Below, one piece after another: positions 1 to 64,000 of a stretch of 64,000 nucleotides of DNA. This stretch comes from Patescibacteria group bacterium (GTDB taxonomy: Bacteria > Patescibacteriota > Microgenomatia > UBA1400 > PJMF01). The notes beneath the pieces were generated by a model. The model was not told the origin of the DNA. It was given only the letters and a program-made list of their open reading frames with translations, and ran no database searches. The stretch lies in the NCBI GenBank assembly GCA_016861205.1, contig BOKX01000001.1, forward strand, positions 766,528 through 830,527. Reading direction: 5' to 3'. The position numbers and the translations under genes are program-made. Every line of letters starts with the position of its first letter. The stretch's first letter is position 1.

Positions 1-745
1 GGTTAACTTTGCTAAGACTGACTTGGTCAAAACTGATGATGCCGGGTGCTCTGGACTCGATTTGGCCACAGCCTCATACACTCCACTCAAGGTATCAAAC
101 TCTTGTAGTAACTTAACCGCGGTTTTCTCACCAATACCGGGCACCCCAGGAATGTTATCGGAGGCATCACCCATCAAGGCTTTTAGGTCCACAATTTGAT
201 CTGGTCTCACACCCATTTTCAGCTCAACCGCTTTGGGATCGAACTCTTGATCGAGTTGTTGCTTGGATCGGGCTGGCAACCAGACGTGAATCACATCATC
301 ATTCACCAGTTGAAAGGCATCTCGATCTCCCGTCACAATCAAGCCGGTCACTTCTGGATAGCGATCGCGTTGTTCGGCGAGCTGCCGACACAAAGTGCCG
401 ATCACATCATCCGCCTCATACCCCGCCACTTCGAACAGCGGGATGTTCAGCGCGCGTACCACTTGTTTCACCAGCTCGATCTGCGGTTTGAGGTCATCGG
501 GCATCTCAGCCCGGTTAGCTTTGTAATCGGTGAAGGCAGTGTGACGAAAGGTCGGCTGCGGCAAGTCGAAGGCCACGGCAATGTAGCGCGGTTCAAAGTC
601 TCGGATTGCAGTCAGCACGATCCGTGAAAAGCCATACACTGCATTCACGAGTGTACCGTCTTTGGTACTAAGACCTGGAAAAGCATGATAAGCCCGATAA
701 ATTAAAGCGTGGCCATCAATCAAAAGCAGGAGGGGCTTGGACATA
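1..745 (-). CDS. 5'-3' exonuclease (DNA polymerase I N-terminal/FEN-type), 3'-truncated by window start
   Basis: Reverse-strand translation from ATG at 745 gives MSKPLLLLIDGHALIYRAYHAFP..., the classic 5'-3' exonuclease N-terminus. The frame stays open to position 2. Not in the ORF track because it is truncated. Confidence 0.75.
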
Positions 746-778
746 GGCTCTAGTGTATCACGCCAGACACAAAGTAGG

Positions 779-1231
779 TTAAGACTCGGATTTGGGATCG
801 GTTTTGGAAGGAACGGTGTCTTTTAACAAAAATCCCGTTTCTTTACGCAAACTCTTCAGATCATTTTCTAGTCTGTCTAAACGTTCAAAAAGTCTCGTCC
901 AGTAAAACTCTTCCTGAGAACGACTCATACTCGTGCTGATCATGGCAATGATAACCCCGAACATCACCGCCCCCAACACGACCATGATGATGCCAATCGC
1001 CCGCCCGGCCAACGTCACCGGCACCACGTCGCCATAACCAACAGTGGTGAGGGTTTGCACTGCCCACCACAAACCATCGTTGGTGTTTCTGATTGAAGAA
1101 CCTGGCTGACCTTGTTCAATAGGGACAATCAGCCAGCCCAAAATCAGAGCCAGCAAAATCGATCCTACCAAGGCTTGGCGGAAACGCCGCTGTTTTAACA
1201 AACGTTTATGAATGGCAGCTATTAGTTTCAT
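779..1231 (-). CDS. two-TM potassium channel (KcsA-like), selectivity filter TTVGYGD
   Basis: ORF 779..1297 contains TTVGYGDVVP between two hydrophobic helices. The internal Met start (MKLIAAIHKRLL, 1231) avoids a 58-nt overlap with ftsH. The alternative start is at 1297. Confidence 0.7.
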   Translation of the reverse strand: MKLIAAIHKRLLKQRRFRQALVGSILLALILGWLIVPIEQGQPGSSIRNTNDGLWWAVQTLTTVGYGDVVPVTLAGRAIGIIMVVLGAVMFGVIIAMISTSMSRSQEEFYWTRLFERLDRLENDLKSLRKETGFLLKDTVPSKTDPKSES

Positions 1232-1238
1232 AACCAAC

Positions 1239-3176
1239 TCAATCGAGCGTTGGTTTGGCTTTGGGAGTGCCCATGACTTTGGTGAAGTCGTCAGCATCCA
1301 ATGTCTCGACTTCTAACAGTTTAACAGACACAGCATCCAGTTGAGAACGGTGTTTCTTCAGCAACTCCATGGCACGCTTCTCACCTTGGCGAATGAAGGC
1401 AGCCACTTCGGCATCTACCTGCTCTTGTAAACGGTCAGAGATCTTGCTGGGTTCACCCCAAGCTCGGCCGTAGTTCATGGTTTCATACTGAGGGTTAAAG
1501 TTCATCGGACCCAGTTTGCTCATCCCGTAATCCATGACCATGGCTCGAGCAACTCGAGTAGCTCGATCAATATCTGAGCTGGCACCGCCGGTCAACTCGT
1601 TGAAAATCAACTTTTCAGCGGCTCGACCACCCAACAAAACAGCAATTTCATCTACCAACTCGGATTGAGTCGTTTGCACTTTGTCTTTTTCAGGTGGGGT
1701 CAACGTAAAACCTAAAGCCTGGCCGCGTGACACAATTGAGATGCGATGCACTGGATCAGCATATGGTGACATATGGGCCACCACTGCGTGACCTGCCTCG
1801 TGATACGCAGTCATTTTGCGTTCTTGCTCATCTTGCAAACGTTTCTTACTTGGACCCAACTTAACTTTGAGTGAAGCTTCTTCCAAATCTGACATGGTGA
1901 TGGCTTCACGATTATCGCGAGCGACTGCGATGGCCGCCTCATTGAGCATGTTTTCGAGATCTGCACCTGAGAAACCCACAGTCCGGCGTGCGACTCGTTC
2001 CCAGTCCACATCCTTGCCAAATGGTTTTGATCGAGCATGAATACTAAGAATAAACTTGCGCTCTTCGAGATCTGGCAGGTTGACAGTGACTCGTCGATCA
2101 AACCGACCAGGACGAACCAACGCCGGGTCAAGCATGTCACCACGATTAGTGGCCGCCATCACAATCACGTTATCATTTTGAGTAAAACCGTCCATCTCCA
2201 CCAAAATTTGGTTCAACGTTTGCTCACGCTCGTCATGACCACCAAAGCTGCCGTGGCCACGGACTCGACCAATTGCGTCAATTTCATCGATAAAAATAAT
2301 TGATGGGGCAACCTTTTTAGCAGTTGCGAACAGGTCTCGCACCCGAGAAGCACCCACCCCCACCAACATTTCCATAAACTCAGAACCGGCAATCGATAAG
2401 AACTGGACATTAGCTTCGCCAGCTACCGCTCGAGCCAACAGAGTCTTACCAGTACCTGAGGGGCCAACGAGCAACACACCCTTGGGAGTTCGGGCACCAA
2501 GCTTGGTGTACTTCTTGGGATGTTTCAAGAAATCGACAATTTCCTCGAGTTCTTTCTTGGCTTCGTTCATGCCGCCAACGTCCTTAAACTTGACGTCTTG
2601 CTTACCTTTGACAAACACTTTGGCTTTACTGCGGCCAATCCCCATGATGCCATCCTGTGAACCTCTGGCCTGACGGAAAATCAGGAAAAAGAACACCAGC
2701 ATCAGACCAATTGGCAAGACGTTAATCACGATTTGCCAAAAAATTTCCCCCGCTGATAAGTTTTCAACTTCAATTTCAACGGCAGTCACGTCGATGTTGG
2801 CATTCCGCAAAATGGTAGCCAACTCCTGACCCTCCTCTTTGCGAGCCACTCGCACACTGTCATCGCCGTACCGGACTCGCAGTTGTGAGCCAGCCACTTC
2901 AATCTTTTTGACCTTTTGGTCACGCACATCTTGAACCATTTGGCTCACAGTAATTTGGTTGGAGTTACCGCCAGTCACCAGTGAAATGAGAAATGGCAGG
3001 AACAACACCCCCAACAAAATGTACAGCAAGCCCTTGTTCATCAGGCGCTGCGGATTAAGTCGGACTTCAAACTGTCGAGGTGTTGGGGTCGGTTGACCAC
3101 CATTTTGACCAGCACCTGAAGGTGGTGTTGGAGTGTTTACTTGAGAATTAGAGGTGGTTACGGGTTTTTTAGGCAT
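1239..3176 (-). CDS. ftsH: ATP-dependent zinc metalloprotease FtsH
   Basis: 645 aa with Walker [15 protein letters not shown] region and the zinc motif HEAGHAVV. The N-terminal low-complexity tail is followed by a TM segment. Confidence 0.95.
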
Positions 3177-3223
3177 AGAAACTGTCGGTTATTCTAGCAT
3201 GTAGTTTTGGACCTGATGGCAGA

Positions 3224-3565
3224 TTAATGAATAATCCAACCAGGTTCGCACTCAGCAGGTAATGGCGTTAGAAATGGGCGCTCGTCACTGTCAGCCATGA
3301 TCATCATGCCCTGACTGACACTCTCGCCCATCTTGCGCTCCGCTAAGTTGACTACAAATGCATACTTATTACCAATGATTTCGGCTGGTTGATACCATGC
3401 CTTGATCCCAGACAAAATAGTTTTGATCCCAATCTCCGGTCCAAAATCAACTTCGAGCTCTAACAGCTTCTCACTCCAGTCGGGTGCACTAGCGGCAACC
3501 ACCAGGCCAACTCGGAGGTCTAGTTTATCAAAATCTGGGTACACAATAGTTGGTTTCATAGGCAT
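3224..3565 (-). CDS. tRNA-binding domain protein (CsaA/Trbp111/MetRS C-terminal-like)
   Basis: 113 aa. The DLRVGLVV...MIMA pattern is typical of the OB-fold tRNA-binding domain. Confidence 0.65.
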   Translation of the reverse strand: MPMKPTIVYPDFDKLDLRVGLVVAASAPDWSEKLLELEVDFGPEIGIKTILSGIKAWYQPAEIIGNKYAFVVNLAERKMGESVSQGMMIMADSDERPFLTPLPAECEPGWIIH

Positions 3566-3682
3566 AGCGCGGTGACATATGACACCGCTGGAACGTGATT
3601 ATAGCGTAGTGCCTTGACCAAAACCATATCAAACGGGAGGTGACTGCATGGTCACATGACATCAGGCTTTGACGGCGCGAGA

Positions 3683-4549
3683 TTACAGTTCTTCGATTTG
3701 AACGCTCGGATTCATGTCTGGAGCTTCAATCAACTTGAGGTACTTCTCGGTAGTGGTAATGCGTTTGTGCCCAACCAGTTGTGAGACATACACCAGAGGT
3801 GTGCCTGCCTTGAGCTGCTCCACGATGAAGGTGTGACGCAAGTCGTTGACTTTGGCATCTTTGATACCAGCCAACCGGAAGTAACGATCAATAGCAGTCC
3901 GAATGTTACGAACTAAAAATGGCCGGCAGGTTTTGGTCAAAAAAACCGTTTTTTCTCTGGCTCGTGGTCGAATTTGCAGATACTCTTGAAGAGCATTTTT
4001 GGCTGCGGCGTTAATAGGCACTTTGCGTGCTCCGCGAGCGTTCTGTGGCTGGATGTACATGATGTTTCGATCTAAATCCAGATCTGCCAACTGCAAAGCC
4101 GCCAGCTCACTGATCCGCATACCGGTTTGCAACAACACCTCAACGATGGCCGACATCCGAGCATCACCGCGACAGGCATCGCGCAACGCTCGATACTCAA
4201 TCTTAGATAAGATCCGAGGCGGACTGGCGTCAAATTTAGGGTGGATAATGACTTCAGCCGGGTTTTCAAACACCACACCCTCAGCCACTAAATAGCGGAA
4301 AAACGCCTTGATTGAGTTAATTTTTCGAGAGATAGATTTACTGGTGTATCGCTGCTTTTTCAGTAGTTCTTTGAATTCATCAATGTCGGTCGAGCTCACT
4401 AACTGAGCTTCCAGTTTGCTCTGCTTGGTCAAAAACTCAACTAACTGCTCCACGTCTTTACCATAGGCCAAAACGGTGGCAGGTGACTTTCCAGCTTGGC
4501 GTAAACTATCCACAAAGTGCTGGTGTCCATCAAGTAAACTCATCGACAT
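3683..4549 (-). CDS. tyrosine site-specific recombinase, XerC/XerD family
   Basis: 288 aa. N-terminal SAM-like core-binding domain and C-terminal catalytic domain with R...HxxR...Y (LRHTFIVEQL...GHKRITTTEKY). Confidence 0.8.
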   Translation of the reverse strand: MSMSLLDGHQHFVDSLRQAGKSPATVLAYGKDVEQLVEFLTKQSKLEAQLVSSTDIDEFKELLKKQRYTSKSISRKINSIKAFFRYLVAEGVVFENPAEVIIHPKFDASPPRILSKIEYRALRDACRGDARMSAIVEVLLQTGMRISELAALQLADLDLDRNIMYIQPQNARGARKVPINAAAKNALQEYLQIRPRAREKTVFLTKTCRPFLVRNIRTAIDRYFRLAGIKDAKVNDLRHTFIVEQLKAGTPLVYVSQLVGHKRITTTEKYLKLIEAPDMNPSVQIEEL

Positions 4550-4671
4550 CGTGTGCTTTCAACAGGTATAGTACAGTGTGTTATCTGATTAGTACTAGAC
4601 CAAAACGACCGCCGCAATAGCTTTTGGCAGGTCGCAAAGTCTTATAATATCACAGACAGGGATTCTCTGCA

Positions 4672-5028
4672 ATGCTAAAACTGCTCCGTTCCCCTCTAGT
4701 GATGCTGCTCAGTCTCGTAGCAACTTGCATCCTTCTGTGGTCACTGTGGGGCACCGTCAAACGGTCGCGATCTTCAGCAGAACAGGTCGGCCTATTAGAA
4801 CAAGAACTTCACCAAATGGCAAGTGAGGTTTCACGCCTAGAACAAAAAGTCTCTGTCGCTAGCTCAGCGGCAGCCCAAGAAAAAATTATTCGCAATGAGC
4901 TGCTGATGCAAAAACCAGGCGAGTACGTAGTACAGTTGCCACCCCTGGAAACAACAACCCCCACTCCCACGCCCGCACCCAGTTTGTCACCATGGCAAGG
5001 GTGGCAGCAGGTCCTTGGTTTACGGTAG
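4672..5028 (+). CDS. septum formation initiator family protein (FtsB/DivIC-like)
   Basis: N-terminal TM, coiled coil, then IIRNELLMQKPGEYVVQLP resembling the FtsB/DivIC C-terminal motif. The tail is P/T-rich. Confidence 0.5.
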   Translation: MLKLLRSPLVMLLSLVATCILLWSLWGTVKRSRSSAEQVGLLEQELHQMASEVSRLEQKVSVASSAAAQEKIIRNELLMQKPGEYVVQLPPLETTTPTPTPAPSLSPWQGWQQVLGLR

Positions 5029-5658
5029 TAACGGTAACGGTGAGTTGTTAAACGGTCGACCATCCGCCGGCGCCGCTGCCTCAATGACTTGATCACCATT
5101 CAAACGAAAGTACTTGAGTTTAGCTACAGGACCAGATGAGGTGGATGTTTTGGTAGCTGGTGACGTGTCAACTTCGAAGTAGCGAACTTCGACAACTTGA
5201 TCCTGAATCATAACCGCATTAACTTGGACCTGACCATTGAACTTAGTGGCGGCAAGTTGCGTGGGCTGATCGGGGTTACTTAAAATGACTAAATATGACG
5301 TCACCTCTAGATCAGCACCTTGTTTGAAAACTAATGTCACCACTTCCGGCGTCGAGTCACCAGTTAGATCGCCGACGGTGGCTACATTGGTCTGGAGGGC
5401 AAACTTTTCTATGCCACTAGCTGGACTGGCTACTGGGCGCATCAGGTAGCCGCCTTTGAGCGGAACTGGCCCTCCATCGAGCGTATAACTGACATCTTTG
5501 AGCGCGGTCAAAACTGGGTCAGCAGCTGCCTCCAATGAAGCTGGACTCGGAGCAACAGTGGCTTTGCTCCGGTACCAGTAGGCTGCTCCAACCATCACGA
5601 AACCTATCACCAACAGACCAACTTTGGACATCCAGACGGGCAATCGCAATATTTTCAC
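5020..5658 (-). CDS. hypothetical membrane-anchored protein
   Basis: 212 aa ORF with an N-terminal TM helix. No recognisable motifs. Confidence 0.5.
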   Translation of the reverse strand: MKILRLPVWMSKVGLLVIGFVMVGAAYWYRSKATVAPSPASLEAAADPVLTALKDVSYTLDGGPVPLKGGYLMRPVASPASGIEKFALQTNVATVGDLTGDSTPEVVTLVFKQGADLEVTSYLVILSNPDQPTQLAATKFNGQVQVNAVMIQDQVVEVRYFEVDTSPATKTSTSSGPVAKLKYFRLNGDQVIEAAAPADGRPFNNSPLPLLP

Positions 5659-5722
5659 TGCCTCTATTCAAAAGAAAAATTGGTTACCTGGCAATCGGCA
5701 ATTTCAGAAGCAAACACCTTGA

Positions 5723-6409
5723 TTACTGTGGCAAAGCCGACCATGGGCCTGGTTCGGCCGGCGGAAAAATGGGTAATGTCTTAGCCGACCAACCTGAAGT
5801 AATGGTGGGGTTTAGCGTAAAAAAGCGATACTCCAACTCAGAGTCAAACACCGCCACAATGTACCGGCTTGGCCTGATGATCAACGTGTAACGCAGCGGG
5901 TTTTCACTGACTATGTACGCAACTTTGGCGTTGGCTACCATCTGTCGGTAGCTGCGATTCATCCGGTCAGTTCCCTGACCCAACTCCTCTAGTGTTCGAG
6001 GTAGTGGTCGGCCATCGATCAGGGTTTGTTTTAAGTCATTATGCAAGTTTGCAGCAGCCGACACGGCTGGCCACAGTTGCCCACCGGCTGAACAACTGAA
6101 CACTCCAACTATGATGATGACTCCAATCCAAACAGGTATAGCTAAGGCAGTCAGACTGGTAATGATCCCACCGATAGCTAGTTTGTCGATCAATCGGACT
6201 TTTTGCTTCAAGATATCCCAGTACAGGGCCAACAACACTAAACCGCTGACCAAGCTCAGTAGCACAGCCAAGTGGATACCATATCGGGAACCTTCTTGGC
6301 ATCGGTCAAAAAACCACTGATCAGAAAACCATCGGTCGTACATATCTAGTTGTCTGCTTAAGTCATTGTAACTGAAGAAAACATCGTGTGGTGATGTGTT
6401 ACCCACCAA
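5723..6409 (-). CDS. hypothetical membrane protein
   Basis: 228 aa ORF with two central TM helices. The start is uncertain and overlaps the SET gene end. Confidence 0.45.
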   Translation of the reverse strand: MVGNTSPHDVFFSYNDLSRQLDMYDRWFSDQWFFDRCQEGSRYGIHLAVLLSLVSGLVLLALYWDILKQKVRLIDKLAIGGIITSLTALAIPVWIGVIIIVGVFSCSAGGQLWPAVSAAANLHNDLKQTLIDGRPLPRTLEELGQGTDRMNRSYRQMVANAKVAYIVSENPLRYTLIIRPSRYIVAVFDSELEYRFFTLNPTITSGWSAKTLPIFPPAEPGPWSALPQ

Positions 6410-7145
6410 ACAACCGCCGCCGAATCGCAGGCGGCAACATGGCTTTTAAGCCAAGACGAGCCGGTTCATTCAGCACCATTTTGCCGGGCAGATGGTGGAG
6501 TCCTAAGCTCAACAAGTAAGGTGACAAGTCTGGAGCTAGTAATGCTCGCTCAGTGTCAGACAAGTGTAAGTATCCCCACACCCATCGCACAAACGTACCT
6601 TCATCATCCAATTCAGCAAACTCACCACCCTGAGCTTTCAGGTCAGCTTCCGTAGTGTCGTAGTTGAAATACAACACCTCACCCCTCTTGATCGGGCGCT
6701 TGGCTGTCAGCACAATCCGATAGGTGCCGGGAACTTCACCAGGCAGATAGCGAAAGAAACAATTGGGGGTTGAGCTGTGCAGCAGGTAGTTATCAAAGTC
6801 TGTTGAAACCAAAAATGCATTCTCGCCGACTTGCAGCGCATGAACCAAGTGCTTCGGCGATAATAACTCACCAGCTACCACTTGGCCTTGCATCCCAAAA
6901 ATAACCTCGCCCGCCACGAAACCTCGAGTGGCCACTAGCCCATGACCACCGTGCATTTCTTTGATCTTGATACCCAAGTGATGTGGTTCCTGGACATGAT
7001 CTGCCCAGTCCTTGGTGTCAGCATAAAGTTGCAACAATCGACCGACATCAGCTTCGCTGACCAGTGTGGAGTCACCAAACACCTGAGTCGGAATCTCTGA
7101 GTAAGGGGTTATCTCCGTAGCTGGATGCTCTTTGTAACCTGACAT
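6399..7145 (-). CDS. SET domain-containing protein (putative protein-lysine methyltransferase)
   Basis: GHGLVATRGFVAGEVIF (N-SET), LHSSTPNCFF (the NHSCxPN-like pseudoknot motif), GEVLYFNYD (the ELxFDY-like motif). Confidence 0.65.
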   Translation of the reverse strand: MSGYKEHPATEITPYSEIPTQVFGDSTLVSEADVGRLLQLYADTKDWADHVQEPHHLGIKIKEMHGGHGLVATRGFVAGEVIFGMQGQVVAGELLSPKHLVHALQVGENAFLVSTDFDNYLLHSSTPNCFFRYLPGEVPGTYRIVLTAKRPIKRGEVLYFNYDTTEADLKAQGGEFAELDDEGTFVRWVWGYLHLSDTERALLAPDLSPYLLSLGLHHLPGKMVLNEPARLGLKAMLPPAIRRRLFGG

Positions 7146-7161
7146 GTGCTAGGGTCTACGT

Positions 7162-8487
7162 TTAATACCGATAGTGGTCGCTCTTAAATGGACCGGCTTC
7201 GGCAACATTTAAATACTCGGCCTGTGACTCAGTTAGCTTGGTCAGCTTGACTCCGATGTGCTCGAGGTGCAAAGCCGCCACTTTCTCATCTAAGTGCTTT
7301 GGCAAACGGTAGACGTCAACTTTATGTGGTTTGGTGAACAACTCAATTTGAGCCAAAACTTGGTTACTGAAGGAGTTTGACATCACAAATGAGGGATGGC
7401 CCATGGCGCAACCTAAGTTCACTAATCGACCTTCAGCCAACAAAATCAGACTGTGACTGGACTGACCCTTTTTGGCTGGAAAAGTGTACTGATCAACCTG
7501 GGGCTTAATGGTATTTTTGACAATTCCCGGGTACTCGTTGAGTTCTTTGACTTGGATCTCGACGTCGAAGTGACCAATGTTACAGACAATCGCGCCATCT
7601 TTCATGGCGGCCATGTGCTCGATGCGAACCACGTCCTTACAACCAGTGGCAGTCACAAAAATATCGACTTCGTGGATGACATCTTCGATGGTCTTAACTT
7701 CATAGCCTTCCATGGCTGCTTGCAGCGCACAAATTGGATCAACTTCGGTGACAATGACTCGGGCGCCACTGTTGCGCAACGACTGAGCACTGCCCTTGCC
7801 GACATCACCATAGCCTGCCACTAAAGCAACTTTGCCAGACAACATGACGTCAGTGGCTCGGCGGATAGCGTCAACCAGCGACTCTCGGCAACCATACAAG
7901 TTGTCAAACTTAGACTTGGTCACTGAGTCGTTGACGTTGATGGCGGGAATCTTCAACTTGCCATCGCTCATCAGTTTGTAGAGATGATGCACGCCAGTTG
8001 TGGTCTCTTCGGAGACACCTTTAATGTTGGGTAACATTTCTGGGTGTTTGTCGTGAACCCAAGCTGTTAAGTCACCGCCGTCGTCCAGGATCATGTTCGG
8101 ACCGACCAGCTTACCGGCTTTGTCCTTGAACATGAGTGTCTGTTCAGTGCACCACCAGTACTCGTCTTCAGTTTCACCTTTCCAAGCAAACACAGGTGTG
8201 CCTTCGGCAGCGATGGCCGCGGCGGCGTGGTCTTGCGTGGAGAAAATATTGCATGAAGCCCAGCGGACTTCGGCGCCGAGTTCTTGCAGCGTTTCAATCA
8301 GCACTGCGGTCTGAATGGTCATGTGCAAAGAACCGGCGATTCGGGCACCTTTAAGGGGTTTTTGTTTAGCGTACTCGCGGCGAATGCTCATCAGACCAGG
8401 CATCTCTTTTTCAGCCAGTTCGATCTCTTTGCGGCCCCACTCAGCGAGGGAAATGTCTTTAATTTTGTAGTCGGCGACTTTGGCCAT
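7162..8487 (-). CDS. ahcY: adenosylhomocysteinase (S-adenosyl-L-homocysteine hydrolase)
   Basis: 441 aa. Canonical N-terminus [28 protein letters not shown] and an NAD-binding GYGDVGKG. Confidence 0.95.
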
Positions 8488-8489
8488 AA

Positions 8490-8545
8490 TGTCATTTTTA
8501 ATTTTTGTTTCTCACTGTCCAGAGAAAAGTCCAGTTCAAAACAAA
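8490..8545 (-). promoter_or_regulatory. conserved leader element (copy 1) in the ahcY 5' UTR; a -10-like TATAAC lies upstream at about 8563-8568 (minus strand)
   Basis: Minus-strand sequence GTTTTGAACTGGACTTTTCTCTGGACAGTGAGAAACAAAAATTAAAA is ~90% identical to the element upstream of groEL at 19601-19650. Confidence 0.5.
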
Positions 8546-8597
8546 AATTAAAATTCCTTAATTGTTATAATGTGTGACTTTAAAAACCAAGGCTATT

Positions 8598-9551
8598 TTA
8601 CCAGAGGTCTGACTGAAAAGTAGCGGTGAATCGATCCGCCACTGCGTCGCGAGTGAACGTGTGATTCTGCGTGCCCATTTTTTCGACCGCATAGGCGGCC
8701 GTGGTCGCACCGAGTTGAGCGGCTTTGATAGGTGACCAGTCTCGCAGGTATCCGTACAAGAAACCCGCACGAAATGCGTCACCAGCCCCAGTTGGGTCGA
8801 CCACTTTAGCGACAGGTACCACTGGAATAGCAGTGGGTTGTGTTTGACCAGCTAGATATACTTCGCTGCCGTTCTCACCCAGGGTGATGATACAAACTTT
8901 CAAACGACCGATAATGTCAGTCTTTGATAGTCCGGTCCGCTGAACAAGCACTCCCATCTCGTAGTCATTCACAATCAGCACCTCAGCAGCGGCGAGACCT
9001 GCTTTCAAATCCTCTACTGAGACATTACTGACTTGTTGACCGATGTCATATACCATGCGCATGCCCAGTTTTTGAGCTTCAGCTACTTGGCGTGCCATCT
9101 GCGCTGGATCGTGCGGTGAAATTACCACCAACGGATGCTGATCTTTAAAGTGAGTCAGACAGAGTTGCTCACCATCACTCATAGCACCCGGGTAAAAACC
9201 ACCGACCTGACAGTCGGCTTGGTCAGTCATCACAGTAAAGGTAGCTGTGGCCAATTTTGAGTAGTACACATGTTGAGTCTGCACACCCAGTTCAGCTAAC
9301 GCCGCCATATAGGCGCGAGCGTTGTCACCAACTGCCCCATACAAAATTGGCTTTTCACCGAGCAAAGCCAAGGTGTACGCGATGTTGGCTGACACACCAC
9401 CGCGGGACTCTTGCAAATCGCTGAGCAGCACACTGACTGACAACACATGTAGCTTGTCAGGCTGAATGATCTCGGCAAACTTGCCAGGATAAACCATGAT
9501 GCGATCAAAAGCGATGGAACCAGCGAGGATGAGTGATGAAGTATCCGACAT
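8598..9551 (-). CDS. PfkB-family carbohydrate/nucleoside kinase, probable adenosine kinase
   Basis: 317 aa with the PfkB signature DPTGAGDAFRAGFLYG. It lies next to ahcY, consistent with adenosine salvage. Confidence 0.75.
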   Translation of the reverse strand: MSDTSSLILAGSIAFDRIMVYPGKFAEIIQPDKLHVLSVSVLLSDLQESRGGVSANIAYTLALLGEKPILYGAVGDNARAYMAALAELGVQTQHVYYSKLATATFTVMTDQADCQVGGFYPGAMSDGEQLCLTHFKDQHPLVVISPHDPAQMARQVAEAQKLGMRMVYDIGQQVSNVSVEDLKAGLAAAEVLIVNDYEMGVLVQRTGLSKTDIIGRLKVCIITLGENGSEVYLAGQTQPTAIPVVPVAKVVDPTGAGDAFRAGFLYGYLRDWSPIKAAQLGATTAAYAVEKMGTQNHTFTRDAVADRFTATFQSDLW

Positions 9552-9570
9552 GGTTTTGCATTGTAACAGG

Positions 9571-10179
9571 TTAGCGAATCGTTGGGGTAAGATGCTCTGT
9601 GTAGTGACACTCTACCCAGGAAAAACCCTTGTCGTCTCTAATGATGGTAGTCACCGAACATTCCTGAATAGCAATGTCAGCTCCTGACACAATGTGGGTC
9701 GGCACTCGACTGACAACATCATCAAAATCAAAAATGAGCTTCAAAAAATCCGCAATTGCTCCCCCATGAGTAATCAAAGCCACGTGGCCTGCTGATTGGG
9801 GTACGAGTTCATCGATGACTTGTTTGATACGCTGACTGGTCTCTAGCGACGAGTCACCAAAAAGTGGTTGATAGGTTGGGTCTTGGCTGGCTTTGTGCCA
9901 ATCATCGATAAACTCTGCATGCGACTGTTGGAGATAGTTCTCATAATCCATCCGCTCTTTCAGCCGATGATCGAGTTCCACCGGCAGTCCTAAAGCCTTG
10001 GCAATATGACCAGCAGTTTGCTGTGTCCGAGTCATCGGACTGGCAATGATTCTTTCAATCGGTTTTGACTTCAAAAACTGCCCGGTCAATTGAGCCTGTT
10101 GATGGCCAACTTCGGTAAGGTGCGGGTCAGGTCTGGTGGCCATTTTTTGGCCGTGACGGACTAAGTGAACGGTCACCAT
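9571..10179 (-). CDS. histidine phosphatase family protein (phosphoglycerate mutase-like)
   Basis: LVRHGQ catalytic RHG motif and a downstream ITHGG. Confidence 0.8.
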   Translation of the reverse strand: MVTVHLVRHGQKMATRPDPHLTEVGHQQAQLTGQFLKSKPIERIIASPMTRTQQTAGHIAKALGLPVELDHRLKERMDYENYLQQSHAEFIDDWHKASQDPTYQPLFGDSSLETSQRIKQVIDELVPQSAGHVALITHGGAIADFLKLIFDFDDVVSRVPTHIVSGADIAIQECSVTTIIRDDKGFSWVECHYTEHLTPTIR

Positions 10180-10180
10180 A

Positions 10181-11500
10181 TTATTTTGCCGCCGCTAGAT
10201 ACTTTCGCAGCAACTCCACTAACAATTTCGGCACCAGTTTCATTTTGGCCGGTGGTTCAACGTAGGCAATGCGCATCTGCGTTAAACCTGGGTTAGGCTG
10301 GTCAGCTGGCACTGAGTAAAACCCGGCCATTGGGGCGACGAGCAGCGTCACTCGCTCACCATCGATTTCAACTGAACCTTGGGTAGCACAGAACATCACG
10401 AACTCCATCATGTCGAAACCAGCCGGCGCCAACTCTCTGACATCCACCACTGAATACAGGGCTGCGTCAGGCTTGGACACGATCAGTTTAGGTTGAAGCG
10501 ACTTCAGCTCATTGGTCAAACTGGTCGCTAACTCTTGGTAGTATGTTCGCTGCTCTGCATACCAGGCTTGCAAATCAGCTGTCGACTCGTGAGCTAAAGC
10601 TCCAAAAATGTACTGACCAATCGCGTTGGCACACAAGTTGGCAGTGTTTTCAGCTACTGCTTGCTCGTGAAACTTTTGATTGTCGGTCACAATTGCACCG
10701 ATCCGTAACCCACAAGCATTCCACACTTTGGAACTCGACTCGATGCTCATGCGCCGCCCGGTGATGCCGGGCACAGCCGCTTCGGTAATGCCCCAGACAC
10801 TGCTGGTCGTACCGCCAGTGTAAAACAGCTCACGGTAGGCTTCATCGCTGATGAGCCATAGGTTGTGTTTGACGCACAGCTCACCAAGTTTGTTCAAAGT
10901 TTCCTGAGGGAAAAACTGCCCCGTGGGATTGTCATAAGGAATAACCACCAAGGCAGATGGCCGCTCGCGCTCAATGACTGCTTCAATCTCAGATAAATCG
11001 GGTAAAGCAAAGGTGCCGTCCGGTTGCAACTGGCGAGTCACCGACACAGTTCGGCGACCGGTTCGGCCAGCCATGGCTAAGTAGTTTGAGTAAGCGGCAT
11101 CGATCAACAGAACGGGTTGCTCGGTAGAACCGGCTGGGCCACCCACACCCAAGATCACCAACTCCATGGCTTGGCTGCCACCATCAGTGATCTGCGAGTA
11201 CAAACCAGCGGTATCAAATCCGCTGCTGGCAATCACTCGCAAAAAAGCTTCGTTCGCTTCAGACTCACCAATGGTTGGGGTGTACTTAACAACGCCATCC
11301 TTGAATGGCGACTCAGCTGCACCCAAGTTTTTTAGGCGTTGCTGCATGGCTGGGTGCATCGGCAGTGACACATTACCAATAGCGGTGTTAATGGCTTTGA
11401 CGCCATCGGTTCGCTTCATGAACTCAATTTGAGCGAGCCGAATTGGTGAAGGGCGACGGGCCGCGTAGTAAGCTGATAGCACTGGTTGGTCGGCTGACAT
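10181..11500 (-). CDS. PLP-dependent aminotransferase, class I/II
   Basis: 439 aa. The SSSKVWNACGLRIGAIV lysine (SxxK) region and overall fold I aminotransferase pattern. Confidence 0.8.
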   Translation of the reverse strand: MSADQPVLSAYYAARRPSPIRLAQIEFMKRTDGVKAINTAIGNVSLPMHPAMQQRLKNLGAAESPFKDGVVKYTPTIGESEANEAFLRVIASSGFDTAGLYSQITDGGSQAMELVILGVGGPAGSTEQPVLLIDAAYSNYLAMAGRTGRRTVSVTRQLQPDGTFALPDLSEIEAVIERERPSALVVIPYDNPTGQFFPQETLNKLGELCVKHNLWLISDEAYRELFYTGGTTSSVWGITEAAVPGITGRRMSIESSSKVWNACGLRIGAIVTDNQKFHEQAVAENTANLCANAIGQYIFGALAHESTADLQAWYAEQRTYYQELATSLTNELKSLQPKLIVSKPDAALYSVVDVRELAPAGFDMMEFVMFCATQGSVEIDGERVTLLVAPMAGFYSVPADQPNPGLTQMRIAYVEPPAKMKLVPKLLVELLRKYLAAAK

Positions 11501-11546
11501 AAAACACCTCGTTTCGTGATCGCATTATAGCAACCGGCCAGCGATT

Positions 11547-13040
11547 TTAGAGCAGGTGCGCAGCTGCGGCTGGCAAGTCGAGATTGAAGAAATGGGTGAA
11601 GAACTCAAAATCACCAGTGGTATCTGCCAACATGAGACGAACGTACGGCGCTAAGATAGCCTTAATCTGTTCTTGATCTGTCATGTAAGGCGTTGCAATA
11701 AGTTGATCCATAGTGGCAAACTCTTCGTGGTCACGAATATTCAAGTGATAGCTGGAGTACAAACTCCAAACAATAGTGGCCACTAACTTGAAAAGTTGGG
11801 CTGACTCAACAAATGACAGAATCTCGACAGGAAACTGTTGCTGCACATCTCTCGGCAGAACATGTAACTTCGTCAAGTGGTGGATAGCCAAACTGGCAAT
11901 GCCACATCCATAAAAACCAGTTTCTTCGATGTACTCTTTGAGATCATCTGCCAGATGGCCTGAAGGATAAACTTTTCGCTGCCAACGTCTATCCATGGTA
12001 CTCACCATGTCGATGTAAACCCTGACGCTTGCCTGAAACATTTCAATAAAATCTACGCCGCTGACTGTGTCAGCAGGAATCGATTTGAGGTACTCTCGGA
12101 CCAGCACCTCAACCTCTGCCACTGAGGCTGGCTCATGACTTTCAGCCAGCACTCTCAGCCGATCAAAAATTGCAAAGCAGTCCGCATATGGCTGTAGCTC
12201 AGCTTTAGAAATAGTCCGACTCCAGACCCGATCCGCATTGGTGTCATCCAACACCGTCCTGACTTGCATTAGTTGATTATCACTTCGGACAAATGACTTC
12301 AGATCAAAGTCAGAAAATCTCAGCAACCGGTCAACGCTTTCCTGGTTCCCTTCGCCTTCTAAGTATTGTCGTGGGTGGTAATGGGTCCAGAACAAATCAG
12401 TCTCAGCTTCATTAAGACCTGCACTTTCAATGTTTGCCGCAATCGCCCGTTCGAACTCATGGGTCAGAAGCGCCCACTTCGTCGTTGCCCATGCAAAGTA
12501 GTTGTTCGGAACTTCTTTGACGACAACCCGCTCACCACTGTTTATTTTTTGGTCAACCAATTGACTAATGACATCTTCCAACAGACTTGTCGACTCTTCA
12601 AAAAAATACTTGGCAATATCTTGCACTAGTTTGTCGAAATGCTCTTGGCACCAACGAATCGTTCGATCCTCATTCAAGTACGCTAACGTGACTTGGCCTT
12701 CGGTGCCACCCTTCGGACTATCGGTCTCCAACGACACAAACCACTCATCAAAACTGTTAACCCGCAGAGCTAAGCGAATGTTGATCCCTTCTGCCAAAAA
12801 ACCTGCTACTTCCAACGGAAAATCATCGGGCAACCGGAGGCGCCTGTTCAAAGTGCTAACTAAGCTAACCACCACTGGTTCCGACTCACTCAGCCACTCA
12901 ACCAACCCGTAGGCTAACAACGACTCGTCGGGTTCCAGATCGTGAGCAATGTCTAGTTCCAGTAAGCGTTCAGCTACTTCTGGTGTGTACTGCACTGGTA
13001 AACCAATTTGTTGTTCAGGTGATAGATTACTGGCCGGCAT
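11547..13040 (-). CDS. hypothetical protein (497 aa), divergent from the PP-loop-like gene
   Basis: Long ORF with good coding periodicity. No recognisable motifs. Confidence 0.55.
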   Translation of the reverse strand: MPASNLSPEQQIGLPVQYTPEVAERLLELDIAHDLEPDESLLAYGLVEWLSESEPVVVSLVSTLNRRLRLPDDFPLEVAGFLAEGINIRLALRVNSFDEWFVSLETDSPKGGTEGQVTLAYLNEDRTIRWCQEHFDKLVQDIAKYFFEESTSLLEDVISQLVDQKINSGERVVVKEVPNNYFAWATTKWALLTHEFERAIAANIESAGLNEAETDLFWTHYHPRQYLEGEGNQESVDRLLRFSDFDLKSFVRSDNQLMQVRTVLDDTNADRVWSRTISKAELQPYADCFAIFDRLRVLAESHEPASVAEVEVLVREYLKSIPADTVSGVDFIEMFQASVRVYIDMVSTMDRRWQRKVYPSGHLADDLKEYIEETGFYGCGIASLAIHHLTKLHVLPRDVQQQFPVEILSFVESAQLFKLVATIVWSLYSSYHLNIRDHEEFATMDQLIATPYMTDQEQIKAILAPYVRLMLADTTGDFEFFTHFFNLDLPAAAAHLL

Positions 13041-13093
13041 ATTTTTTGAGTAGGCGCGAATTATAGCAAACCCAGATCTGGTATACTAACCAC

Positions 13094-14398
13094 TTGGAGA
13101 CACCCCACATGATTCGAGCCAATCACCTGTCATTTGACCAATTTTCGATTGATAACAGTACGTTTACTTTCTCGTTTCAACTCGACGGGGAACCAGTTGA
13201 GATAACCCTCGCACACTCGCTGCCCATTGATCTGTCAACCGAAGCTCAACAAACCGTCGCCTTCAACTTAGGCATGTGCTACTTCCATGACTTGGCCGAG
13301 CTGACCTTACCGCATCACCTGTACATCAATTTTGGTCTGAGTGAGTTGCAGCTGGAGTTCTGGCGACGCACCTACCAAGAAGTATCCAAAGAAAAACTGC
13401 TCGTCGATGGTTTAGATATTGAAGTGTTAGATGGCGACTGGAGCAGCAAATCCGATCAGTCAGAGTTCGCTCCCTTCTCACTGCCTGCAGACCGGACGCG
13501 CACGGCGTTGTGTTTGACGGGCGGCAAAGAGTCACTGGTGTTACTTAAAAAACTTCGTCATCAAACAGACTTGCTCTTGTTCTTCCTCAATCCGGAAACT
13601 AGTGTGCATCGGCAACGCGTGTTTGAACGAGTCAAAAACGACTTCCCGACCACCAAAACTATTTCCGATCGACCAAGCATTTTGAATGCCATCAAAGCCA
13701 AGTATCAAACTGATTTGGAAAGTGGCCTCGACATGGCACACTTAGTATTTAACACGTTGTTGTACGGCAACAGCTGCCAACACGTCGTGATCGGCAATGA
13801 GTACAGCTCAAACTATCCCAACACGGTTTATCAAGGGTATGTTGTTAATCATCAGTACGTGAAAACGATTTACTTTGCCCGGCGACTCAACGAGTACTTA
13901 GCTCAGTTTGTGACCCCAGACTTTCAGTACTACTCGCCGGTGTTTGGGATGTACGAGTATCGCATCGCCCAATACTTGTTTGAAGATGAAGAGTACTTAG
14001 AAGTTTGGACCAGCTGCAACCAAAGCACCAATGAGGTGAACTTTTGCTGCCACTGTGCCAAGTGTGCCTTCACCTACTTAACTGCACTGGTGTACACCAA
14101 CCCCGAGTACTTGGCCAAGTTCTTTTCGCGAGATTTGTTGACGGACGTCGAGCTCTACCGACCACTGATGGACTTCACTGGCGAGAAACCGCTGGACTGT
14201 GTGGGTGAAAAGAAGGAAGTCTGGGTGGCCTTGTGGCAGCTGTCGCAAACAGCTGAGTTTGCCGACAAGCCGGTCATCAAGTACTTCCTGGAACGCGTCT
14301 TCCCCTTCATCGAAGCTGAGCTAATGGACTTTAAAACCGAGATCAGCGCGGTGCAAAAAGTACCCCAGCAACTGCCAGCTGAGTTGGAAGTGGCGTAG
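13094..14398 (+). CDS. hypothetical protein with PP-loop-like (TGGKES) motif and QueC-like C-terminal Cys cluster
   Basis: ALCLTGGKESLVLL resembles the SGGxDS PP-loop. SCNQSTNEVNFCCHCAKCAF resembles the QueC zinc cluster SCx(n)CGxCxxC. It also has a ~130 aa N-terminal extension. Confidence 0.55.
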   Translation: METPHMIRANHLSFDQFSIDNSTFTFSFQLDGEPVEITLAHSLPIDLSTEAQQTVAFNLGMCYFHDLAELTLPHHLYINFGLSELQLEFWRRTYQEVSKEKLLVDGLDIEVLDGDWSSKSDQSEFAPFSLPADRTRTALCLTGGKESLVLLKKLRHQTDLLLFFLNPETSVHRQRVFERVKNDFPTTKTISDRPSILNAIKAKYQTDLESGLDMAHLVFNTLLYGNSCQHVVIGNEYSSNYPNTVYQGYVVNHQYVKTIYFARRLNEYLAQFVTPDFQYYSPVFGMYEYRIAQYLFEDEEYLEVWTSCNQSTNEVNFCCHCAKCAFTYLTALVYTNPEYLAKFFSRDLLTDVELYRPLMDFTGEKPLDCVGEKKEVWVALWQLSQTAEFADKPVIKYFLERVFPFIEAELMDFKTEISAVQKVPQQLPAELEVA

Positions 14399-14401
14399 CG
14401 G

Positions 14402-15316
14402 TTACTTTTTGGAAGCGATCGCGGCTCCAGCTACTGCCAATACACCACCAAGCATAAATGGTAAGGTCACTTGCTCATGCAAAACTACCGCAGCGAGTAA
14501 TATTCCTGAAATTGGTTGAAGATAAGTAAACAGCGAGGCTGTGACTTCGGTCCCATGCTTCAAAGCATATTGGTATGACAAGTAAAAAATACTGGTCCCA
14601 ACCAAGCCAACCCAAACCGCGCTGGCTACGTGCAACACGCTGACATTGGTTGGAACTCCGTAACGATACAGCTCGAATAGCATAAATGGAAAACTAACCA
14701 ACAGTGTCACCACCGCGAAGTAAAAAGTGAGTGCCAATGGAGTAATCTTCAGCTCAGTTTGTTTCTTTTTACTCACAAAGCCGTAAAGCAAAAATGCCAA
14801 TGCAGCCAAGAAAATCAGCATGTTACCAAACACCGAAAAGTTTAATAAACCTGTCTCAAAGTATGGAAGCAACACAATCACACCCACTCCCAACAAACCA
14901 ACTGCGATACCCATCAGCTTGTGATTTTCAATTTTATGTTTGAATAGCCACATGGAGTACAGTGCTGTTAGGGCTGGAATACACGCGTAGATAAGGGGTG
15001 AAAAAGAGGCCTTCGTAAACTGCAGCGCAATAAACAATAAAATTGGGTTCAACGCTCCAATCAAACCAACAGGGAACAACGTTTTTAAGTTTTGCCAACT
15101 AAAGCCTTTTTGCTTATAAACCAGCGGCAACAAAAAAAGCGAGGCTAATAGAAACCGTAAAAAAACCACGGTAAACGGGTGAAAAACCGCCAGGGCATAC
15201 TTGCCAGCCACAGGCACAGACCCACCAGTAAACGCTGCCAGCATCACAAAAAATAGCGATAGCTGAGCTTGCTCCGCAGTCTGTTTCTTCTCCAGCAGTT
15301 TAGCAAAGATGTTCAT
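14402..15316 (-). CDS. EamA/DMT-family transporter (10 TM)
   Basis: Hydrophobic 10-TM pattern with duplicated EamA halves. The start at MNIFAKLL (15316) is preferred over the upstream Met at 15367 because the tRNA terminator hairpin overlaps the longer form. Confidence 0.75.
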   Translation of the reverse strand: MNIFAKLLEKKQTAEQAQLSLFFVMLAAFTGGSVPVAGKYALAVFHPFTVVFLRFLLASLFLLPLVYKQKGFSWQNLKTLFPVGLIGALNPILLFIALQFTKASFSPLIYACIPALTALYSMWLFKHKIENHKLMGIAVGLLGVGVIVLLPYFETGLLNFSVFGNMLIFLAALAFLLYGFVSKKKQTELKITPLALTFYFAVVTLLVSFPFMLFELYRYGVPTNVSVLHVASAVWVGLVGTSIFYLSYQYALKHGTEVTASLFTYLQPISGILLAAVVLHEQVTLPFMLGGVLAVAGAAIASKK

Positions 15317-15349
15317 CGGCCAATTATATCTAGAAAATTGCGCCTGAAT

Positions 15350-15384
15350 AGGCAAAAGAAAAACCACCCGAAGGTGGTTTTTCT
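15350..15384 (-). terminator. rho-independent terminator downstream of tRNA (bidirectional hairpin)
   Basis: GAAAAACCACC-TTCG-GGTGGTTTTTC followed by a T-run on the minus strand. Confidence 0.7.
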
Positions 15385-15390
15385 ATAGTG

Positions 15391-15459
15391 TTGCGGGACT
15401 AGGAGTCGAACCTAGCCTGTGAGATTATGAGCCTCACGTGCACCGTACACTATCCCGCG
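15391..15459 (-). tRNA. tRNA(CAU anticodon): Met or fMet, with an unpaired C1·A72 (initiator-like)
   Basis: Minus-strand CGCGGGA-TA-GTGT-ACGGT-GCAC-G-TGAGG-CTCATAA-TCTCA-CAGG-CTAGG-TTCGACT-CCTAG-TCCCGCA-A. The T-arm GGTTCGACTCC is canonical. The D-loop is short and total length is 69 nt. Confidence 0.65.
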
Positions 15460-15520
15460 CCAAGGTTAGTAGTATACCAAAAACTTCTCCAGATAGCTAG
15501 CTGCCGAGGTTAACCGCTGA

Positions 15521-16150
15521 TTACTCCGCGTCAGGCTGGGTCACATGTGGCGTCTCCACCACCCACGCTTGGCCTTGGTCAAACCGTTCCACGGTGAATC
15601 GCTGCTGGGCAAACTGGTACGCCAAGTCGTAGACAGCTGGCAAACCGAGTTCCTTAGCCAAAATCAGAGCGGCTGGCTCTTGGTACATTTTCTCCGGACC
15701 TCTAGTGAAAATCTGGGCCGGCCGCACCGCAAACTCTGTCCCCAAATGTTCAACAACCTCTGTTAGTGCGTGCTGATGGTTTTCACTGCCGTACCCTTCC
15801 ACCAACCCCAGTAACACCCGCGCTGTGACACCAGTACTCGCCAGCTGCTCAGTCTCGACCTGAGCCATTACCCCAGTGTCATACCGGGACAGCAGATCAC
15901 CCAACCGGCCCAAAGCCCGCCGGCAGGCCTCAACAGTCGCTAAACCGTATTTGCGCCGTGGATAGTGGGTAAAGTGATACTCGCTGCCAGCATCTGAGGC
16001 TGCTTTGGCCACCAAAAAGCCAAAGAAAGTAAAGCGTTGTTCTTGAGAAACCCGATGCAAAACTTGAGCAAATAATGGGGCATCAACTGTGGTCTGAATG
16101 CACCCTGACCATAACTCGACTGGGGCTAGTTCTCGAAATTGATTAGACAT
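15521..16150 (-). CDS. hypothetical protein (209 aa)
   Basis: ORF with coding-like composition. No confident motif. Confidence 0.5.
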   Translation of the reverse strand: MSNQFRELAPVELWSGCIQTTVDAPLFAQVLHRVSQEQRFTFFGFLVAKAASDAGSEYHFTHYPRRKYGLATVEACRRALGRLGDLLSRYDTGVMAQVETEQLASTGVTARVLLGLVEGYGSENHQHALTEVVEHLGTEFAVRPAQIFTRGPEKMYQEPAALILAKELGLPAVYDLAYQFAQQRFTVERFDQGQAWVVETPHVTQPDAE

Positions 16151-16231
16151 GGGCTAACTATATCACGCGTCTCTGGTATAATTACTCGGTCAGTTTGCGT
16201 AGGCCATCAGCCCATCACACCCTGATACCAT

Positions 16232-16305
16232 GGCAAGGTAGCTCAGTTGGTTAGAGCAGCGGATTCATAAACCGCAGGTCGTGAGTTCGAATCTCACCCT
16301 TGCTA
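16232..16305 (+). tRNA. tRNA(CAU anticodon): Met, or Ile2 if lysidinylated
   Basis: GGCAAGG-TA-GCTC-AGTTGGTTA-GAGC-A-GCGGA-TTCATAA-ACCGC-AGGTC-GTGAG-TTCGAAT-CTCAC-CCTTGCT-A, 74 nt. Confidence 0.8.
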
Positions 16306-16312
16306 CGTTAAT

Positions 16313-16373
16313 ACTTGGTTAGAGCACCCCGCCATAGGCGGGGAGGTCGTGAGTTCGAATCTCACCCTTGCTA
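16313..16373 (+). pseudogene. tRNA 3'-fragment (D-loop to acceptor 3' strand) duplicated 8 nt downstream of the tRNA(CAU)
   Basis: ACTTGGTTAGAGCA + CCCCGCCATAGGCGGGG + AGGTCGTGAGTTCGAATCTCACCCTTGCTAC. The last 31 nt are identical to 16276-16306. It lacks the 5' acceptor and D-stem strand, and the anticodon arm is replaced by a 7-bp/3-nt hairpin. Confidence 0.55.
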
Positions 16374-16384
16374 CACTACTCTTC

Positions 16385-17008
16385 ATGCCACGAACGGTTC
16401 GCCCCTTTTCTAACCCAGCAGTCAAAATCGACGTTTGGGACCGACTCTCGCCACCCCCACAACCTTGGCCACAGCCAACGGTAGTCATGCAACAAGTGCA
16501 TGGTCATCAGGTAGCTCTCGTCACTGAAGCAACTGACGAGCGGTTACCAGGAATCGATGGGGTTTTAACCAGGCAAGCTGGCCTGTCGCTGGTGGTTCGT
16601 CATGCTGACTGTTTGCCAATCGTCTTGTATCACCCCAGTGGCATCATTGGCGCAGTTCACGCCGGTCGGCGTGGTACACAACAGCAGATTCTCATTGAAG
16701 CTTTAAAATTGGCGCAAACTCAAACCCAGACAGCAGGGCTATGGGAAATCTGGTTTGGGCCGGCAATTTGTAAAGAGTGTTACGAAGTAAATCGCACTAC
16801 TGGCGAGCACTTTGACTTGCTGGCAGAAAACCAACAACAGCTAGTTGACTACCTTGGCCCTGAAAACTACACCCTCACCCTAGACACTCGTTGTACCTGT
16901 CATCAAACGGCCGAGTACTACTCGTATCGCCGAGAAGGTCAAGGTGTGCCTATGAACTGGACGGTGGTTACACTTGAGCCACCGGAGGGTGCCAAAAGCC
17001 CTGCATGA
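16385..17008 (+). CDS. YfiH/PgeF-family (DUF152, laccase-domain) protein
   Basis: GAVHAGRRG (the HAGWRG motif), conserved H...C...H pattern. The start is moved to ATG 16385, downstream of the tRNA fragment. Confidence 0.7.
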   Translation: MPRTVRPFSNPAVKIDVWDRLSPPPQPWPQPTVVMQQVHGHQVALVTEATDERLPGIDGVLTRQAGLSLVVRHADCLPIVLYHPSGIIGAVHAGRRGTQQQILIEALKLAQTQTQTAGLWEIWFGPAICKECYEVNRTTGEHFDLLAENQQQLVDYLGPENYTLTLDTRCTCHQTAEYYSYRREGQGVPMNWTVVTLEPPEGAKSPA

Positions 17009-17813
17009 TTAAGTAAGCCAGCTCATCACACACTCTCTCCATGGTAAATGCTTGAAGTTCCTCAGGTTTCTGAGCACCTGTTGCCACGTAGGCAAGCACC
17101 GCATCGGATTTCCAAAACTTGGCTAGCAACTCTTGTTGTCCGGCCTCACTAGAAACCAATTCCAGGATTGGTTGCAGTTCACTCACTTTGTCGGAAATTT
17201 CCAGTAGGTTCTCAGCGGTGTAGCCAACTTCTTGCTCCACTAACAAAAAATGAGTCAATAAGTTTAGATATGGCTGGGCTAACTTGACTGCTTCAGCCCC
17301 ATGGAGCTTGATGGCCACATCCAGCTGTGACTTCAAAAATTCGTCGATGACGATGGTCTTTGGTGCCACACCTGTTTCATCTTGCAGTCTGACAGACAAG
17401 TACTCTGTCAATTGGTCAATCCACATTTGGTACGAAGTGACGACAATCCGAATCCTCCGGGCGACTATTTCCCAATCGATCGCTGCCACGGCAGCTTCGA
17501 TAGCTTGTAACCTAACCCCGACTTGCTGCGCATCAATCCCAACTCTAGTCCCGACCCGCACTCCTTGTATATCACCAGCAAACATTTCATAGGGATTCTT
17601 ATCTGCCTCAGCCTGTGCTTGCTGCCAAGCGGCCAACTGTGCTTCAAAATTTGTCTCATTTCCTTGGCTATTGAGCACAGCACTTGTTCGACTGTTAATC
17701 TGATTCATGGCGAGTGGCACCATTTGAAACTCTGATGCCTCCCACACTCTCCGAGCCTTTTCTAGCTGCTGGGCTGTCACAAATGCTTCAATACGAGCTG
17801 TTTCGTACACCAT
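16968..17813 (-). CDS. hypothetical protein (281 aa)
   Basis: ORF convergent with pgeF, overlapping it by 41 nt. No motifs. Confidence 0.5.
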   Translation of the reverse strand: MVYETARIEAFVTAQQLEKARRVWEASEFQMVPLAMNQINSRTSAVLNSQGNETNFEAQLAAWQQAQAEADKNPYEMFAGDIQGVRVGTRVGIDAQQVGVRLQAIEAAVAAIDWEIVARRIRIVVTSYQMWIDQLTEYLSVRLQDETGVAPKTIVIDEFLKSQLDVAIKLHGAEAVKLAQPYLNLLTHFLLVEQEVGYTAENLLEISDKVSELQPILELVSSEAGQQELLAKFWKSDAVLAYVATGAQKPEELQAFTMERVCDELAYLIMQGFWHPPVAQV

Positions 17814-17889
17814 AGGATCCTTGCTTACTTACTTGATGCGTATTTCGCGCGGTTATACTGCACTCGCCAAACCACGTCAAGCAGGAAGG

Positions 17890-17929
17890 TAACGACAGAA
17901 ACCAAACCCCCGCGCCGAGGCGCGGGGGT
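17890..17929 (-). terminator. rho-independent terminator of groEL
   Basis: GAACCCCCGCGCC-TCG-GCGCGGGGGTT followed by TTTGGTTTCTG on the minus strand. Confidence 0.75.
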
Positions 17930-17962
17930 TCATTATCACGTACCAATTGTTCACTGACTGGA

Positions 17963-19654
<1,692 letters not shown>

Positions 19655-19685
19655 TTATGTTTATAAATAATGTATTACTAAAAAA

Positions 19686-19988
19686 TTACTTAGTGCTCAC
19701 AGTGGCGACTAAGTCTTCAAACTTTAAAACTTGATACTCAACGTCATCAATCTTGATCTCGTTGCCACCCCATTTTTTGTAAATGACCACGTCGTTGACT
19801 TTAACGGGTGCTTTGACTTCCTGACCGTGATCGTAAATCGAGTCACCAACTGCTAGTACAGTCCCTTGTTGGGGCTTTTCATCGTGTGAGTCTGGCAAGT
19901 AAATGCCCGAGGCAGTTTGTTTTTGAGCTTCGGTGGGTTTAATCACCACAAACCCAGGTAGTGGTTTGATTTGAGCGACTGTGGCCAT
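19686..19988 (-). CDS. groES: co-chaperonin GroES (10 kDa)
   Basis: 100 aa with a typical GroES sequence (IKPLPGFVVIKP...GTVLAVG). Confidence 0.95.
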   Translation of the reverse strand: MATVAQIKPLPGFVVIKPTEAQKQTASGIYLPDSHDEKPQQGTVLAVGDSIYDHGQEVKAPVKVNDVVIYKKWGGNEIKIDDVEYQVLKFEDLVATVSTK

Positions 19989-20054
19989 AGCTTCCTTTCG
20001 CTGACGGTGTAGATATTGATACTAGAGATAAAAGTGGCGCGATTGACGGCCGCG

Positions 20055-20082
20055 CTAGCAGATATAGTAATCGACTGCTAAT
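20055..20082. promoter_or_regulatory. degenerate CIRCE-like inverted repeat (candidate HrcA operator) upstream of groES
   Basis: CTAGCAGAT-N9-GACTGCTAA against consensus TTAGCACTC-N9-GAGTGCTAA. The right half matches 8/9 and the arms are complementary at 6/9. Confidence 0.4.
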
Positions 20083-20132
20083 TTATCGTCAAGTGGTGAG
20101 TTTTAAAGCAGGTGCCGAATGAAAACTACCAG

Positions 20133-20768
20133 CTAGCCTACTTGTGAGGGCAACTCTGTATGAGGAGCGGAGGCATCTGCCTCGAGCACCACTTGCTCTT
20201 CTCCCCGCCGGTTGCGCATTTCAACGCGGGCGAGCAAAAAGCCTTCGCACTCTAAGCCGCGGTTTTGGAAGTGATGACTTAAATCTTCTTTAACGATCGC
20301 CTCAACTTGGCTGCGATTGTGTTTAATTTGATCCAGGGTCAACTCAGCAAAGACTGAAGAGATGCGGCTGCGCGAAAAAGGTCGGACCACTTTGGAAACT
20401 ACGTTCTCACCAATGTTTTCCCAGAGTTCCGGGGCATTGTTACGATCGATGCGGAACAGTACGGACCCTTCAATCATAATGTCATGACCATCTTTGGTGC
20501 TAGTACTGATCGGCTGATCACCCAGCGATTCTTTGTTCTTTGAAAAATCGAATCCCTCACGAATCGAGTACTCAAGAACTTGGGCGTTAAACATCTTAGC
20601 GACTTGCCAAAACGGAATCTTTAAATGCAAACCAGGTCCCCATACTCGAGGTAAAACACCGCGACCACGATCGTACACACATGCAATGTGCCCGGGCGGC
20701 ACCGAGATAAAAAATCCCCCAACTACTTCATCAACCAAAAAGGAAACTACCAAGCGATCAAATTCCAT
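20133..20768 (-). CDS. SPFH/band-7 domain protein
   Basis: 211 aa with a prohibitin/stomatin-like core (IACVYDRGRGVLPRVWGPGLHLKIPFWQ). Confidence 0.65.
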   Translation of the reverse strand: MEFDRLVVSFLVDEVVGGFFISVPPGHIACVYDRGRGVLPRVWGPGLHLKIPFWQVAKMFNAQVLEYSIREGFDFSKNKESLGDQPISTSTKDGHDIMIEGSVLFRIDRNNAPELWENIGENVVSKVVRPFSRSRISSVFAELTLDQIKHNRSQVEAIVKEDLSHHFQNRGLECEGFLLARVEMRNRRGEEQVVLEADASAPHTELPSQVG

Positions 20769-20787
20769 AGGAGTTATTGTAGCGCAG

Positions 20788-21573
20788 CTATTTGACTTCC
20801 ACTACTACCTGCTCGTCAGGTGGCGTTGCCTCGCGCTCTTCAACCAACGTTTTGTAATCTTGGAAACGTCGTCTAATGTACTTGTACAAAGTAATTAAAA
20901 TACTGATAGATAGCGTTGTAATGACAAATAACTTTTTTCCGGCTGGTAAAAACATAAAAACCAAGAATGACACCACTGGCAAGACAAGCTGGAGCCGAAC
21001 AACTTCACTGCGGCTAGATGGGTATGGTGAAGTGTAAATCGACAAGGTTTCCAACACAAAAATCAATAAAGACTGAATCAGATTCAAGATAAAACTGGTG
21101 TGAGCCAAGTCAAAAGTTCCCAAGAAAACTAAGTTGTATGGCGTGGGCACATCTGGCATAAACGAGTACAGTAGATGCAAATCACGCCCTTCCAAACCCG
21201 TGCTAAAAATTCGCCACAACATCAATGAAATCATGACTTGAATCGTCAACGAGAACAGCTCACCAGCAATCACCCTTGGGCTGGCATGAAACAACTTCCG
21301 CTTTTCGGCGCGGAGTTTAATTGGCTCATCAGCCAGCTCGTCTTCCAAAATCTTAATGCGACTTGCCAAGTTGCGCTTGTCTTCTTCAGATTGATCTTGC
21401 ATCAGTGAAATCGGTAACAAGATGATGCGGATCAGGATGGTTAGCAAAATTACCGCCACACCCATATCTGGTTGGCCGTTCGACACTAAGCCGAGCATCC
21501 AGTAGAAAAAAACTAAAACGTTAAAAAAAGGCTGGTAAATAATGATTGTAAAAAGGTGGGCTAGCATACGCAA
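20788..21573 (-). CDS. yidC: membrane protein insertase YidC (short Gram-positive type)
   Basis: MGVAVILLTILIRIILLPIS is the signature YidC/Oxa1 TM2 region. About 5 TM. Confidence 0.85.
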   Translation of the reverse strand: MRMLAHLFTIIIYQPFFNVLVFFYWMLGLVSNGQPDMGVAVILLTILIRIILLPISLMQDQSEEDKRNLASRIKILEDELADEPIKLRAEKRKLFHASPRVIAGELFSLTIQVMISLMLWRIFSTGLEGRDLHLLYSFMPDVPTPYNLVFLGTFDLAHTSFILNLIQSLLIFVLETLSIYTSPYPSSRSEVVRLQLVLPVVSFLVFMFLPAGKKLFVITTLSISILITLYKYIRRRFQDYKTLVEEREATPPDEQVVVEVK

Positions 21574-21579
21574 CTTTGA

Positions 21580-21960
21580 CTAGATGTCGAATGGGCTGTC
21601 TTCACCAGGTTCAGAGCTTTGATCAAGCGATCCACCCTGACTACCAATCATACCTTGCAGCGAGGCCATCACTTCACGGATGTTGGTTACAAACTGCATC
21701 GACAAATCCATGGCTTCGCGGTCCAACGTCAACCCGTCAAACACACCAGATGCCTCATCCATGAAACTATCAAGCAAATCGCTGACTGTTGATTCGTGTT
21801 CAGCCAACCAGCGTTGCTGCTGGGTCAGGGGTTGCGTTTGAATGGTCTGCAGGGCATCAGCCACTTGTTGAATCTGCCGTGTCTTAACGTACAGATCAAA
21901 CTTCAGTGCGTCATTTGAACCAGTAACTTTGGGACGAGTCGTAAATGAAAACTTAGCCAT
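21580..21960 (-). CDS. hypothetical protein (126 aa) upstream of yidC
   Basis: Start moved to MAKFSF (21960). The longer Met at 22155 would overlap the divergent tsaC-tsaE gene. Acidic C-terminus, no motif. Confidence 0.45.
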   Translation of the reverse strand: MAKFSFTTRPKVTGSNDALKFDLYVKTRQIQQVADALQTIQTQPLTQQQRWLAEHESTVSDLLDSFMDEASGVFDGLTLDREAMDLSMQFVTNIREVMASLQGMIGSQGGSLDQSSEPGEDSPFDI

Positions 21961-22045
21961 TGTCTGATTATAGCAAACCAGGCTTGCCCCGCCAGCGGCG
22001 GGGCTAGAGCAAATAGCCAGATACCGGTATAATTGGCGCCTTGAT

Positions 22046-23155
22046 ATGTCAACCAAAATGGTGAGTACCAGCCAACTATCGGAGTCACAAGTTGTAACTG
22101 AAGCTGTCGCATGTCTGCAAGCTGGCGGACTAGTTATCTTCCCGACTGAAACCACCTACGGTGCTGGAGTAGATGCGACCAATCCAGAAGCAGTCGCCAA
22201 ACTCTTGGCCTATAAGGCGCGGCGCGAGGGTAAACCGCTATCTATCGCTGTGACCTCGGAAGCCATGGCTGCCGAGTATGTAGAGTTGAACGACTCAGCC
22301 CGTCGGTTGTATGCACGATTCCTGCCGGGACCAGTCACCGTGGTTTCCAAAAGCAAAGAAAAAGTTGCCCCTGGAGTTGCTTCGGAGTTTGGAACAGTTG
22401 GCGTTCGTATCCCGGCCTATGACCTCGTGCTCAAGATGGTAGCAGCTCTGGGACGACCGATCACTGCCACTTCTGCCAACGCTTCCGATGCCAAAAGACC
22501 TTACTCAATAACTGATATTTTCGACCATTTATCAGCTAAACAAAAATCGCTCATTGATCTGGTTATCGATGCTGGTCAGCTGCCACCGAACCCACCTTCG
22601 ACAGTGATTGACACTACCCATGACACCCCGGTGACTTTTCGCCAAGGCGAAGTCCGTGCGGCCGAAGCTACTGCCGTCAGTGGCAGCTGGGAGCTGTCTT
22701 CAGGGTCCGAATCCGAAACCAAAGCCATCGCCGGTAAGCTCCTGCTCAAACACTGGAACCAAGTCCGTGAGCGCGGATTAGTGATTGGACTCAGTGGCTC
22801 CTTGGGCGTAGGCAAAACCATTTTCAGCAAAGGGGTGGCCGAGTTCTTGCAGATAACCGATGAGATTACCTCACCAACCTACACGTACATTGAGGAGTAC
22901 TCGTACCAACGCCACCAGACTGCAGGTACGTTCTACCATCTTGATGTCTGGAAAGTTGAGTCAGCCGAAGTTGCTGACCGCCTAGGAATCCCGTCATTGA
23001 CCAGGGCTGGGTCGGTTGTGGTTATCGAGTGGTGGGACCAAGTTAAAAACTGGCTCACCCTCCCCAACCAGACGACCCTCATTGAAGTAACTATCACCGA
23101 TACCCCAGACAAGAACGACCAACGCAAATTGCAGATCGTTGAAAACGTCTTATAA
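22046..23155 (+). CDS. fused TsaC/Sua5/YrdC (threonylcarbamoyl-AMP synthase) + TsaE (P-loop ATPase) protein
   Basis: N-terminus: LVIFPTETTYGAGVDA and a YrdC fold. C-terminus: GLSGSLGVGKTIFSKG P-loop followed by SPTYTYIEEY (the TsaE SPTF motif). Confidence 0.8.
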   Translation: MSTKMVSTSQLSESQVVTEAVACLQAGGLVIFPTETTYGAGVDATNPEAVAKLLAYKARREGKPLSIAVTSEAMAAEYVELNDSARRLYARFLPGPVTVVSKSKEKVAPGVASEFGTVGVRIPAYDLVLKMVAALGRPITATSANASDAKRPYSITDIFDHLSAKQKSLIDLVIDAGQLPPNPPSTVIDTTHDTPVTFRQGEVRAAEATAVSGSWELSSGSESETKAIAGKLLLKHWNQVRERGLVIGLSGSLGVGKTIFSKGVAEFLQITDEITSPTYTYIEEYSYQRHQTAGTFYHLDVWKVESAEVADRLGIPSLTRAGSVVVIEWWDQVKNWLTLPNQTTLIEVTITDTPDKNDQRKLQIVENVL

Positions 23156-23191
23156 TTCGAGTCACTACCACTTACATTCGGGGAAGTACCT

Positions 23192-23686
23192 ATGGCAGAA
23201 AAAAAGCGCAGAATACTACTGGTCGAGCGACATGCCGAACGTGCCAAACGATACGCTAGCCTCCTAGAGTCAGCCGCCGATGTGCAAATTGTCCCCAGCC
23301 TCCTGGATACTGAACCAGGCTCACATGTCGATGATGACCTGATCACCGTAGTCAACGCTATTCTGCAAACCCACCCTGACGCGTGCGACATTGGCTTAGT
23401 CCTCCTCACCTCACCACTGTACAACATGGCGAAACTTGAAGCCATACAACGTGCTGCCGGACAAGTGTCGCCAACTCCTCGGCTCATCGCGATTCCTCTC
23501 TTCGAACACGATCGCCATGTCATTGCTAGCCTGAATCAATCTGGTAGCACTGTAGCTATTCGTGAAATACGAGACGTTGATTTTGAAAGTTATGTTGGGC
23601 CTGAGGTATTTTATAGCACCATCATGAACCTCCTCTATTCTAATCCTGAACTGCCGAGCTTGGACCAAAACAAGAACCACCAATAA
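23192..23686 (+). CDS. hypothetical protein (possible degenerate receiver-like domain) within the t6A operon
   Basis: RILLVERHAERAKRYASLLE...DIGLVLL gives a CheY-like beta-alpha pattern without clear phospho-acceptor residues. Confidence 0.45.
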   Translation: MAEKKRRILLVERHAERAKRYASLLESAADVQIVPSLLDTEPGSHVDDDLITVVNAILQTHPDACDIGLVLLTSPLYNMAKLEAIQRAAGQVSPTPRLIAIPLFEHDRHVIASLNQSGSTVAIREIRDVDFESYVGPEVFYSTIMNLLYSNPELPSLDQNKNHQ

Positions 23687-23692
23687 GCAGCT

Positions 23693-24778
23693 ATGCACCC
23701 GCCCATTCTAGCCATCGATACCTCTTGTGACGAAACTGCTGTCGCAGTCACCCAAGGCAACTTAATTCTGAGCAATGTGGTGGCTTCGCAAGTGGAGTTA
23801 CATAAACCCTACGGCGGCGTGTTCCCGACGGTGGCCAAGCTGGCTCATCGGGAAAACTTGCCAGCGGCTAGTAAACTAGCCCTCAAACGCGCCGGCATCA
23901 CGCCCTCTGAACTAGCCGCCGTGGCTGTTACCCAAGGCCCTGGTCTTGCTCCAGCCCTGGAGGTAGGAATTGAGTTTGCCAAACAACTCGCGAAGGAGTG
24001 GGACAAACCGCTGATCGCGGTCAACCACGTTGAGGGCCACTTGCTGTCGGTGCTGGCTCGGCCCCGACCAAAAACCAGTCTGCCGGCTACACCTGAGATG
24101 GAGGCGGAGTTGCCTTTTCCGATTTTGGGAGTCATCGTTTCGGGCAAACACAATGACTTTGTCCGCATCAATGGCCTTGGGCAGTACCAGCTGCTCGGCA
24201 GCACCATCGATGATGCCGCTGGTGAGGCATTGGATAAAGTTGGTCGAATGCTCGATCTTGGGTATCCGGCCGGGCCGGTCATTGAAGAGTTTGCCAAACG
24301 TGGCAATGCCCGAGCCATTGAGTTTCCACTGCCTATGACCACCAGTGGTGACTTCAATGTCAGCTTCTCAGGCATGAAAACTTTTGCCCGAAACAAAATC
24401 GAAGCACTTTCGGGTGAAGCTTCGCTCTCATCGCAAACTATCTATGATTTTTGTGCGTCATTTCAAAGAGCGGTAATCAGGGCAATTTTATATAAATTGA
24501 ACAAAATTTTACAAACAGAGTCATTTGGTGAAGTCTGGCTGGGTGGCGGCGTAGCGGCCAACACGGCTTTGCGTTCTGAGCTTCGGGCCATGCTCAAACC
24601 GTACGGTCTGAAACTAAAAGTCCCCTACACCAAAAAACTCTGCGGCGACAACGCAGCCATGATCGGGATAGTAGCCGGCTACAAATTGCACCGCGGCGAA
24701 GTGGCGAACCCATCCGACTTAGACCGCCGACCTAGGTGGAACTTGAACGAGCTAAGCGCTGTTGCCGGAACTGAGTGA
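23693..24778 (+). CDS. tsaD: tRNA N6-adenosine threonylcarbamoyltransferase TsaD (Kae1/Gcp family)
   Basis: ILAIDTSCDETAVAV N-terminus and HxxGH metal site (NHVEGHLL). Confidence 0.9.
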   Translation: MHPPILAIDTSCDETAVAVTQGNLILSNVVASQVELHKPYGGVFPTVAKLAHRENLPAASKLALKRAGITPSELAAVAVTQGPGLAPALEVGIEFAKQLAKEWDKPLIAVNHVEGHLLSVLARPRPKTSLPATPEMEAELPFPILGVIVSGKHNDFVRINGLGQYQLLGSTIDDAAGEALDKVGRMLDLGYPAGPVIEEFAKRGNARAIEFPLPMTTSGDFNVSFSGMKTFARNKIEALSGEASLSSQTIYDFCASFQRAVIRAILYKLNKILQTESFGEVWLGGGVAANTALRSELRAMLKPYGLKLKVPYTKKLCGDNAAMIGIVAGYKLHRGEVANPSDLDRRPRWNLNELSAVAGTE

Positions 24779-25655
24779 GCGCGGCCCGGAAGTTGTCACG
24801 CAGCAGCTGGCCATTACGGAACTGCAGGTCGGGTAGGTTATTCACAACTCCGGACAACCGTTCATTGAAATTAGCATCATCCATTTTGGCTAAGGCCGGG
24901 GCACTCTGTAAAGTGACAGCGATCCGATTAATTACATCGTCAGATTGATACTCACTTTGACTGCGCCGCGATCGCAAGACACCTTCACTCTTCCAGTCAT
25001 GCTTTTGGAGGCGTGACCGCTGTTCATCAATCGTCAGCGACATCAGCTGTTGGAACGTCTCACTGCTAAAATCAAGTTGGTTTGCCTTAGCTCGTTCAGC
25101 GGCCTGACGACCAATTTCTGTTGATAAAACTACCCAAAAAGGTTCTGAGCCACCTTTCAAATCAATGTTGGGAGCTAGATTTACCGAACCAGCTAAACCG
25201 TGATCACTATCGAAGTGGCTTTTGAAGCTAACCATCCGATCCACAAACTCGTTAAAACTATACTGTCTTACTTCTGACCCTTTGCGGCGAGCTAGCTGAT
25301 GTTTATCAAAACCGAGCTGACGAAAAAAAGCCTCTTGGGCATCTTTGCCGGCCGGCACACTCAGCCAAGCTACCGCGTCTTGGTGCGAAAACTCGGGCGG
25401 CTGACTGGCCTGTAGCGCTTCCAGCTGCTGTTGTTCTTCAGGAACGGTCAAGGCAACACGATCAACTGCCTTAGGATTATTGGGTGTTTCGGCTAAGGCT
25501 TGAGCGGTCTGAAGATGGACATTGCCAGAACCAGTCTCAACCCGAGGGTGTTGCAACAAGGTTTTGGCTTGCTTGAGCATTTTTAAGATGCGATCACGCT
25601 GATCATTTTTTTGCTTATCAAAAATCGCGGATGCACTGTGTTCAGATTGATTCAT
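24732..25655 (-). CDS. hypothetical protein
   Basis: ORF convergent with tsaD, overlapping it by 47 nt. The start is probably MNQSEH. No motifs. Confidence 0.45.
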   Translation of the reverse strand: MNQSEHSASAIFDKQKNDQRDRILKMLKQAKTLLQHPRVETGSGNVHLQTAQALAETPNNPKAVDRVALTVPEEQQQLEALQASQPPEFSHQDAVAWLSVPAGKDAQEAFFRQLGFDKHQLARRKGSEVRQYSFNEFVDRMVSFKSHFDSDHGLAGSVNLAPNIDLKGGSEPFWVVLSTEIGRQAAERAKANQLDFSSETFQQLMSLTIDEQRSRLQKHDWKSEGVLRSRRSQSEYQSDDVINRIAVTLQSAPALAKMDDANFNERLSGVVNNLPDLQFRNGQLLRDNFRAALTQFRQQRLARSSST

Positions 25656-25659
25656 AGTC

Positions 25660-25695
25660 TTCAGTATAACAAAGAGCCCCACCTAGTGGGGCTCC
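25660..25695 (-). terminator. rho-independent terminator downstream of nrdJ
   Basis: GGAGCCCCAC-TAG-GTGGGGCTC followed by TTTGTT on the minus strand. Confidence 0.65.
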
Positions 25696-25723
25696 TTGGC
25701 ACTTGTTTTGGGTGACGGCGATG

Positions 25724-27931
25724 TTAGATCGGACAAGCTCCGCTCTCGCACTTGAGATGCTCGTAATCGATGTCTTCCAACAGTGTTTCGTCCTGCTCGA
25801 TTTCGTTGAGCACCCGCATGAACTCGGAAATAGTCACCGGCTGTTCGGGTTGGTACTCATAGGCGGTGCTATCCTGCTGCGGCATAACGCTGCAGCACTT
25901 GATCAAACCTTGGTACTTACCAACCATTTCGCTGTACTCTTTGTAGCTGACTTTCTTGGGATCATACTTGAGTGTGTACGAAACCTGGTTGCCCGTATCT
26001 TCGAGGGGATTGCCCTGTTCATCGATGCCGACGATCCAGTACTTCTCGAGTAACATCAGCCACTTGTACTGCTCCTCGGGTGTGGCCTCAGCAGCGGTTA
26101 CCAACTCACCGTTCATGCCAATCCGGCAGATCAGCGGCTGGGTTGGGAAACCAACGGCGGTGGAACCCTGGTAGCTTTTCAGCTCTTTGATCGGATACCC
26201 TTTTTCGGCATACTTTTTGACCGCGGGATCGTCACTGCGATACTGCACCCAGCGGATGTACTCACGCATACTTGGTAGGTGAGCCCCTTCAGTCAGGGCA
26301 AACAGTTTGGAAATAGTCCCCGATGGCTTGATGGTCGTGTTGGTATGTGGCACGGTCACACCCAGCAGTTTGGAGTACTTTTCTGCCTCATCAACGACTG
26401 CCCGCTTGAACCGAGCGATGGTCAGCCAGAAATCTCGACTCTTTTCCTCATCGATCACATCGCGGAATGAGTAGCCAAACTGGTTCCAAGCAAACTCGTG
26501 AATACCAGTCATGCCTACCCCAATCCGATTGGTGCGTTTGACCTCACGGTTGTAGAGCGAGTCCATGGTGTTGACGCGAATCAAAGCTCGAGTAGCAACT
26601 CGGAAAGCCTCCTCGGCATCATCAACGGTGGGTGCGTAGTAGGGCACCACATCGGCGATCACACAGTAGCCACCCAACATGTTGAGGGAAATTTCACCAC
26701 AAGGGTTAGGAATCTGAGTGTAGATTTTGGCGTTAGCGTGACGGGCAATTTGGCCGAGCATTTTCTCGGTTCGCTTCATCGGTTTGTACTTCGAACTTTC
26801 CGCGTACTTGCCATCCTGGTAGCCCTCAAAACCGGCGTCGTTCTGGACCAAGCGGTGTTGGTTCACAAACCCTGGTTCGCCAGTGCCGTCTTCATAGGAA
26901 GCTTTCATGATCGCCTGCAACACTTTACGGGCGTGGTTACTGCGCTGCTTCCAGAACTTGTCGTCGACGGCCACAGAGTTATTGGCACTCCATAAAAAGC
27001 CGCCCCGCTTGATCGAGATGAAGTCAAAAATTTCGGCATCGGTCCAAGCTTTAGTAGCGATCCGAGCACTGCGACGTGCCCCACCGACCAAGACACACTC
27101 AGCTAAATAGTGGTCGGCAAACAAAGCTTGCTTCCAAAGAGACATACCAGCCCCTTTGATGGTGGTCACTTTTTGAATGGCGTTCATCAATGGTTTCGGT
27201 CCGGAAGAAGGTCGGTTCTGCATGCCTTTGATGGCAGCCCCTTTGGGTCGCACATCTGAAAAGTCGAGAATCAAGATGTCATCTTTGTACTTTTTTTCAA
27301 AAGCCATGACTTCCATCATCTCAATGGCTTGCGCCCAACCCTCACGGCTGTCGGGTACTTTGAACCAGTGGATACCATCACTCTCTTCCCCGTACTTATG
27401 TTTGGCATCTCGGACACTTTCGTCAAAACCCCACACAAAGTCTGGATGGTCATCACTAATCACACAGCGAACATTGGGTAAGTTGTCCCAGTTCACCAAA
27501 CACAGATCGTCGTCATATGGCCGTCCAACTCCCGAGCCATTCATCAACAGGTAGAACAAAACATAGGAGGAAGTCGCGGTGGAACAGTTGGTAAACACCT
27601 CCATGTTGCGCTCAGGCTGGGTTTTGTCACCGTGCTGGAGGTGACGACCAGACATCAAGAGCGAACCGTTGCTGATGTGTTTTTGCATCAGGTGATAGTC
27701 TGCCAATCGATCTTTATCAAATTTTTTGCCAAACTTCTTGAGTAGCAAAGTGTTGCCCAAAGCTACCCGCTCGGCCACTTCTGACCAAGTTTCCCAACGC
27801 TCATGTTCCGTTTTTTTATCAATCACTCGGCGAAGATAGGTCCGTTTTGCCACCGCCATACCCATTCCACCGTCCAGTTTGCGGTCGATGAACTTCATCC
27901 GCTTCTTCGGCAACGTTGCTGCTGGAGACAT
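25724..27931 (-). CDS. nrdJ: ribonucleotide reductase, class II (adenosylcobalamin-dependent), NrdJ
   Basis: 735 aa, monomeric class II-like. Active-site NPCGEISL and a C-terminal redox Cys pair (CESGACPI). Confidence 0.88.
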   Translation of the reverse strand: MSPAATLPKKRMKFIDRKLDGGMGMAVAKRTYLRRVIDKKTEHERWETWSEVAERVALGNTLLLKKFGKKFDKDRLADYHLMQKHISNGSLLMSGRHLQHGDKTQPERNMEVFTNCSTATSSYVLFYLLMNGSGVGRPYDDDLCLVNWDNLPNVRCVISDDHPDFVWGFDESVRDAKHKYGEESDGIHWFKVPDSREGWAQAIEMMEVMAFEKKYKDDILILDFSDVRPKGAAIKGMQNRPSSGPKPLMNAIQKVTTIKGAGMSLWKQALFADHYLAECVLVGGARRSARIATKAWTDAEIFDFISIKRGGFLWSANNSVAVDDKFWKQRSNHARKVLQAIMKASYEDGTGEPGFVNQHRLVQNDAGFEGYQDGKYAESSKYKPMKRTEKMLGQIARHANAKIYTQIPNPCGEISLNMLGGYCVIADVVPYYAPTVDDAEEAFRVATRALIRVNTMDSLYNREVKRTNRIGVGMTGIHEFAWNQFGYSFRDVIDEEKSRDFWLTIARFKRAVVDEAEKYSKLLGVTVPHTNTTIKPSGTISKLFALTEGAHLPSMREYIRWVQYRSDDPAVKKYAEKGYPIKELKSYQGSTAVGFPTQPLICRIGMNGELVTAAEATPEEQYKWLMLLEKYWIVGIDEQGNPLEDTGNQVSYTLKYDPKKVSYKEYSEMVGKYQGLIKCCSVMPQQDSTAYEYQPEQPVTISEFMRVLNEIEQDETLLEDIDYEHLKCESGACPI

Positions 27932-27975
27932 ATCCTTCCCGTTTCTAGAATGGCGTAAGGGTTACACCTTGCCAA

Positions 27976-27990
27976 ACATACATATTGTGT
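27976..27990. promoter_or_regulatory. NrdR box 1 upstream of nrdJ
   Basis: ACACAATATGTATGT (minus strand) matches the palindromic NrdR-box consensus acaCwAtATaTwGtgt. Confidence 0.6.
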
Positions 27991-28006
27991 TTTTAAAAAT
28001 AATTAA

Positions 28007-28023
28007 CCACTACATGTAGTAGT
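28007..28023. promoter_or_regulatory. NrdR box 2 upstream of nrdJ
   Basis: CCACTACATGTAGTAGT is a near-perfect palindrome. Its centre is ~32 bp from box 1, i.e. three helical turns, the typical tandem NrdR-box spacing. Confidence 0.6.
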
Positions 28024-28093
28024 TAATTATTGGGCGGATTAATAGAATCCCACATGGAACGGAAAGGGGTCAACTAGCACAAAGTGTCACAGC

Positions 28094-28570
28094 TCACTCG
28101 TCACTTGGCAGTTGGTCGGTTGGGGCAACCAATTTCTCAATTTCGCTTTGAAAATCTTCCAAACTGTCAAAGTCACGGTAAACACTGGCAAACAACAAAT
28201 AAGATAGCTTATCCATTTTTTTGAGCCGATTGATGACCAGGTTGCCAATCTCCCAGCTTTTGACTTCACTGCCGCTTTTGAGCCGTAAGCGTCGCTCTAC
28301 CTCATCAATTAGCTCATCAATGTCGGCCATAGCCACCGGTCGCTTCCAAGTCGCTTTCACCAAACCACGTTTCAACTTTTCCCGATCAAAATCTTCTTTA
28401 CTGCCATCCTTCTTAACAACTTTCAGATCAATGCCTTCCACTCGCTCGTACGTGGTAAATCGCTTATCACACTGGGTACAACTACGCCGACGACGAATCG
28501 TGGTCTGGTCATCAGTCTCGCGAGAATCAATGACTGCGGTATCTGGTTTGTTGCAGTACGGACACTTCAT
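28094..28570 (-). CDS. nrdR: transcriptional repressor NrdR (Zn-ribbon + ATP-cone)
   Basis: MKCPYCNKPDTAVIDSRE...CTQCDKRFTTYE zinc ribbon, then an ATP-cone domain. Confidence 0.9.
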   Translation of the reverse strand: MKCPYCNKPDTAVIDSRETDDQTTIRRRRSCTQCDKRFTTYERVEGIDLKVVKKDGSKEDFDREKLKRGLVKATWKRPVAMADIDELIDEVERRLRLKSGSEVKSWEIGNLVINRLKKMDKLSYLLFASVYRDFDSLEDFQSEIEKLVAPTDQLPSDE

Positions 28571-28582
28571 AAAAATCCTTGG

Positions 28583-29173
28583 TTAGCGAGCGTTGAGTAA
28601 CGTTTGGGCGGGTTGATCGGTGGGCAGAACTGACTGCAAGCGGCTGGACATGACTTGACCTTCTGTAAGCAACTGATCAAGTACCGCTCGGTCAGCGTCT
28701 GCTGAGAAACGATCTTTGAGACTGTGTAGCTCTTTGGTGTGATACTCCAAGGCTAGCCAAACAGCTCGTTTTACACTTGGATCAAGATCCTGGTCCAACG
28801 CTTCTTGGCCTGCATGGAGCAGGTACTTTTCACCTTTGGTAGCGGTTGTTAAAGCCAAGGATTGATTCCCCTTATCCAACAACAGCTTGGCATACTCTAA
28901 GCGGCGGGACGCGTAGTCAAGTTGGGTGTACACTCGTTCGACCGGCCGTTGCGACTCTAGTTTTACTCGATCAATCGTCATCAGCAATGGGTACGCAACG
29001 TGATCAGGTAAAATCTCTTGTCCCAGATACAACTGTCGTTGACTAGCTTGATACTGACCGTCAGCTGACAACACAGAAGTCGGGTCCTGAGCTAGTGAGA
29101 TTAGGAGTACTAACCCACCAAAGAACAGTGCCACAGTAGATAAAATAAGCCGCAAATGATGCTGCCAAAACAT
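28583..29173 (-). CDS. hypothetical membrane-anchored protein
   Basis: N-terminal TM helix. No motifs. Confidence 0.5.
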   Translation of the reverse strand: MFWQHHLRLILSTVALFFGGLVLLISLAQDPTSVLSADGQYQASQRQLYLGQEILPDHVAYPLLMTIDRVKLESQRPVERVYTQLDYASRRLEYAKLLLDKGNQSLALTTATKGEKYLLHAGQEALDQDLDPSVKRAVWLALEYHTKELHSLKDRFSADADRAVLDQLLTEGQVMSSRLQSVLPTDQPAQTLLNAR

Positions 29174-29273
29174 AGTGCAGGTGGCAGTATAGTTGATTCC
29201 ACCTCAAGAGTCAAATAAACTAAAGGCTTGATACAAAGCTTTTTATGTCTGGAGAAACTCAACTAAAAAGATC

Positions 29274-30011
29274 TCAACCCAAGTGCACCAGTAGCACCAT
29301 GCCCCAAATCGCGTGGCTGAGTGCCAAGGCATAGCCGTTGCGCCGGCCTGTAAACAACAGCGCTTGGCCAACAGCGAACAAACTTAACAAACCAATCTGC
29401 ACAAACACTTGCGCACCACTGAACCTGAGTAAAGTATTGGGCAAATGAAACACTACGAACACCACCATCACCACCAGTACCTGCTTGAGCAGTGACCACT
29501 CTCGGTATTTCTCCTGAATCACCACCATCACCCAACTGAAGAAAAACACTGTTTCCCAAAACCCAGTCATTAAGGCCAAAAAGAACTCCCACCAAAACTG
29601 TGAGCTGGTAAACAACAAGGCTGCCTGCGGCTCAACTCGGTTGAGCAAAAAAGCCAAGATGGAAGTCACAAAACCGTAGACCCCACCCAAAGCTATCCCT
29701 TGCATGAGCCCACTGTAAAGTTTCGGTGGCGCAAACGTGTCACCAATCGCTCGACTCTGCGTCAAACTCACGTACAGCCACACTGGGAACCCAAAGAAAA
29801 TTGCCTTACCAACAACTTCGTCAAACCAAACTTCAAAATGAAAGACAGACCGGTACACCACCCACACAATCAGACACAACACGATCAGAGGCCAAAAAGC
29901 AATGTGATCCGAAGCAGCGGCTGACTGAGGAATTGAAGTCTGAAGACGACCACTTTGCCTCGTGCGAGACGAGGACCGAGTGGCAGTGGTTCTAGACTTT
30001 TTTGATGGCAT
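29274..30011 (-). CDS. putative CPBP-family intramembrane protease (CAAX protease/Abi-like)
   Basis: Multi-TM protein with E-E-like (WWEFF/WETVFF), FxxxH (FVVFHLPN) and H-containing (SHAIWG) motifs in the TM helices. Motif 1 lacks the Arg. Confidence 0.4.
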   Translation of the reverse strand: MPSKKSRTTATRSSSRTRQSGRLQTSIPQSAAASDHIAFWPLIVLCLIVWVVYRSVFHFEVWFDEVVGKAIFFGFPVWLYVSLTQSRAIGDTFAPPKLYSGLMQGIALGGVYGFVTSILAFLLNRVEPQAALLFTSSQFWWEFFLALMTGFWETVFFFSWVMVVIQEKYREWSLLKQVLVVMVVFVVFHLPNTLLRFSGAQVFVQIGLLSLFAVGQALLFTGRRNGYALALSHAIWGMVLLVHLG

Positions 30012-30624
30012 CCAACACTGTCTGCAACGCTTGTTGCTGGTTTGTTGAGTAAGTATCGATGACTATATCGTAGAGATTTGGTTGCCAGAAATCAATCGGT
30101 TGGTCAGCGTTTGCCTGCCCTGCCCCAACGACCCACTCTTGCCATTGGTCAGCATACATGCGCGTCCACTTGGCGACATTTTTTTCTTTTCGCTCATGTA
30201 GATGTGCTTTAGCGGCCTGAACATCGACCCCGTCTCGATTGACAATTCGATCTACACGAACGGCGTCGTCACTGCAGGTCATCAAAACTTTTAACGTTCC
30301 CTTCACACCTTGCGCTAAAAAGCCGGACAACCAGGACTCGAGAATCCAGTGGCGTTCAGTCTGCAACTTGTGGCGCATTCCCATGTCTACTTCCCGGTCG
30401 AAATCATCACTATAGACTGTAGCGTCGTGATGCATGGAGTTTTTGTCGTCAAACAAACCCTTTTCAGCTGCGTAGGCACGCATGAACTCGCCCCCGCTAA
30501 AACCCTTCCAACCATCAAACTTGAGCTCTTCCCGCAACAGATTGAGCAAGGTTGTTGAACCACAACCTGGCAAACCGGAAATCGTGATGTTTTGGTAATC
30601 AATGGTAGAACTGCTATCGGTCAT
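29992..30624 (-). CDS. P-loop nucleoside/nucleotide kinase-like protein (cytidylate kinase-like family)
   Basis: ITISGLPGCGSTTLLNLL Walker A. Start moved to MTD (30624), which abuts the upstream gene's end. Confidence 0.55.
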   Translation of the reverse strand: MTDSSSTIDYQNITISGLPGCGSTTLLNLLREELKFDGWKGFSGGEFMRAYAAEKGLFDDKNSMHHDATVYSDDFDREVDMGMRHKLQTERHWILESWLSGFLAQGVKGTLKVLMTCSDDAVRVDRIVNRDGVDVQAAKAHLHERKEKNVAKWTRMYADQWQEWVVGAGQANADQPIDFWQPNLYDIVIDTYSTNQQQALQTVLDAIKKV

Positions 30625-30626
30625 AC

Positions 30627-31109
30627 TCACTTTCTTGATTGGTGCTGGCAGGCGCTGACAGCTTGGATAGTAGTGGTCAGTATCGTAAGACACTTATGGG
30701 CTTGCTGCAAGCTAAGATTTGCATTTTTCTCGGGAAAGTAGTGAAAAATATGGTTTCGGCATGTCAACCATGCGTCCCAAATCTGACGAGCCAACGTTTC
30801 ACCACACTCGCGGGACACATCATCATACAGCCAGTGGTCAGTTTGCTGGTCTGGATGTAGATCTGGGTTGAGCGCCCGACCAATGCGAAACCGCCGACTC
30901 TCAAAAGTAGCTCGATCAATCAGCTTCATGGCCAACAAGTACTCTTTCAGCATCCCTTCATAAGCCTTGGCTAACGGGAACACCACAAAACTGTAATCAG
31001 GTAAATCTGAGTTGGAGTCTTGCTCCCGCTGCCAAAGCGTCCATGACAGCTTGGCCAAAGTTTGCAATTCTGGTGATAATTCAACAAAATCATGAGCTAT
31101 TGGTTGCAT
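30627..31109 (-). CDS. hypothetical protein with a HEPN-like Rx4H motif
   Basis: CRNHIFHY (R-x4-H) near the C-terminus. Start at MQPIAHD, preceded by a GAGAGGA RBS. Confidence 0.4.
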   Translation of the reverse strand: MQPIAHDFVELSPELQTLAKLSWTLWQREQDSNSDLPDYSFVVFPLAKAYEGMLKEYLLAMKLIDRATFESRRFRIGRALNPDLHPDQQTDHWLYDDVSRECGETLARQIWDAWLTCRNHIFHYFPEKNANLSLQQAHKCLTILTTTIQAVSACQHQSRK

Positions 31110-31174
31110 AGTTGTCCTCTCAACGAGATAATGTGATCTTACCATTAACTTTTAGGTTGCTGGTGTTTTGAGTT

Positions 31175-33781
31175 ATGAAACCTGCCAAACGCCGATCAGT
31201 TCGCTCCCGGTCGAAAACCACCAGCCCACTTCGCCCCACGTCATCAACCCACGTTGATCCCGCTCACGTTCGAGCGGCACTCAAAGGTGGCCAAAGTGAT
31301 CTTGGCCACAAAACTACGCTAGCGTCAACCGACACCCATCAACCCGTCGCCGAACCAAGTCCAGCAAGTCACGCACCTACTATGCCCGGTAAAACCAGAA
31401 CGGCTTCCAGCCGGCCTTGGTACCGTATCTGGCAACGCAAGTCCAACACTCGTCAACAAGCACAAGCTGCTGCAACCAAAGCAAAACGTCCTCGCTTGCC
31501 CCGATTGATTCGGTGGCTGCTGTTGCCACTCACCAATCGCTATCTACGCTACCTTATCTTGTTTGCTGGCCTGGCTGGGCTGGCCTTTCTCGTCTATATT
31601 CTTCGAGACCTACCATCGCCACGCCGTTTGACGTCAAAAGATAACTACGCTGTCAGCACTCAGATTTTTGATCGTAATGGGGTTCTTCTCTACGAAATTT
31701 TTGCCGACGAACATCGTATTCCCATCGAACTCAAAGATCTGCCACCCCATGTCTATCAAGCAAGTATCGCAATTGAAGACCAACATTTTTACTCTCACTT
31801 TGGTTTTGACATTGCTGGCATCATCCGGGCAGCCATCGGTAATCTCCAAGGCAATCGGTTGGAAGGTGGCTCGACCATCACTCAGCAACTGGTCAAGAAT
31901 GCCCTGTTAACTCGCGAGCGTACTTGGCAACGCAAGGCCAAAGAAGGCGTACTGGCCGTGTTGACCGAGATCATTTATTCAAAAGAACAAATTCTTGAAA
32001 TGTACCTCAACTACATTCCGTACGGGGGCACGTCAGTGGGTATTGAAGCTGCTGCGCAACGCTACTTTGATAAGTCAGCCAAAGATTTGACCCTTGCCGA
32101 GGCAGCTTTGTTGGCTGGTTTACCTCAAGCACCCTCACGCTACTCACCATTTGGTTCTAATCCTGCTGAGGCCAAAGCACGTCAAGCGGAAGTCCTTCGT
32201 CGCATGGTGGAAGATAAGTACATTACTCCTCTGGAAGCCGAAAATGCTAAGGCTGAAGTGCTCAAGTTTGCCTTATCAAAAACTGACATCGAAGCCCCTC
32301 ATTTTGTGTTTTATGTCCGAGATCTACTGTATGAAAAGTATGGCGTGGAGACTGTTGAAAAAGGTGGCTTGCGGGTCAAAACAACTTTAGATATATCACT
32401 CCAACAAGCCGCCCAAGCATCACTTTCGGCTGAGGTTAGTAGTCTAGAACGCTATAACATTAGTAATGGCTCCGCCTTGATTGTAAAACCACCGACAGGT
32501 GAAATCTTGGCAATGATCGGCTCTCGGGACTACTTCGACGCCGAGCATGATGGCCAGGTCAACGTCACCCTTGCCGAACGCCAACCTGGTTCATCAATCA
32601 AACCACTCATGTACGCGACGGCCTTTCAAGAGAAACTACTCAATCCAGGGAGTGTCTTGTTGGACATTCCGACCTGTTTTAGTGTGGCCGGCCAAAAACC
32701 ATACTGTCCCAAAAACTACGATGGCTCTTTCCGAGGACCGGTTTCGATTCGCTTCTCACTCGGCAACTCACTCAACATTCCCGCGGTAAAAGGTTTGCGA
32801 ATCATTGGCCTGGAAACATTTATCAATCAGGCTCGTAAACTGGGCATTACTTCATGGGTTGATCCGAGTCGATACGGTTTGTCGTTAACCCTGGGCGGTG
32901 GCGAAGTCAAGATGATCGACATGGCTCAAGCATTCAGCGTCCTAGCCAACCAAGGTGTAAAAGTTCCCCTGACACCAATCCTGGAAATCGATGACTACCA
33001 AGGAAACGTTTTAGAAAAGGTTGATATCGAGCAGCGCCGCCGTGATCTAGCAGATCTGACTACATATGATGGTGAGACAAACAGTGGTGATGCCACACGT
33101 GTTATGGATCGTGCCCCCGCCTACTTAACTGCGCACATCATGCAAGATAACAAAGCCCGCGAGGCCGCTTTCGGTCCGCGCTCCAAATTAGTCATCCCAA
33201 ATCAAGTAGTCAGTGCTAAAACTGGTACCACCAATGACCTCAAAGATAACTGGACGGTTGGTTTTACACCTGAAGTATTAGTCATCACTTGGGTCGGCAA
33301 CAACGATGGCACCCCCATGAACCCCTACCTTGTGTCGGGTATTACTGGTGCGGCCCCCATCTTTAATGACATCATGTCGTACGTACTGAAAGATCAGGAA
33401 CCTGTCCTACCAGAAAAGCCCGGGGACGTGCTATCCGGCATGGTCTGCGCACACGGAATGCCACCTAGAGCTGGAGAAAGTTGCCAAGCCAATGGTCCCG
33501 AGCTGTACTGGAAAGCTAGTCAACCCTCCCGCTCCAATCAAGTCACCAAAGAAGTTTGGATCAAACCAGACACTGGCTTACCCCCAGCCGTCGGCGAGTC
33601 TGCAGAAGGTTTAGTGTTACAAACTAAAACGTTGTACCAAGATCCTGTGACTGAACAGTACTGTGTCGACTGTGCCCGCCCTGTTGATGAGCAAGGCAAA
33701 ATTCAGTATGAGCGCAACGTTGTGGAGTCGAGTTATCGGACCGAGAGTGCAGACTCTGCCCAAGACTCCGCTAATCAATAA
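31175..33781 (+). CDS. class A penicillin-binding protein (PBP1A: GT51 transglycosylase + transpeptidase)
   Basis: GT51: IEDQHFYSHFG...GGSTITQQL. Transpeptidase: RQPGSSIKP (SxxK) and KTGTTN (KTG). A ~130 aa basic S/T-rich cytoplasmic tail precedes the TM. Confidence 0.9.
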   Translation: MKPAKRRSVRSRSKTTSPLRPTSSTHVDPAHVRAALKGGQSDLGHKTTLASTDTHQPVAEPSPASHAPTMPGKTRTASSRPWYRIWQRKSNTRQQAQAAATKAKRPRLPRLIRWLLLPLTNRYLRYLILFAGLAGLAFLVYILRDLPSPRRLTSKDNYAVSTQIFDRNGVLLYEIFADEHRIPIELKDLPPHVYQASIAIEDQHFYSHFGFDIAGIIRAAIGNLQGNRLEGGSTITQQLVKNALLTRERTWQRKAKEGVLAVLTEIIYSKEQILEMYLNYIPYGGTSVGIEAAAQRYFDKSAKDLTLAEAALLAGLPQAPSRYSPFGSNPAEAKARQAEVLRRMVEDKYITPLEAENAKAEVLKFALSKTDIEAPHFVFYVRDLLYEKYGVETVEKGGLRVKTTLDISLQQAAQASLSAEVSSLERYNISNGSALIVKPPTGEILAMIGSRDYFDAEHDGQVNVTLAERQPGSSIKPLMYATAFQEKLLNPGSVLLDIPTCFSVAGQKPYCPKNYDGSFRGPVSIRFSLGNSLNIPAVKGLRIIGLETFINQARKLGITSWVDPSRYGLSLTLGGGEVKMIDMAQAFSVLANQGVKVPLTPILEIDDYQGNVLEKVDIEQRRRDLADLTTYDGETNSGDATRVMDRAPAYLTAHIMQDNKAREAAFGPRSKLVIPNQVVSAKTGTTNDLKDNWTVGFTPEVLVITWVGNNDGTPMNPYLVSGITGAAPIFNDIMSYVLKDQEPVLPEKPGDVLSGMVCAHGMPPRAGESCQANGPELYWKASQPSRSNQVTKEVWIKPDTGLPPAVGESAEGLVLQTKTLYQDPVTEQYCVDCARPVDEQGKIQYERNVVESSYRTESADSAQDSANQ

Positions 33782-33812
33782 GCGTACGCGTTGGTAGCTT
33801 GAACCACAGATT

Positions 33813-34493
33813 TTAATCTGCGTTTTCAATCAAGGTAAATGGATCAGCAATGGCCGTCAGTCGCCCAAGATCGGGAATGACAAAGAGCGTCCCAAGCTTG
33901 GTGATCAAACTTTGCTTCTCTAGTTCTTTGAGGTGAATAGTCACGTTTTCTCGACTCAGACCCAGCCACTCGGCAATCGTTTGGTGAGTAATACGCAAAG
34001 TAATGAGCAGCCGACCATCATCTTGAGCTTCGCTGAAGTGGCGCGCAAAGTAGACAAACAAGCCGGCAATTTGGTCATATGCTTTACCAAGCGCTGCTTG
34101 CTCTAAACGGCGCGTCACGCCATACAAACCGCGCAAAGTTCGTAGCTCCAACTCAAATAACGCTTTACGATCTGTCTCAAAAAACTCAACCACTTTGGCC
34201 TTTGGCACGCGTCTCAATCGGGACGAAGCCAGTGTGGTAAACTCAAATCGACTAATGTCTTGATCCAACAAGGCAAAAAGGGGGAAAATAGATCCCGACT
34301 CATACACATGGACGACGACAGTCTGGCCTTGAGCCGAAGTGGAGGTCATCTTGACCAAACCGCTGTCGAGATACCATAAACAATCTTGGGCATCTGTTGC
34401 TGACTGCTCTAAGGTTTGGTTGGGACGGTAAAATTGAGCTGGATACTGTCCAACGAGTTCGATTAATCCCGGAATACTCTCTTGTGCCTGCAT
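33813..34493 (-). CDS. Crp/Fnr-family transcriptional regulator
   Basis: cNMP-binding-like beta-roll and C-terminal HTH (RENVTIHLKELEKQSLI). Confidence 0.8.
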   Translation of the reverse strand: MQAQESIPGLIELVGQYPAQFYRPNQTLEQSATDAQDCLWYLDSGLVKMTSTSAQGQTVVVHVYESGSIFPLFALLDQDISRFEFTTLASSRLRRVPKAKVVEFFETDRKALFELELRTLRGLYGVTRRLEQAALGKAYDQIAGLFVYFARHFSEAQDDGRLLITLRITHQTIAEWLGLSRENVTIHLKELEKQSLITKLGTLFVIPDLGRLTAIADPFTLIENAD

Positions 34494-34553
34494 AGCGCGT
34501 ATTGTAATCTAGATTACTGATTTATTCAGGGCTAAAATGCATACTGCCAGACT

Positions 34554-35015
34554 ATGAAAACCTTGCTCAAAATCGCTTTGGTCATGTTCACCATTTTTGG
34601 CATCGCTGATGCCGGCTATCTGACGTACATGAGAGTAAATGGTTTAGTGCCACCGTGCAACCCCAACTTCCAGTGTGAAGATGTCTTAGCCAGCCCCTGG
34701 TCAAGTATTGGCCCCTTCCCACTCTCTGCCCTAGGACTGTTATTTTACTCAACTTTCTTCATTCTAGCCGTGCTCAACTTCGTTGATGTCCAGTCGCTCA
34801 AGCTCGGCTCGTACAATGTCAGAATGACCACTGCGGTAGCGGCAATTGGAACGTTTGGTATGTTGTTTTCAGGATATCTTCTTCTACTCATGGGGGTCAT
34901 TTTGCAAGCCTGGTGTCTCTACTGTCTCATTTCGGCGGCTATTTGCTTCACACTCGGGGGGTTGAGTCTCACCCAATACTTTTTAGCCAAGAAAGTAACG
35001 CCTGATGCAATGTAG
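34554..35015 (+). CDS. vitamin K epoxide reductase (VKOR)-family thiol-disulfide oxidoreductase
   Basis: 4-TM protein with a loop Cys pair (CNPNFQC) and a TM CxxC active site (CLYC). Confidence 0.65.
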   Translation: MKTLLKIALVMFTIFGIADAGYLTYMRVNGLVPPCNPNFQCEDVLASPWSSIGPFPLSALGLLFYSTFFILAVLNFVDVQSLKLGSYNVRMTTAVAAIGTFGMLFSGYLLLLMGVILQAWCLYCLISAAICFTLGGLSLTQYFLAKKVTPDAM

Positions 35016-35940
35016 CTTCAAAGTCTCAATTATTGGGGTAGGCAACGTGGGAGCAACCGCCGCGTATGCGATGTGTCTAGACGGCACTTTGACCGACCTG
35101 GTTCTCGTTGCTCACCATAAAGACAAAGCAGAAGCTGAAAAACTCGATATTGAACACGCCCTGCCATTCTTGAGTTCGGTTAACATTGTGGCCACTGATG
35201 ACTATGCCCAAGTGGCTGGCTCAGACCTGGTGGTGGTAACTGCCGGTGCCGCCCAAAAACCCGGCGAGACACGCCTTGATTTGCTCAAGACAAACCTGGC
35301 AATTTTTAATGACATCATTCCCAAAATATATCAAGCTAGCCCAGAGAGCTTGGTTTTGATCGTCACCAATCCCGTTGACATTTTGACCTATCATTCAAGC
35401 AAACTAGCAGCCTTTAAACCCGGTCAAATTTTTGGCTCGGGCACTATCCTAGATACAGCCCGGTTTCGATTCCACCTATCAGAAAGTTTGCAAGTGAGTC
35501 CCCGCAGCATCCACAGTTACGTCCTCGGTGAGCACGGTGACCATTCATTCCCTGTGGTATCATCTGCCACGATCGGCGGTCAAAAATTGAGTGAGTTTCC
35601 AGGCTACTCGGCTGATCAGATGAAAGATGCTTTTGTGAAAACTCAGCAAGCAGCCTACCAAATCATTCAAGCCAAAGGCGCGACCTACTACGCTATCGCC
35701 ACCGCCATCACCAAAATCATGAGCACCATCTACTCCGACTCCCACTCAATTCTGCCCCTGAGTGTGCCCTTAACAGGTCAATTTGGCCAAAGTGAGATGG
35801 CTCTCAGCTTGCCTTGTGTCGTGGGTCGACAAGGTATTCACCAAAGTATTAATGTGCCTCTTTCAGCCGAGGAACAAGCCCAGTTTGCTGAGGCGGCTAC
35901 CGTTCTGAAACAGGCGTATCAGGAAGCAAACCAAGTATGA
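35005..35940 (+). CDS. ldh: L-lactate dehydrogenase (LDH/MDH family)
   Basis: GVGNVG Rossmann motif, ILDTARFRF, GEHGDHSFPV. Confidence 0.85.
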   Translation: MQCSFKVSIIGVGNVGATAAYAMCLDGTLTDLVLVAHHKDKAEAEKLDIEHALPFLSSVNIVATDDYAQVAGSDLVVVTAGAAQKPGETRLDLLKTNLAIFNDIIPKIYQASPESLVLIVTNPVDILTYHSSKLAAFKPGQIFGSGTILDTARFRFHLSESLQVSPRSIHSYVLGEHGDHSFPVVSSATIGGQKLSEFPGYSADQMKDAFVKTQQAAYQIIQAKGATYYAIATAITKIMSTIYSDSHSILPLSVPLTGQFGQSEMALSLPCVVGRQGIHQSINVPLSAEEQAQFAEAATVLKQAYQEANQV

Positions 35941-36365
35941 ACATCATCATCCTCTACGACACCTTGACTGGCACTACCCATGAAACAGCTGAAGTCATTG
36001 CAAAGGAGCTCGAGACCTTGGGTCACCGAGTTACCCTACACCGACCCAGTATTCATGGTCGGCAACCGCAGCTCGATGGTCGTGACTTGATAATTTTAGG
36101 TTCACCCACTTACGGTGATGGTCAACTTGAGGCTAACATGGCCATGTTTACCAACAGCTTTTCTTGCGATTTCAGCCATCAAAAAGTGGCGGTGTTTGGC
36201 CTTGGCGATAGAAGCTACCCACAGTTTTGCCAAGCAACTGAGCTGCTAGAAGCCTGGGTCGCCAAAAACCATGGGACGCTGATTGCGCCCATTCTCAAAG
36301 TGGACTGTTTCGCCAAAGATGTCACCCCAGTTACCACCTGGGTTCGCGAGTTAGTAACCAAATGA
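35937..36365 (+). CDS. flavodoxin (short-chain)
   Basis: IIILYDTLTGTTHETAEVIA flavodoxin signature. Start overlaps the ldh stop (ATGA). Confidence 0.75.
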   Translation: MNIIILYDTLTGTTHETAEVIAKELETLGHRVTLHRPSIHGRQPQLDGRDLIILGSPTYGDGQLEANMAMFTNSFSCDFSHQKVAVFGLGDRSYPQFCQATELLEAWVAKNHGTLIAPILKVDCFAKDVTPVTTWVRELVTK

Positions 36366-37474
36366 ATCACACTGTTTCCAGAAGTTCTGGCTTCCTCTAC
36401 ACCACAATTTTAAAACCAGTTTTTTTTGCTTTTGATCCAGAGTCGGTTCATAACTTGATGGTTCGCTTTGGCACGCAGTTGGGGCGAGTGCGGCTGACTC
36501 GCTGGCTGTTGAAGTCACTGTGGGCGTACGAGCATCCCTCCTTGGTGACTCAGTTGAACGGGGTCACCTTTCCCAACCCAATCGGGTTGTCGGCTGGTTT
36601 TGATTACAATGGAGAACTCACTGATGTTTTGCCCGCCCTGGGATTTGGGTTTCACACCATTGGTACGATCACGCTGCATCCGTACGCGGGTAACCCCCGC
36701 CCACGGTTGGTTCGTCTACCGAGATCTCAAGCTCTACTTGTTAACAAAGGTTTAAAAAACAGAGGTGCCCGCGCCATTATTGCCAACTTAAAGAAACGCC
36801 CCTTCACCATCCCTGTCGGCATCAGCATCGCTAGCACTAATCAACATTTTGCCAACGAAAAAGCGCAGATTAATGACATTACGACGTGTTTCAAACTTTT
36901 TGAAAAATCCCCACTCAACCACGCCTATTACGAACTCAACATCAGTTGTCCAAATACGTTTGGCGGCGAACCATTTACAACTCCAAGTAAACTGGCTCGA
37001 CTCATGGTCCAGATGGATAAACTCAAACTGCAGCGACCGCTGTTTGTCAAAATGCCGATTGATCAGGGTCGTGCCGAGACATTGGCCTTGCTCAAAACTC
37101 TTGCCCGCCACAAGGTTCAAGGCGTGATTTTTGGCAACCTCACCAAAGACAAGGCTAATCCAGCTGTGCACCCAGATGATCGCAAAACTTGGCTTCGCCA
37201 TAAAGGCAACGTCAGCGGTCAACCAACCCGAGCCAGGTCAACCCAGCTCATTCGACTAACTCGACGACAGTTTGGCCATCGCTTCACCATCATTGGGACC
37301 GGTGGAATTTTCACAGCTGAAGACGCTCGAGAAAAACTTGCTGCTGGTGCTGATCTCCTCCAATTGATTACTGGCTTGATTTACAAAGGGCCGCAAGTTA
37401 TTGGAGCTATTAATGCTGAGCTCGCCGAGCATCGCCCGCGTCGTCGTGTGACTGTCTCGAGAGTTAAAAACTAA
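36362..37474 (+). CDS. pyrD: dihydroorotate dehydrogenase
   Basis: GLSAGFDYNGE and NISCPNT motifs. Start overlaps the flavodoxin stop. Confidence 0.85.
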   Translation: MNHTVSRSSGFLYTTILKPVFFAFDPESVHNLMVRFGTQLGRVRLTRWLLKSLWAYEHPSLVTQLNGVTFPNPIGLSAGFDYNGELTDVLPALGFGFHTIGTITLHPYAGNPRPRLVRLPRSQALLVNKGLKNRGARAIIANLKKRPFTIPVGISIASTNQHFANEKAQINDITTCFKLFEKSPLNHAYYELNISCPNTFGGEPFTTPSKLARLMVQMDKLKLQRPLFVKMPIDQGRAETLALLKTLARHKVQGVIFGNLTKDKANPAVHPDDRKTWLRHKGNVSGQPTRARSTQLIRLTRRQFGHRFTIIGTGGIFTAEDAREKLAAGADLLQLITGLIYKGPQVIGAINAELAEHRPRRRVTVSRVKN

Positions 37475-37485
37475 TTCCCAGTAGC

Positions 37486-38703
37486 ATGCAGTACAATGCA
37501 GCTATGTGGCCAGTCTTTCCTCGAAAACTCAAAGTTGTCCTGATCATGATCAGTTTGGGTTTGGCGAGTTTGGGTATCGTGATCTGGGTCTATGGCTCAA
37601 TCCCGCTCACGTCACCACTGACCGAAAACCCTCGTTTTGAGTTTTTGCATGAGATGTTGCCCTCACACCCCACTGACAAAGTCGTGTATGGTTACGTCCC
37701 CTACTGGAACCTCGACAAAATGACGCTCCAACCTGAGTTAACACACTTAGCCTACTTTGGGCTAACCCTTGGGGCGGATGGCAGTTTCCTAACACAAACA
37801 GAAGAAGGTGGAGAGCCAGGTTTTGCTAAGCTTAAGTCTGAGACCTGGCTCGATCTGACCCAACAGGCCAAAGCCAACTCTACCTCGACCGAGATCGTGC
37901 TAGCCCAATTCAACAACGATGACATCGTGGCGTTATTAAGTTCACCAGCCGCGCATCAACGCTTACTTCAGTCACTTGATGCGTTGTTGCTTGCCTATCC
38001 AGTCAACGGCATCAACATCGATATTGAGTATAGTGGCGAAATCACCCCGGCTTTACGACAGCGAATGACTGAACTCGTGACGACCATCCGCCAGCACCTC
38101 ACCACTCGCTACTCGGGGGTCAAGTTGTCCATGGCCATGTACGCCAGTGCTGCCGACTCATCACATCTATGGGATGTACCAGCCCTTCAAACTCAACTCG
38201 ATTACATCGTAATTATGGCGTATGACTTCCATCGACGATCATCACCATTGGCAGGTCCAGTTGCACCTCTCTTTGGTGGCAAGGAACTCTGGGATAGCGA
38301 TATTAGTCAGCATTTGCAAGAGTTCTTAGCCGTCGTACCCCCAGAAAAGCTGCTTTTGGGCGTCCCATTTTATGGCTATGAATGGCAAGCTACCGACCGC
38401 GATCCTCAGGCACACACTTTTCCTGGCACAGGCGCAACAGCTAGCTTCAAACGTGTTCAAGAACTATTGGCCAAAAAGGATGAGTTACAAGTGGCTGAAG
38501 GTTGGAATGAGACAGCCCTCTCGCCCTATATATCCTATGAAGAAGATGGTGAAATCTACGTCGTCTACTATGAAAACTCTCGTTCGTTATCATACAAACT
38601 TGACTATGTTAACCAACTTGATTTAGCTGGCATAGCCATTTGGGCACTTGGCTATGAGGGTAACAATCGTGAGTTGTGGGACGTGATCGAACGAAAGTTA
38701 TAG
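37486..38703 (+). CDS. glycoside hydrolase family 18-like protein, membrane-anchored
   Basis: GH18 (beta/alpha)8 pattern with NGINIDIEY in place of DGxDxDWE. The catalytic D-x-E is retained. Confidence 0.65.
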   Translation: MQYNAAMWPVFPRKLKVVLIMISLGLASLGIVIWVYGSIPLTSPLTENPRFEFLHEMLPSHPTDKVVYGYVPYWNLDKMTLQPELTHLAYFGLTLGADGSFLTQTEEGGEPGFAKLKSETWLDLTQQAKANSTSTEIVLAQFNNDDIVALLSSPAAHQRLLQSLDALLLAYPVNGINIDIEYSGEITPALRQRMTELVTTIRQHLTTRYSGVKLSMAMYASAADSSHLWDVPALQTQLDYIVIMAYDFHRRSSPLAGPVAPLFGGKELWDSDISQHLQEFLAVVPPEKLLLGVPFYGYEWQATDRDPQAHTFPGTGATASFKRVQELLAKKDELQVAEGWNETALSPYISYEEDGEIYVVYYENSRSLSYKLDYVNQLDLAGIAIWALGYEGNNRELWDVIERKL

Positions 38704-38802
38704 CCCGACTTTATCACTGACCGCTCAAACTCTCGTTTTTGTGTCTGAGACTATCCAAACATCGGTCTGGTTTGAGCTATTTGGCTATGTTATTATCCAG
38801 TC

Positions 38803-41163
38803 ATGGTTCGGGCCTCCTCCCGGTCTCCAGTTGTATCACGAGCACGTCGCTCCACCTCCCAGACCACCGCACGCCGCGGTCGGCCGGTTCGCCGTCGCGG
38901 CCGTCCACCTAAGACAGCGCAGGTTGCCAAAAAAATAAAAACTCCTGAAACTGTGGCGACGCTCCAGCCGCCTCGTCGCCGAGGCAGGCCACCTGGTTCA
39001 AAAAATCGCCAACCTACTAAAACGCAAAACAAAACTAAGACCAAAACAATTAAAGTCCGTCGCTCTGGGGCCACCATCTATCGGCGTCGTAGTCGCTGGC
39101 AACAATTCCTGGACGGAGTCGGTCGAGCTGGGCGAGGATTTTGGAGTGGTTGGATCGCCCCCTATACTTGGCAATTGTTGTTCTCATTTGTCCTGACCGG
39201 GCTTATTTTGGGCGGGAGCTATGCCGCGTATATCTACATATTTAAAGACTTACCATCTCCTCAGCAACTGGTGACTGAGCGAGCACCAGCCACTACCAAA
39301 ATTCTTGATCGACAGGGTCGATTGCTCTTTCAAATTTACAACGAAGAAAACCGCTCGCCGATTTCGCTTAGCCAAGTTCCACCACATTTGATTCAAGCCA
39401 CCTTGGCTATTGAGGATCAGAGTTTCTATCAGCACCATGGTTTTTCTGTCCGCGGCATTACGCGGGCAGCCGTCGCTAACATACAAGGCAAGTCAGTCCA
39501 AGGTGGGTCGACGATCACGCAGCAACTAGTCAAAAATCGTTTGTTAAACCGAGAAAAAACCCTGCAACGCAAACTCCGAGAAATAGTCCTCAGTGTCTTA
39601 GTCGATGGAACGTATACTAAGGATCACATCTTGGAGATGTACTTAAATGACGTTTCCTATGGTGGCTCTACGTATGGCATCGAAGCTGCAGCTGAGCGAT
39701 ACTTTCGCAAGTCGGCTCGCGACTTGACGCTGGCTGAGGCCGCCTTGTTAGCGGGCCTACCGCAAGCCCCGTCTACCTACAGTCCCTTCGGTCCCACCCC
39801 AGAATTGGCTAAAGCCCGTCAATTTGAAGTGCTGCGTCGGATGGTGGAAGATGGTTACTTAACTCCAGATGCAGCTACTCAAGCGTACCAAGAACCACTC
39901 AACTTTCAGCCCGAACAAATTGAAATCAATGCGCCTCACTTCGTAATGTATGTCAAACAACTCCTTGCCAAACAATATGGCGAAGAGTTTGTGCATGAGG
40001 GTGGCTTGACTGTCACGACTACGCTCGATCTGGATCTGCAGCAGCAAGTCCAATCAGTAATCACTACTGAGCTTGATAAGCTCGCCAAGCTGCGAATCAA
40101 CAATGGGGCAGCTCTAGTTACCAACCCACAAACGGGCGAGATTCTGAGTATGGTTGGAAGCAAAAATTACTTTGACTTCGCCCACGATGGTCAAGTCAAC
40201 GTCACCATCCGCCCCCGCCAACCAGGCTCAGCCATTAAACCCATCACCTACGCTTTGGCTTTCGAGAACGGTCGTCGACCCAGTACGTATGAGGAAGACA
40301 GCCCGATTACCTATCAAGTTGCCGGCAGCAAACCGTACTCTCCCAAAAACTATGATGGTCGCTATCATGGGCGAGTCACCCTTAGAGAGGCGCTTGCTTC
40401 TTCGTACAACATTCCAGCCGTGAAACTGCTGGCCGCAGTTGGTATCAATAACATGATCGACCAAGGACAGGCCATGGGGATAACCACTTGGAACGACCGG
40501 CTCCGGTTTGGCCTGTCACTGACTCTTGGTGGCGGCGAGGTATTGATGGTCGATTTGGCAAAAGTATATGGCACCTTTGCCACCATGGGTTACACGGTAG
40601 AACTCAATCCACTGCTGCAAGTTACAACCTACGAGGGTGAAGTGCTTTACCGCAACACTTGCGCTCTTGAGAGCGTCGGCTGCCCACGGCAGCGGACCTT
40701 GTCCACTTTAGCTGCGTATATGATCACTGATGTGCTCACTGACAATGTGGCGCGCACGCCTGCCTTTGGGCCACGGTCTGTCCTCTACATCCCCAACCAA
40801 CAGGTTGCTGTCAAAACCGGCACCACCAATAACCTACGGGATAACTGGAGCATCGGCTACACCACAGATCGGTTAGTTGCAGTCTGGGTAGGCAACAATG
40901 ACAACACCCCAATGAGCTATGTTGCATCTGGGATTACCGGAGCATCGCCAGTCTGGAACAAGATTATGACTCTGCTGCTTGATGAGCAACACCCTCATCG
41001 CTTCGCTACGCCGTCTGGCTTGCTCAAAATACCGGTCTGCGTCACGACTGGGACCTTACCCTGCCGTGGCTGTCCAGTTGTTCGAGAAGAGCTGTTTCAA
41101 GAAGGCACTCAGCCATTCCAGGCCTGCAACCCCACCAGCTTTTCACCTTCTCCACATCCATAA
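38803..41163 (+). CDS. class A penicillin-binding protein (second PBP1A paralog) with an Arg-rich AT-hook-like N-terminal tail
   Basis: IEDQSFYQHHG (GT51), RQPGSAIKP (SxxK), KTGTTN. The N-terminal tail contains RRGRPPK and RRRGRPPG. Confidence 0.9.
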   Translation: MVRASSRSPVVSRARRSTSQTTARRGRPVRRRGRPPKTAQVAKKIKTPETVATLQPPRRRGRPPGSKNRQPTKTQNKTKTKTIKVRRSGATIYRRRSRWQQFLDGVGRAGRGFWSGWIAPYTWQLLFSFVLTGLILGGSYAAYIYIFKDLPSPQQLVTERAPATTKILDRQGRLLFQIYNEENRSPISLSQVPPHLIQATLAIEDQSFYQHHGFSVRGITRAAVANIQGKSVQGGSTITQQLVKNRLLNREKTLQRKLREIVLSVLVDGTYTKDHILEMYLNDVSYGGSTYGIEAAAERYFRKSARDLTLAEAALLAGLPQAPSTYSPFGPTPELAKARQFEVLRRMVEDGYLTPDAATQAYQEPLNFQPEQIEINAPHFVMYVKQLLAKQYGEEFVHEGGLTVTTTLDLDLQQQVQSVITTELDKLAKLRINNGAALVTNPQTGEILSMVGSKNYFDFAHDGQVNVTIRPRQPGSAIKPITYALAFENGRRPSTYEEDSPITYQVAGSKPYSPKNYDGRYHGRVTLREALASSYNIPAVKLLAAVGINNMIDQGQAMGITTWNDRLRFGLSLTLGGGEVLMVDLAKVYGTFATMGYTVELNPLLQVTTYEGEVLYRNTCALESVGCPRQRTLSTLAAYMITDVLTDNVARTPAFGPRSVLYIPNQQVAVKTGTTNNLRDNWSIGYTTDRLVAVWVGNNDNTPMSYVASGITGASPVWNKIMTLLLDEQHPHRFATPSGLLKIPVCVTTGTLPCRGCPVVREELFQEGTQPFQACNPTSFSPSPHP

Positions 41164-41211
41164 TCATCGGTCAAAACGCACCTATGATCAAAAACCTCTG
41201 ATTGGAAATAC

Positions 41212-41421
41212 CTACTGCAGTTGCCACAGCAACCAAGAAATGAGGATGGTTAATCCAAGCAAAATCGGGGCTACCCATTTTTCGCGTGATTGATTGCGGG
41301 CTTGGCGTTCTTTGGCCAGTCGCTTTTCTTCTCGGGCAACTCTTTTAGCCTCGTGGTCGGCTTCTGTGGAAGCGATTGAGGCTTCAATGTCAGCTAGTTC
41401 ATGACTGCTGAGTTTGGGCAT
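41212..41421 (-). CDS. small hypothetical membrane protein (69 aa)
   Basis: ORF with a C-terminal TM. Weak. Confidence 0.3.
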   Translation of the reverse strand: MPKLSSHELADIEASIASTEADHEAKRVAREEKRLAKERQARNQSREKWVAPILLGLTILISWLLWQLQ

Positions 41422-42109
41422 AGTCCATTAAAATTTTAGCTTTGGCAACGATCATTTCAACTGCCTGCTCGATGCTGAGATCACTGGTATCAACTACCCA
41501 GGCTTCAGGCACCTGTTTAAGCGGATCAGCCGGTCGAGTCATGTCTTGATGATCGCGCTGCAATAAGTCCCGGTAGACCTCCTCAAAACCGATGTCTTGG
41601 CCTTTGGCTTGCAGTTGCAGGTGACGGCGCTTAGCCCGCACAATGTCGGAGGCAGTCAGATAAATCTTCAACTGCGCAGTGGGCAATACGCGATAGGTAA
41701 TGTCTCGCCCTTCCATGACAACATCCTGCTGGGCCGCAATTCGTTGCTGCTTACTAACGAGCACTTGTCGCACAAGTGGATACTGAGCCACTTGCGAAGA
41801 CCCTCGACTCATTTCCTCGGTCCGGATTTTCCATGATACGTCTTCACCATTAAGTAACACGGTAGTCAATCGGCCATCTTTCTCTTCATCGTTGGGGTTG
41901 CGCATATCCATCTGAGCCTCTTCGACCAAATCAGCCAAAGCCACTTCATCCGCCATGGAGGCGCCTTCTTGCTGCGCCAAGTACGCAGTCATCCGGTACA
42001 TGGCGCCAGTGTCGACGTACAAAAAACCTAGCCGCTCAGCCACTAATCTGGCCACAGTACCCTTGCCGGCCGCAACCGGACCATCAATAGCTATTTGAAA
42101 TGGTGTCAT
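41399..42109 (-). CDS. cmk: cytidylate kinase
   Basis: IAIDGPVAAGKGTVARLVA and YVDTGAMYR. Confidence 0.9.
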   Translation of the reverse strand: MTPFQIAIDGPVAAGKGTVARLVAERLGFLYVDTGAMYRMTAYLAQQEGASMADEVALADLVEEAQMDMRNPNDEEKDGRLTTVLLNGEDVSWKIRTEEMSRGSSQVAQYPLVRQVLVSKQQRIAAQQDVVMEGRDITYRVLPTAQLKIYLTASDIVRAKRRHLQLQAKGQDIGFEEVYRDLLQRDHQDMTRPADPLKQVPEAWVVDTSDLSIEQAVEMIVAKAKILMDYAQTQQS

Positions 42110-42117
42110 ACCCGAAA

Positions 42118-42393
42118 TTACTTGCGTCGCTTGGCTTTAGCTTTGGCTTTTGGCTTAGCACTTCTCACAGCTGGGGCAGCAGCTTTAGGACGTGAAGTTG
42201 ATGAACTCATCCACTCTTCACGATCGGAAGTAACCAGTCCGCCCAAACCGACCACAATTAAGATGAGTGGCCAGAGGTTCCAAAACGACGACGGCAGTAA
42301 TTGTAAATTGGAGGCTAAGAAAATCAACCCCATAATGATCAGGGTGAGGGGCCAAAAAACACGTTTGGGCATGGTTACATCCTTTCGTAGCAA
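42118..42393 (-). CDS. small membrane protein with Lys/Ala-rich tail
   Basis: Two TM helices then AKPKAKAKAKRRK. Weak. Confidence 0.4.
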   Translation of the reverse strand: MLRKDVTMPKRVFWPLTLIIMGLIFLASNLQLLPSSFWNLWPLILIVVGLGGLVTSDREEWMSSSTSRPKAAAPAVRSAKPKAKAKAKRRK

Positions 42394-42592
42394 ATCTCAG
42401 TCTTCATCGTAGCAAATAGATGGCTGGTATGTCTAGAGTTTGCTATGTATGCATGTTTTACAAGACATCTGGCGCCCTCTCCAGACTCCGCTGATTGCCT
42501 CTATAAACACTATGGTCACCAAAGGGGATACGTGGTCGGCAATCAGAGGCTTGTAAAACATGCCTACACCAGCCAGATAAGGAAATGAAACA

Positions 42593-43048
42593 TTAACCGT
42601 GGTAGCGAACTCGGTCTTTGAGCTCTCGGGCCACATCGCGTTGTTGGGCACGTTTTTTAAGTTCAGCGCGATGGTCATGGAGCTTTTTACCTCGAGCCAA
42701 CCCAACCATTAACTTCACTCGCCGCCCCATCACGTTCCAACTCAACGGAACCAGCGTCAAACCTTTTTCCTGTGACTCAACTTTGAGGGACTCGATTTCA
42801 GACCGCTTAAGCAGTAACTTGCGGGTCCGCTTGGGATCATACTCGCGGTTGTCAGCGTAGGCATACGGATTGATTTGTGCCCCGAGAATAAACGCTTCAT
42901 TGCCGATGACTTTTACAAAACTCCCCACTAAACTACCGTGACCGAGACGCAAACTTTTCACCTCACCACCACTCAAAACTACCCCTGCTGCCAGGGTTTT
43001 TAGGATTGTGTAATCGTGCAAAGCTTTCTTGTTTGTGACCAGTTGCAT
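42593..43048 (-). CDS. smpB: SsrA-binding protein SmpB
   Basis: 151 aa. KKALHDY...GGEVKSLR...GRRVKLMVGLARGKKLHD. Confidence 0.9.
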   Translation of the reverse strand: MQLVTNKKALHDYTILKTLAAGVVLSGGEVKSLRLGHGSLVGSFVKVIGNEAFILGAQINPYAYADNREYDPKRTRKLLLKRSEIESLKVESQEKGLTLVPLSWNVMGRRVKLMVGLARGKKLHDHRAELKKRAQQRDVARELKDRVRYHG

Positions 43049-43057
43049 GCTGGCCCA

Positions 43058-45004
43058 TTATAACTCGAGTTCGAACAACAGCGAGCCACTAACTGCTAAA
43101 GCTTTGTTAAGTGACTCACTAACTAATAAATGCGTACTCGCCCCCAACATGGGACTGCGCAGTTCCTTGAGGAAAGTGCCGTCTTTACTCAGCACCACCA
43201 CTCGTTCTTTATCGGCGTCGAGCACGTACAAGTTTTTGGTATCTGGATCTGTGACTACCTCAAGATCCCCAGCTAAAGCATCTTGCAGTCCTTGCGGATT
43301 AAACTCCGCTGGCTTGCCAGAGGTAAGCTTGGCGATTCGACCAGTCTGAAGCCCGAGCCAGACATCACCATCAATGCTAATTGAGGTGGCTTCACTTAAA
43401 CTAAAACCCTGACTCGATTGGAGCCAACCGATCGGGTCCGAGTACTCGGTGTCAGAAACTTTGGCATAACGATAAATATTGCGCTTTTCTGGATTAACAA
43501 CATACACATATGAGTTGTAGGCGGCTAGATGCGTTCCCGCTTGGTTTGACTCACCAGCTGGTTTTACTTGAGTCAATTCTGATGGATCTGTCAACTTTGT
43601 TCTCCAGAGACCATCGCCGAGTAACCAAACAGTGTCTCCATCTATCGCGACATCAACTACGCTGGACATCTTGCTCAAATCAAAAAGCCGGGCCTGTTTC
43701 CGTTCCAAATCCAAAATCAATGCTTGCCGTTTGCCAGTGTCAACCAACCAAGCTGTTGTTCCTTTGCTGAGGGCAAGTGTCGCGACGAAATCTGACTGCA
43801 ACAACCGACTGTCGTAAAAGATCGGTAACTCGTTAGCCTCTTTTTGGCCTGAGAGATTTTGGGTCGTTGCTTGAGCCTGGGCTAGCGCCGCTGCCACCAC
43901 TTTTTTGGCCGCCGGCTGCTTTTCAAACTGGCCTTGAGCAGCAGTCAGTTCTGTCAAAACTTCGTTAGCTAACTGGCGGGCAGTTAATGGATCGTTCTCG
44001 GATTGCTGCTCGGCAACCTGGAGTTTGTCGAGAAGTGGTTGAACAACTGCATCGGCGGCTTGCCGCTGCTTGGCTTGGGCAGTTTGCCACCACCATATGC
44101 CACCCCCGAGGCTCGAGCTAGCTATCACTGCCAACAGCCCAAGAATGATCACCCGTCGGCGCAAACCGTCATCGTGTCGGAAGCGCAGTGAAAATCGCCA
44201 CCAAGCTAGTGGCAAACCTACCATCCGCCGCAAAAGACGTTTCACAATTGAAAATCCAATTACTGGCCATGGCAATTTTTTGACTCGGAGTGAGGTCTCT
44301 TGATTGGCGTGAACCAATCTAGATGGCGCAGCGTGTGTAGATGGAGTTGGCATTCGGGAAGCCGAAGGTTCGTCATCCGGCGGATCTGGTTCAAACTTCA
44401 TCTCAATGAAAGGTCCATGTACCCGTTCACTGCTAGGTTCTGCCTGTGGCTGAGCTGGAGCCAAAAAGGCACAAGCAGTGAGTGATGAGTCTGGTTGACT
44501 ATGAATACTAGGCACCAAGTTCGTCACCACCGTATCGACGTCAAAACCCGCTCCAAGTTTTTGTTGAATTTCTCCCAAGTAATTACTGGCTTGAGCCGTC
44601 ATCAGCACCACCACGTCGTCAGCTTGAAGTCGGCCTTCGACGAGTTGCACATCACCACTGGAGTGTAAAACCACGCCAACTTTCGTTGGTCGTTTGAGAA
44701 TGACTGCCCCCTTGATCGCCCCAAAAACCACCTGTGTCTCGTTTTGCCAAGCCAAGGCGACTTGGAGATCACAGGCTTTATCACGTGCCAAACTGAGCAG
44801 TTGAGTAAGCAACGTGTGGACGCTGGGGGTGGAGCTTGGCTGTTGGGTTTGGAGCCAGCTGAGTAAATCCCGGCCGACATTGCCGGCATTTTGACCAGCT
44901 ACGGCAAACGCCACCCACAAATGGTGGTCAGCGACCACCGCCACTTGAGACCAGCCAGTCAATTGGGGCAATCCAATTAATGGAGTGCTTTGCAAGGCTG
45001 ACAT
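43058..45004 (-). CDS. large hypothetical membrane protein (648 aa): cytoplasmic N-domain, P-rich linker, TM, extracytoplasmic beta-rich domain
   Basis: Long ORF. N-domain VAVVADHH...GDVQLVEGRLQADDVVVLMT is weakly PP2C-like. The C-terminus has repeated W/D/G beta-strand patterns. Confidence 0.55.
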   Translation of the reverse strand: MSALQSTPLIGLPQLTGWSQVAVVADHHLWVAFAVAGQNAGNVGRDLLSWLQTQQPSSTPSVHTLLTQLLSLARDKACDLQVALAWQNETQVVFGAIKGAVILKRPTKVGVVLHSSGDVQLVEGRLQADDVVVLMTAQASNYLGEIQQKLGAGFDVDTVVTNLVPSIHSQPDSSLTACAFLAPAQPQAEPSSERVHGPFIEMKFEPDPPDDEPSASRMPTPSTHAAPSRLVHANQETSLRVKKLPWPVIGFSIVKRLLRRMVGLPLAWWRFSLRFRHDDGLRRRVIILGLLAVIASSSLGGGIWWWQTAQAKQRQAADAVVQPLLDKLQVAEQQSENDPLTARQLANEVLTELTAAQGQFEKQPAAKKVVAAALAQAQATTQNLSGQKEANELPIFYDSRLLQSDFVATLALSKGTTAWLVDTGKRQALILDLERKQARLFDLSKMSSVVDVAIDGDTVWLLGDGLWRTKLTDPSELTQVKPAGESNQAGTHLAAYNSYVYVVNPEKRNIYRYAKVSDTEYSDPIGWLQSSQGFSLSEATSISIDGDVWLGLQTGRIAKLTSGKPAEFNPQGLQDALAGDLEVVTDPDTKNLYVLDADKERVVVLSKDGTFLKELRSPMLGASTHLLVSESLNKALAVSGSLLFELEL

Positions 45005-45093
45005 TTGGAGCTATTGTAGCACCAGTTTGAGAAATGCCAAATGAAGTCCGAAACCACGCGGCTGTGGACTTCCGTTGACTCGATTTAAAATCA

Positions 45094-45357
45094 TTATAAG
45101 AACAAAAAGAAGACGAAGATACCAAGAGCAACAAACAAATGCAGCAAGCCGAGAAGTTGAATGGCTGGTTCAATAGGTGTGATCAGGGTCTTTTTCATGA
45201 CTGCAGTTTGACGAGTCACGATCACCCCAAAACAGACGTACAAAAAGCCGGCCACTATCAGCAAGATTTTGATCAAGAACAAAGCTGCTCCTTCAGTTGA
45301 CGCTGCTAAGTTCGTACTGTCGCCCAGAATCAGACCGAGTTGAGATGTTGAACTCAT
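45094..45357 (-). CDS. small hypothetical membrane protein (87 aa)
   Basis: Two TM helices. Weak. Confidence 0.4.
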   Translation of the reverse strand: MSSTSQLGLILGDSTNLAASTEGAALFLIKILLIVAGFLYVCFGVIVTRQTAVMKKTLITPIEPAIQLLGLLHLFVALGIFVFFLFL

Positions 45358-45398
45358 TGCTTAACTCCATTTTGTAATGAAACTGAGATACTTTGAGT

Positions 45399-45462
45399 AA
45401 AACAGTTTGTTTCTTGACGATGGACTAGCCGAGCTAATTCGAGACAAGAAACAAACTGTTTT
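45399..45462. repeat. perfect 18-bp inverted repeat (AAAACAGTTTGTTTCTTG / CAAGAAACAAACTGTTTT) with a 28-nt loop
   Basis: Read directly from the sequence in the intergenic region between two minus-strand genes. Confidence 0.8.
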
Positions 45463-45517
45463 GCCGAAGTAGCTCTAGTTGGAATCGAAATGAAGTTAAG
45501 CAATGAGTTCAGTGGCA

Positions 45518-46258
45518 TTAGTTCACTCTCCCCTCTAGTTTCTCTCGCTCTTCCTCCAGCAATAACTCGTTCAAGACCGAAGTTACTTTGGCTGGATGCG
45601 GCACATCTTCAAACTCCAGCTCAGCATTCGCCGCCGCTGTTTGAATCTTAATGGTCCCAAAATCAAATATGGATCGGATGGCACCACCGGTGGTTGAGGT
45701 AATGTCCTCAATGTTATCGAGCTTGGCAGTCGAGATGTTTTTGTAAATCAAAGAATTAAAATCGACGTCAATAATTCGCTCGTCTGTAATGATATAGACG
45801 TTAAAGAACCACATCAGAAATGATTCGAACCCAAAACTAAACACCAGTGCGTACCAACCAATTAGAGCCGCCATGATGTAGCGAACTGGCAAAAACTGAA
45901 TGACCGGGAAAACCGCCGCCACTAAGAAAGGCAGCAAAGCCAAACCAATGGCGCTCAAAATCCAAGGTACTTGGGTAATAGGATGGCGACGCAAGAGCAG
46001 CAACACGTGCTCGTCAGACATTTGGGTATCAAAAAAGACTTTGTGAGGTTTTGGCAACCAGGCTTGGAACGAGTTGCCCGAGGTGGCTGTTTCTTGTCGC
46101 AGAACCTCAGAGTACTCGTCAACATGTCGACGGGGACGGCGCGCTACTTCAGCAGAGGTTTCAGGTTCAGTGGCCGTGTCAACAGCTGTGGTCCCAGTTG
46201 TGTCAGACACCGAACCCTGACTCGGGTGTTTCTGAGAGGCATCAAAGATGTCAGGCAT
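45518..46258 (-). CDS. bacterial PH-domain (bPH_2/DUF304, YdbS/YdbT-like) membrane protein
   Basis: Two TM helices then ITDERIIDVDF...GTIKIQTA. Start moved to MPDIFD. Confidence 0.6.
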   Translation of the reverse strand: MPDIFDASQKHPSQGSVSDTTGTTAVDTATEPETSAEVARRPRRHVDEYSEVLRQETATSGNSFQAWLPKPHKVFFDTQMSDEHVLLLLRRHPITQVPWILSAIGLALLPFLVAAVFPVIQFLPVRYIMAALIGWYALVFSFGFESFLMWFFNVYIITDERIIDVDFNSLIYKNISTAKLDNIEDITSTTGGAIRSIFDFGTIKIQTAAANAELEFEDVPHPAKVTSVLNELLLEEEREKLEGRVN

Positions 46259-46337
46259 GCGGGAATTATAGCACTTAGGCTGGCTGGCAACCAGAGAATA
46301 CTCAGCTTTGTGCCAGCTGATTCCGAACAAACTGAAG

Positions 46338-48128
46338 TTACTTCGTCAACACTGCCAAGAACGCCTCTTGGTTCAGCTCAACTTTACCAATTTGTTTCAG
46401 CTTCTTCTTACCCTTAGCCTGCTTTTTGAGCAGTTTCTGACGACGAGTCACGTCACCACCATAGAGTTTCGCAGTCACATCTTTGCGGAAAGCTTTCAAA
46501 GTTTCTCGAGCAATCACAGTACTACCGATGGCTGCTTGGATCGGAACTTCAAACATTTGACGCGGAATCACTTCTTTGAGTCGGGCCACCAAGGCTCGAC
46601 CTTGCGCTTCAGCTTGAGACTTCACCGCCACAAAACTTAATGCCTCCACCGGCTCATGGTTCAACAAAATACTGACTTTCACGGCCTCGACTGTGGAGTA
46701 ACCTGCCAGTTCGTACTCGAGAGATGCGAAACCTGAGGTGACTGACTTGAGCGTATCGTGAAAATCAGTGATCAGCTCTGCCAAAGGCATGGAAAACAAC
46801 ACTTTGGCGCGGTTGCCAATGTAATGCGTGACGACAAACTCACCTCGCCGATCGCGGCAGAGTTTCATAACCACCGGCACATAACTTTCTGGCGTGAAAA
46901 TGGTTAAGTCAGCAATTGGTTCCTGAATCAACTTAATTTGGCTGGGATCTGGCATATCCGCAGGGGTGTTCACCGTCACCTCTTCATTAGCAGTCGTGGT
47001 GATCAAGTACGGGACTGACGGGGCGGTGGCAATCAAATCGAGGTCAAATTCCTGTCGCAACCGCTCGAGCACAATCTCGGCGTGCAAAATCCCTAAGAAC
47101 CCCACGCGCAAACCGTTTCCCAAAGCCGGTGAGTGCGTACCGCTCGACTTCAGGGCTGCGTCATGCAGCGACAGTTTGGCCACTGCATCCTGCAACAGCG
47201 TGAAGTCATCACCATCAACTGGGTAGAGCTCCATGTACACCATAGGTAATGGCTCGCGATATCCAGGTAATGGTTGAATTTTACTTTTATCAAGCGCGCT
47301 CGTGAGCGTGTCACCCACCTTGAGGTCGTGGATATCTTTCAAGCCAGTGGCAACATAGCCCACTTCGCCAGTTTTGAGCAGGTCTGTGCGCACCATTTGG
47401 GGCGAGAACACGCCAATTTCCACTGGGTTGAACTCCGCATGGGCCGAAATCAATGACAACTTCTGGCGGCTCAGTTCACCGTCCACCACTCGCACCAAAG
47501 CAACTGCCCCGCGGTGCTGATCAAAATGTGAGGTCACCACCAAGGCCCGGAGTGGAGCGTCAGCTTGGCCATGAGGCGCTGGAATTTTCTGAACAATCGT
47601 TGCCAACAAAGTATCAATGTTCAGCCCTGTTTTGGCCGAGACTTCGATAATATCTGACTCTTCAATGTTGAATGTTTCCATGCACTCCAGTTTGACTTGT
47701 TCGCGATCGGCTGAGGGCAGATCGATTTTGTTGAGAACCGGAATAATAGTCAGTCCAAGATCGAGGGCTTTTTGGTAGTTGGATAAGGTTTGGGCTTGAA
47801 TACCTTGCGTCGCGTCGATCAGCAGCAATACTCCTTCACAAGCTGCCAGGGACCGGCTGACTTCGTAACCAAAGTCAACATGACCTGGAGTATCAATTAA
47901 ATTCAGGGTATATGTCTGACCATCAGCTGGATGGGTGTACAGCATTCGGACTGGCGCTAGCTTGATGGTGATACCCCGCTGGCGCTCAATAGGATTACTG
48001 TCCATCATCCGTTCTTGAAAATCGAGATCACTCACCGTGTGAGTGGCTTTCAAAAAACAGTCGGTCAAGGTAGTTTTACCGTGATCGATATGAGCAATGA
48101 TGGAAAAGTTACGAATCAGGGCTGACAT
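46338..48128 (-). CDS. lepA: elongation factor 4 (LepA)
   Basis: NFSIIAHIDHGKTTLTD G-domain and LepA-specific C-terminus. Confidence 0.95.
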   Translation of the reverse strand: MSALIRNFSIIAHIDHGKTTLTDCFLKATHTVSDLDFQERMMDSNPIERQRGITIKLAPVRMLYTHPADGQTYTLNLIDTPGHVDFGYEVSRSLAACEGVLLLIDATQGIQAQTLSNYQKALDLGLTIIPVLNKIDLPSADREQVKLECMETFNIEESDIIEVSAKTGLNIDTLLATIVQKIPAPHGQADAPLRALVVTSHFDQHRGAVALVRVVDGELSRQKLSLISAHAEFNPVEIGVFSPQMVRTDLLKTGEVGYVATGLKDIHDLKVGDTLTSALDKSKIQPLPGYREPLPMVYMELYPVDGDDFTLLQDAVAKLSLHDAALKSSGTHSPALGNGLRVGFLGILHAEIVLERLRQEFDLDLIATAPSVPYLITTTANEEVTVNTPADMPDPSQIKLIQEPIADLTIFTPESYVPVVMKLCRDRRGEFVVTHYIGNRAKVLFSMPLAELITDFHDTLKSVTSGFASLEYELAGYSTVEAVKVSILLNHEPVEALSFVAVKSQAEAQGRALVARLKEVIPRQMFEVPIQAAIGSTVIARETLKAFRKDVTAKLYGGDVTRRQKLLKKQAKGKKKLKQIGKVELNQEAFLAVLTK

Positions 48129-48182
48129 GAGTTCAGTGCATCGCCTGGGCTAGAGGGCTAGATACCATCAGCCTGACTATAC

Positions 48183-48419
48183 TTAGGCTGCGAGTGATTT
48201 GGCCAATTGGCTCTTGAGACGAGCAGCTTTATTGCGATGCAAAAGGTGGTTTTTGACGCTTTTATCAATGCGTGAGAAAGCGGCAGATAAGGCCTCAGCA
48301 CTTGGCTTGGCTTTGGCTTGATCCAAAGCAGTTTTCAACTGAGCTTTAACTCGGCGGTTAGCCAGGGTTTTGCGTTGGCTGACACGAAGAGCTTTTTTGG
48401 CGTTAGATAGAATTGGCAT
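48183..48419 (-). CDS. rpsT: 30S ribosomal protein S20
   Basis: MPILSNAKKALRVSQRKTLANRRVKAQLKTAL. The ORF-track upstream extension (alternative start at 48572) is probably spurious. Confidence 0.8.
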   Translation of the reverse strand: MPILSNAKKALRVSQRKTLANRRVKAQLKTALDQAKAKPSAEALSAAFSRIDKSVKNHLLHRNKAARLKSQLAKSLAA

Positions 48420-48512
48420 ATATACTTGTGTTAAGGATCGGATTATAACCAATCTTGGACCCAGATTCAACCAGCGAAACCAAACGCACATCTGGCTACC
48501 ATACCAATACGT

Positions 48513-50204
48513 ATGATATTCACTTTGCCTAAAATTTTGAGCGCCAACGCCAAGTGGCTTGAGCAGCAGCAAAACACGATTTTGTCGGCGGCGACCATCA
48601 TCACGGTTTTTAACATCGTTTCTGCCTTGTCCGGTATCATTCGCAATCGTGTTTTTATCACGGTTTTCTACGATACAGCAATCGCTTCAAAAGAAGCTTT
48701 AGACGCCTTGTATGTAGCCTTTCAGGTACCGGACATGTTGTTCCAGTTGGTAGTGTTCGGCGCGATGTCGGCTGCTTTTGTACCTGTATTTATCAGCCAT
48801 CGCCGTCAGGATGAAAAAGTCGCCTTCCACATGACATCCATTGTTATGACCCTGTTATTGGGAGTGTTTGCTCTATTTTCAGCTGTCATCTTTTTCTTAG
48901 CTGAACCAATTACTCACTGGCGAACAGGCCAGCAGTTCACCGCCACCCAAATTGAAATTGTGACGAACTTGACTCGAGTTATGTTGGCTGGCCAGTTTTT
49001 CTTAGCTATCTCTAGTTTCTTTGGCAGCATTTTAAATTCATACCAACGATTTGTGATTCCAGCTCTCGCTCCAGTCCTGTATAATGTCGGCATTTTGGCT
49101 GGCGTGTACTTCTTTGCCCCTACACTGGGTATTTACTCAGCTGGTTTGGGCGTGGTGATTGGGGCAGCCATGCACATGCTGATCCAGCTCCCGTTGGTCC
49201 TTAAGCTCGGTTTCCGCTATCAACCATCATTCGATATTAAGTACCCTGGAGTTAAATCAATTTTGGCTCTGACACCGCCACGCATTTTAGCGGTCAGTGT
49301 TGGAGAAATTCGCGACCTTTTACTCGGTTTTTTCGCCACCTCGATCGGCAACTCCAGTATGTTGATCATGCAGTTAGCACTCAACATTATGACTGCGCCG
49401 ATTCGGTTTTTCGGGGTACCAATTAGTCAAGCTGCCTTGCCATTTTTGTCGGAGGAAGTGGCCAAAAATGATCAAACCAAATTCCGCGATCTGATTGTTC
49501 AATCTCTGCACCAGATTTCCTTTTTCATCTGGCCGGCATCTGTCTTGGTCTTGATTTTGCGCGTCCCAATTGTTCGTTTGCTGTTCGGCGCTGGAAACTT
49601 ACCTTGGACGACCACGGTCACTACGAGTAAAGTAGTCGCACTGATCGCACTCTCGATCGCCGCACAAGGTTTAGTGCAGCTGATCATCCGGGCTTTCTAC
49701 GCGCTTAAAGATACTCGGACGCCTCTGTTGGTCGCTCTGGTTGACATTGTGCTCTATCTGGTAATAGCCGGTTGGACCGTGTTTGGGCTGAACTGGGGCG
49801 TCTATGGTCTAGCTCTGGCAACTAGCTTAACAGCCTGGTTTGAACTGATCGTGATCATGGCCTGCCTGGATCAGAAAGTTCGCTGCTTCAGCACCAAACC
49901 ATTCATAGTGCCGCAGTTGAAAATTCTCGCCGCTAGTTTCTTCATGGCTGTTTTTCTGTATCTGCCATTCCGGATTCTGGACGAACTGGTTTTTGATACT
50001 TCACGCACCATCGAACTGATTGCTCTGACCATTACCACCAGTACCGTCGGCATGCTGGTGTACGTCTACTTCGCAGCTCTATTCGAAATCCGGGAGCTAC
50101 GATTCTTCACTAAAGTTATTACTTCCTTTGGTCCATGGCGAAAATCACTCGAGAAAAGTCCTGAAGTTCTCACCGAAAGCAGTGTGGAAGGTGACACGCT
50201 CTGA
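48513..50204 (+). CDS. murJ: lipid II flippase MurJ (MviN family)
   Basis: 563 aa, 14-TM MOP-superfamily pattern with a conserved N-terminal region. Confidence 0.85.
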   Translation: MIFTLPKILSANAKWLEQQQNTILSAATIITVFNIVSALSGIIRNRVFITVFYDTAIASKEALDALYVAFQVPDMLFQLVVFGAMSAAFVPVFISHRRQDEKVAFHMTSIVMTLLLGVFALFSAVIFFLAEPITHWRTGQQFTATQIEIVTNLTRVMLAGQFFLAISSFFGSILNSYQRFVIPALAPVLYNVGILAGVYFFAPTLGIYSAGLGVVIGAAMHMLIQLPLVLKLGFRYQPSFDIKYPGVKSILALTPPRILAVSVGEIRDLLLGFFATSIGNSSMLIMQLALNIMTAPIRFFGVPISQAALPFLSEEVAKNDQTKFRDLIVQSLHQISFFIWPASVLVLILRVPIVRLLFGAGNLPWTTTVTTSKVVALIALSIAAQGLVQLIIRAFYALKDTRTPLLVALVDIVLYLVIAGWTVFGLNWGVYGLALATSLTAWFELIVIMACLDQKVRCFSTKPFIVPQLKILAASFFMAVFLYLPFRILDELVFDTSRTIELIALTITTSTVGMLVYVYFAALFEIRELRFFTKVITSFGPWRKSLEKSPEVLTESSVEGDTL

Positions 50205-50225
50205 GGAAGTTTGTACAATGGGTGA

Positions 50226-50852
50226 GTGAAGAAGAAGACTGCCCAAGTTAACATCAACCTGGCGCCTAAAGATCCGTTTTTTGACACGACTCTGGGGAAG
50301 GTGTTGCGGTGGTCACTGACGGTCGGCCGCTACATCGTGATTTTCACAGAGTTAGTCGTTATTTTTAGTTTTGCCACCCGTTTCACTCTCGATAGACGCG
50401 TCACTGATTTAAACGACTCCATCTTTCAAAAGGAAAGCGTAATCAAGTCGTATGGGGACTTGGAAGATAAAGTTCGACTCACCCAGTTTCAAATCGAGCA
50501 GTACCAACAAGTCGAGCAACTCTCCAATCTTGCTGACATTTTCCCAATCTTGAGCGCCATTACACCCCAAGACGTTCGGCTGGATAATTTAGTTATTAAA
50601 CCAGCCTCGGTTAGTTTGGAAGGCACCACCCTAACTCAAAGTTCTTTTAACACTTTGATCAATAACATTCAACTTTCGGGCAAGTTCTTCAATGTCACCG
50701 TGGATCGAATCGAAAGTGATCAAGAAAAAAATCCGGGAATTCACTTTGTGTTGCATGCTGCAACACAGCCTCCAGAAGTCAAAACCACTGTTCAAAAAAC
50801 CGAAGCCAAAACCAGCGTACTAGATCGAACCCAAGGACTGGAAGGCATTTAA
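50226..50852 (+). CDS. type IV pilus assembly protein PilN-like
   Basis: N-terminal VNINLAPK (INLLP-like motif), single TM, coiled coil. Confidence 0.6.
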   Translation: MKKKTAQVNINLAPKDPFFDTTLGKVLRWSLTVGRYIVIFTELVVIFSFATRFTLDRRVTDLNDSIFQKESVIKSYGDLEDKVRLTQFQIEQYQQVEQLSNLADIFPILSAITPQDVRLDNLVIKPASVSLEGTTLTQSSFNTLINNIQLSGKFFNVTVDRIESDQEKNPGIHFVLHAATQPPEVKTTVQKTEAKTSVLDRTQGLEGI

Positions 50853-50859
50853 CAGACCT

Positions 50860-51480
50860 ATGGCTAATATTCGCACGCAACTATCTACTACCCTCAACCA
50901 GTTTTACCATCAGCCAGTGGCGAGAGTGTCACTGGAGCTGTTCTTGTCACTTGGCGCTGTCATGTTCTTTGCTGTTTTTGCCATCCGCCCCACCTTGCTG
51001 ACCATGTCTGATTTGGTCAAAGAAATCGAGGATAAAGAAAAATTGGACGGGCAGCTCGGTCAAAAAATCGCTGCACTCTACTCAGCCCAAAGCGAGTACT
51101 TAACACTTGAGCCACGGTTGCCACTTTTGAACGAGGCTATTCCAACCGCCCCCCAGCTCATCAGCTCGTTGAAGATAATTGAGAAGTTGGCGAGTGACCG
51201 GCGGCTGGTCATCTCATCACTCAACATCAACTCGATTCCCAACGAAACCTCTATAACCAACCTAACCACCCAAACAAAGCGCCAGGTAGTTTCAGTGACA
51301 GTGACAGTCATTGGTGACTATCCTGTCATTCGCGCTTTTGTGGAAGATCTTCGGCAGTTACGCCGAGTGATGATCATTGAAAGTATTGCTTTTAGTAATA
51401 GCGACAACGTCCGAGGTCAAACTCGAGGCTTGCGTGCCCAGATTCAAATCGGGCTACCATACTATGGAGCCGCCCAATGA
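50860..51480 (+). CDS. type IV pilus assembly protein PilO-like
   Basis: N-terminal TM + coiled coil + alpha/beta domain. Adjacent to pilN. Confidence 0.5.
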   Translation: MANIRTQLSTTLNQFYHQPVARVSLELFLSLGAVMFFAVFAIRPTLLTMSDLVKEIEDKEKLDGQLGQKIAALYSAQSEYLTLEPRLPLLNEAIPTAPQLISSLKIIEKLASDRRLVISSLNINSIPNETSITNLTTQTKRQVVSVTVTVIGDYPVIRAFVEDLRQLRRVMIIESIAFSNSDNVRGQTRGLRAQIQIGLPYYGAAQ

Positions 51481-51914
51481 ACACGTTCCAACGCCAACTA
51501 GCTAGTATTCGCCAACAACAACAGTTGTTGTACATCTTGATCTTCTCGTTCGCGACAATTTTGATTTGGGTCGCCATTGGTTTGTTTAGCTCTCAAAAGA
51601 AAACCGGTATCTCAGCAGAACTCCAAGAACTAGCCAAGCCGCTCAATCCCACCATTAACCGCCAGGTTTTTGACCAGCTCGACCGTGAGCGAACCTTCAC
51701 CGCAAGCGACTTGAGTAACTTTCCTATTTACAAAATCCTGCTCAGTAAAGAAGGCGCTGAACAAGTGGTCACACTCGATGTGAACGAGGCTCCCAGCGCT
51801 CCCGTTATCGTACCTCCCAGCCCGTCACCCACTCCCGTCAGTGTAGCCAGTGAGTCAGCCACCCCGAGTGCATCACCCACTCCCACTGCCACTTCATCTG
51901 GAGCCCAGCCGTAA
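51477..51914 (+). CDS. small membrane-anchored protein with P/S/T-rich tail (PilP-like position)
   Basis: Start overlaps the pilO stop. TM then a P/T-rich C-terminus. Confidence 0.4.
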   Translation: MNTFQRQLASIRQQQQLLYILIFSFATILIWVAIGLFSSQKKTGISAELQELAKPLNPTINRQVFDQLDRERTFTASDLSNFPIYKILLSKEGAEQVVTLDVNEAPSAPVIVPPSPSPTPVSVASESATPSASPTPTATSSGAQP

Positions 51915-51986
51915 CCTTCGGTGCTTTTTCGTGTTGTCACTTGAGACTTAATTCACTAAAGTTGATAGTAAGCGAGTTGGTCGCTT

Positions 51987-53600
51987 TTGTTTGCTATGCA
52001 ACCGATACCTGGTAAAAAGAGTCTGCTACGTCGTCAAATCCCCACATTAATCGGTTTGGGTATTCTGGTAGTTGGTTTAGTGGCCGGAATGCTCTTTATC
52101 GGCCAGGGCGCGGGCGTTTTTGCCCCTCGCGCTACGCCGCAAACCACCCCCAAACTCATCAAGATTACAAATGTTAGTGACACTAGCTTTACTGCTTCAT
52201 TTTTAACCGACGAAGCCACCGTTGGCTTTGTGAAGTACGGTACCGAACCTACTCGGCTCAACGCACAAGCTAGCGACGATCGTGATCAACTATCAGGAAC
52301 GGTCGGCAAGTATAGTTTGCACCACATCACTGTTCGTGGTTTGGACCCTGCCACCACCTACTACTTCACACTTGGCACAGCTAGCACAGCCGATTTTGAT
52401 AACAACGGCTCTCCGTTTACTGTTACCACCGCCAAACGAGGTGGAACACCATCGGCAGCCAAAACTAGTTATGGTAGCGTCGTCACCAGTAGTGGTACAC
52501 CGGCTGAAGGTAGTGTTGTCTACGTCACTATTAACGGTGTAGGCGAGTTGTCATCTTTGGTCAAAAACTCTGGAAGTTGGGCTGTGCCACTTTCGAATGC
52601 ACGTACCAGCGACGGGGCTAACTACGCCAAAATCGAGGACACCGATAGTATGGGCTTGATGGTTCAAGGACCAAGCGCTGCTCAAACCAGCCAGTTAACG
52701 GTCACTGTTAAAGACTCACAACCTGTCGCTGCCATTACTCTAGGTCAAAATGGCGCGGCTATGGCAGCCAAAATGACCGACGATTCAGGAACTGGTGGTC
52801 AAAGTAGCGAAACCTCCGACAGTACGACTCAAGCTACTGACTCCGCAACTACCGGCTTGACAGCAACCTCAACCGCCACAGGTTCTGGTGCGACTGGCGG
52901 CTTGAACACATTGCTAAGTCAAAGCGATTTATCAGCTAGTGGCAGTGCCACTACTGCTACAAGTAGTGCTTCACCTTCTGCCGTGGTGAACTTGGAAAGC
53001 ACCAAACCACAGGTGGTTACAACAACCCAACCAGTGATTACTGGTAAAGCTGCTCCGAACGTTCGGGTCAGGATCGAAGTTCATTCAGACAACCAGATCA
53101 ACTACGAACTGGTGGCAGACGCCAACGGTGGCTTCACACTTGACGTAGCCAAACTCTCTGAGCAACTTGAACCAGGCGAGCATACAGTCACCTATGCCTA
53201 CACAGATCCAACCACAGGACAAGAAGTAGTCAAAACCCAAACGTTCACGGTACAAGCGCCCACGAATCAGCTCGCTCAAGCGACGACCACAAAAACGACA
53301 GGCAGTTCAAGCACCAAGAGTAGCTCACCATCGCCGACGCCATTTAGCTCATCAAATCCATTCCCAGTCGGTGGTGCCAGTGGCAGCGCCACACCCAAGC
53401 CATCTCCAAGCAGTAGTCCGGCCGCTAGCGGCTCGTCCCGCGTCGCCTATCCGTCGACAAGTAGCGGCATTCCAGTCTCTGGAACCCTCAGCACCACCAT
53501 CTTCTTAGTGGCCGGTGGCTTAGTCTTGATGCTCGCTGGTACCTGGAGTTTCTGGATGGCTAAACTTTGGACTACAGATGACGGTGATCCAGAAGATTAA
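51987..53600 (+). CDS. secreted fibronectin type III-domain protein with S/T-rich region and C-terminal TM anchor
   Basis: KITNVSDTSFTASF...HHITVRGLDPATTYYFTL is an FN3 signature. C-terminal IFLVAGGLVLMLAG TM followed by an acidic tail. Confidence 0.6.
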   Translation: MFAMQPIPGKKSLLRRQIPTLIGLGILVVGLVAGMLFIGQGAGVFAPRATPQTTPKLIKITNVSDTSFTASFLTDEATVGFVKYGTEPTRLNAQASDDRDQLSGTVGKYSLHHITVRGLDPATTYYFTLGTASTADFDNNGSPFTVTTAKRGGTPSAAKTSYGSVVTSSGTPAEGSVVYVTINGVGELSSLVKNSGSWAVPLSNARTSDGANYAKIEDTDSMGLMVQGPSAAQTSQLTVTVKDSQPVAAITLGQNGAAMAAKMTDDSGTGGQSSETSDSTTQATDSATTGLTATSTATGSGATGGLNTLLSQSDLSASGSATTATSSASPSAVVNLESTKPQVVTTTQPVITGKAAPNVRVRIEVHSDNQINYELVADANGGFTLDVAKLSEQLEPGEHTVTYAYTDPTTGQEVVKTQTFTVQAPTNQLAQATTTKTTGSSSTKSSSPSPTPFSSSNPFPVGGASGSATPKPSPSSSPAASGSSRVAYPSTSSGIPVSGTLSTTIFLVAGGLVLMLAGTWSFWMAKLWTTDDGDPED

Positions 53601-53633
53601 ATAGCCCACACGATAGTTGGATAAATCCACTGG

Positions 53634-53663
53634 TTGACAGTAGGGGTAGTTTTTTGAAATTAT
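53634..53663 (+). promoter_or_regulatory. candidate sigma70-like promoter for the Cys-rich gene array
   Basis: TTGACA, 18-nt spacer, then an extended -10 TGAAATTAT. Confidence 0.3.
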
Positions 53664-53698
53664 GAGTGAACACTAAGCTGAAATTGAGCTGAAACTGT

Positions 53699-55492
53699 AT
53701 GATTGCTTCATCCCCAAAGTTCCGTAAAAAAGCCTCACTCACCCAACTTCCGATCAGTATGGTGGTTGGACTAGTTGTGGTAGCCATCATGGTGGTGGGG
53801 GCCGTAGCCGCTATTTACTTGTCAAATCAATCAACAGAACTTCGCCAGCAAGCCGCTGGTGAGCGAGCCGTGGTTTGTGCTCCCGGGACTTGGTCTTCGT
53901 GTGGTTCAAATGCCACACCCACCTGTCCCACTGGCCAAGCTCGACGTTGTAGCACCAACAATACCTGGGGAAACTGTCAAACACCTCCCGCCGGCACGTG
54001 CGGCGGTAGTGTGCAACGCTGCGGTGTCTGTAACAACAGTGGCGACTGTGCGGCTGGTCTAACTTGCCGGGTTGTTGCTGCAGGATATCGTTGTGTGACC
54101 AGCACTGATACCAACTCAGCCTGTCCAAATGACGGCGGCACTGGCCAGCCTATCCCAAATTCATATGGTTCATGTAGCAATGGCTGTTGTACGGTGACAC
54201 CGGCCGGCTCAGCTGCAGGCTGCTACGTTGTTGGGTACCAATGTCCAGGTGGTGAATTACCTTGTGGTCAAAATGGCAGTACTTCCAATGGCACAATGTG
54301 TAATGCGGCTGGCTACTGTGGCAGTCAGCAAGTCGATCTACGTTGTCCGGGCTACTCAACAGCAGGCTCTTTCCAAACCTCTAGCAAACCCATGAACTGT
54401 GGTAGCACGCCAACGAACCCACCAACGACCCCTTCAACACCTCCAGGTACTGGTGGCGCGCCAACCCCAGTTCCGACCCAACCCCCAACACCAATTAGTT
54501 GTGCTGGCTTGGAGATTCTCGACCCTGTTACCTTACAAAAGTTACCCACCAAACCAACTACAGGTCAGTCTGTTCGATTCCGCTGTATTGGGGCGGCCGG
54601 ATCACAACCTGATTACTACTTCTTTGCCTACACGGATGTTCTCGGTCAGGCTATGAAGCTGATTTACCAAGGTCCCAGTGACCTGACATTCCCCATCACC
54701 GTCCAACCCTACATGGTTGTGCAGTGTAACCCTTGCCGTGGCAGCGAGTGTTCTTCTGGAGAAAGCGTCAATCAAAACTGTACCTTCATCAATCAGGCTC
54801 CACCAAGCCCTACACCTAGTCCCTCACCGACACCAGTTGCAGTTGCTTGCTACAGCTTGACACAGTCAACTGTTGCCACGAATCAGAATGGTACCGTTAC
54901 CTATCGATTTACTTGTGGCGGTGCCCCTGGAAGCAACTACTATTTCTTCGCCTACCAAAGCAGCCCAACGGGACCAATGCAACCATTCGCTCAGGGTCCA
55001 GCGAACACAGCAGATCTGACAGTGGCAACCAACTCATACTTAGTTGTGCAGTGTAACCCTTGCGTCGGTAGTACCTGTTCTAGCAGTGCCTCAGTCAATA
55101 ACAACTGTACCTATCGTCAGGCGGCTATAACCAGTCCAACCCCTGTAGCCTCTGCAGTGTTGCCATCACCAACTCCAGCCATTACCCCTGGACCGCAATG
55201 TTTAGGCATCACTTTGTCGAACACTAATGCACAGGTCGGTGATGTGGTTACTGCTACCTGTACCCAAGTTCCAGGTGCCGCCCGCTACATTAGCCGTGTT
55301 ATGTTACCAAGCGGTCAGATCCGGGATCTAAACATGACTGGTCGAGTATCAGAGCAAGTACAAATCACTAGTGCCGGTACATACGTTTTCCAGTGTCAGA
55401 TTTGTACCGACAACACGACTGCCAGTTGTTTCGCCTACGAACCAACTTCAGTCATATATGAAGACCCAATTGCACCACCAGGAACCAATTAG
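53699..55492 (+). CDS. cysteine-rich secreted mosaic protein (paralog 1)
   Basis: N-terminal leader/TM ...ELRQQAAG, a Cys-dense region, P/T linkers, and three copies of a ~85-aa domain (VRFRC.GAAGS..YYFFAY...VQCNPC.GS.CSS..SVN.NCT). Confidence 0.6.
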   Translation: MIASSPKFRKKASLTQLPISMVVGLVVVAIMVVGAVAAIYLSNQSTELRQQAAGERAVVCAPGTWSSCGSNATPTCPTGQARRCSTNNTWGNCQTPPAGTCGGSVQRCGVCNNSGDCAAGLTCRVVAAGYRCVTSTDTNSACPNDGGTGQPIPNSYGSCSNGCCTVTPAGSAAGCYVVGYQCPGGELPCGQNGSTSNGTMCNAAGYCGSQQVDLRCPGYSTAGSFQTSSKPMNCGSTPTNPPTTPSTPPGTGGAPTPVPTQPPTPISCAGLEILDPVTLQKLPTKPTTGQSVRFRCIGAAGSQPDYYFFAYTDVLGQAMKLIYQGPSDLTFPITVQPYMVVQCNPCRGSECSSGESVNQNCTFINQAPPSPTPSPSPTPVAVACYSLTQSTVATNQNGTVTYRFTCGGAPGSNYYFFAYQSSPTGPMQPFAQGPANTADLTVATNSYLVVQCNPCVGSTCSSSASVNNNCTYRQAAITSPTPVASAVLPSPTPAITPGPQCLGITLSNTNAQVGDVVTATCTQVPGAARYISRVMLPSGQIRDLNMTGRVSEQVQITSAGTYVFQCQICTDNTTASCFAYEPTSVIYEDPIAPPGTN

Positions 55493-55517
55493 CAGCCAGC
55501 ACTCAGCGGAATAACGT

Positions 55518-56468
55518 ATGACGACCACACCTATCAAACAACCAATCCGAGCCACAAAGCTGTTTGGCTTTGATCGCAAAGCAGTCTTAACTGTGTTGGC
55601 GTTGGTGGTGTTCGTAATTGCCGGCCTCAGTGGTGTCTTAATTGCCCAACGTCAGCGTCAGATCAGTGGCCCAGTTGCTCCCACGGCTCCAGGTTCACGC
55701 CCACAGGCAGCGTTTCAACAGTTACATACTTGCACTGTGGCACTCACCGTTCCCAACCCCATCCCGACGCCCACACCGTTTATTAGTCCGTCACCAAGCT
55801 TAGTTCCGACACCTACTCCATTTGTTAGCCCATCACCTAGCTTAGTCCCAACTCCCATCCCGACACCCACTCCCACCACCTACTCATGTAACAGTTCGTG
55901 TACCACGAACGCACAGTGTCAGACTGCGAACGCCGCTTACATTTGTTCCAGTGGTAAATGCCGCCTCAACGGCAATGTCGGCAGCACTACCTGTACCTAT
56001 AAATGTAACAGTAGTTGCGTCAGTGACGCGGAGTGTCAAACTGTCAATCCAGACTACATCTGTTCCAGTGGCAAATGTCGTATGAAGTACAATCCCAATG
56101 CCACCAACTGTAGTTATAGTTGCCCAGTCATCAATGCAAACCCCAAACCACCAGTTACCACCTGTGCGCCGGCCGCCACAGAAACGGGCACCATCACTTG
56201 GTACTGGACACCGATCAGTGGGCACAACAGCACCACCCAGTATCAAATCCAGGTGCTGAACAGCAACAATCAGGTCGTCGGCGAAGATAAGGGCTGCAAA
56301 CCCGGTGACGAGTACTACAACTGTTACCAAGGCCACTGTAGCTACACCAGCTATCACTTGCCTGGTACATATAAGGCCCGAATAAAAGCCTGTACCAGCA
56401 GCTGTCCGTCAACAACCACGCAGGGATTCAGAACCACAGTCAGCAAGACGATTGGTGTCTGCCAATAA
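55518..56468 (+). CDS. cysteine-rich secreted mosaic protein (paralog 2)
   Basis: Leader ...PQAAFQQ, PTPTP linkers, two repeats CNSSCx3AxCQTxNxxYICSSGKCR. Confidence 0.6.
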   Translation: MTTTPIKQPIRATKLFGFDRKAVLTVLALVVFVIAGLSGVLIAQRQRQISGPVAPTAPGSRPQAAFQQLHTCTVALTVPNPIPTPTPFISPSPSLVPTPTPFVSPSPSLVPTPIPTPTPTTYSCNSSCTTNAQCQTANAAYICSSGKCRLNGNVGSTTCTYKCNSSCVSDAECQTVNPDYICSSGKCRMKYNPNATNCSYSCPVINANPKPPVTTCAPAATETGTITWYWTPISGHNSTTQYQIQVLNSNNQVVGEDKGCKPGDEYYNCYQGHCSYTSYHLPGTYKARIKACTSSCPSTTTQGFRTTVSKTIGVCQ

Positions 56469-56493
56469 ATCCCAAAAATGAGCCAAAAGTTCC

Positions 56494-56526
56494 AGAGCCA
56501 GCGTCAGCTGGCTCTGTTAGTTCTAG
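56494..56526 (+). terminator. candidate intrinsic terminator/attenuator between array genes
   Basis: AGAGCCAGC-GTCA-GCTGGCTCT then GTTAGTTCTAG. Confidence 0.4.
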
Positions 56527-56687
56527 ACTGGCGATGAGCGCACTTGGCTTCGGCTGAGCCTCTCCCGATGCTTTACCGAATAAATCGACTATTGACGAGT
56601 GGTCAACAAAATCGCTATCCTGATGATTAGGCTTGTCACGAGTGGTTCTGTCGTTGGAACACCGCAGACAGCTCTACAAAACGAATC

Positions 56688-58760
56688 ATGATTAACGCTA
56701 CCCCTTCACTGCCAACTGCTTCATCACAACCTCCAAAAGACCCGACTTTTGGCGCTAAGCCGGCTCCAATGGCCATGAAACCAAAAGCCAAAACCAACTG
56801 GAGAATGATTCTGGGACTCGGTGTTTTGTTACTGGTGATCGTCGGTGGCGCCGCTGGGTTCTACTTGACCCAAATGGGTGGACTGGATGTGCGACAACAG
56901 GCAGCAGTAACCAATCCATGTAGTGATATTGCGGCAACGTGTTTAGTTGGTTCAGCTAGCTGTCCTGCCGGCCAGAATAAAGTAGGTACTTGTTCAGATC
57001 GAGGCGAACAGGGCTCTTGCTGTAAACAGCCGGGCGGCACTGTAGCCTGTGCTGACTCAGCTGCTACTTGCAATGTTGGCGCGACAAGTTGTCCAAGTGG
57101 TCAATTAAGAACCGGTTCATGTTCAGATCGTGGTGACCAGGGATCATGCTGCAAACCAGCTAATGTGTCACAGCCATGTTCAGATTCTACTGCCACTTGT
57201 ACTCTTGGTGCCTGTGGAAGCGGCCAAGTTAGTGTAGGATCATGTTCTGATCGAGGTGAACAAGGCTCTTGCTGCAAAACGGCACCATCATGTTATGACT
57301 TGAACCAAGGTTGTATCCGAATTACTTCTGCAGAGTGCAGCAATGGTGTTGGTGCAGGAAAGTACACAGACCTTGCTCAATGCCAAGCAGCACGTTGTAC
57401 TCCACAACAGTTGGTTGCAATCAATTGTCCAACCGGCGAGGAACCTTATTGTAATAATGGGACGCCTGCTTGCCGATTGAGCGCCTCAACCAATCCAAAT
57501 CCAGTTGCTCTACAAGGCTGTAACCAAGCGTGCAATAGTAGTGCATATTGTACCTGTCCCGCTGGTTGCGCAGTTCAAACTCAAATTTCTATTGGTCAAA
57601 ACTGTGGCGGCAATACTACACCTACTTTAACTGCCTGTAATCAAACCTGTAACAGTCAAGCGGGTTGCAACTGTCCTTCTGGCTGTGCTCAAAGCTTCGC
57701 TCAAAATGGAGGCACCTGTGGTGGTAACACCACTCCAACTCTGACTAGCTGTACCCAAACCTGTACTGCTCAGGCCGGTTGCAACTGTCCATCTGGCTGT
57801 TCACGAACCTTTGCTAACAATGGCCAAACTTGTGGCAGTGCTGGCACCGGCGGCACCATCACCTACTGTCCGAACTCGCCTACCACCCCAGCTCGCCGAT
57901 ATGTTAAGTTCACCTGTCCGAACGGCTGTCAGTTAACCACCGAACAGGGTGTAACTGCCTGGCGCTGCTATGAGAGACGCCAAGACTCCACCACTCCTCT
58001 GACCCTGAACGGTGAGTGTGGTCAGGTCGACGTTTTATCAGGCGATACTGATGCAACCTATTGTGGCTACACTGAGTACACCTGTGATCAGGCTCGCTGC
58101 CAGCCTCAGCAGACCCCGCCTCCAAGTACCCCTCCAGCTCAGGCCAGTTGTGTCCGCTTAGAGTTGCTAGATGAAACCGGTAGTACTGTCCTGAATCAAA
58201 CTCCAGCCAGTGGCAATGTTCGCTTCCGCTGTGTGGGTGCCCCAGGTAGCAACTACTACTTCTTTACCGCCCGTAGCAACCAGACTGGTCCACTTAACCT
58301 AATCTACCAGGGTGACAGTAGCATGACGTTCCCAATTGCTATTACCGATTACTTGCACGTTCAATGTAACCCATGTATCGGCACATCATGTGCGAGTGCC
58401 GAGAACGTTAACACCAGTTGTAACTTCGAGTACACCCGTCAGATTCCACCCGGACCACAATGTCTGGCTCTGTGGATGGCCAGTACCGAGAATCCAACTG
58501 TGTCTCTGACCAACCCACACGTCGGTGACAGTATCTTGCTCGGTTGTGGCCAAGTTCAGGGCGCAGCTCGCTACGTCTTCCGAGTGACCGAGCCAGATGG
58601 TAACGTCGTGAACCTGCAGCCGCTCGATGTGACTGCTGCGCCACGCACCTCACAGGCTTACACTATTACTAAGCAAGGCCGACACTATGCGCAATGTCAG
58701 ATCTGTACCGGCCAAGCAGACAGCACCTGTTTCGCGTACGAAACCTTACCTAGCAACTAA
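56688..58760 (+). CDS. cysteine-rich secreted mosaic protein (paralog 3)
   Basis: Leader ...DVRQQAAV. 3x ~42-aa repeat (C.D...TC.VG..SCP.GQ...GSCSDRGEQGSCCK), 3x ~38-aa repeat (CNQTCNSQAGCNCPSGC...CGGNTTPTLT), then YYFF/VQCNPC domain copies. Confidence 0.6.
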   Translation: MINATPSLPTASSQPPKDPTFGAKPAPMAMKPKAKTNWRMILGLGVLLLVIVGGAAGFYLTQMGGLDVRQQAAVTNPCSDIAATCLVGSASCPAGQNKVGTCSDRGEQGSCCKQPGGTVACADSAATCNVGATSCPSGQLRTGSCSDRGDQGSCCKPANVSQPCSDSTATCTLGACGSGQVSVGSCSDRGEQGSCCKTAPSCYDLNQGCIRITSAECSNGVGAGKYTDLAQCQAARCTPQQLVAINCPTGEEPYCNNGTPACRLSASTNPNPVALQGCNQACNSSAYCTCPAGCAVQTQISIGQNCGGNTTPTLTACNQTCNSQAGCNCPSGCAQSFAQNGGTCGGNTTPTLTSCTQTCTAQAGCNCPSGCSRTFANNGQTCGSAGTGGTITYCPNSPTTPARRYVKFTCPNGCQLTTEQGVTAWRCYERRQDSTTPLTLNGECGQVDVLSGDTDATYCGYTEYTCDQARCQPQQTPPPSTPPAQASCVRLELLDETGSTVLNQTPASGNVRFRCVGAPGSNYYFFTARSNQTGPLNLIYQGDSSMTFPIAITDYLHVQCNPCIGTSCASAENVNTSCNFEYTRQIPPGPQCLALWMASTENPTVSLTNPHVGDSILLGCGQVQGAARYVFRVTEPDGNVVNLQPLDVTAAPRTSQAYTITKQGRHYAQCQICTGQADSTCFAYETLPSN

Positions 58761-58774
58761 TATAAACACACTGT

Positions 58775-59941
58775 ATGACCGACAACTTTAAACCAACCAG
58801 CTTCATCAAACAGCCACCGGCGGGAGTACCAGCTCCCAATACTCCGGCTGTTGGTTTAAACCCGGCTCCAGATGCTGGTGTACCAATGAGCACAGGTCCA
58901 GCCCCTAAATCGCCTAAGAAAATCTTTGGTATGGAAGCCAAGAGTCTGGCAGCCGTACTTGGCTTGACCTTGTTCTTCGTAGTTGCCATGGGCGGGGTTG
59001 CAATTTCACTGCGCCAACGAGTAGCTCAGGGGCCAGCCGCCCCCACCGCTCCTCAATCCCGACCTCAGGCAGATGTCGGTCAGATCGGCAGCTGTTCATT
59101 GTTCTTCGACGCCGAGCCAGTCGCCTCACCATACTGTAGTAGTATCAGTATTGTCGGCAACGCTGATCCAAACACAGCGACTAGCTTAACGTTCAGTTGT
59201 GCCGGCGCTCCTGGCAGTGACTACTACTTCTTCTCGTATCGAACAAGCCCAACTGGAGCTCTGCAGCTGCTGAGTTCTGGAACTGAGGCCACTTCATCTG
59301 CCATTAGTATGGCAGGTGTGAACTACTTGCACGTTCAATGTAACCCACACATTGGAGCTAACGGCTCGAGTGCCAGCAGTGTTAACGAGAACTGTAACTA
59401 TGAATTCACCCGCGGTGCCACCCCGACACCAAGTCCAAGTGTCACGCCTACTCCTACACCCACACCAACGGTGAGTCCGAGTGTGACACCCACACCGACC
59501 CCAACCCCCAGCAGTACACCTGGTGTAACTCCGTCACCCACCTACAGTTGCAACAGTAGCTGTTCGACCAATGCTCAATGTGCCACAGCCAACAGCAACT
59601 TCATCTGTTCCAATGGCTCGTGCCGGCTGAGTTCGAACCCAAGCAGCACCACTTGTAGTACGGTCGGCTGTAACGAGGTCTGTTCGTCCAACTCAGACTG
59701 TTCGAACACGTCACACATCTGTAGTGGAGGCCGCTGCCGCTTAGACAGTAATCCAGACAGTAGTACGTGTACACCTCCATCTACTACCACGACTACCACT
59801 GTGGCTCAACAAACTGGCACCCCATCTCAGCCAACCTTGCCAGCCGAGCTGCCACAAACTGGGGCTGAGGACTTTGGAACTTGGCTCAAGGCTGGTGTCG
59901 TCATCCTCTTGGGAGGCGCGGCTCTGCTACTGTTCCTATAA
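58775..59941 (+). CDS. cysteine-rich surface protein with C-terminal LPXTG-like sorting signal (paralog 4)
   Basis: Leader ...PQSRPQA, a YYFF/VQCNPH domain, PTPTP linkers, 2x CNSSC...ICS.G.CRL repeats. C-terminal LPQTG + hydrophobic segment. Confidence 0.6.
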   Translation: MTDNFKPTSFIKQPPAGVPAPNTPAVGLNPAPDAGVPMSTGPAPKSPKKIFGMEAKSLAAVLGLTLFFVVAMGGVAISLRQRVAQGPAAPTAPQSRPQADVGQIGSCSLFFDAEPVASPYCSSISIVGNADPNTATSLTFSCAGAPGSDYYFFSYRTSPTGALQLLSSGTEATSSAISMAGVNYLHVQCNPHIGANGSSASSVNENCNYEFTRGATPTPSPSVTPTPTPTPTVSPSVTPTPTPTPSSTPGVTPSPTYSCNSSCSTNAQCATANSNFICSNGSCRLSSNPSSTTCSTVGCNEVCSSNSDCSNTSHICSGGRCRLDSNPDSSTCTPPSTTTTTTVAQQTGTPSQPTLPAELPQTGAEDFGTWLKAGVVILLGGAALLLFL

Positions 59942-59956
59942 ACTAAAGGACCTCAG

Positions 59957-60886
59957 ATGCCCAAATCAACCCCGCTGACAAATCGATACAGACGGCGACG
60001 TATCTCGGGCTTGTTAACTGGTGGCCTGATCACGCTGCTAGTGTTGGTCGGCGGTGCAATTGGCTATTCGCAGGTTTTCAGGAACCAAGACTTAGCTTCT
60101 CAAGCTAGTGTGGCTGACGGAAATAGTCGAGCTTGCACAGCAGGCACTGTCGGGACAGAGTATGAGGGCACTCAAGGCAGCAACGGCTGCCAAAGCAATG
60201 AAGTTCCCGTGTACCGTTGTGTCAGGGACACTCATCGATCGGGCAACACCACGACATATACATACCACTGGCAACGAATCCGCTGTTCATATCGATCTGG
60301 CGCCACTACCTGTAACGGAACAACTGGCCGAGCGCAGGGTTGCCCTTGTGCTGATGATAGTCAGTGCAGTACACATAACTGTGCAGTGACGAGCTCCAGT
60401 GGTCCCAAAACGTGTGCCCCCTTTGACCCAGGTCCATTAACTCGCCCTGGTCAGCCTGGGCCTGGTGGCCAACCAGCTCCTGCTCAACCGACTCCAACAA
60501 GTGTTTCACAGCCGAATCCTGGCACACCGGGGCAACCTACTAACCCAACACAACCTGTCGTTCCAACGTGTACCGTAGTACTCAGTAAAAAGGATGCTAA
60601 GGGCAAAATGCAGCCTGTGCCAACTGCGCAACTCAAAAAAGATGATGTTGTGTACCTGAGCTGCCCCACCACAGGTCAGCCCACAACTACCTTCTGGGGT
60701 TTCTATCGGATAAATGCTGCTGGGACCGGTTACGACTTTGTGGCAGGTGGCGATACCGTTGGCAACCCACCATCAACAGTTATTCCCATTGTTCTGAAAA
60801 CTGGTGATCACTTTGAGTGCGCCCCCATGACCTTAGTCAATAACATTTCGAGTTATCATGCCAAATGTACGGCAGATATTAGATAA
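59957..60886 (+). CDS. cysteine-rich secreted protein (paralog 5)
   Basis: Leader RRRRISGLLTGGLITLLVLVGGAIGYSQVFRNQDLASQAS, a P/G/Q linker, and a C-terminal ~110-aa domain ending GDHFECAP. Confidence 0.55.
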   Translation: MPKSTPLTNRYRRRRISGLLTGGLITLLVLVGGAIGYSQVFRNQDLASQASVADGNSRACTAGTVGTEYEGTQGSNGCQSNEVPVYRCVRDTHRSGNTTTYTYHWQRIRCSYRSGATTCNGTTGRAQGCPCADDSQCSTHNCAVTSSSGPKTCAPFDPGPLTRPGQPGPGGQPAPAQPTPTSVSQPNPGTPGQPTNPTQPVVPTCTVVLSKKDAKGKMQPVPTAQLKKDDVVYLSCPTTGQPTTTFWGFYRINAAGTGYDFVAGGDTVGNPPSTVIPIVLKTGDHFECAPMTLVNNISSYHAKCTADIR

Positions 60887-60895
60887 GGATGGACC

Positions 60896-61933
60896 ATGTT
60901 CAGCACCAAACCACTCCCTAATAAACGAGCCCAACGTCGTCGATTGTCAGCAGTCATCACTGGTGGACTGATCATGACGCTGATGGTGGTCGGTGGCGTG
61001 ATTGGTTTCTCAGGTTTATTCCAGTCTCAAGATCTTGCTTCACAGGCAGCAGGTAGTATGTCGTGTGGTGGCCGCAGTGCTGGCTCTACTTGGAGAGGGG
61101 CAACCGGAACTGAGAGCTGTTCAAGCAATCAGCAACCCGCTTTTACCTGTGTGGAAGTCACTATCACAGGCAGTAAAAATCAAAAGACTAAGGTCTTGCA
61201 AGCTTTTAAAACTGGCTGTGTCACAACTGCTCCGTTAGTGACCGGCGCTCAGACCCAACAGAAGTGTGCCGATGCGCAGTCAACCTGTAACATTGGCAGT
61301 ACCACTTGTGGGAGCGCTTTTACCAAAACGGGTTCCTGCAGTGATCGACAAGACCAAGGAGTCTGCTGCAAAAAAACCGTCACTGCTAACCCCTTGACCT
61401 CATTGGCTAATCTGACCAAACCAGCCCCAGCCGCCAACACTCAGCCAGCCCAAACCGCACCGGCAACCAATCCAAGCCAAGGGTCAGCACCACAGGCAAA
61501 TCAGGGTACTGGTGGTCAAGCTCCAGCTGCACCTCTAGCCCCACAGCCTGGTGTTGAGCCAACCTGTGAAGTGACGTTGAACACCAAGACTATGACCGAT
61601 CAGCAGATCGCTGCCCAGGGCAAGCCGTTGACTGATGATGTTTTGGCCAAGTACATCACGCCGATTACTAGTTACAGCTTCGGCAATCAAGTGGCCTTCC
61701 ACTGTAATGTCACCAGCGGTGGACCAGTGGTAAACGTCTGGTGGGCCCTGTATCGAGTTGAGAACAACACGTACGTCGCCAAACTGAGTGGCAGTAAAAA
61801 TGCCAACAGCAGTTTGCTCGATCAGAGCTTGGTAAACTTGCAACCAGGTGACCACTTCGAGTGTGTGCCGACCTACATTGGCCCAAATGGTGTGGAGACC
61901 GAGGGCAAGAAGTGCAAACAAGTTTACTGGTAA
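60896..61933 (+). CDS. cysteine-rich secreted protein (paralog 6)
   Basis: Leader paralogous to the 59957 gene, one SDRQDQGVCCK module, a P/A/Q linker, and a C-terminal domain with GDHFECVP. Confidence 0.55.
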   Translation: MFSTKPLPNKRAQRRRLSAVITGGLIMTLMVVGGVIGFSGLFQSQDLASQAAGSMSCGGRSAGSTWRGATGTESCSSNQQPAFTCVEVTITGSKNQKTKVLQAFKTGCVTTAPLVTGAQTQQKCADAQSTCNIGSTTCGSAFTKTGSCSDRQDQGVCCKKTVTANPLTSLANLTKPAPAANTQPAQTAPATNPSQGSAPQANQGTGGQAPAAPLAPQPGVEPTCEVTLNTKTMTDQQIAAQGKPLTDDVLAKYITPITSYSFGNQVAFHCNVTSGGPVVNVWWALYRVENNTYVAKLSGSKNANSSLLDQSLVNLQPGDHFECVPTYIGPNGVETEGKKCKQVYW

Positions 61934-61952
61934 CGGGCACACAACTGTTTCC

Positions 61953-61983
61953 TTGAGATTGAAAACAGGTGGCGCGGTATAAT
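61953..61983 (+). promoter_or_regulatory. candidate tRNA promoter with perfect -10 TATAAT
   Basis: TATAAT at 61978-61983, 9 nt upstream of the tRNA 5' end. The -35 (TTGAGA/GAGATT) is weak and at a non-ideal spacing. Confidence 0.4.
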
Positions 61984-61992
61984 GCACCAGTT

Positions 61993-62066
61993 GCGCCTAT
62001 AGCTCAATTGGTTAGAGCGTCAAGCTTATACCTTGATGGTTCTAGGTTCGAGTCCTAGTGGGCGCA
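61993..62066 (+). tRNA. tRNA-Ile with anticodon UAU (AUA-decoding)
   Basis: GCGCCTA-TA-GCTC-AATTGGTTA-GAGC-G-TCAAG-CTTATAC-CTTGA-TGGTT-CTAGG-TTCGAGT-CCTAG-TGGGCGC-A. The anticodon loop reads U33-UAU-A37. Confidence 0.75.
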
Positions 62067-62075
62067 CTTGGATTT

Positions 62076-63077
62076 TTAGTTATTTCCTGCGTTGAGGTTT
62101 TTAAAAATCCCAGCAAACATATTTCTAACCGAGATTGGCAACCGCTCGTCACTGGCAAACTGCGTGGTAATCCGCAACAACTCGACTGCCGGCAACTCCT
62201 GCAACCCGTTTGTCCAAGCCTCAACCGCGGTCAAGTCCTCGGCCAAACTGAGCACTTCCGCTAACTTCATCAAATATAAAGAATCATCAACCCAGTCAGT
62301 GACCACTTCCAAACTGTGTACCACGTTGGGAGTGGCTGTCACCAATGGAGCTGGGTGGCAGAACTCGCCGATCTTGGTAATTGCTTCTGCCATGGGACCG
62401 CGAAAAGCACCTTGATCACTCAGTTTTCCAAATGCATCGGCATCGAGATCGGTAAAGTTTCTCAAAAATTTCTCAATTTGTGCTAAGGTACCAGAGCCAA
62501 TTTGGGTACTGAGCGTATACCAATTGGTATCGGGATCAACGCCACACAGTCTGAGAATCACCTCGTGTACTGCCGGTGAACTAGTCAAGAGTGGCCAGTC
62601 ATATGCTTTATAAATCCGAATGTCGTCGGCAAAATGCATACCCTGCAACCTTCCCTGTAACTTGGTGCGAGCCGCCCGCCATCCATACTGCCTCAGCAAA
62701 CCATAATCGTAGGTACCAGCCAAAAATTGGGCCACCGCCCGAGTGTTCACCTGACCGCTAAAATCAAGTGGCTTCATCCCTCCTTGAACGGCTTCTCTGC
62801 GAAATCCAGCAGCCGCAAAGGCTTGCGTGAGTTGTTCGTAGGCCTGCGGCGTTGTAACCAGGATGTGTTTCAAGTTGCCGAACGTCCAGGCTTCGCCAGT
62901 TGTCGCCAGCGCCAACAAACATGCCTCCGCCGTGGGTGGCAGTTTTTTCGATAGTGATCGAACATACTCGGTCTCGCTTTTGAGCGTCCGTGATCGATCA
63001 TGATCAATGGTGAGTGTTTGGGCTTCGGGTGTCAACATAGCAGGCTCAACAACCTGTAATATACGCCTATTTGTCAA
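62076..63077 (-). CDS. hypothetical protein (333 aa)
   Basis: Long ORF with no recognisable motif. Confidence 0.5.
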   Translation of the reverse strand: MTNRRILQVVEPAMLTPEAQTLTIDHDRSRTLKSETEYVRSLSKKLPPTAEACLLALATTGEAWTFGNLKHILVTTPQAYEQLTQAFAAAGFRREAVQGGMKPLDFSGQVNTRAVAQFLAGTYDYGLLRQYGWRAARTKLQGRLQGMHFADDIRIYKAYDWPLLTSSPAVHEVILRLCGVDPDTNWYTLSTQIGSGTLAQIEKFLRNFTDLDADAFGKLSDQGAFRGPMAEAITKIGEFCHPAPLVTATPNVVHSLEVVTDWVDDSLYLMKLAEVLSLAEDLTAVEAWTNGLQELPAVELLRITTQFASDERLPISVRNMFAGIFKNLNAGNN

Positions 63078-63098
63078 GCTATCTAGAGGTGAACAAGT

Positions 63099-64000
63099 CT
63101 AGTCCCAAATATGCAAGTCGAGTAAATCAATAATGGGACCGAGAACGGCAATTGGCTGCTTGACTGTTCGGTCAGCCAATACTCGAGTAAAATGTTCGTT
63201 CAATCGTTGCTTGTACGACTGTTGATAGTAAGGACTCAGGTTTGGGAACAGGTACTCAATTTCAGCATCGGTGATCGGCACAAAGACGCCACAGTGTTTA
63301 CTCAAGTCGAAATCACTCCAACCTTCACCTGGTTGGAGCTGCGGGAATCTGCCAAACAATGACTCAAACAGCGAGACTCCTAAACTATAGGCATCTCCCC
63401 ACTTGCTATAGGTTTCGGCTCTTGGTGCCGTATTAAAGTACTTCTCAGGCAACAGGTAATACGCTGTACCAACCCAGTTATTACTATCAGGGACCGGAAA
63501 CAAGGCCTCATTCGGATTTTCGCCACCAAAAAGTGTGAAATTAAAATCATAAATCCGCACATGGCACGGGTTCATAGCTAAAAAGTTGTCTGGCTTTACA
63601 TCATTGTGACTATCAACGTAATGATAAAAGTGGATTAAGCTACGCACTGCATTTACCCAGATTTTTGCCCACTCACCAAGATTTTCCTGACGAAGTGGCT
63701 CACTGCCCATGACATACTCACCGGTTGAACTGGTCAATGTGTAACTTTCGAGCGACTGCCCTTCTAAATATGACAGGATAATAAAACCATCGTCACTGAC
63801 TCCATATAAGTTGGGTGTAAAAACTTCATTTTCAGGCAGGGCCAAATACACCATCAGTTCACGCAGTAAAAACATGTCGACCCAAGCTTTGTGCTGAGCA
63901 GCATTGATCTCTTTGATAAGGCTTGGGATCCATTGGTCAAGCTCGTTTCTGACATAGGCGGGGGTCAGCTTGGCCAAGCCGCCGAACAAAGCGTTTAGAT
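63099..64000 (-). CDS. eukaryotic-like protein kinase domain protein (5'-truncated by window end)
   Basis: HNDVKPDNFL (HxDxKPxN catalytic loop), DFNFT (DFG-like), GTAYYLLPE (APE-like). The frame stays open upstream to the window edge; the track's M at 63989 is a TTG. Confidence 0.6.
   Translation of the reverse strand, partial: LNALFGGLAKLTPAYVRNELDQWIPSLIKEINAAQHKAWVDMFLLRELMVYLALPENEVFTPNLYGVSDDGFIILSYLEGQSLESYTLTSSTGEYVMGSEPLRQENLGEWAKIWVNAVRSLIHFYHYVDSHNDVKPDNFLAMNPCHVRIYDFNFTLFGGENPNEALFPVPDSNNWVGTAYYLLPEKYFNTAPRAETYSKWGDAYSLGVSLFESLFGRFPQLQPGEGWSDFDLSKHCGVFVPITDAEIEYLFPNLSPYYQQSYKQRLNEHFTRVLADRTVKQPIAVLGPIIDLLDLHIWD

Follow-up and report, generated by a model that had tools for sequence, protein, structure and literature searches.

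Here, I show that the two divergent genes lying between positions 11547 and 14398 of the window (the whole 64,000-nucleotide stretch of a Patescibacteria contig analysed in this work) encode a divergent member of the MurL family and a lineage-restricted, acidic cytoplasmic protein of 497 residues, which is merely adjacent to it. The preliminary description of the locus had proposed that a QueC-like protein and its neighbour could form a nucleotide-modification or defence module; there is no sign of defence or of 7-deazaguanine chemistry at the gene pair, and the outcome is deflationary, an enzyme from an already catalogued family standing beside an unrelated orphan rather than a new defence or DNA-modification module. 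MurL-like proteins fall into two clades, one coupled to the ligase MurD2 (clade A) and one that is uncoupled, has a remodelled pocket and keeps other gene neighbours (clade B); the window protein is placed in the latter. The joint reading preferred here, namely a clade-B MurL-family enzyme performing MurL-type chemistry on another substrate, next to an orphan with which it forms no module, is given roughly an even chance of being right.

Both open reading frames are present as originally described, the first at 13094..14398 on the forward strand (434 aa from a TTG codon) and the second at 11547..13040 on the reverse strand (497 aa). The start of the MurL-like gene is likely the ATG at 13109, giving a product of 429 aa plus stop (13109..14398, forward strand), because a GGAG, the probable ribosome-binding site (13096..13099), lies nine bases 5' of it and public gene calls have 429 aa; with this start, the gap between the divergent genes is 68 bp instead of the 53 bp first reported. 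Neither gene is a chance reading frame, for the MurL-like protein has more than 130 homologues and the 497-aa protein has a full-length relative (29% identity, E = 7.6e-47). Close to the MurL-like gene lie the 497-aa orphan, tRNAs and genes for an aminotransferase and an EamA transporter. The surroundings have an unremarkable GC content and consist of housekeeping genes.

The assignment to the MurL family draws on domains, profiles and motifs. The identical 429-aa product carries precomputed matches, at E <= 1e-5, to both MurL_N and MurL_epimerase_C (PF26299 and PF26298; the two families are newer than the Pfam copy scanned directly), and nearly all of its 135 homologues have the two domains. 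The NCBIfam MurL model (MurL_Xanthmoales) matches the protein at E = 4.1e-33 and 114.5 bits over residues 136-431, far below the curated equivalog cut-off of 700 bits. The motifs GGK[DE]S, NExS, NHQxxK, SCN-x8-C-x2-C-x-K-C and KPxxCVGxxxE, shared with known MurL, are all found in the window protein and do not vary among 68 sequences drawn from the two clades. The two-domain architecture and the size (429 against 447 aa) are likewise those of known MurL; the differences are the separate clade, the lack of an adjacent MurD2, the score and the missing clade-A invariants given below.

The AlphaFold2 (AF2) model of the protein is of high confidence (pLDDT 96.1) and points to three parts. The N-terminal domain, MurL_N (residues ~1-125, 13109..13483), comprises a three-strand sheet and long helices, its boundaries being approximate and taken from the modelled secondary structure and the precomputed Pfam match. 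It is followed by a QueC-like PP-loop core of the adenine nucleotide alpha-hydrolase type (residues ~126-330, 13484..14098), and by a C-terminal helical region (residues 331-429, 14099..14395) with an invariant K360-P-x-x-C364-V-G-x3-E370 in the alignment. The earlier account of an N-terminal extension of about 130 aa relative to QueC therefore holds for the N domain (~125 aa) and falls short at the other end, where a helical region of ~100 aa bearing KPLDCVG is also added. Within the core, the motif TGGKES (residues 137-142, 13517..13534), conserved in both clades, is the predicted ATP pyrophosphate-binding loop; GNEYSSN (229-235) and VNHQYVK (246-252), encoded at 13793..13864, hold candidate substrate or catalytic residues, a role suggested by their invariance. 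The cluster S-C-N-x8-C-x2-C-x-K-C (residues 302-319, 14012..14065) probably binds zinc, to judge from the conservation of its cysteines and their likeness to those of QueC. Across 68 homologues, G138, G139, K140, S142, C303, C313, C316 and C319 show little or no variation, and N230, E231, S233, N247, H248, Q249 and K252 are invariant in both clades. The variant PP-loop and the cysteine cluster S-C-x9-C-C-H-C-x2-C, both pointed out at the outset, are thus confirmed and conserved. That C364 might be the catalytic acid/base is speculative.

With its Rossmann-like alpha/beta core and a glycine-rich loop after the first strand, the protein belongs to the PP-loop ATP pyrophosphatase superfamily, and such enzymes match the chemistry known for MurL, which requires ATP and Mg2+ and releases AMP, adenylation of the glutamate alpha-carboxylate having been proposed (PMC5808125, PMC8788868). 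Reviews from 2018 and 2021 describe MurL as a protein without known domains and of unclear mechanism. No paper relating CPR bacteria or the QueC fold to MurL or MurD2 came up in a literature search.

The QueC-like identity first proposed survives at the level of the fold and fails at the level of the family. The solved folds closest to the model are those of QueC and Cap9. The Pfam QueC family (PF06508), however, does not match the protein at E <= 1, and tblastn with E. coli QueC as query does not detect the 13094 reading frame at E <= 10. A profile of the MurL-like family aligned with E. coli QueC by hhalign over 32 columns only, around the PP-loop (E = 0.015), so that the relationship to QueC cannot rest on sequence alone. 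Compared with QueC (B. subtilis 3BL5), the window protein has TGGKES in place of SGGxDS, lacks YxQxHxxE and VPxRN, is twice as long and stands outside any queD, queE or tgt context, the fold alone being in common. Its cysteine motif, C-x9-C-x2-C-x2-C, is a variant of the QueC zinc motif C-x8-C-x2-C-x2-C (PMC13329287), which in E. coli QueC reads TCYN-x6-C-x2-C-x2-C. The likeness to TtuA, LarE, NAD synthetase, ThiI and TilS is at superfamily level only, their accessory domains and substrates being different. As to proteins of defence systems, Cap9, the QueC-family member of type IV CBASS (9NTO), would come with CD-NTase and Cap10 genes, neither of which is a neighbour here, and QatC of QatABCD has C-x19-CGxCxxRR and other motifs that the window protein lacks, along with QatA, QatB and QatD neighbours. 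Cap9 and QatC both give a much weaker homology signal than MurL does.

The 497-aa protein, for its part, was correctly described as having no recognisable domains: it has no match in Pfam, NCBIfam, PADLOC or a PDB profile search. Among 1.84 billion proteins (exhaustive phmmer against 1.84e9 representatives) its only relative is the one given above, and a word-index search added no other; an AF2 model from the resulting two-sequence alignment reaches a pLDDT of 49. The gene heads a long co-directional string encoding an aminotransferase, His_Phos_1, PfkB, AdoHcyase and SET proteins. The unannotated proteins of ~500 aa that lie beside two clade-B genes (loci L092 and L094) were tested as cryptic homologues and are unrelated to it. 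The gene pair is not conserved across genomes: the sole relative of the 497-aa protein is encoded at a locus with no MurL or QueC-like gene, and none of ~25 related MurL-like loci, which have other neighbours instead, holds a 497-aa homologue or any conserved partner like it.

It is on these grounds that a two-gene nucleotide-modification or antiphage module comparable to Cap9/Cap10, QatBC or Dpd has been largely refuted and is now regarded as extremely improbable. The resemblance of the MurL-like fold to QueC and Cap9, the divergent arrangement around a short shared intergenic region and the fact that QatB-type partners are likewise without recognisable motifs (PMC13329287) would all suit such a module. 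They are set against the lack of conservation of the pair, the absence of the QueC and QatC motifs and of a Pfam QueC match, and the result of PADLOC, which matches neither protein even at E <= 1. Moreover, no CD-NTase, Cap10, TGT-like, QatA, QatB or QatD gene is found near the MurL-like gene, the annotated genes of the window include no queC, queD, queE, folE or tgt, and the housekeeping surroundings and ordinary GC content of the region do not speak for a defence locus.

Having placed the protein in the MurL family, the question is whether it acts as an orthodox MurL. In a neighbour-joining tree, clades A and B are reciprocally monophyletic, with the window protein in clade B. A MurD-like gene is adjacent to the MurL-like gene in 87 of 92 clade-A loci, which come from many phyla and include other Patescibacteria, against none of 24 clade-B loci, and 82 of 90 clade-A ligases have the Glu/Arg signature of MurD2 at the positions of E. 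coli MurD D182 and K348. Against the MurL model, clade-B proteins score 83-132 bits and the MurD2-linked CPR homologues of clade A 223-317 bits, the latter being also below the 700-bit equivalog cut-off. The clade-A invariants K64, R186, D189, E236, E257 and R279 are not conserved across clade B; at the positions of the full clade-A signature (K64, G137 of GGGKDS, R186, D189, E236, E257, R279, P280, F300 and W312) the residues found in the window protein are E, T, S, P, Y, A, F, G, W and F, respectively. The residues invariant in MurD2-linked MurL and lost in clade B are predicted, when placed from strand order in the model, to lie on the side of the sheet that carries the active site. Clade B is also rare and patchy, occurring in ~10 of 185,579 GTDB species in a locus scan that used the narrower of two family alignments, the broader one being too diverse.

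An orthodox role would have the MurD2-type ligase encoded elsewhere in the genome, for instance in a dcw cluster, and the enzyme supplying D-Glu for peptidoglycan in an organism without glutamate racemase. The presence of both MurL Pfam domains, of all family-wide invariant residues and of an NCBIfam match at E = 4e-33 is in keeping with this, as is the label of the orthodox epimerase given by the JGI pipeline to a 73%-identical homologue. Also in keeping are the Ddl and FemAB-like genes, each adjacent in two clade-B loci, and the organism's synthesis of peptidoglycan, for which the window encodes MurJ and two class A PBPs. No murI-like, racemase or D-amino-acid aminotransferase gene is found in the ~84 kb made up of the window and its flanks (~10 kb on either side), out of a contig of ~1.15 Mb. 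The same ~84 kb contain no murD or other Mur ligase or Mur gene, and no ligase with the MurD2 signature stands next to the MurL-like gene. The lack of a MurD-like neighbour throughout clade B, the loss of the charged residues invariant in clade A, the patchy distribution and the distance from the equivalog cut-off all weigh against an orthodox MurL; in addition, against characterised MurL the protein reaches half the score of clade-A members of its own superphylum, which indicates paralogy rather than lineage drift. An orthodox MurL is accordingly thought unlikely, and the window protein is probably not performing the textbook MurD2/MurL step.

The preferred reading, a clade-B enzyme with MurL-type chemistry and another substrate, finds clues in the neighbourhoods of related genes. 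ATP-grasp genes of the L-amino-acid ligase (LAL) type are present at 5 of 25 distinct clade-B loci and at none of the 135 clade-A loci, and most of them converge on the MurL-like gene instead of being co-transcribed with it; further clade-B neighbours are DegT aminotransferases (in at least four loci) and, in locus L013, a UDP-glucose dehydrogenase and an NAD epimerase directly upstream of the MurL-like gene. These recurrent partners are absent from the window locus itself, hence what may be said of the substrate of the window protein is borrowed from its relatives.

The nucleotide-sugar genes that recur in clade-B loci (those of L013 and the DegT genes) could also suit an enzyme that amidates or ligates without epimerising, passing an adenylated carboxylate to a nitrogen nucleophile in the manner of QueC, NAD synthetase, sugar amidotransferases and Cap9/QatC, and the closest solved folds, QueC and Cap9, are indeed those of amide- or nitrile-forming and conjugating enzymes. 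Yet the residues invariant in the MurL epimerases are kept, C364, H248, K252 and E370 included, which argues for retained MurL chemistry; the motifs specific to QueC are absent and no glutaminase or ammonia-delivering partner is seen nearby. Such an activity is deemed rather improbable.

The gene product is a soluble enzyme of 429 aa in which a PP-loop core like that of QueC, bearing a four-cysteine knuckle that probably binds zinc, is flanked by an N domain peculiar to the family and a helical C-terminus. In the proposed mechanism, ATP would bind at TGGKES, the alpha-carboxylate of the substrate would be adenylated with release of PPi and later of AMP, and the activated C-terminal amino-acid residue would be epimerised from L to D, the adenylation and epimerisation being probably the same as in MurL. 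The window protein sits on a separate and older branch, clade B, genomically uncoupled from the L-Glu-adding ligase MurD2. The substrate of this branch may be a different one, or may be delivered differently, for example as a peptide or a nucleotide-sugar-amino-acid, since the genes are uncoupled from MurD2, residues of the active-site face are lost and the neighbours encode ATP-grasp L-amino-acid ligases, Ddl, DegT aminotransferases and FemAB-like proteins. The process served is probably envelope or peptide biosynthesis. A more specific suggestion, offered tentatively, is that clade B consists of new AMP-forming C-terminal L-to-D epimerases acting on amino-acid or peptide conjugates formed by ATP-grasp L-amino-acid ligases, possibly borne on nucleotide sugars, instead of on the MurD2 product.

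For the family at large, the finding that MurL has at its core a PP-loop domain resembling QueC, together with a Cys4 knuckle, explains the ATP-to-AMP stoichiometry of the enzyme and names the residues to mutate. The MurD2/MurL route appears to be widespread in Saccharibacteria, which bears on their cell-wall biology and on ideas for narrow-spectrum inhibitors. As for clade B, if its members do epimerise ligase products as suggested, Patescibacteria would have a racemase-independent route to envelope or secreted molecules containing D-amino acids.

The 429-aa protein encoded at 13109-14398 on the plus strand is a member of the MurL family with a QueC-like PP-loop/Cys4 core. Its sole NCBIfam match is NF041275 (MurL_Xanthmoales, UDP-N-acetyl-alpha-D-muramoyl-L-alanyl-L-glutamate epimerase; E = 4.1e-33, 114.5 bits), with residues 136-431 aligned to positions 139-443 of the 447-position profile. 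Precomputed Pfam annotation of the identical product in public assemblies gives MurL_N (PF26299) and MurL_epimerase_C (PF26298), which are also found on almost all of the 135 homologues, and a 73%-identical homologue carries the JGI name of a MurL-type epimerase; the local Pfam search returned nothing because that copy lacks both models. The N-terminal extension of the preliminary description therefore exists, but is the family's own N domain. Both reading frames were found where that description had placed them, at 13094-14398 (+; 434 aa from a TTG) and 11547-13040 (-; 497 aa). As the probable start of the former is the ATG at 13109, with GGAG 9 bases upstream and public gene calls of the identical sequence at 429 aa, the divergent gap is 68 bp and not 53 bp.

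Both motifs that had suggested QueC are present: counted from ATG 13109, TGGKES occupies residues 137-142 and S-C-x9-C-C-H-C-x2-C residues 302-319. Neither is a chance feature: the 68 aligned homologues all share G139 and the cysteines C303, C313, C316 and C319, and G138, K140 and S142 are almost invariant. The structural likeness to QueC was rightly perceived, since the Cys spacing (SCN-x8-C-x2-C-x2-C) parallels the end of E. coli QueC (TCYN-x6-C-x2-C-x2-C). No QueC model matched the protein in the local Pfam search, and tblastn with E. coli QueC missed the ORF at E <= 10. Reviews describe MurL as devoid of known conserved domains, and as an enzyme that requires ATP and Mg2+, releases AMP and probably adenylates the alpha-carboxylate of Glu (PMC5808125, PMC8788868). 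A QueC-like PP-loop core explains this ATP/AMP stoichiometry, and a literature search returned no paper connecting the two. In the enzyme of the window, ATP would be bound at TGGKES, the substrate carboxylate would be adenylated and the activated residue would then be epimerised, as in MurL.

A score gap divides the matches to the window protein into two groups (E = 3.8e-49 or better against 1.6e-32 or worse), which are reciprocally monophyletic in a neighbour-joining tree. The loci fetched were 79 from a set of one genome per GTDB species and 80 from JGI metagenomes. Clade A (loci L019-L086 and L109-L175) comprises distant relatives of the window protein (21-30% identity), mostly from Saccharibacteria and other Patescibacteria, with some Proteobacteria, Planctomycetota and Acidobacteria; clade B holds the window protein and relatives at 33-73% identity, and is rare, a scan finding it in about 10 of 185,579 GTDB species. 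The Xanthomonas MurL model scores clade A at 223-317 bits, but clade B at only 83-132 bits. In 87 of the 92 clade-A loci whose flanks each extend 1.5 kb or more, MurL has a MurD-like gene on its own strand no more than 1 kb away (e.g. L019:9092-12699, L066:8612-11083), in L019 within a dcw cluster (mraY-murL-murD...murG); none of 24 clade-B loci has one. The experimentally defined MurD2 signature for L-Glu, with Glu where E. coli MurD has Asp182 and Arg where it has Lys348 (PMC8788868), is present in 82 of 90 ligases adjoining clade-A genes. Given this adjacency, mostly in Saccharibacteria and other Patescibacteria, and this signature, the MurD2/MurL route to D-Glu seems to be widespread among CPR bacteria and not confined to the taxa named in the 2018 and 2021 reviews.

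Both clades share the motifs GGK[D/E]S, NExS, NHQxxK, SCN..C..C.KC and KP..CVG...E. Clade B does not conserve residues K64, G137, R186, D189, N201-G-P203, E236, S251, S253, E257, R279 and P280, all invariant in clade A, and has invariants of its own (W111, W300, F312, K368 and W372). In the structure model, strands 181-186, 223-227 and 273-275 precede several of these clade-A-only residues. In Rossmann-like PP-loop enzymes such positions form the substrate face, where these residues may thus lie, placed by topology and not by measured distances. Clade B is a distinct clade that has neither the MurD2 linkage nor the clade-A pocket residues.

The neighbourhoods of clade B are heterogeneous, yet some gene families recur. 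LAL-type ATP-grasp ligases (ATP-grasp_4 plus LAL_C2) are present in 5 of the 25 distinct clade-B loci (L010:11345-12685, L100:7311-8654, L018:7807-9177, L107:9633-11114 and L012:4885-7538) versus 0 of 135 clade-A loci. They are often accompanied by DegT aminotransferases and a methyltransferase, a grouping which may represent a small biosynthetic island; DegT-type aminotransferases are found in at least four clade-B loci. FemAB-like acyltransferases occur in two loci, as does D-Ala-D-Ala ligase (L103, L104), in L103:3089-6966 directly after tandem MurL-like genes (3089-4591 and 4614-5942, ligase at 5944-6966). NAD-dependent sugar epimerases and a UDP-glucose dehydrogenase lie directly upstream of the clade-B gene in L013, and L091 has a CntK_N racemase-like gene. 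Downstream of the clade-B gene and co-directional with it, L011:10001-12671 has a ThcOx/nitroreductase-type oxidase and L016:10001-12563 a YcaO cyclodehydratase, contexts resembling the biosynthesis of RiPPs (ribosomal peptide natural products). No homologue of these recurrent partners is encoded in the 64-kb window.

GroEL shares 77-86% identity with proteins labelled Candidatus Woesebacteria, Pacebacteria or Patescibacteria group, and a 1,149,156-bp NCBI contig carries the identical GroEL together with both proteins of the divergent pair; the host is thus a CPR bacterium of the Microgenomates type with a small genome. Two class A PBPs and MurJ are encoded in the window, so peptidoglycan is made. 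The window and 10 kb beyond each end yielded no Mur ligase, glutamate racemase or racemase of another kind, a sample too small to speak for the whole genome. The window protein retains every family-invariant residue, which would suit an orthodox MurL with an unlinked MurD2; however, no clade-B locus shows the coupling to MurD2 that almost all clade-A loci have, and this explanation is on the whole unlikely. A different result of the PP-loop chemistry (amidation or ligation, for instance) is rated less probable still, while MurL-type chemistry on a different or differently delivered substrate, instead of the textbook MurD2/MurL step, is given about an even chance.

As for the divergent neighbour, the 497-aa protein is indeed devoid of recognisable domains, and searches of Pfam, NCBIfam, PADLOC and PDB sequences gave no match. 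It matched only itself in a word-indexed search of 5.8 billion clusters; exhaustive phmmer over 1.84 billion representatives added one full-length relative, P0132 (495 aa, 29% identity, E = 7.6e-47), so the gene is real, though restricted to an extremely narrow lineage. P0132 comes from another MAG, where its neighbours are SecD, RRF and peptidase genes and no MurL-like gene is close by. The orphan is acidic (pI 4.6), lacks any hydrophobic stretch of the kind that usually spans a membrane, and its AF2 model is unusable (pLDDT 49). The pair is not conserved: close relatives of the MurL-like gene adjoin short ORFs and sugar-modification genes (L003), methyltransferase and purine genes (L005), MerR (L007) or other genes again (L091-L094), and tblastn of the orphan against all fetched loci gave matches only in its own species and at the locus of P0132. 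Next to clade-B genes there are two further unannotated proteins, each of ~540 aa, with no detectable kinship to the orphan or to each other. The divergent arrangement is thus incidental. The MurL-like protein has no PADLOC match either, and the defence or nucleotide-modification module proposed initially is highly improbable: the fold was as proposed, but function and module were not, the protein being of the MurL family and its neighbour a non-conserved orphan.

The orphan heads a long co-directional minus-strand string (aminotransferase I/II, His_Phos_1, PfkB kinase, AdoHcy hydrolase, SET-domain protein). The SET-domain gene (6399-7145) lies directly downstream of the S-adenosylhomocysteine hydrolase (7162-8487), an unusual pairing for a bacterial genome of ~1.15 Mb. 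In a related strain the aminotransferase and His_Phos_1 genes are separated by an additional 145-aa ORF (L176:2555-2992), absent here at 10179-10181, a small strain-level variation adjoining the MurL-like/orphan pair. Just downstream of the EamA transporter that adjoins the MurL-like gene, two tRNA-Met (CAT; 15390-15459, minus strand, and 16232-16306, plus strand) flank a 209-aa ORF without Pfam match (15521-16150). Farther along are one ORF in which two domains of the t6A pathway, Sua5/YrdC (TsaC) and TsaE, are fused (22046-23155), followed by TsaD (23693-24778); a PilN-like gene (50226-50852); and, upstream of Ser/Thr kinase genes, six consecutive co-directional ORFs without Pfam match (53699-61933; 597, 316, 690, 388, 309 and 345 aa), a block that a related strain (L177) conserves. 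The tRNA-Ile at 61993-62067 has the anticodon TAT (UAU), an uncommon bacterial way of reading AUA, used instead of the lysidine-modified CAU tRNA.

To sum up, the MurL-like gene represents a divergent form of an already known enzyme family, and its significance stems mainly from the dichotomy between clades A and B and from the mechanistic reading of the MurL fold, not from the locus itself.

Follow-up and report, generated by a model that had tools for sequence, protein, structure and literature searches.

What do the six Cys-dense genes found in tandem downstream of pilN- and pilO-like genes in this Patescibacteria genome encode? The window, a stretch of 64 kb of the 1.149-Mb genome, had been read from its letters as holding a candidate undescribed adhesion or surface system, made of mosaic paralogs that share a basic, transmembrane (TM) and Q/A-rich N-terminal motif, P/T linkers and shuffled modules, all of which we found. 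The six ORFs are consecutive on the + strand (53699-61933), with intergenic gaps of 25, 219, 14, 15, and 9 nt, in line with that reading. The 219-nt gap between G2 and G3 carries a hairpin and a promoter-like site, the latter a consensus match only. The region has 13 promoter-like sites, compared with 7.9 ± 2.7 in shuffled sequences. The array and its borders are as follows.

53634..53663, + strand: the region's best promoter-like site, TTGACA-18-AATTAT with TG, 36 nt before G1 (consensus match only)
53699..55492, + strand: G1, A-type, 597 aa, 39 Cys; leader with ELRQQA, Cys-rich N-terminal region, two YYFF modules, C-terminal QCQ
55518..56468, + strand: G2, B-type, 316 aa, 21 Cys; leader with VAPTAPGSRPQA, lone Cys strand HTCTVAL, P/T linker, two C modules, unique 8-Cys C-terminal domain
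56493..56516, + strand: terminator-like hairpin 3' of the G2 stop codon, 10-bp stem, weak T tract
56592..56621, + strand: promoter-like site TTGACG-18-TATCCT before G3 (consensus match only)
56688..58760, + strand: G3, A-type, 690 aa, 63 Cys; leader (MINA..., TM, DVRQQA), three D, H, three E, MID, YYFF, QCQ
58775..59941, + strand: G4, B-type, 388 aa, 17 Cys; leader with AAPTAPQSRPQA, lone Cys strand GSCSLFF, YYFF minus two Cys, P/T linker, two C modules, LPQTG and hydrophobic tail
59957..60886, + strand: G5, divergent member, 309 aa, 14 Cys; leader variant QDLASQA, Gn module, P/Q-rich linker, F domain
60896..61933, + strand: G6, paralog of G5, 345 aa, 14 Cys; one D module, F domain
61993..62067, + strand: tRNA-Ile(TAT), the downstream edge of the array, 59 nt past G6

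Cys accounts for 6.5, 6.6, 9.1, 4.4, 4.5, and 4.1% of the residues of G1 to G6, respectively, against at most 2.5% in nearly all other ORFs of the window. Pairwise comparison revealed paralogy far above chance (G1-G3, E = 6e-59; G2-G4, 2e-42; G5-G6, 5e-34; G1-G4, 4e-25; G3-G6, 8e-16), and the array could be broken down into two types of leader plus the modules D, E, C, H, MID, YYFF/QCQ, F, Gn, and G2C. In it, an A+B gene pair stands three times in tandem (G1+G2, G3+G4, and G5+G6), of which G5/G6 is a divergent extra pair that does not match the A/B scheme. Beyond the 90% cluster to which G6 belongs, we found no homolog of it.

None of the six proteins matched a Pfam or NCBIfam family at threshold, in keeping with the sequence-only reading, which recognized none of the modules as a known family, and neither they nor their neighbors matched the PADLOC anti-phage models at E ≤ 0.01. 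The absence of family matches, and a public annotation that called minus-strand ORFs over the region of the G2 ortholog, could indicate that the ORFs are non-functional, either chance products of low-complexity DNA or decaying pseudogenes. This is extremely improbable, and the conservation data already rule it out: dN/dS is 0.02 to 0.15 in all six genes, the orthologs in the related locus L007 are intact at 54 to 64% identity (including G2, at 64%, in the + frame), a profile search retrieved 736 representative A-type relatives at E ≤ 1e-3, and the structural models are confident. The A+B pair occurs once or twice in related Patescibacteria. The array is not an invention of this lineage alone, and the earlier reading, whose mosaic paralogy was borne out, is supported in part. 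Variability between strains was evident: the middle of G3 is completely replaced in strain L002. The flanks of the replaced cassette are 99 to 100% identical between the two strains. The relevant parts of G3 are listed here.

56883..57842, + strand: strain-variable cassette (D, H, and E modules), with no DNA similarity to the matching 870 nt of strain L002
57858..58112, + strand: MID domain, all-beta, 8 conserved Cys
58470..58751, + strand: QCQ domain, conserved C-terminal FN3-like beta-sandwich, five conserved Cys

The A-type proteins (G1 and G3) start with a long conserved leader consisting of a basic run (KKK), a TM segment of about 21 residues and the motif [FY]YL[ST]QQxQD[LVI]RQQA. Next come small Cys-knot-like modules in a highly variable combination, then a conserved MID and/or C, and finally the C-terminal QCQ. 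In the models, YYFF and QCQ form a seven-stranded beta-sandwich that superposes on solved fibronectin type III (FN3) domains. They differ from FN3 and Ig-like domains in their conserved Cys (five in QCQ, six in YYFF) and share only 7 to 12% sequence identity with them, and neither matched the Pfam fn3 or Ig models at E ≤ 10. The F module of G6 reached 16.3 bits against Ig_3 (E = 0.014), below the cutoff of 30. MID, which is small, disulfide-rich and confidently modeled, had no structural match in the PDB.

The B-type proteins (G2 and G4), whose genes are always directly downstream of an A-type gene, have a leader of their own (...LRQR...VAPxAPxSxPxA), followed by a short C[ST]LxF strand with one lone Cys, a P/T linker and 6-Cys "C" repeats. 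They usually end in LPx[T/S/A]G and a hydrophobic tail (TM segment). The LPXTG-type anchor previously noticed in the window is that of G4 (LPQTG at 59849-59863, followed by the hydrophobic AEDFGTWLKAGVVILLGGAALLLFL), and the motif reads LPQTG, LPETG, LPRTG, LPQSG, LPQAG, LPVSG, LPESG, or LPVAG among the B-type orthologs. The definition of LPXTG sortase substrates includes a positively charged tail (PMC4617865, PMC4155245). Such a tail after the hydrophobic segment is absent in G4 and most orthologs, which end in ...LLLFL, ...LLVI, or similar without K/R, and only the B-type protein of L018 ends in ...RFANRKKI. G4 scored 15.6 bits against TIGR01167 (LPXTG_anchor), borderline below the cutoff of 15.9. 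G2 has no LPXTG signal, and the ortholog of G4 in L007 apparently carries a TM segment and an RRRR tail in its place. No ORF with the sortase motif TLxTC was present within the 64-kb window, and no sortase was found in any locus examined; sortases are reported to be near-ubiquitous in Microgenomates (PMC6744442).

Do the leaders remain in the membrane? Neither a hydrophobic stretch of about 21 residues nor an invariant Q at -3 is typical of signal peptidase I substrates, so the leaders may stay as membrane anchors, which would place the variable part of A near the membrane and not at the tip. The proteins could then be envelope tethers instead of adhesins, in which uncleaved A and B connect the membrane to the wall or S-layer, whether or not a disulfide joins the two, and in which the variable regions result from phage or predator pressure. 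The long conserved cytoplasmic N terminus (MINA...), the cell wall genes nearby (MurJ, two class A PBPs, and GH18) and the upstream FN3 protein with TM segments at both ends agree with such a role. Nevertheless, the conservation of the A-type leader stops abruptly past RQQA, as would be expected at a cleavage site, and the complete allelic swap of the membrane-proximal region in near-identical strains is more easily explained if this region is exposed. We regard the tether explanation as rather doubtful.

The genes around the array bring up two further possible roles. It follows pilN-like, pilO-like, and FN3 genes, as the sequence-only reading stated, and the VKOR-like gene of that reading was also confirmed. 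The genes in question are the following.

34554..35015, + strand: VKOR homolog (PF07884, E = 3.8e-22), candidate oxidant for extracytoplasmic disulfide formation
50226-50852, + strand: PilN-like protein (PF05137, 1e-8), no Cys
50860-51480, + strand: PilO-like protein (PF04350, 5e-7), no Cys
51477-51914, + strand: 145-aa TM protein, no Cys
51987-53600, + strand: 537-aa FN3-type protein (PF16656, 4e-10) with an N-terminal TM segment and a C-terminal IPVSG and TM, no Cys
50226..53600, + strand: conserved upstream block, from the PilN-like to the FN3-type gene

The proteins might be accessories of a type IV pilus (T4P) or a type IV filament-like machine, acting as cargo, as adhesins at the tip, or as components spanning the envelope that the PilN/PilO-like, 145-aa, and FN3 proteins would assemble. 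The order MurJ-PilN-PilO-~148 aa-FN3 protein-A-B is indeed kept in the window and in L008, L003/L004, L005, and L011, and also in L010 without the ~148-aa gene (the contig edge in L016 leaves just the FN3 end in view), even though these contigs have just 30 to 70% protein identity to the window. In addition, the PilN of the window keeps an INLAP motif, which we take to resemble the PilM-binding INLLP, and T4P are known host-binding devices of cultivated Patescibacteria (PMC12206443). Yet the A+B pair is found without PilN/PilO in L013, L017/L020, and L018, and no pilM, pilB, pilC, pilT, or pilD was present among the approximately 30 window ORFs scanned. The class III prepilin signal (G|FxxxE, i.e., G then F/M-x-x-x-E before the hydrophobic stretch) is absent in the six proteins and in 98 family members, where [FY]YL[ST]QQxQD[LVI]RQQA comes after the hydrophobic stretch. 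Moreover, the housekeeping genes S20, LepA, and MurJ share the MurJ-to-B synteny, so that the gene order may just be inherited. The pilN/pilO neighborhood of the pair is therefore frequent and not obligatory, and a pilus-accessory function is unlikely.

Downstream of the pair, a MacB-type ABC system (MacA-like adaptor, ABC ATPase, and FtsX/MacB permease) follows directly or past at most one short unannotated ORF in seven loci (L005, L011, L013, L015, L016, L017, and L019), after three intervening genes in L002/L008, and after an insertion in L003. Some of these loci lack PilN/PilO. The array proteins could be clients of this system, either extracted by mechanotransmission or processed to secreted defensin-like disulfide-rich peptides (toxins or antimicrobials), and MacAB of Escherichia coli exports a disulfide-bonded enterotoxin. 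The Cys spacing of the D module (C-x6-C-x6-C-x9-C-x8-CC) is similar to that of beta-defensins, which have six Cys ending in CC. Single D copies scored 11.7 to 15.4 bits over nearly the whole Beta defensin model (PF00711) and three copies jointly 20.4 bits, below the cutoff of 21, while the G6 copy scored nothing; Cys-rich Pfam families often attract spurious matches from Cys-rich repeats. We consider the client role quite unlikely, since D and E modules are confined to this species cluster, conservation resides in FN3-like domains and a wall-sorting signal, which are not toxin-like, there are no evident proteases or processing sites between modules, and no transporter adjoins the pair in L010 and L018.

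The number of Cys points to a different kind of partnership. Odd counts were found in 108 of the 113 complete A-type proteins and in all 13 complete B-type proteins, and one of the five conserved Cys of QCQ should be unpaired. This suggests an A-S-S-B heterodimer that is anchored to the wall via B and exposes the variable part of A. In 24 of the 113 A-type proteins, the C-terminal region has six Cys instead of five, so C1 of QCQ is not always the spare one. Alternatively, the odd Cys could be left as a free thiol, form a thioester, or link two copies of the same protein. Judging from these sequence features, A and B probably join through one spare Cys each to form a wall-anchored, strain-variable attachment structure. 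That the array as a whole represents three tandem copies of such a two-component disulfide-rich surface unit, typical of a subset of Patescibacteria, is the reading that we favor, tentatively and with slightly less than even confidence. G2, without a sorting signal, and G5/G6, with even Cys counts and no QCQ domain, appear to be derived variants.

According to this two-component model, Sec would export A and B, and their oxidative folding would take place outside the membrane. VKOR would be the likely oxidant, a role that we infer from previous work (Meheust 2019, PMC6744442). A sortase encoded elsewhere would attach B to peptidoglycan, and an intermolecular disulfide would link the spare Cys of A, most likely C1 of QCQ (motif GPxC[LI]), to the lone N-terminal Cys of B. 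In G3/G4, this would be a bond between GPQC(L) and GSC(S)LFF. Provided that cleavage removes the leaders after RQQA and SxPxA, the resulting order would be wall, B, S-S, A, with the variable N-terminal modules of A at the exposed tip, where they may bind a partner (host cell or substrate surface). Strains would swap these modules by recombination, and triplication and divergence (G1+G2, G3+G4, and G5+G6) would broaden or vary the binding repertoire.

The array proteins may be viewed as a variant of Gram-positive-type surface proteins. They resemble LPXTG (MSCRAMM-type) proteins in their N-terminal export leader, modular and partly Ig/FN3-like ectodomain, P/T linkers, and B-type LPx[T/S/A]G with a hydrophobic segment, and, as in Actinobacteria, their oxidative folding would be linked to VKOR. 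However, they belong to no known adhesin family and differ in having 4 to 9% Cys and small Cys-knot-like modules, a long leader with a family-specific invariant motif, a sorting signal without a basic tail in G4, and a variable partner A that lacks its own sorting signal and would depend on B. In another CPR lineage, Peribacteria, the same kind of observation was made: clusters of large Cys-rich predicted extracellular proteins (a 14-gene cluster has ~7% Cys) are strain variable, occur beside sortase, T4P, and a disulfide-forming protein, and were proposed to have a role in attachment (Anantharaman et al. 2016, PMC4736985). Compared by description only, those proteins are far larger (mean, 1655 aa), and no pair structure, leader motif, Cys parity, or shared domains were described. 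Sortase-assembled pili, with a tip adhesin and an anchoring pilin, likewise have adjacent genes for a distal binder and an LPXTG wall-anchored subunit that are covalently joined, but the locus has no pilus-specific sortase and the putative link is a disulfide and not an isopeptide. None of the six proteins matched CnaA/CnaB, pilin-motif, or E-box models in Pfam or NCBIfam. The same working principle as that proposed for B (anchor) and A (variable binder) is used by the yeast a-agglutinin, in which the wall-anchored Aga1p holds the binding subunit Aga2p by intermolecular disulfides. This is a functional analogy only, since Aga1p/Aga2p is eukaryotic, GPI/glucan-anchored, and unrelated in sequence, and the A-B bond is deduced from Cys parity.

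Patescibacteria account for a substantial part of bacterial diversity and seem to live in attachment to other cells. We know of no molecules of this close contact except T4P in a few cultivated Saccharibacteria. The array defines a family recognizable from sequence (leader motif, MID and QCQ domains, B-type partner, and odd-Cys rule), with hundreds of members and no annotation, and suggests a simple architecture of a wall anchor and a disulfide-linked variable binder. The strain-level hypervariable cassette is the signature expected of a recognition surface exposed to hosts or phages. A bolder and improbable extension is that A+B is a widespread, previously unrecognized display system of Patescibacteria: a new class of long leaders (A, KKK, TM, QD[LVI]RQQA; B, VAPxAPxSxPxA) would be processed by machinery of its own, for which the often co-encoded PilN/PilO-like block, the MacB-type ABC system, or both are candidates, the Cys-knot-rich A would be held by a single disulfide to a sortase-anchored B stalk, and the A modules would be exchangeable host-recognition cassettes setting which host cells the episymbionts attach to. 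If the pairing model holds, the family would offer a handle for predicting host range, for labeling the surface of uncultured CPR cells or enriching them, and for annotating CPR "hypothetical proteins."

The six consecutive same-strand genes that the sequence-only reading had placed at 53699-61933 were all found as + strand ORFs at those positions. G1 and G3 are of one type (A), G2 and G4 of another (B), and G5 and G6 form a divergent extra pair. The best-supported reading of their sequences is that the array products would be exported, disulfide-rich surface proteins working in A+B units, with B serving as the sortase-type wall anchor and A as its variable partner.

Genes of the array, with protein modules assigned by HMMs built from the window copies
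53699-55492, + strand: G1, A-type; A leader, Cys-rich region, YYFF, YYFF, QCQ
55518-56468, + strand: G2, B-type; B leader, C, C, unique 8-Cys domain
56688-58760, + strand: G3, A-type; A leader, three D, H, three E, MID, YYFF, QCQ
58775-59941, + strand: G4, B-type; B leader, YYFF, C, C, LPQTG
59957-60886, + strand: G5; variant A leader, Gn, F
60896-61933, + strand: G6; variant A leader, Gn, D, F

The intergenic gaps measured 25, 219, 14, 15, and 9 nt, as expected from the short spacers and single gap of about 220 nt claimed earlier. The long G2-G3 gap does contain the reported hairpin (10-bp stem, 56493-56516) and promoter-like sequence (sigma-70-like, 56592-56621), and a better promoter-like site precedes G1 (53634-53663), both sites being consensus matches only. 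The proteins are Cys rich, as described, with 4.1 to 9.1% Cys against 2.5% or less in nearly all other ORFs of the window and none in the four genes directly upstream. Leaders of the A and B types occurred, within the window, only in the six array genes. The proposed paralogy with domain shuffling was borne out by all-versus-all BLASTP (G1-G3, 6e-59; G2-G4, 2e-42; G5-G6, 5e-34) and by the mosaic module composition.

The neighborhood was also as first described: genes for PilN, PilO, and an FN3-type protein immediately precede the array, a VKOR gene lies at 34554-35015, flanked by genes for a Crp-family regulator and a lactate/malate dehydrogenase, and the LPXTG-type anchor is the LPQTG of G4, followed by a hydrophobic tail. 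A TLxTC motif scan revealed no sortase ORF in the 64-kb window. The Cys-free FN3-type protein (51987-53600, +) has an N-terminal transmembrane (TM) segment followed by a conserved FAPRATPQTTPK, also present in its orthologs in the related loci L003, L005, and L010. It ends in all lineages with [LIV]P[VE]SG, a TM segment, and a short tail, and may be another sortase-type substrate. Envelope genes are plentiful near the array, encoding two class A PBPs, a GH18 protein, and MurJ (31175-33781, 37486-38703, 38803-41163, and 48513-50204). A 648-aa ORF (43058-45004, -) has only 2 Cys and gave no Pfam or PADLOC match. A tRNA-Ile(TAT) gene (61993-62067, +) starts 59 nt beyond G6, placing the expanded array between the FN3 gene and a gene of a class well known as sites of insertion and recombination. 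Next comes a 333-aa ORF lacking a Pfam match (62076-63077, -), adjoining a Ser/Thr kinase-like gene (63099-63989). This ORF is strain-divergent (90% amino acid identity and dS of 0.43 versus L008, a locus of the same species), in a neighborhood about 99.7% identical.

The sequence-only reading had recognized none of the modules as a known domain family, and no Pfam match reached threshold for the full G1-G6 proteins or the isolated modules. The same was true of NCBIfam for the full proteins, neither the G1 and G3 proteins nor the A4 and A5 profiles had a significant sequence match in the PDB, and PADLOC gave no match for the array proteins. Three similarities stayed below threshold: the F module to Ig_3 (E = 0.014, sub-threshold), the G4 tail to TIGR01167 (15.6 bits; cutoff, 15.9), and the D repeats to Beta defensin, PF00711 (20.4 bits for three copies and 11.7 to 15.4 bits per copy; cutoff, 21). 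The D module, found in G3 (56913-57281) and G6 (61259-61375), has 38 to 39 aa with the pattern C-x6-C-x6-C-x9-C-x8-CC-K, and its matches span nearly the whole Pfam model. Cys-rich sequences commonly match each other spuriously; a beta-defensin-like fold, if the D module has one, would be unusual in a bacterium.

By profile comparison, YYFF and the FN3-like QCQ are homologous (HHalign probability of 96.9%, E = 1.5e-10, with the four window copies of YYFF). A 41-member YYFF set gave 100% but may include QCQ copies caught by the YYFF model, and the four-copy test was used instead. In HHalign comparisons, QCQ, YYFF, and MID had no homolog among F, G2C, Gn, D, E, H, and C, and apart from YYFF and QCQ no two modules were recognizably related. 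The AlphaFold2 model of G3 residues 385 to 690 (17-row alignment) is all-beta, with a mean pLDDT of 79 (about 90 in MID and QCQ, 60 to 80 in YYFF).

A word-indexed search with G3 returned only 9 proteins, and a HMMER profile search retrieved 736 representatives at E ≤ 1e-3, 340 at ≤ 1e-10, and 76 at ≤ 1e-30. Among the top ~150 profile matches, whose median Cys content was 7%, we counted QCQ in 146 (nearly always C-terminal), the A leader in 118, C in 45, MID in 35, and YYFF in 9. QCQ does not end every such protein, since P0006, an A-type relative from L020, has an extra W/Y/G-rich repeat region of ~210 aa past it (residues ~470 to 682). G6 as a query matched only its own cluster; the 88-aa MID alignment matched nothing though known members contain MID, which looks like a sensitivity problem. 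The window is part of a 1.149-Mb contig. The closest labeled relatives were "Patescibacteria group bacterium" MAGs and one "Candidatus Woesebacteria" MAG. Two loci, L009 and L010 (CAYQZC010000061.1 and CAYISM010000013.1), bear the public MAG titles "Pseudomonadales" and "Gammaproteobacteria." The former has G1-G4 orthologs at 54 to 64% identity and the latter the window's arrangement of PilN, PilO, FN3, A, and B; judging from gene content, these titles probably reflect mistaken binning or taxonomy.

Scans of the genome and metagenome collections, being pattern-limited, gave only 5 and 4 loci, and the synteny comparison thus draws on about a dozen lineages. Lineage specificity held in part: D and E were confined to the window's species cluster among the top ~150 profile matches, while the A-then-B pair is shared by the loci of all these lineages, the B-type gene invariably following the A-type gene immediately. 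A single pair is present in L003, L005, L010, L011, L015, L016, L018, and L019, two pairs in L017/L020, and three (G1+G2, G3+G4, and G5+G6) in the window's species (window, L002, and L008). L007, a relative at about 55 to 64% identity, already has G1-G4 in order, with G2 intact. The upstream block (PilN, PilO, a ~148-aa protein, and the FN3 protein) is found in most loci, lacks the ~148-aa gene in L010, is visible only as the FN3 end at a contig edge in L016, and is absent from L013, L017/L020, and L018. A role of the A/B proteins linked to type IV pili through PilN/PilO, suggested by this frequent block, is improbable given the loci where the pair does without it. A MacA/ABC/FtsX (MacB-type) transporter is encoded downstream in most loci, and the A/B proteins could be its clients, an idea that extends to defensin-like peptides; its absence from L010 and L018 leaves this quite improbable. 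The pair stays constant while both blocks vary, which argues that A+B is the functional unit and that the PilN/PilO block and the transporter are frequent companions.

The leaders bear on how such units would reach the surface. The consensus of 98 A-type proteins, many starting with MINA, is KKK-x-[TM with G at -28, G at -18, L at -11]-[FY]YL[ST]QQxQD[LVI]RQQA, in which the R, Q, Q, and A of the motif are 99 to 100% invariant. The motif ends at median residue 80; all Cys lie beyond it, the first ~6 residues on. B-type leaders share ...LRQR...VAPxAPxSxPxA, then an invariant C[ST]LxF strand and a P/T linker. Conservation collapses directly past the A motif, and this abrupt end suggests a processing site there. 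Ordinary signal peptidase I is made less likely by the TM-length hydrophobic core and by the Q at position -3. These features would suit A/B proteins that stay uncleaved as membrane-to-wall tethers, which we consider unlikely but not negligibly so, given the abrupt end of conservation. A prepilin signal was rejected on leader analysis. In L018 (2414-4519), the one locus with the A+B pair in an unrelated context, two Peptidase_C39_2 genes ~3.5 kb upstream are possible candidates for leader processing. If the leaders are removed from the exported A+B units, the variable N-terminal modules of A would form a distal, exchangeable tip, which would account for the conserved domains at its C terminus.

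Cysteine parity suggests how the two proteins could be joined. An odd Cys count was found in 108 of 113 complete A-type proteins (binomial P ~ 3e-26), 13/13 A-type partners from the loci, and 13/13 complete B-type proteins. G1 to G4 have 39, 21, 63, and 17 Cys, all odd; the count is even, 14, in both G5 and G6. Five columns of Cys are 93 to 100% conserved in QCQ (CCCCC pattern in 131 of 142 copies), and YYFF has a sixth. The G4 YYFF (59132-59410) has apparently lost one disulfide in a coordinated way: two of its six conserved Cys, both kept in the L007 ortholog, are gone together (QCNPC to QCNPH and TSC to ANG). The joint loss of C4 and C5 points to their pairing, and C2 and C3 occupy the positions of the canonical Ig B-F disulfide; we thus infer that C1 (GPxC[LI]) is the spare Cys of QCQ. 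In B, six Cys per C module leave the leader-proximal Cys as the spare one. The spare position is not universal in A, as the C-terminal region has 6 Cys in 24 of 113 proteins. L013 encodes a single 712-aa protein (9569-11707) with an A leader, MID, C repeats, and an LPSSG tail; it has 40 Cys, an even number, and lacks QCQ and the B leader/Cys strand. The fusion fits A and B being one unit joined through the parts it lacks. Because of this protein and the parity, we propose that the spare Cys of A would bind that of B (A-S-S-B). One C module of the fusion also contains four inserted copies of a ~55-aa repeat (SWNSxSIS...SSCT...LRQxxWC...YFRxVPL).

Related genomes do vary in the array: the middle of G3 is replaced in L002, and G3-G4 are divergent in L008. 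L002 and the window are 99 to 100% identical over G1-G2 and G4-G6; window positions 56883-57842 (the D, H, and E modules of G3) bear no resemblance at the DNA level to the 870 nt that L002 has in their place, and identity past this cassette recovers only gradually, by ~58660. Versus L008, dS was 0.24 for G3 and 0.77 for G4 (flanking genes, ~0.02), and dN/dS was 0.02 to 0.15 in all six genes. Such values show no decay, contrary to a pseudogene alternative, and, being well below 1, led us to reject positive selection as the source of strain differences. Together with the cassette replacement and raised dS, they indicate that the genes diversify by bringing in or exchanging G3-G4 alleles while under purifying selection, rather than by point-mutational positive selection.

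Clustered, strain-variable, Cys-rich extracellular proteins with a proposed role in attachment were described in the CPR genomes of Peribacteria in 2016 (PMC4736985), and CPR bacteria are enriched in sortase, VKOR, and thiol-disulfide oxidoreductases (PMC6744442). We did not find the leader motif or the A+B protein family described in the literature. New here are the description of this family with its two leaders, the pairing consistent over loci of a dozen lineages, the odd-cysteine rule with the architecture it would imply, a MID domain with no structural match in the PDB, the triplication of the unit in the window's lineage, and the cassette replacement within G3. In kind, the array proteins resemble Gram-positive-type surface proteins and adhesins. 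The A+B system is directly testable and bears on host attachment by these episymbionts.

Follow-up and report, generated by a model that had tools for sequence, protein, structure and literature searches.

The N-terminal leader of four of six clustered Cys-rich surface proteins of a Patescibacteria genome is best explained, at a probability of roughly 0.45, as a lineage-specific module for export and sorting in a large family of mosaic, Cys-rich Patescibacteria surface proteins, whose precursors would be released near an invariant Ala, with a MacB-type module as the candidate partner. One homologous leader of ~45 residues (type-1) is common to the array proteins A1, A3, A5 and A6 and has the appearance of a lineage-specific tag for sorting or processing. 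It matches no model in Pfam or NCBIfam, and a literature search found no description of it; we regard it as a new, lineage-specific sorting or processing leader. The window, meaning the whole stretch of 64,000 nucleotides that was analysed, contains the following features, all on the plus strand:

48513..53600, plus strand: upstream block of MurJ (48513-50204), PilN (50226-50852), PilO (50860-51480), a 145-aa membrane protein (51477-51914) and the FN3 protein (51987-53600).
51987..52136, plus strand: leader of the FN3/Pur_ac_phosph_N protein, aa 1-50, with GKKSLLRR, helix core aa 21-39 and GVFAPRAT; separate, orthologue-specific and without the Q/A box (-1.8 bits).
53699..61933, plus strand: array genes A1 to A6 (53699-55492, 55518-56468, 56688-58760, 58775-59941, 59957-60886 and 60896-61933).
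53699..53857, plus strand: type-1 leader of A1, aa 1-53, with basic KFRKK, helix core aa 21-39 and box ELRQQAA at aa 47-53 (64.5 bits to the leader profile).
55518..55712, plus strand: type-2 leader of A2, aa 1-65, with a basic segment, helix core aa 24-42, IAQRQRQ, Pro/Ala spacer GPVAPTAPG and box SRPQAA.
56688..56906, plus strand: type-1 leader of A3, aa 1-73, with tag MINATP, a Pro/Ser/Thr-rich cytoplasmic tail, KPKAK, helix core aa 40-58 and box DVRQQAA at aa 67-73 (80.3 bits).
58775..59074, plus strand: type-2 leader of A4, aa 1-100, with a long Pro-rich cytoplasmic tail, SPKK, helix core aa 59-77, ISLRQR, spacer GPAAPTAPQ and box SRPQAD.
59849..59941, plus strand: C-terminal LPQTG-type sorting signal of A4, LPQTGAEDFGTWLKAG followed by a hydrophobic end, with no basic tail.
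59957..60109, plus strand: type-1 leader of A5, aa 1-51, with RYRRRR, helix core aa 18-36 and variant box DLASQAS (66.5 bits).
60896..61051, plus strand: type-1 leader of A6, aa 1-52, with KRAQRRR, helix core aa 20-38 and variant box DLASQAA (69.8 bits).

The original prediction held that all six array proteins and the FN3 protein begin in the same way. The seven open reading frames and all quoted strings lie where it placed them (ELRQQAAG in A1 at 53699, SRPQAAFQQ in A2 at 55518, DVRQQAAV in A3 at 56688, QSRPQADV in A4 at 58775, DLASQASV in A5 at 59957 and DLASQAAG in A6 at 60896), and a K/R-rich n-region with a single N-terminal hydrophobic helix is present in 7/7 window proteins (best 19-residue Kyte-Doolittle means of 2.0-3.0). 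The shared beginning itself holds for A1, A3, A5 and A6, which score 64-80 bits against a profile of these four and six outside homologues, a partly circular result given that the four are in the model. Against the same profile A2, A4 and the FN3 protein score about -2 bits each. Profile-profile comparison (hhalign) related the type-1 leader to the A2/A4 type at 91.5% across 30 columns that span the basic cluster, helix and first Q; A2 and A4 carry a sister leader (type-2), which keeps the n-region and helix register of type-1 but differs by a Pro/Ala insert and by a box of the form S-R-P-x-A. The claim fails for the FN3 protein, which has its own leader with no demonstrable relation to type-1: the comparison reached 44%, with a second value of 5%, and the control helices of two neighbouring genes gave 2.8% and 0.5%. 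The Q/A box is also absent from this protein and its orthologues, which keep GVF(A/S)PRATPQTTPK instead. The window leaders form three paralogue pairs (A1/A3, A2/A4 and A5/A6).

Type-1 leaders frequently open with the tag M-I-N-A-[TSV]-P (~45% of members), and a variable Pro/Ser/Thr-rich tail of 0-220 residues precedes a K-P-K-K-K cluster, with K/R at profile positions 3-7 and 11 (K 54-84%). A continuous hydrophobic stretch of 21 residues follows (positions 12-32), forming a membrane helix marked by the invariant small residues G15 and G25-xxx-G/A29 and leading into F/Y-Y-L-[ST]-Q. The external box, Q-[DE]-φ-R-Q-Q-A-[SA], lies 11 residues beyond. In the type-1 alignment, whose figures are inflated by its make-up of the best 150 profile matches and of loci retrieved with the motif, the helix is conserved at I13, G15 (89%), L19 (79%), L21 (74%), G25 (99%) and G/A29 (98%), with aromatics at positions 30-31, and the box in 153 aligned leaders at D/E38 (100%), R40 (99%, at -4 relative to the invariant Ala), Q41 (95%, at -3), Q42 (93%), A43 (100%) and S/A44 (92%). 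The predicted GL..L.V..GG..G(F/Y) spacing is therefore true of type-1. Directly beyond A43-S/A44 conservation collapses. The boxes of A5 and A6 have Ala where the near-invariant Arg is usual. In the AlphaFold model of A3, a helix spans residues 38-62 and the box is of low confidence.

The leader is 45-58% identical between proteins, versus 25-42% for the bodies; between A5 and A6 the overall identity is 35%, with the matching residues most concentrated in the leader. The box is encoded with five different Arg codons and with each of the four Ala codons, and no DNA-level repeat was found at the leaders. Because the synonymous codons of the box vary freely, selection acts on the peptide.

An exhaustive profile search of 1.84 billion representatives returned at least 500 type-1 protein clusters at E<=1e-3, of which 91 also pass E<=1e-10. 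The named genome loci with the leader are from Patescibacteria (CPR), which are ultrasmall bacteria, and the carriers are apparently members of the Microgenomates/Pacebacteria group. In an unbiased check, with A3 homologues found through their bodies, the R, the first Q and the A of the box were each present in 7/7; an eighth such homologue has an ordinary AxA signal peptide in place of the box leader. The pattern [DE][ILVMT]R.[QRKS]A occurred 21 times in 281 non-redundant genes of the window and the fetched loci, an enrichment overstated by the choice of these loci by motif, and 20/21 occurrences directly follow a membrane helix.

The array proteins are mosaic, Cys-rich (4-9% Cys) and extracytoplasmic. 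Their bodies share modules and have no Pfam or NCBIfam match; the model of A3 contains β-sandwich domains. The listed carriers elsewhere likewise have mosaic bodies with a median of 8.4% Cys and almost no Pfam matches (93 members), and the leader heads differing body architectures. An LPxTG-type C-terminal signal is found on ~24/143 type-1 carriers (~17%). The C-terminus of A4 (aa 358-386) scores 15.6 bits to TIGR01167, for which the cut-off is 15.9; the basic tail is missing from it and from all orthologues, which end in ...LLLL. Canonical AxA signal peptides also occur in the same lineage (P0009 NQVSA|A, L010 QLVSA|A and L002 PVQA|T), and in P0009 and L010 11128-12735 a homologous body follows a cleavable AxA signal peptide.

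The gene neighbourhood is also conserved. MurJ-PilN-PilO-FN3 often precedes the leader genes; PilN was matched at 1e-8 and PilO at 4.9e-7, and the order of the upstream block is repeated in L002, L004, L012 and L015. Downstream, type-1 genes are followed by an A4-type LPXTG gene, an MFP-ABC-MacB module, a 120-aa protein and a DUF87/TrwB-like (HerA/VirB4-like) ATPase. This full order was found in nine loci (L002, L004, L007, L008, L009, L015, L016, L018 and L021), and as far as MFP-ABC in L010; in L006, a near-identical strain of the window, MFP-ABC-MacB lies ~3.5 kb after A6. The module is within 10 kb in 10/11 canonical loci having enough flank, and its MacB orthologues are 53-83% identical, a synteny seen in related genomes that may partly reflect shared ancestry. 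No MacB cluster was found within 10 kb of the looser leader variants L011, L013, L023 and L025. The original prediction had raised a dedicated peptidase as a possibility; phmmer searches of the window and ~20 related loci with SrtA, SipS and GlpG, and Pfam on the neighbours, revealed no gene for a peptidase, sortase or rhomboid.

We hypothesize that the basic cluster and the long hydrophobic helix would direct Sec/SRP-YidC insertion in an orientation that leaves the N-terminus inside and puts the Cys-rich body outside, where it would then fold with disulfides; a VKOR gene is present in the window at 34554-35015. The invariant box just outside the membrane would serve as a sequence-specific sorting or processing determinant, with an information content that may be comparable to that of LPXTG. 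Most probably, a cut at the invariant Ala or beside it would free the precursor, whose docking to a membrane partner would occur through the conserved small-residue face of the helix; the best candidate for this partner is the MFP-ABC-MacB module. That ~24/143 carriers also end in an LPxTG-type signal implies a need for N-terminal release.

The strongest alternative, which we consider unlikely, is an uncleaved type II signal anchor that holds the protein permanently in the membrane, with the Q-rich box as a stalk or docking element. The small-xxx-small face would mediate helix-helix packing, either between copies of the leader or against PilN, PilO or MacB, while a cytoplasmic partner would be contacted by the MINA... 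tag. The 21-residue hydrophobic segment with its basic cluster on the inside, the residue-level conservation of the helix and the bitopic neighbours PilN and PilO are consistent with this, and ~45% of members have the cytoplasmic tag followed by a long tail, which would serve no purpose on a signal peptide that is thrown away. However, ~17% of carriers would then be held at both ends, by the helix and by the LPxTG-type signal with its hydrophobic end. The abrupt end of conservation after A43-S/A44 is as seen at processing sites, and the homologous bodies behind cleavable AxA signal peptides also argue against permanent anchoring.

Somewhat less probable again is an ordinary Sec signal peptide with a K-rich n-region, a 13-residue h-region at positions 12-24 and a G-G-A-A-G c-region, cut by signal peptidase I (SPI) between positions 29 (G/A) and 30 (F/Y). 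SPI follows a (-3,-1) rule, by which a small uncharged residue is needed at both positions, with the site 3-7 residues after the h-region. The box breaks this rule because Q sits at -3. Positions 27 (G44/A33/I8/V7/S4 %) and 29 (G69/A29 %) obey it in the same motif-enriched alignment, where G25 would be a helix breaker at -5, and all four type-1 leaders of the window fit (AAG|F, AIG|Y, VIG|F and VAA|I). Carriers with a C-terminal LPXTG-type signal require N-terminal release here as well. Judged from residue patterns, such cleavage inside the helix at G25-x-x-x-G/A29|F30 is possible. The mature protein would then start with the conserved peptide F-Y-L-S-Q-Q-x-Q-D-φ-R-Q-Q-A, perhaps as a handle for docking to the wall or to a partner, but this reading leaves the invariance of the box without explanation. 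The leader resembles monoderm Sec/SPI signal peptides in its N-terminal position, basic n-region, hydrophobic segment, site ending in Ala and extracytoplasmic export. The SPI norm, however, is a short h-region of ~7-15 residues without conservation, whereas the helix here has 21 residues, the length of a membrane span, with hydrophobicity running on through F-Y-L, and is conserved at I13, G15, L19 and L21, which is abnormal for signal peptides. Its invariant Ala, with R at -4 and Q at -3, comes 11 residues after the helix, and its n-region may follow a tail of up to 220 residues with a conserved N-terminal tag. Moreover, variants of the L025 and L023 types retain the box on helices without G-xxx-G and without a preceding small-residue site. 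The predicted family-specific, non-generic signal is upheld by residue-level conservation that includes the helix and by a box at odds with the (-3,-1) rule, and weakened by the fit of G25-x-x-x-G/A29|F30 to that rule.

Two further readings are very improbable. A leader without special function, left by recent tandem duplication with an N-terminus that evolved more slowly by chance, would suit the three paralogue pairs and the modules common to the bodies, but is already contradicted by cluster breadth, residue conservation and synonymous variation: the leader is kept over hundreds of clusters <50% identical to each other, with synonymous sites saturated, on different body architectures and with no DNA-level repeat. 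Scarcely tenable, and already close to refuted, is a divergent type IV pilin-like helix whose subunits are handled by the adjacent PilN/PilO platform; pilin α1 has the form FTLIE...G14...P22-x-Y-Q-D-Y..R, which the 13-residue spacing from helix start to Gly and the Q/D/R-rich continuation may loosely recall, and PilN-PilO stand immediately before the genes in the window, L002, L004, L012 and L015, but position -1 before the helix is K71/Q14/R8 % in the type-1 alignment, not Gly, position 16 is G/V/A/L with no Glu at +5, no window or locus ORF has a G[FILMV][TS][LIVM][ILVM]E motif, the cytoplasmic tails reach 220 residues versus the short leaders of prepilins, and L007, L009 and L010 have the cluster without upstream PilN/PilO.

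Three other signal classes were rejected. A lipoprotein (SPII) signal is excluded by the absence of Cys from profile positions 1-46 and of a lipobox L-[AS]-[GA]-C, the first Cys lying >=3 residues past the box. The Tat signal [ST]-R-R-x-F-L-K differs from the consensus K-P-K-K-K (Lys 68-84%), and only A5, A6 and P0007 have RRR, followed by I/L-S instead of F-L-K. YSIRK, KxYKxGKxW and SipW-cognate signals gave no NCBIfam/TIGRFAM match (window at E<=0.1; 93 members at E<=1e-3).

As a proposed export and sorting module, the leader shares with the LPXTG/sortase, PEP-CTERM/exosortase and GlyGly-CTERM/rhombosortase systems a short near-invariant motif with an adjacent helix, its spread on many mosaic proteins of one lineage and genomic linkage to a processing system. 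Those signals are C-terminal, whereas the leader is N-terminal and of opposite topology, and the system linked to it is a MacB-type ABC transporter. The MacB-type (type VII)/LolCDE class acts on substrates at the outer face of the membrane, and LolCDE extracts N-terminally anchored lipoproteins. A MacB_PCD/FtsX permease, an ABC ATPase and an HlyD/YknX-type adaptor are encoded beside the leader genes; the analogy is positional only, and the anchor of the substrates here would be a peptide helix, not a lipid. Mycoplasma variable lipoproteins, too, form tandem arrays of paralogues in which a conserved leader heads modular bodies that evolve fast, exposed on a host-dependent bacterium with a reduced genome, but the leader here lacks a lipobox, DNA-level identity and recombination repeats, with no sign of phase-variation machinery. 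YSIRK-G/S signal peptides are lineage-restricted, motif-bearing leaders of surface proteins, many with a C-terminal LPXTG signal; their motif is thought to steer where or how a protein is sorted, not whether it is exported (PMC12671168 for the YSIRK concept). The YSIRK motif is placed at the n/h boundary, with cleavage at a normal AxA site. The motif here lies outside the membrane, after the helix, with no sequence similarity to theirs and no NCBIfam or Pfam match. Large Cys-rich extracellular proteins of Peregrinibacteria, the cargo of another CPR phylum, have ordinary predicted signal peptides, with no conserved leader or box described (PMC4736985). Like the array proteins, they are predicted to be extracellular, occur in clusters and vary between strains; a function in attachment has been proposed for them (PMC4736985).

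On sequence comparison, the type-1 leader, an N-terminal module of about 45 residues on the Cys-rich surface-protein genes A1, A3, A5 and A6, is a real, widespread, lineage-specific and so far uncatalogued element. CPR/Patescibacteria are ultrasmall bacteria that for the most part live on other cells, and hardly any of their surface proteins have an annotation. The six genes of the array (A1-A6) have no Pfam or NCBIfam match at E≤0.1, save a near-threshold LPXTG-anchor match at the A4 C-terminus. The array and its setting in the window (G+C about 49%) comprise the following features.

15390-15459 and 16232-16306, two tRNA-Met genes
20788-21573, YidC
34554-35015, VKOR-family protein (match 3.8e-22)
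48513-50204, MurJ, start of the gene run ahead of the array
50226-50852, PilN, in the gene run ahead of the array
50860-51480, PilO, in the gene run ahead of the array
between PilO and the FN3 protein, 145-aa membrane protein
51987-53600, FN3/Pur_ac_phosph_N protein (FN3 protein), membrane segments at both ends
53699-55492, + strand, A1
55518-56468, + strand, A2
56688-58760, + strand, A3
58775-59941, + strand, A4
59957-60886, + strand, A5
60896-61933, + strand, A6
54710-54754, 55037-55081 and 58350-58394, common body segments
54908-54948, 58224-58264 and 59192-59232, common body segments
61993-62067, tRNA-Ile (TAT anticodon), directly after the last array gene

The array probably forms at least two transcription units, because the 220-bp gap between A2 and A3 (56469-56687) contains a terminator-like hairpin with a stem of 10 bp (56493-56516) and, further on, a promoter-like site (56592-56621). 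GC skew of the + strand is negative in 32 of 32 two-kb bins (window 1-64000; cumulative -2.22) despite genes on both strands, and a similar one-strand G/C disparity has been described in complete genomes of the Microgenomates-group order UBA1400 (PMC7143001).

The original prediction held that all six array proteins and the FN3 protein begin alike. The N-terminal strings it quoted are all present, and a basic n-region with one N-terminal hydrophobic helix is found in seven of seven, but the seven are not one class. A type-1 profile of 48 match columns, built from A1, A3, A5, A6 and six outside homologues, scores these four at 64-80 bits (partly circular, all four being in the model); with it, the score is about −2 bits for A2, A4 and the FN3 protein. 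A2 and A4, along with orthologues in nine other loci, have a type-2 form consisting of K/R, a helix whose last residues are G-V-L-I-A-Q-R-Q, the Pro/Ala spacer P-V-A-P-T-A-P and then S-R-P-x-A-[AD]; a Cys comes about 6-10 residues on. Alignment of type 1 with type 2 using hhalign gave 91.5% probability over 30 columns, spanning the n-region, helix and first Gln; two control helices from neighbouring genes gave 2.8% and 0.5%, and the FN3 leader gave 44% and 5% against the two types. By profile scores and hhalign results together, A1-A6 carry two related leader types. The FN3 protein has only generic features in common with them and is not a carrier; its orthologues keep a different post-helix string, GVF(A/S)PRATPQTTPK. 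This protein would be membrane-embedded at both ends, and at its C-terminus (53460-53600) it and its orthologues have (G/S)-[ILV]-P-V-S-G, then a hydrophobic stretch that includes W-S-[FY]-[WY], then an acidic tail, possibly a further sorting signal of the C-terminal kind. A single-pass protein without Pfam match at 5020-5658 (- strand) also starts in a loosely similar way (…GLLVIGFVMVGAAYWYRSKATVAPSP), but scores only 4 bits to the leader profile.

The profile search for other carriers that had been suggested was productive. Exhaustive HMMER with the 48-column profile, against 1.84 billion representatives of 50% identity clusters, matched at least 500 proteins at E≤1e-3, of which 91 reached E≤1e-10. 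A word-indexed protein search returned 2 matches to a 52-aa leader profile and none to a profile of the box and 20 downstream residues, the box being Q-[DE]-φ-R-Q-Q-A-[SA] after the type-1 membrane helix. Genome context from a 4-leader query comprised 8 genome loci and 13 metagenome loci, and the related loci belong to Candidatus Pacebacteria, Paceibacterota (the name that NCBI uses for the phylum as a whole) or Patescibacteria group. Among the 153 best of at least 500 leaders, numbered by profile column, the consensus runs K-P-K-K-K-x3-K-x-I-x-G15-…-L19-x-L21 from the n-region into the helix, then G25 (99%), x-x-x, G/A29 (98%) and [FY]-[YF]-L32 (96%)-[ST]-Q-x-x, and in the box Q37, [DE]38 (100%), [VLI], R40 (99%), Q41 (95%), Q42 (93%), A43 (100%) and [SA]44 (92%); these percentages are inflated, as the 153 sequences were ranked by the profile itself. 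Past [SA]44, conservation in the 153 leaders collapses. Helix conservation has its maximum at 180° and no clean 100° periodicity, so we limit our claim for the helix to the G25-xxx-G/A29 motif itself.

Homologues of A3 found by whole-protein similarity, independent of the leader, keep the box in seven of seven cases (ETRQQAA, DTRQQAA, DLRQQAD, DNRQQAT, DVRQQAS, EIRQLAS and DIRQQAA); an eighth, P0009, instead bears an ordinary signal peptide whose end reads NQVSA↓A. Compared with A3 across loci, identity is 45-58% in the last 40 leader residues and 25-42% in the bodies, and A5 and A6 (35% identity overall) have their identical positions densest in the leader. Box codons in 14 distinct loci vary freely at synonymous positions, with five Arg codons and all four Ala codons in use, and no DNA repeats were found at the window's leaders. 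Box conservation is therefore selected at the peptide level and does not stem from gene conversion, a recombination cassette or a nucleic-acid element, synonymous sites being saturated. In looser variants, which occur in other contexts, the n-region is short, the helix contains Pro and lacks G-xxx-G, and the box reads, for example, Q-N-Q-D-V-R-Q-R-A-S; some of these variants sit on dockerin-like proteins. The box is thus in wider use than the whole 45-residue leader. In its carriers, the leader begins at any point between residue 1 and about residue 220. About 45% of carriers begin M-I-N-A-[TSV]-P (M-I-N-A in 65 of 152), followed by a Pro/Ser/Thr/Ala-rich tail of 0-220 aa. A3 is of this class (MINATPSLP…, start 56688-56705), and the N-terminal tag of A4-type proteins is a different one, (Q/E)-P-x-A-x-Y-x-K.

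By established rules, the basic cluster and 21-residue hydrophobic helix would direct Sec/SRP-YidC insertion with the N-terminus in and the Cys-rich body out. Our favoured reading, to which we assign a probability of about 0.45, is that the leader determines sorting or processing in a sequence-specific way, through a partner dedicated to it. Of two candidate cleavage sites, site 2 (R40-Q41-Q42-A43↓S/A44) has an invariant Ala and a sharp conservation edge, which is typical of processing sites. Site 2 does not fit signal peptidase I, since it has Gln at −3 and Arg at −4 and lies 11 residues away from the helix, and canonical AxA sites are in use within the same lineage. That the leader is instead a permanent anchor is doubtful. 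Some carriers have a C-terminal LPXTG-type signal, which leads us to argue that the N-terminus would be freed somehow. An ordinary signal peptide seems somewhat less probable again. It would be cleaved at site 1 (G25-x-x-x-G/A29↓F30), where conventional cleavage fits the (−3,−1) rule (position 27 G/A/I/V/S, position 29 G/A), and after such a cut the box would form a conserved N-terminus of the mature protein. Site 1 lies within the hydrophobic stretch, and variants without it still keep the box. The conserved cytoplasmic tag and residue-level helix conservation also argue that the helix may do more than target the protein to Sec; such a tag would be odd on a discarded signal peptide. A type IV pilin reading is out on the -1 and +5 positions. 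The leader had been predicted to be a family-specific signal and not a generic Sec one. Its family-specific character holds, and an AxA site at the box is no explanation of it, but conventional cleavage may yet occur inside the helix. The dedicated peptidase proposed with it is not evident near the leader genes of the window and related loci. Queries with approximate sequences of SrtA (S. aureus), SipS (B. subtilis) and GlpG (E. coli) gave a best E of 0.47 in phmmer against all window and loci ORFs, and Pfam identified FtsH as the sole protease among about 40 window ORFs.

By analogy, the leader would work like a motif-bearing sorting signal. YSIRK-type signal peptides are closest to it in concept, and it resembles LPXTG-, PEP-CTERM- and GlyGly-CTERM-type signals mirrored to the other protein end. 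It lacks the defining features of prepilin, lipoprotein, Tat and curated Gram-positive motif signals and shows only part of those of Sec/SPI. NCBIfam holds no leader model, and the literature searched gave no description of the leader and no match to its motif strings; the CPR and T4SS papers searched mention neither the leader nor MacB or LPXTG partners. Among these, a survey of Patescibacteria T4SS loci explicitly found no adhesins (PMC12102498).

For the bodies behind the leader, the median length is about 400 residues and the median Cys content 8.4%. Single-linkage BLAST joins 107 of 144 through shared modules, and about 50 carriers have the x-Q-C-x-I-C end domain of A1 and A3. Pfam recognized almost nothing in 93 members (DUF7107 in three, DUF11 in two, and DUF5648, dockerin and PKD in one each). 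VQCNPC and GAPGSxYYFF segments occur in A1 (twice), A3 and A4 at 60-78% DNA identity, and such modules common to array genes at the DNA level are evidence of mosaic shuffling of the cargo. A3 also contains an internal 114-nt tandem duplication (57602-57829). Its AlphaFold model, which is poor (8-sequence alignment; mean pLDDT 51), has a helix at 38-62 and confident β-rich domains at about 390-470 and 600-690, the box not being resolved; in Foldseek these domains weakly match tandem Ig/FN3 folds (query-normalised TM-scores of about 0.1). The VKOR-family protein fits extracellular disulfide formation and is a likely oxidant for the Cys-rich exported array. Clusters of Cys-rich extracellular proteins are also reported from a different CPR phylum, but with no leader described there (PMC4736985). 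About 24 of 143 carriers have an A4-like end, L-P-x-[TSA]-G-P-E-D-W-L-N-W-L-K and a hydrophobic tail. In A4 (59849-59941) and in L002, L004 and L007-L010, all related loci, it reads L-P-(A/E)-E-L-P-x-T-G-P-E-D-W-L-N-W-L-K-A-G-L…L-L-L-L. This LPXTG-like signal has a conserved P-E-D-W-x-x-W extension and, unlike classical sortase substrates, lacks a basic tail behind its hydrophobic segment; no sortase gene was seen near A4-type genes.

A recurring gene order surrounds the leader genes. One or more type-1 genes, an A4-type gene (type-2 leader, LPXTG-like end) and sometimes a 169-aa protein are followed by an HlyD/YknX-type adaptor, ABC ATPase, MacB_PCD/FtsX permease and 120-aa membrane protein, after which, on the opposite strand, lies a 778-aa membrane ATPase with a DUF87/HerA central domain and TrwB_AAD_bind. 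The full order is present on nine independent contigs (L002, L004, L007, L008, L009, L015, L016, L018 and L021), and in L010 it can be followed up to the adaptor and ABC ATPase. Between loci, MacB orthologues share 53-83% identity, so this arrangement has survived real divergence. L006, a near-identical strain of the window, has the adaptor, ABC ATPase and MacB permease about 3.5 kb beyond A6, which places the module just outside the window's end. Ahead of the leader genes, the MurJ-PilN-PilO-145aa-FN3 block is present in the window, L002, L004, L012 and L015 and absent in L007, L009 and L010; the looser variants in L011, L013, L023 and L025 have no MacB cluster within 10 kb. The MacB-type transporter is the sole machine consistently linked, by position, to leader genes. 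Related transporters work on substrates located on the outer side of the membrane.

Marking at least 500 clusters, the leader is a search handle for the hypervariable, Cys-rich repertoire of proteins at the surface of one large CPR lineage; these proteins are likely host-contact molecules. It ties this repertoire to a defined neighbourhood (LPXTG partner, MacB-type ABC transporter, VirB4-like ATPase, PilN/PilO) and would explain why standard predictors call these proteins membrane-anchored hypotheticals. Should the box prove to be a genuine signal for processing or sorting, the known C-terminal sorting pathways would be joined by one that is N-terminal and motif-based. A bolder and unlikely reading makes the box and small-residue helix the N-terminal counterpart of LPXTG in a dedicated sorting pathway of Microgenomates-group Patescibacteria. 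MFP–ABC–MacB, possibly with the 120-aa and 145-aa membrane proteins, would extract or release helix-anchored precursors and hand hypervariable Cys-rich adhesins and the LPXTG partner to the surface beside PilN/PilO and a VirB4-like apparatus. Were it true, this pathway would supply the host-contact adhesins reported missing from Patescibacteria T4SS loci (PMC12102498).

The 120-aa membrane protein ends …Y-x-R-Y-x-Y-C-x-Q-V-V-x-D-Y-E, and in L002 a weak T4SS_pilin match lies between MacB and its gene. Between the array and the MacB cluster are a Ser/Thr protein kinase-like gene (Pkinase 6.9e-13) and a gene for a 333-aa protein without family match (62076-63989, - strand; L006 8800-10836), and L006 has a further kinase gene after MacB.
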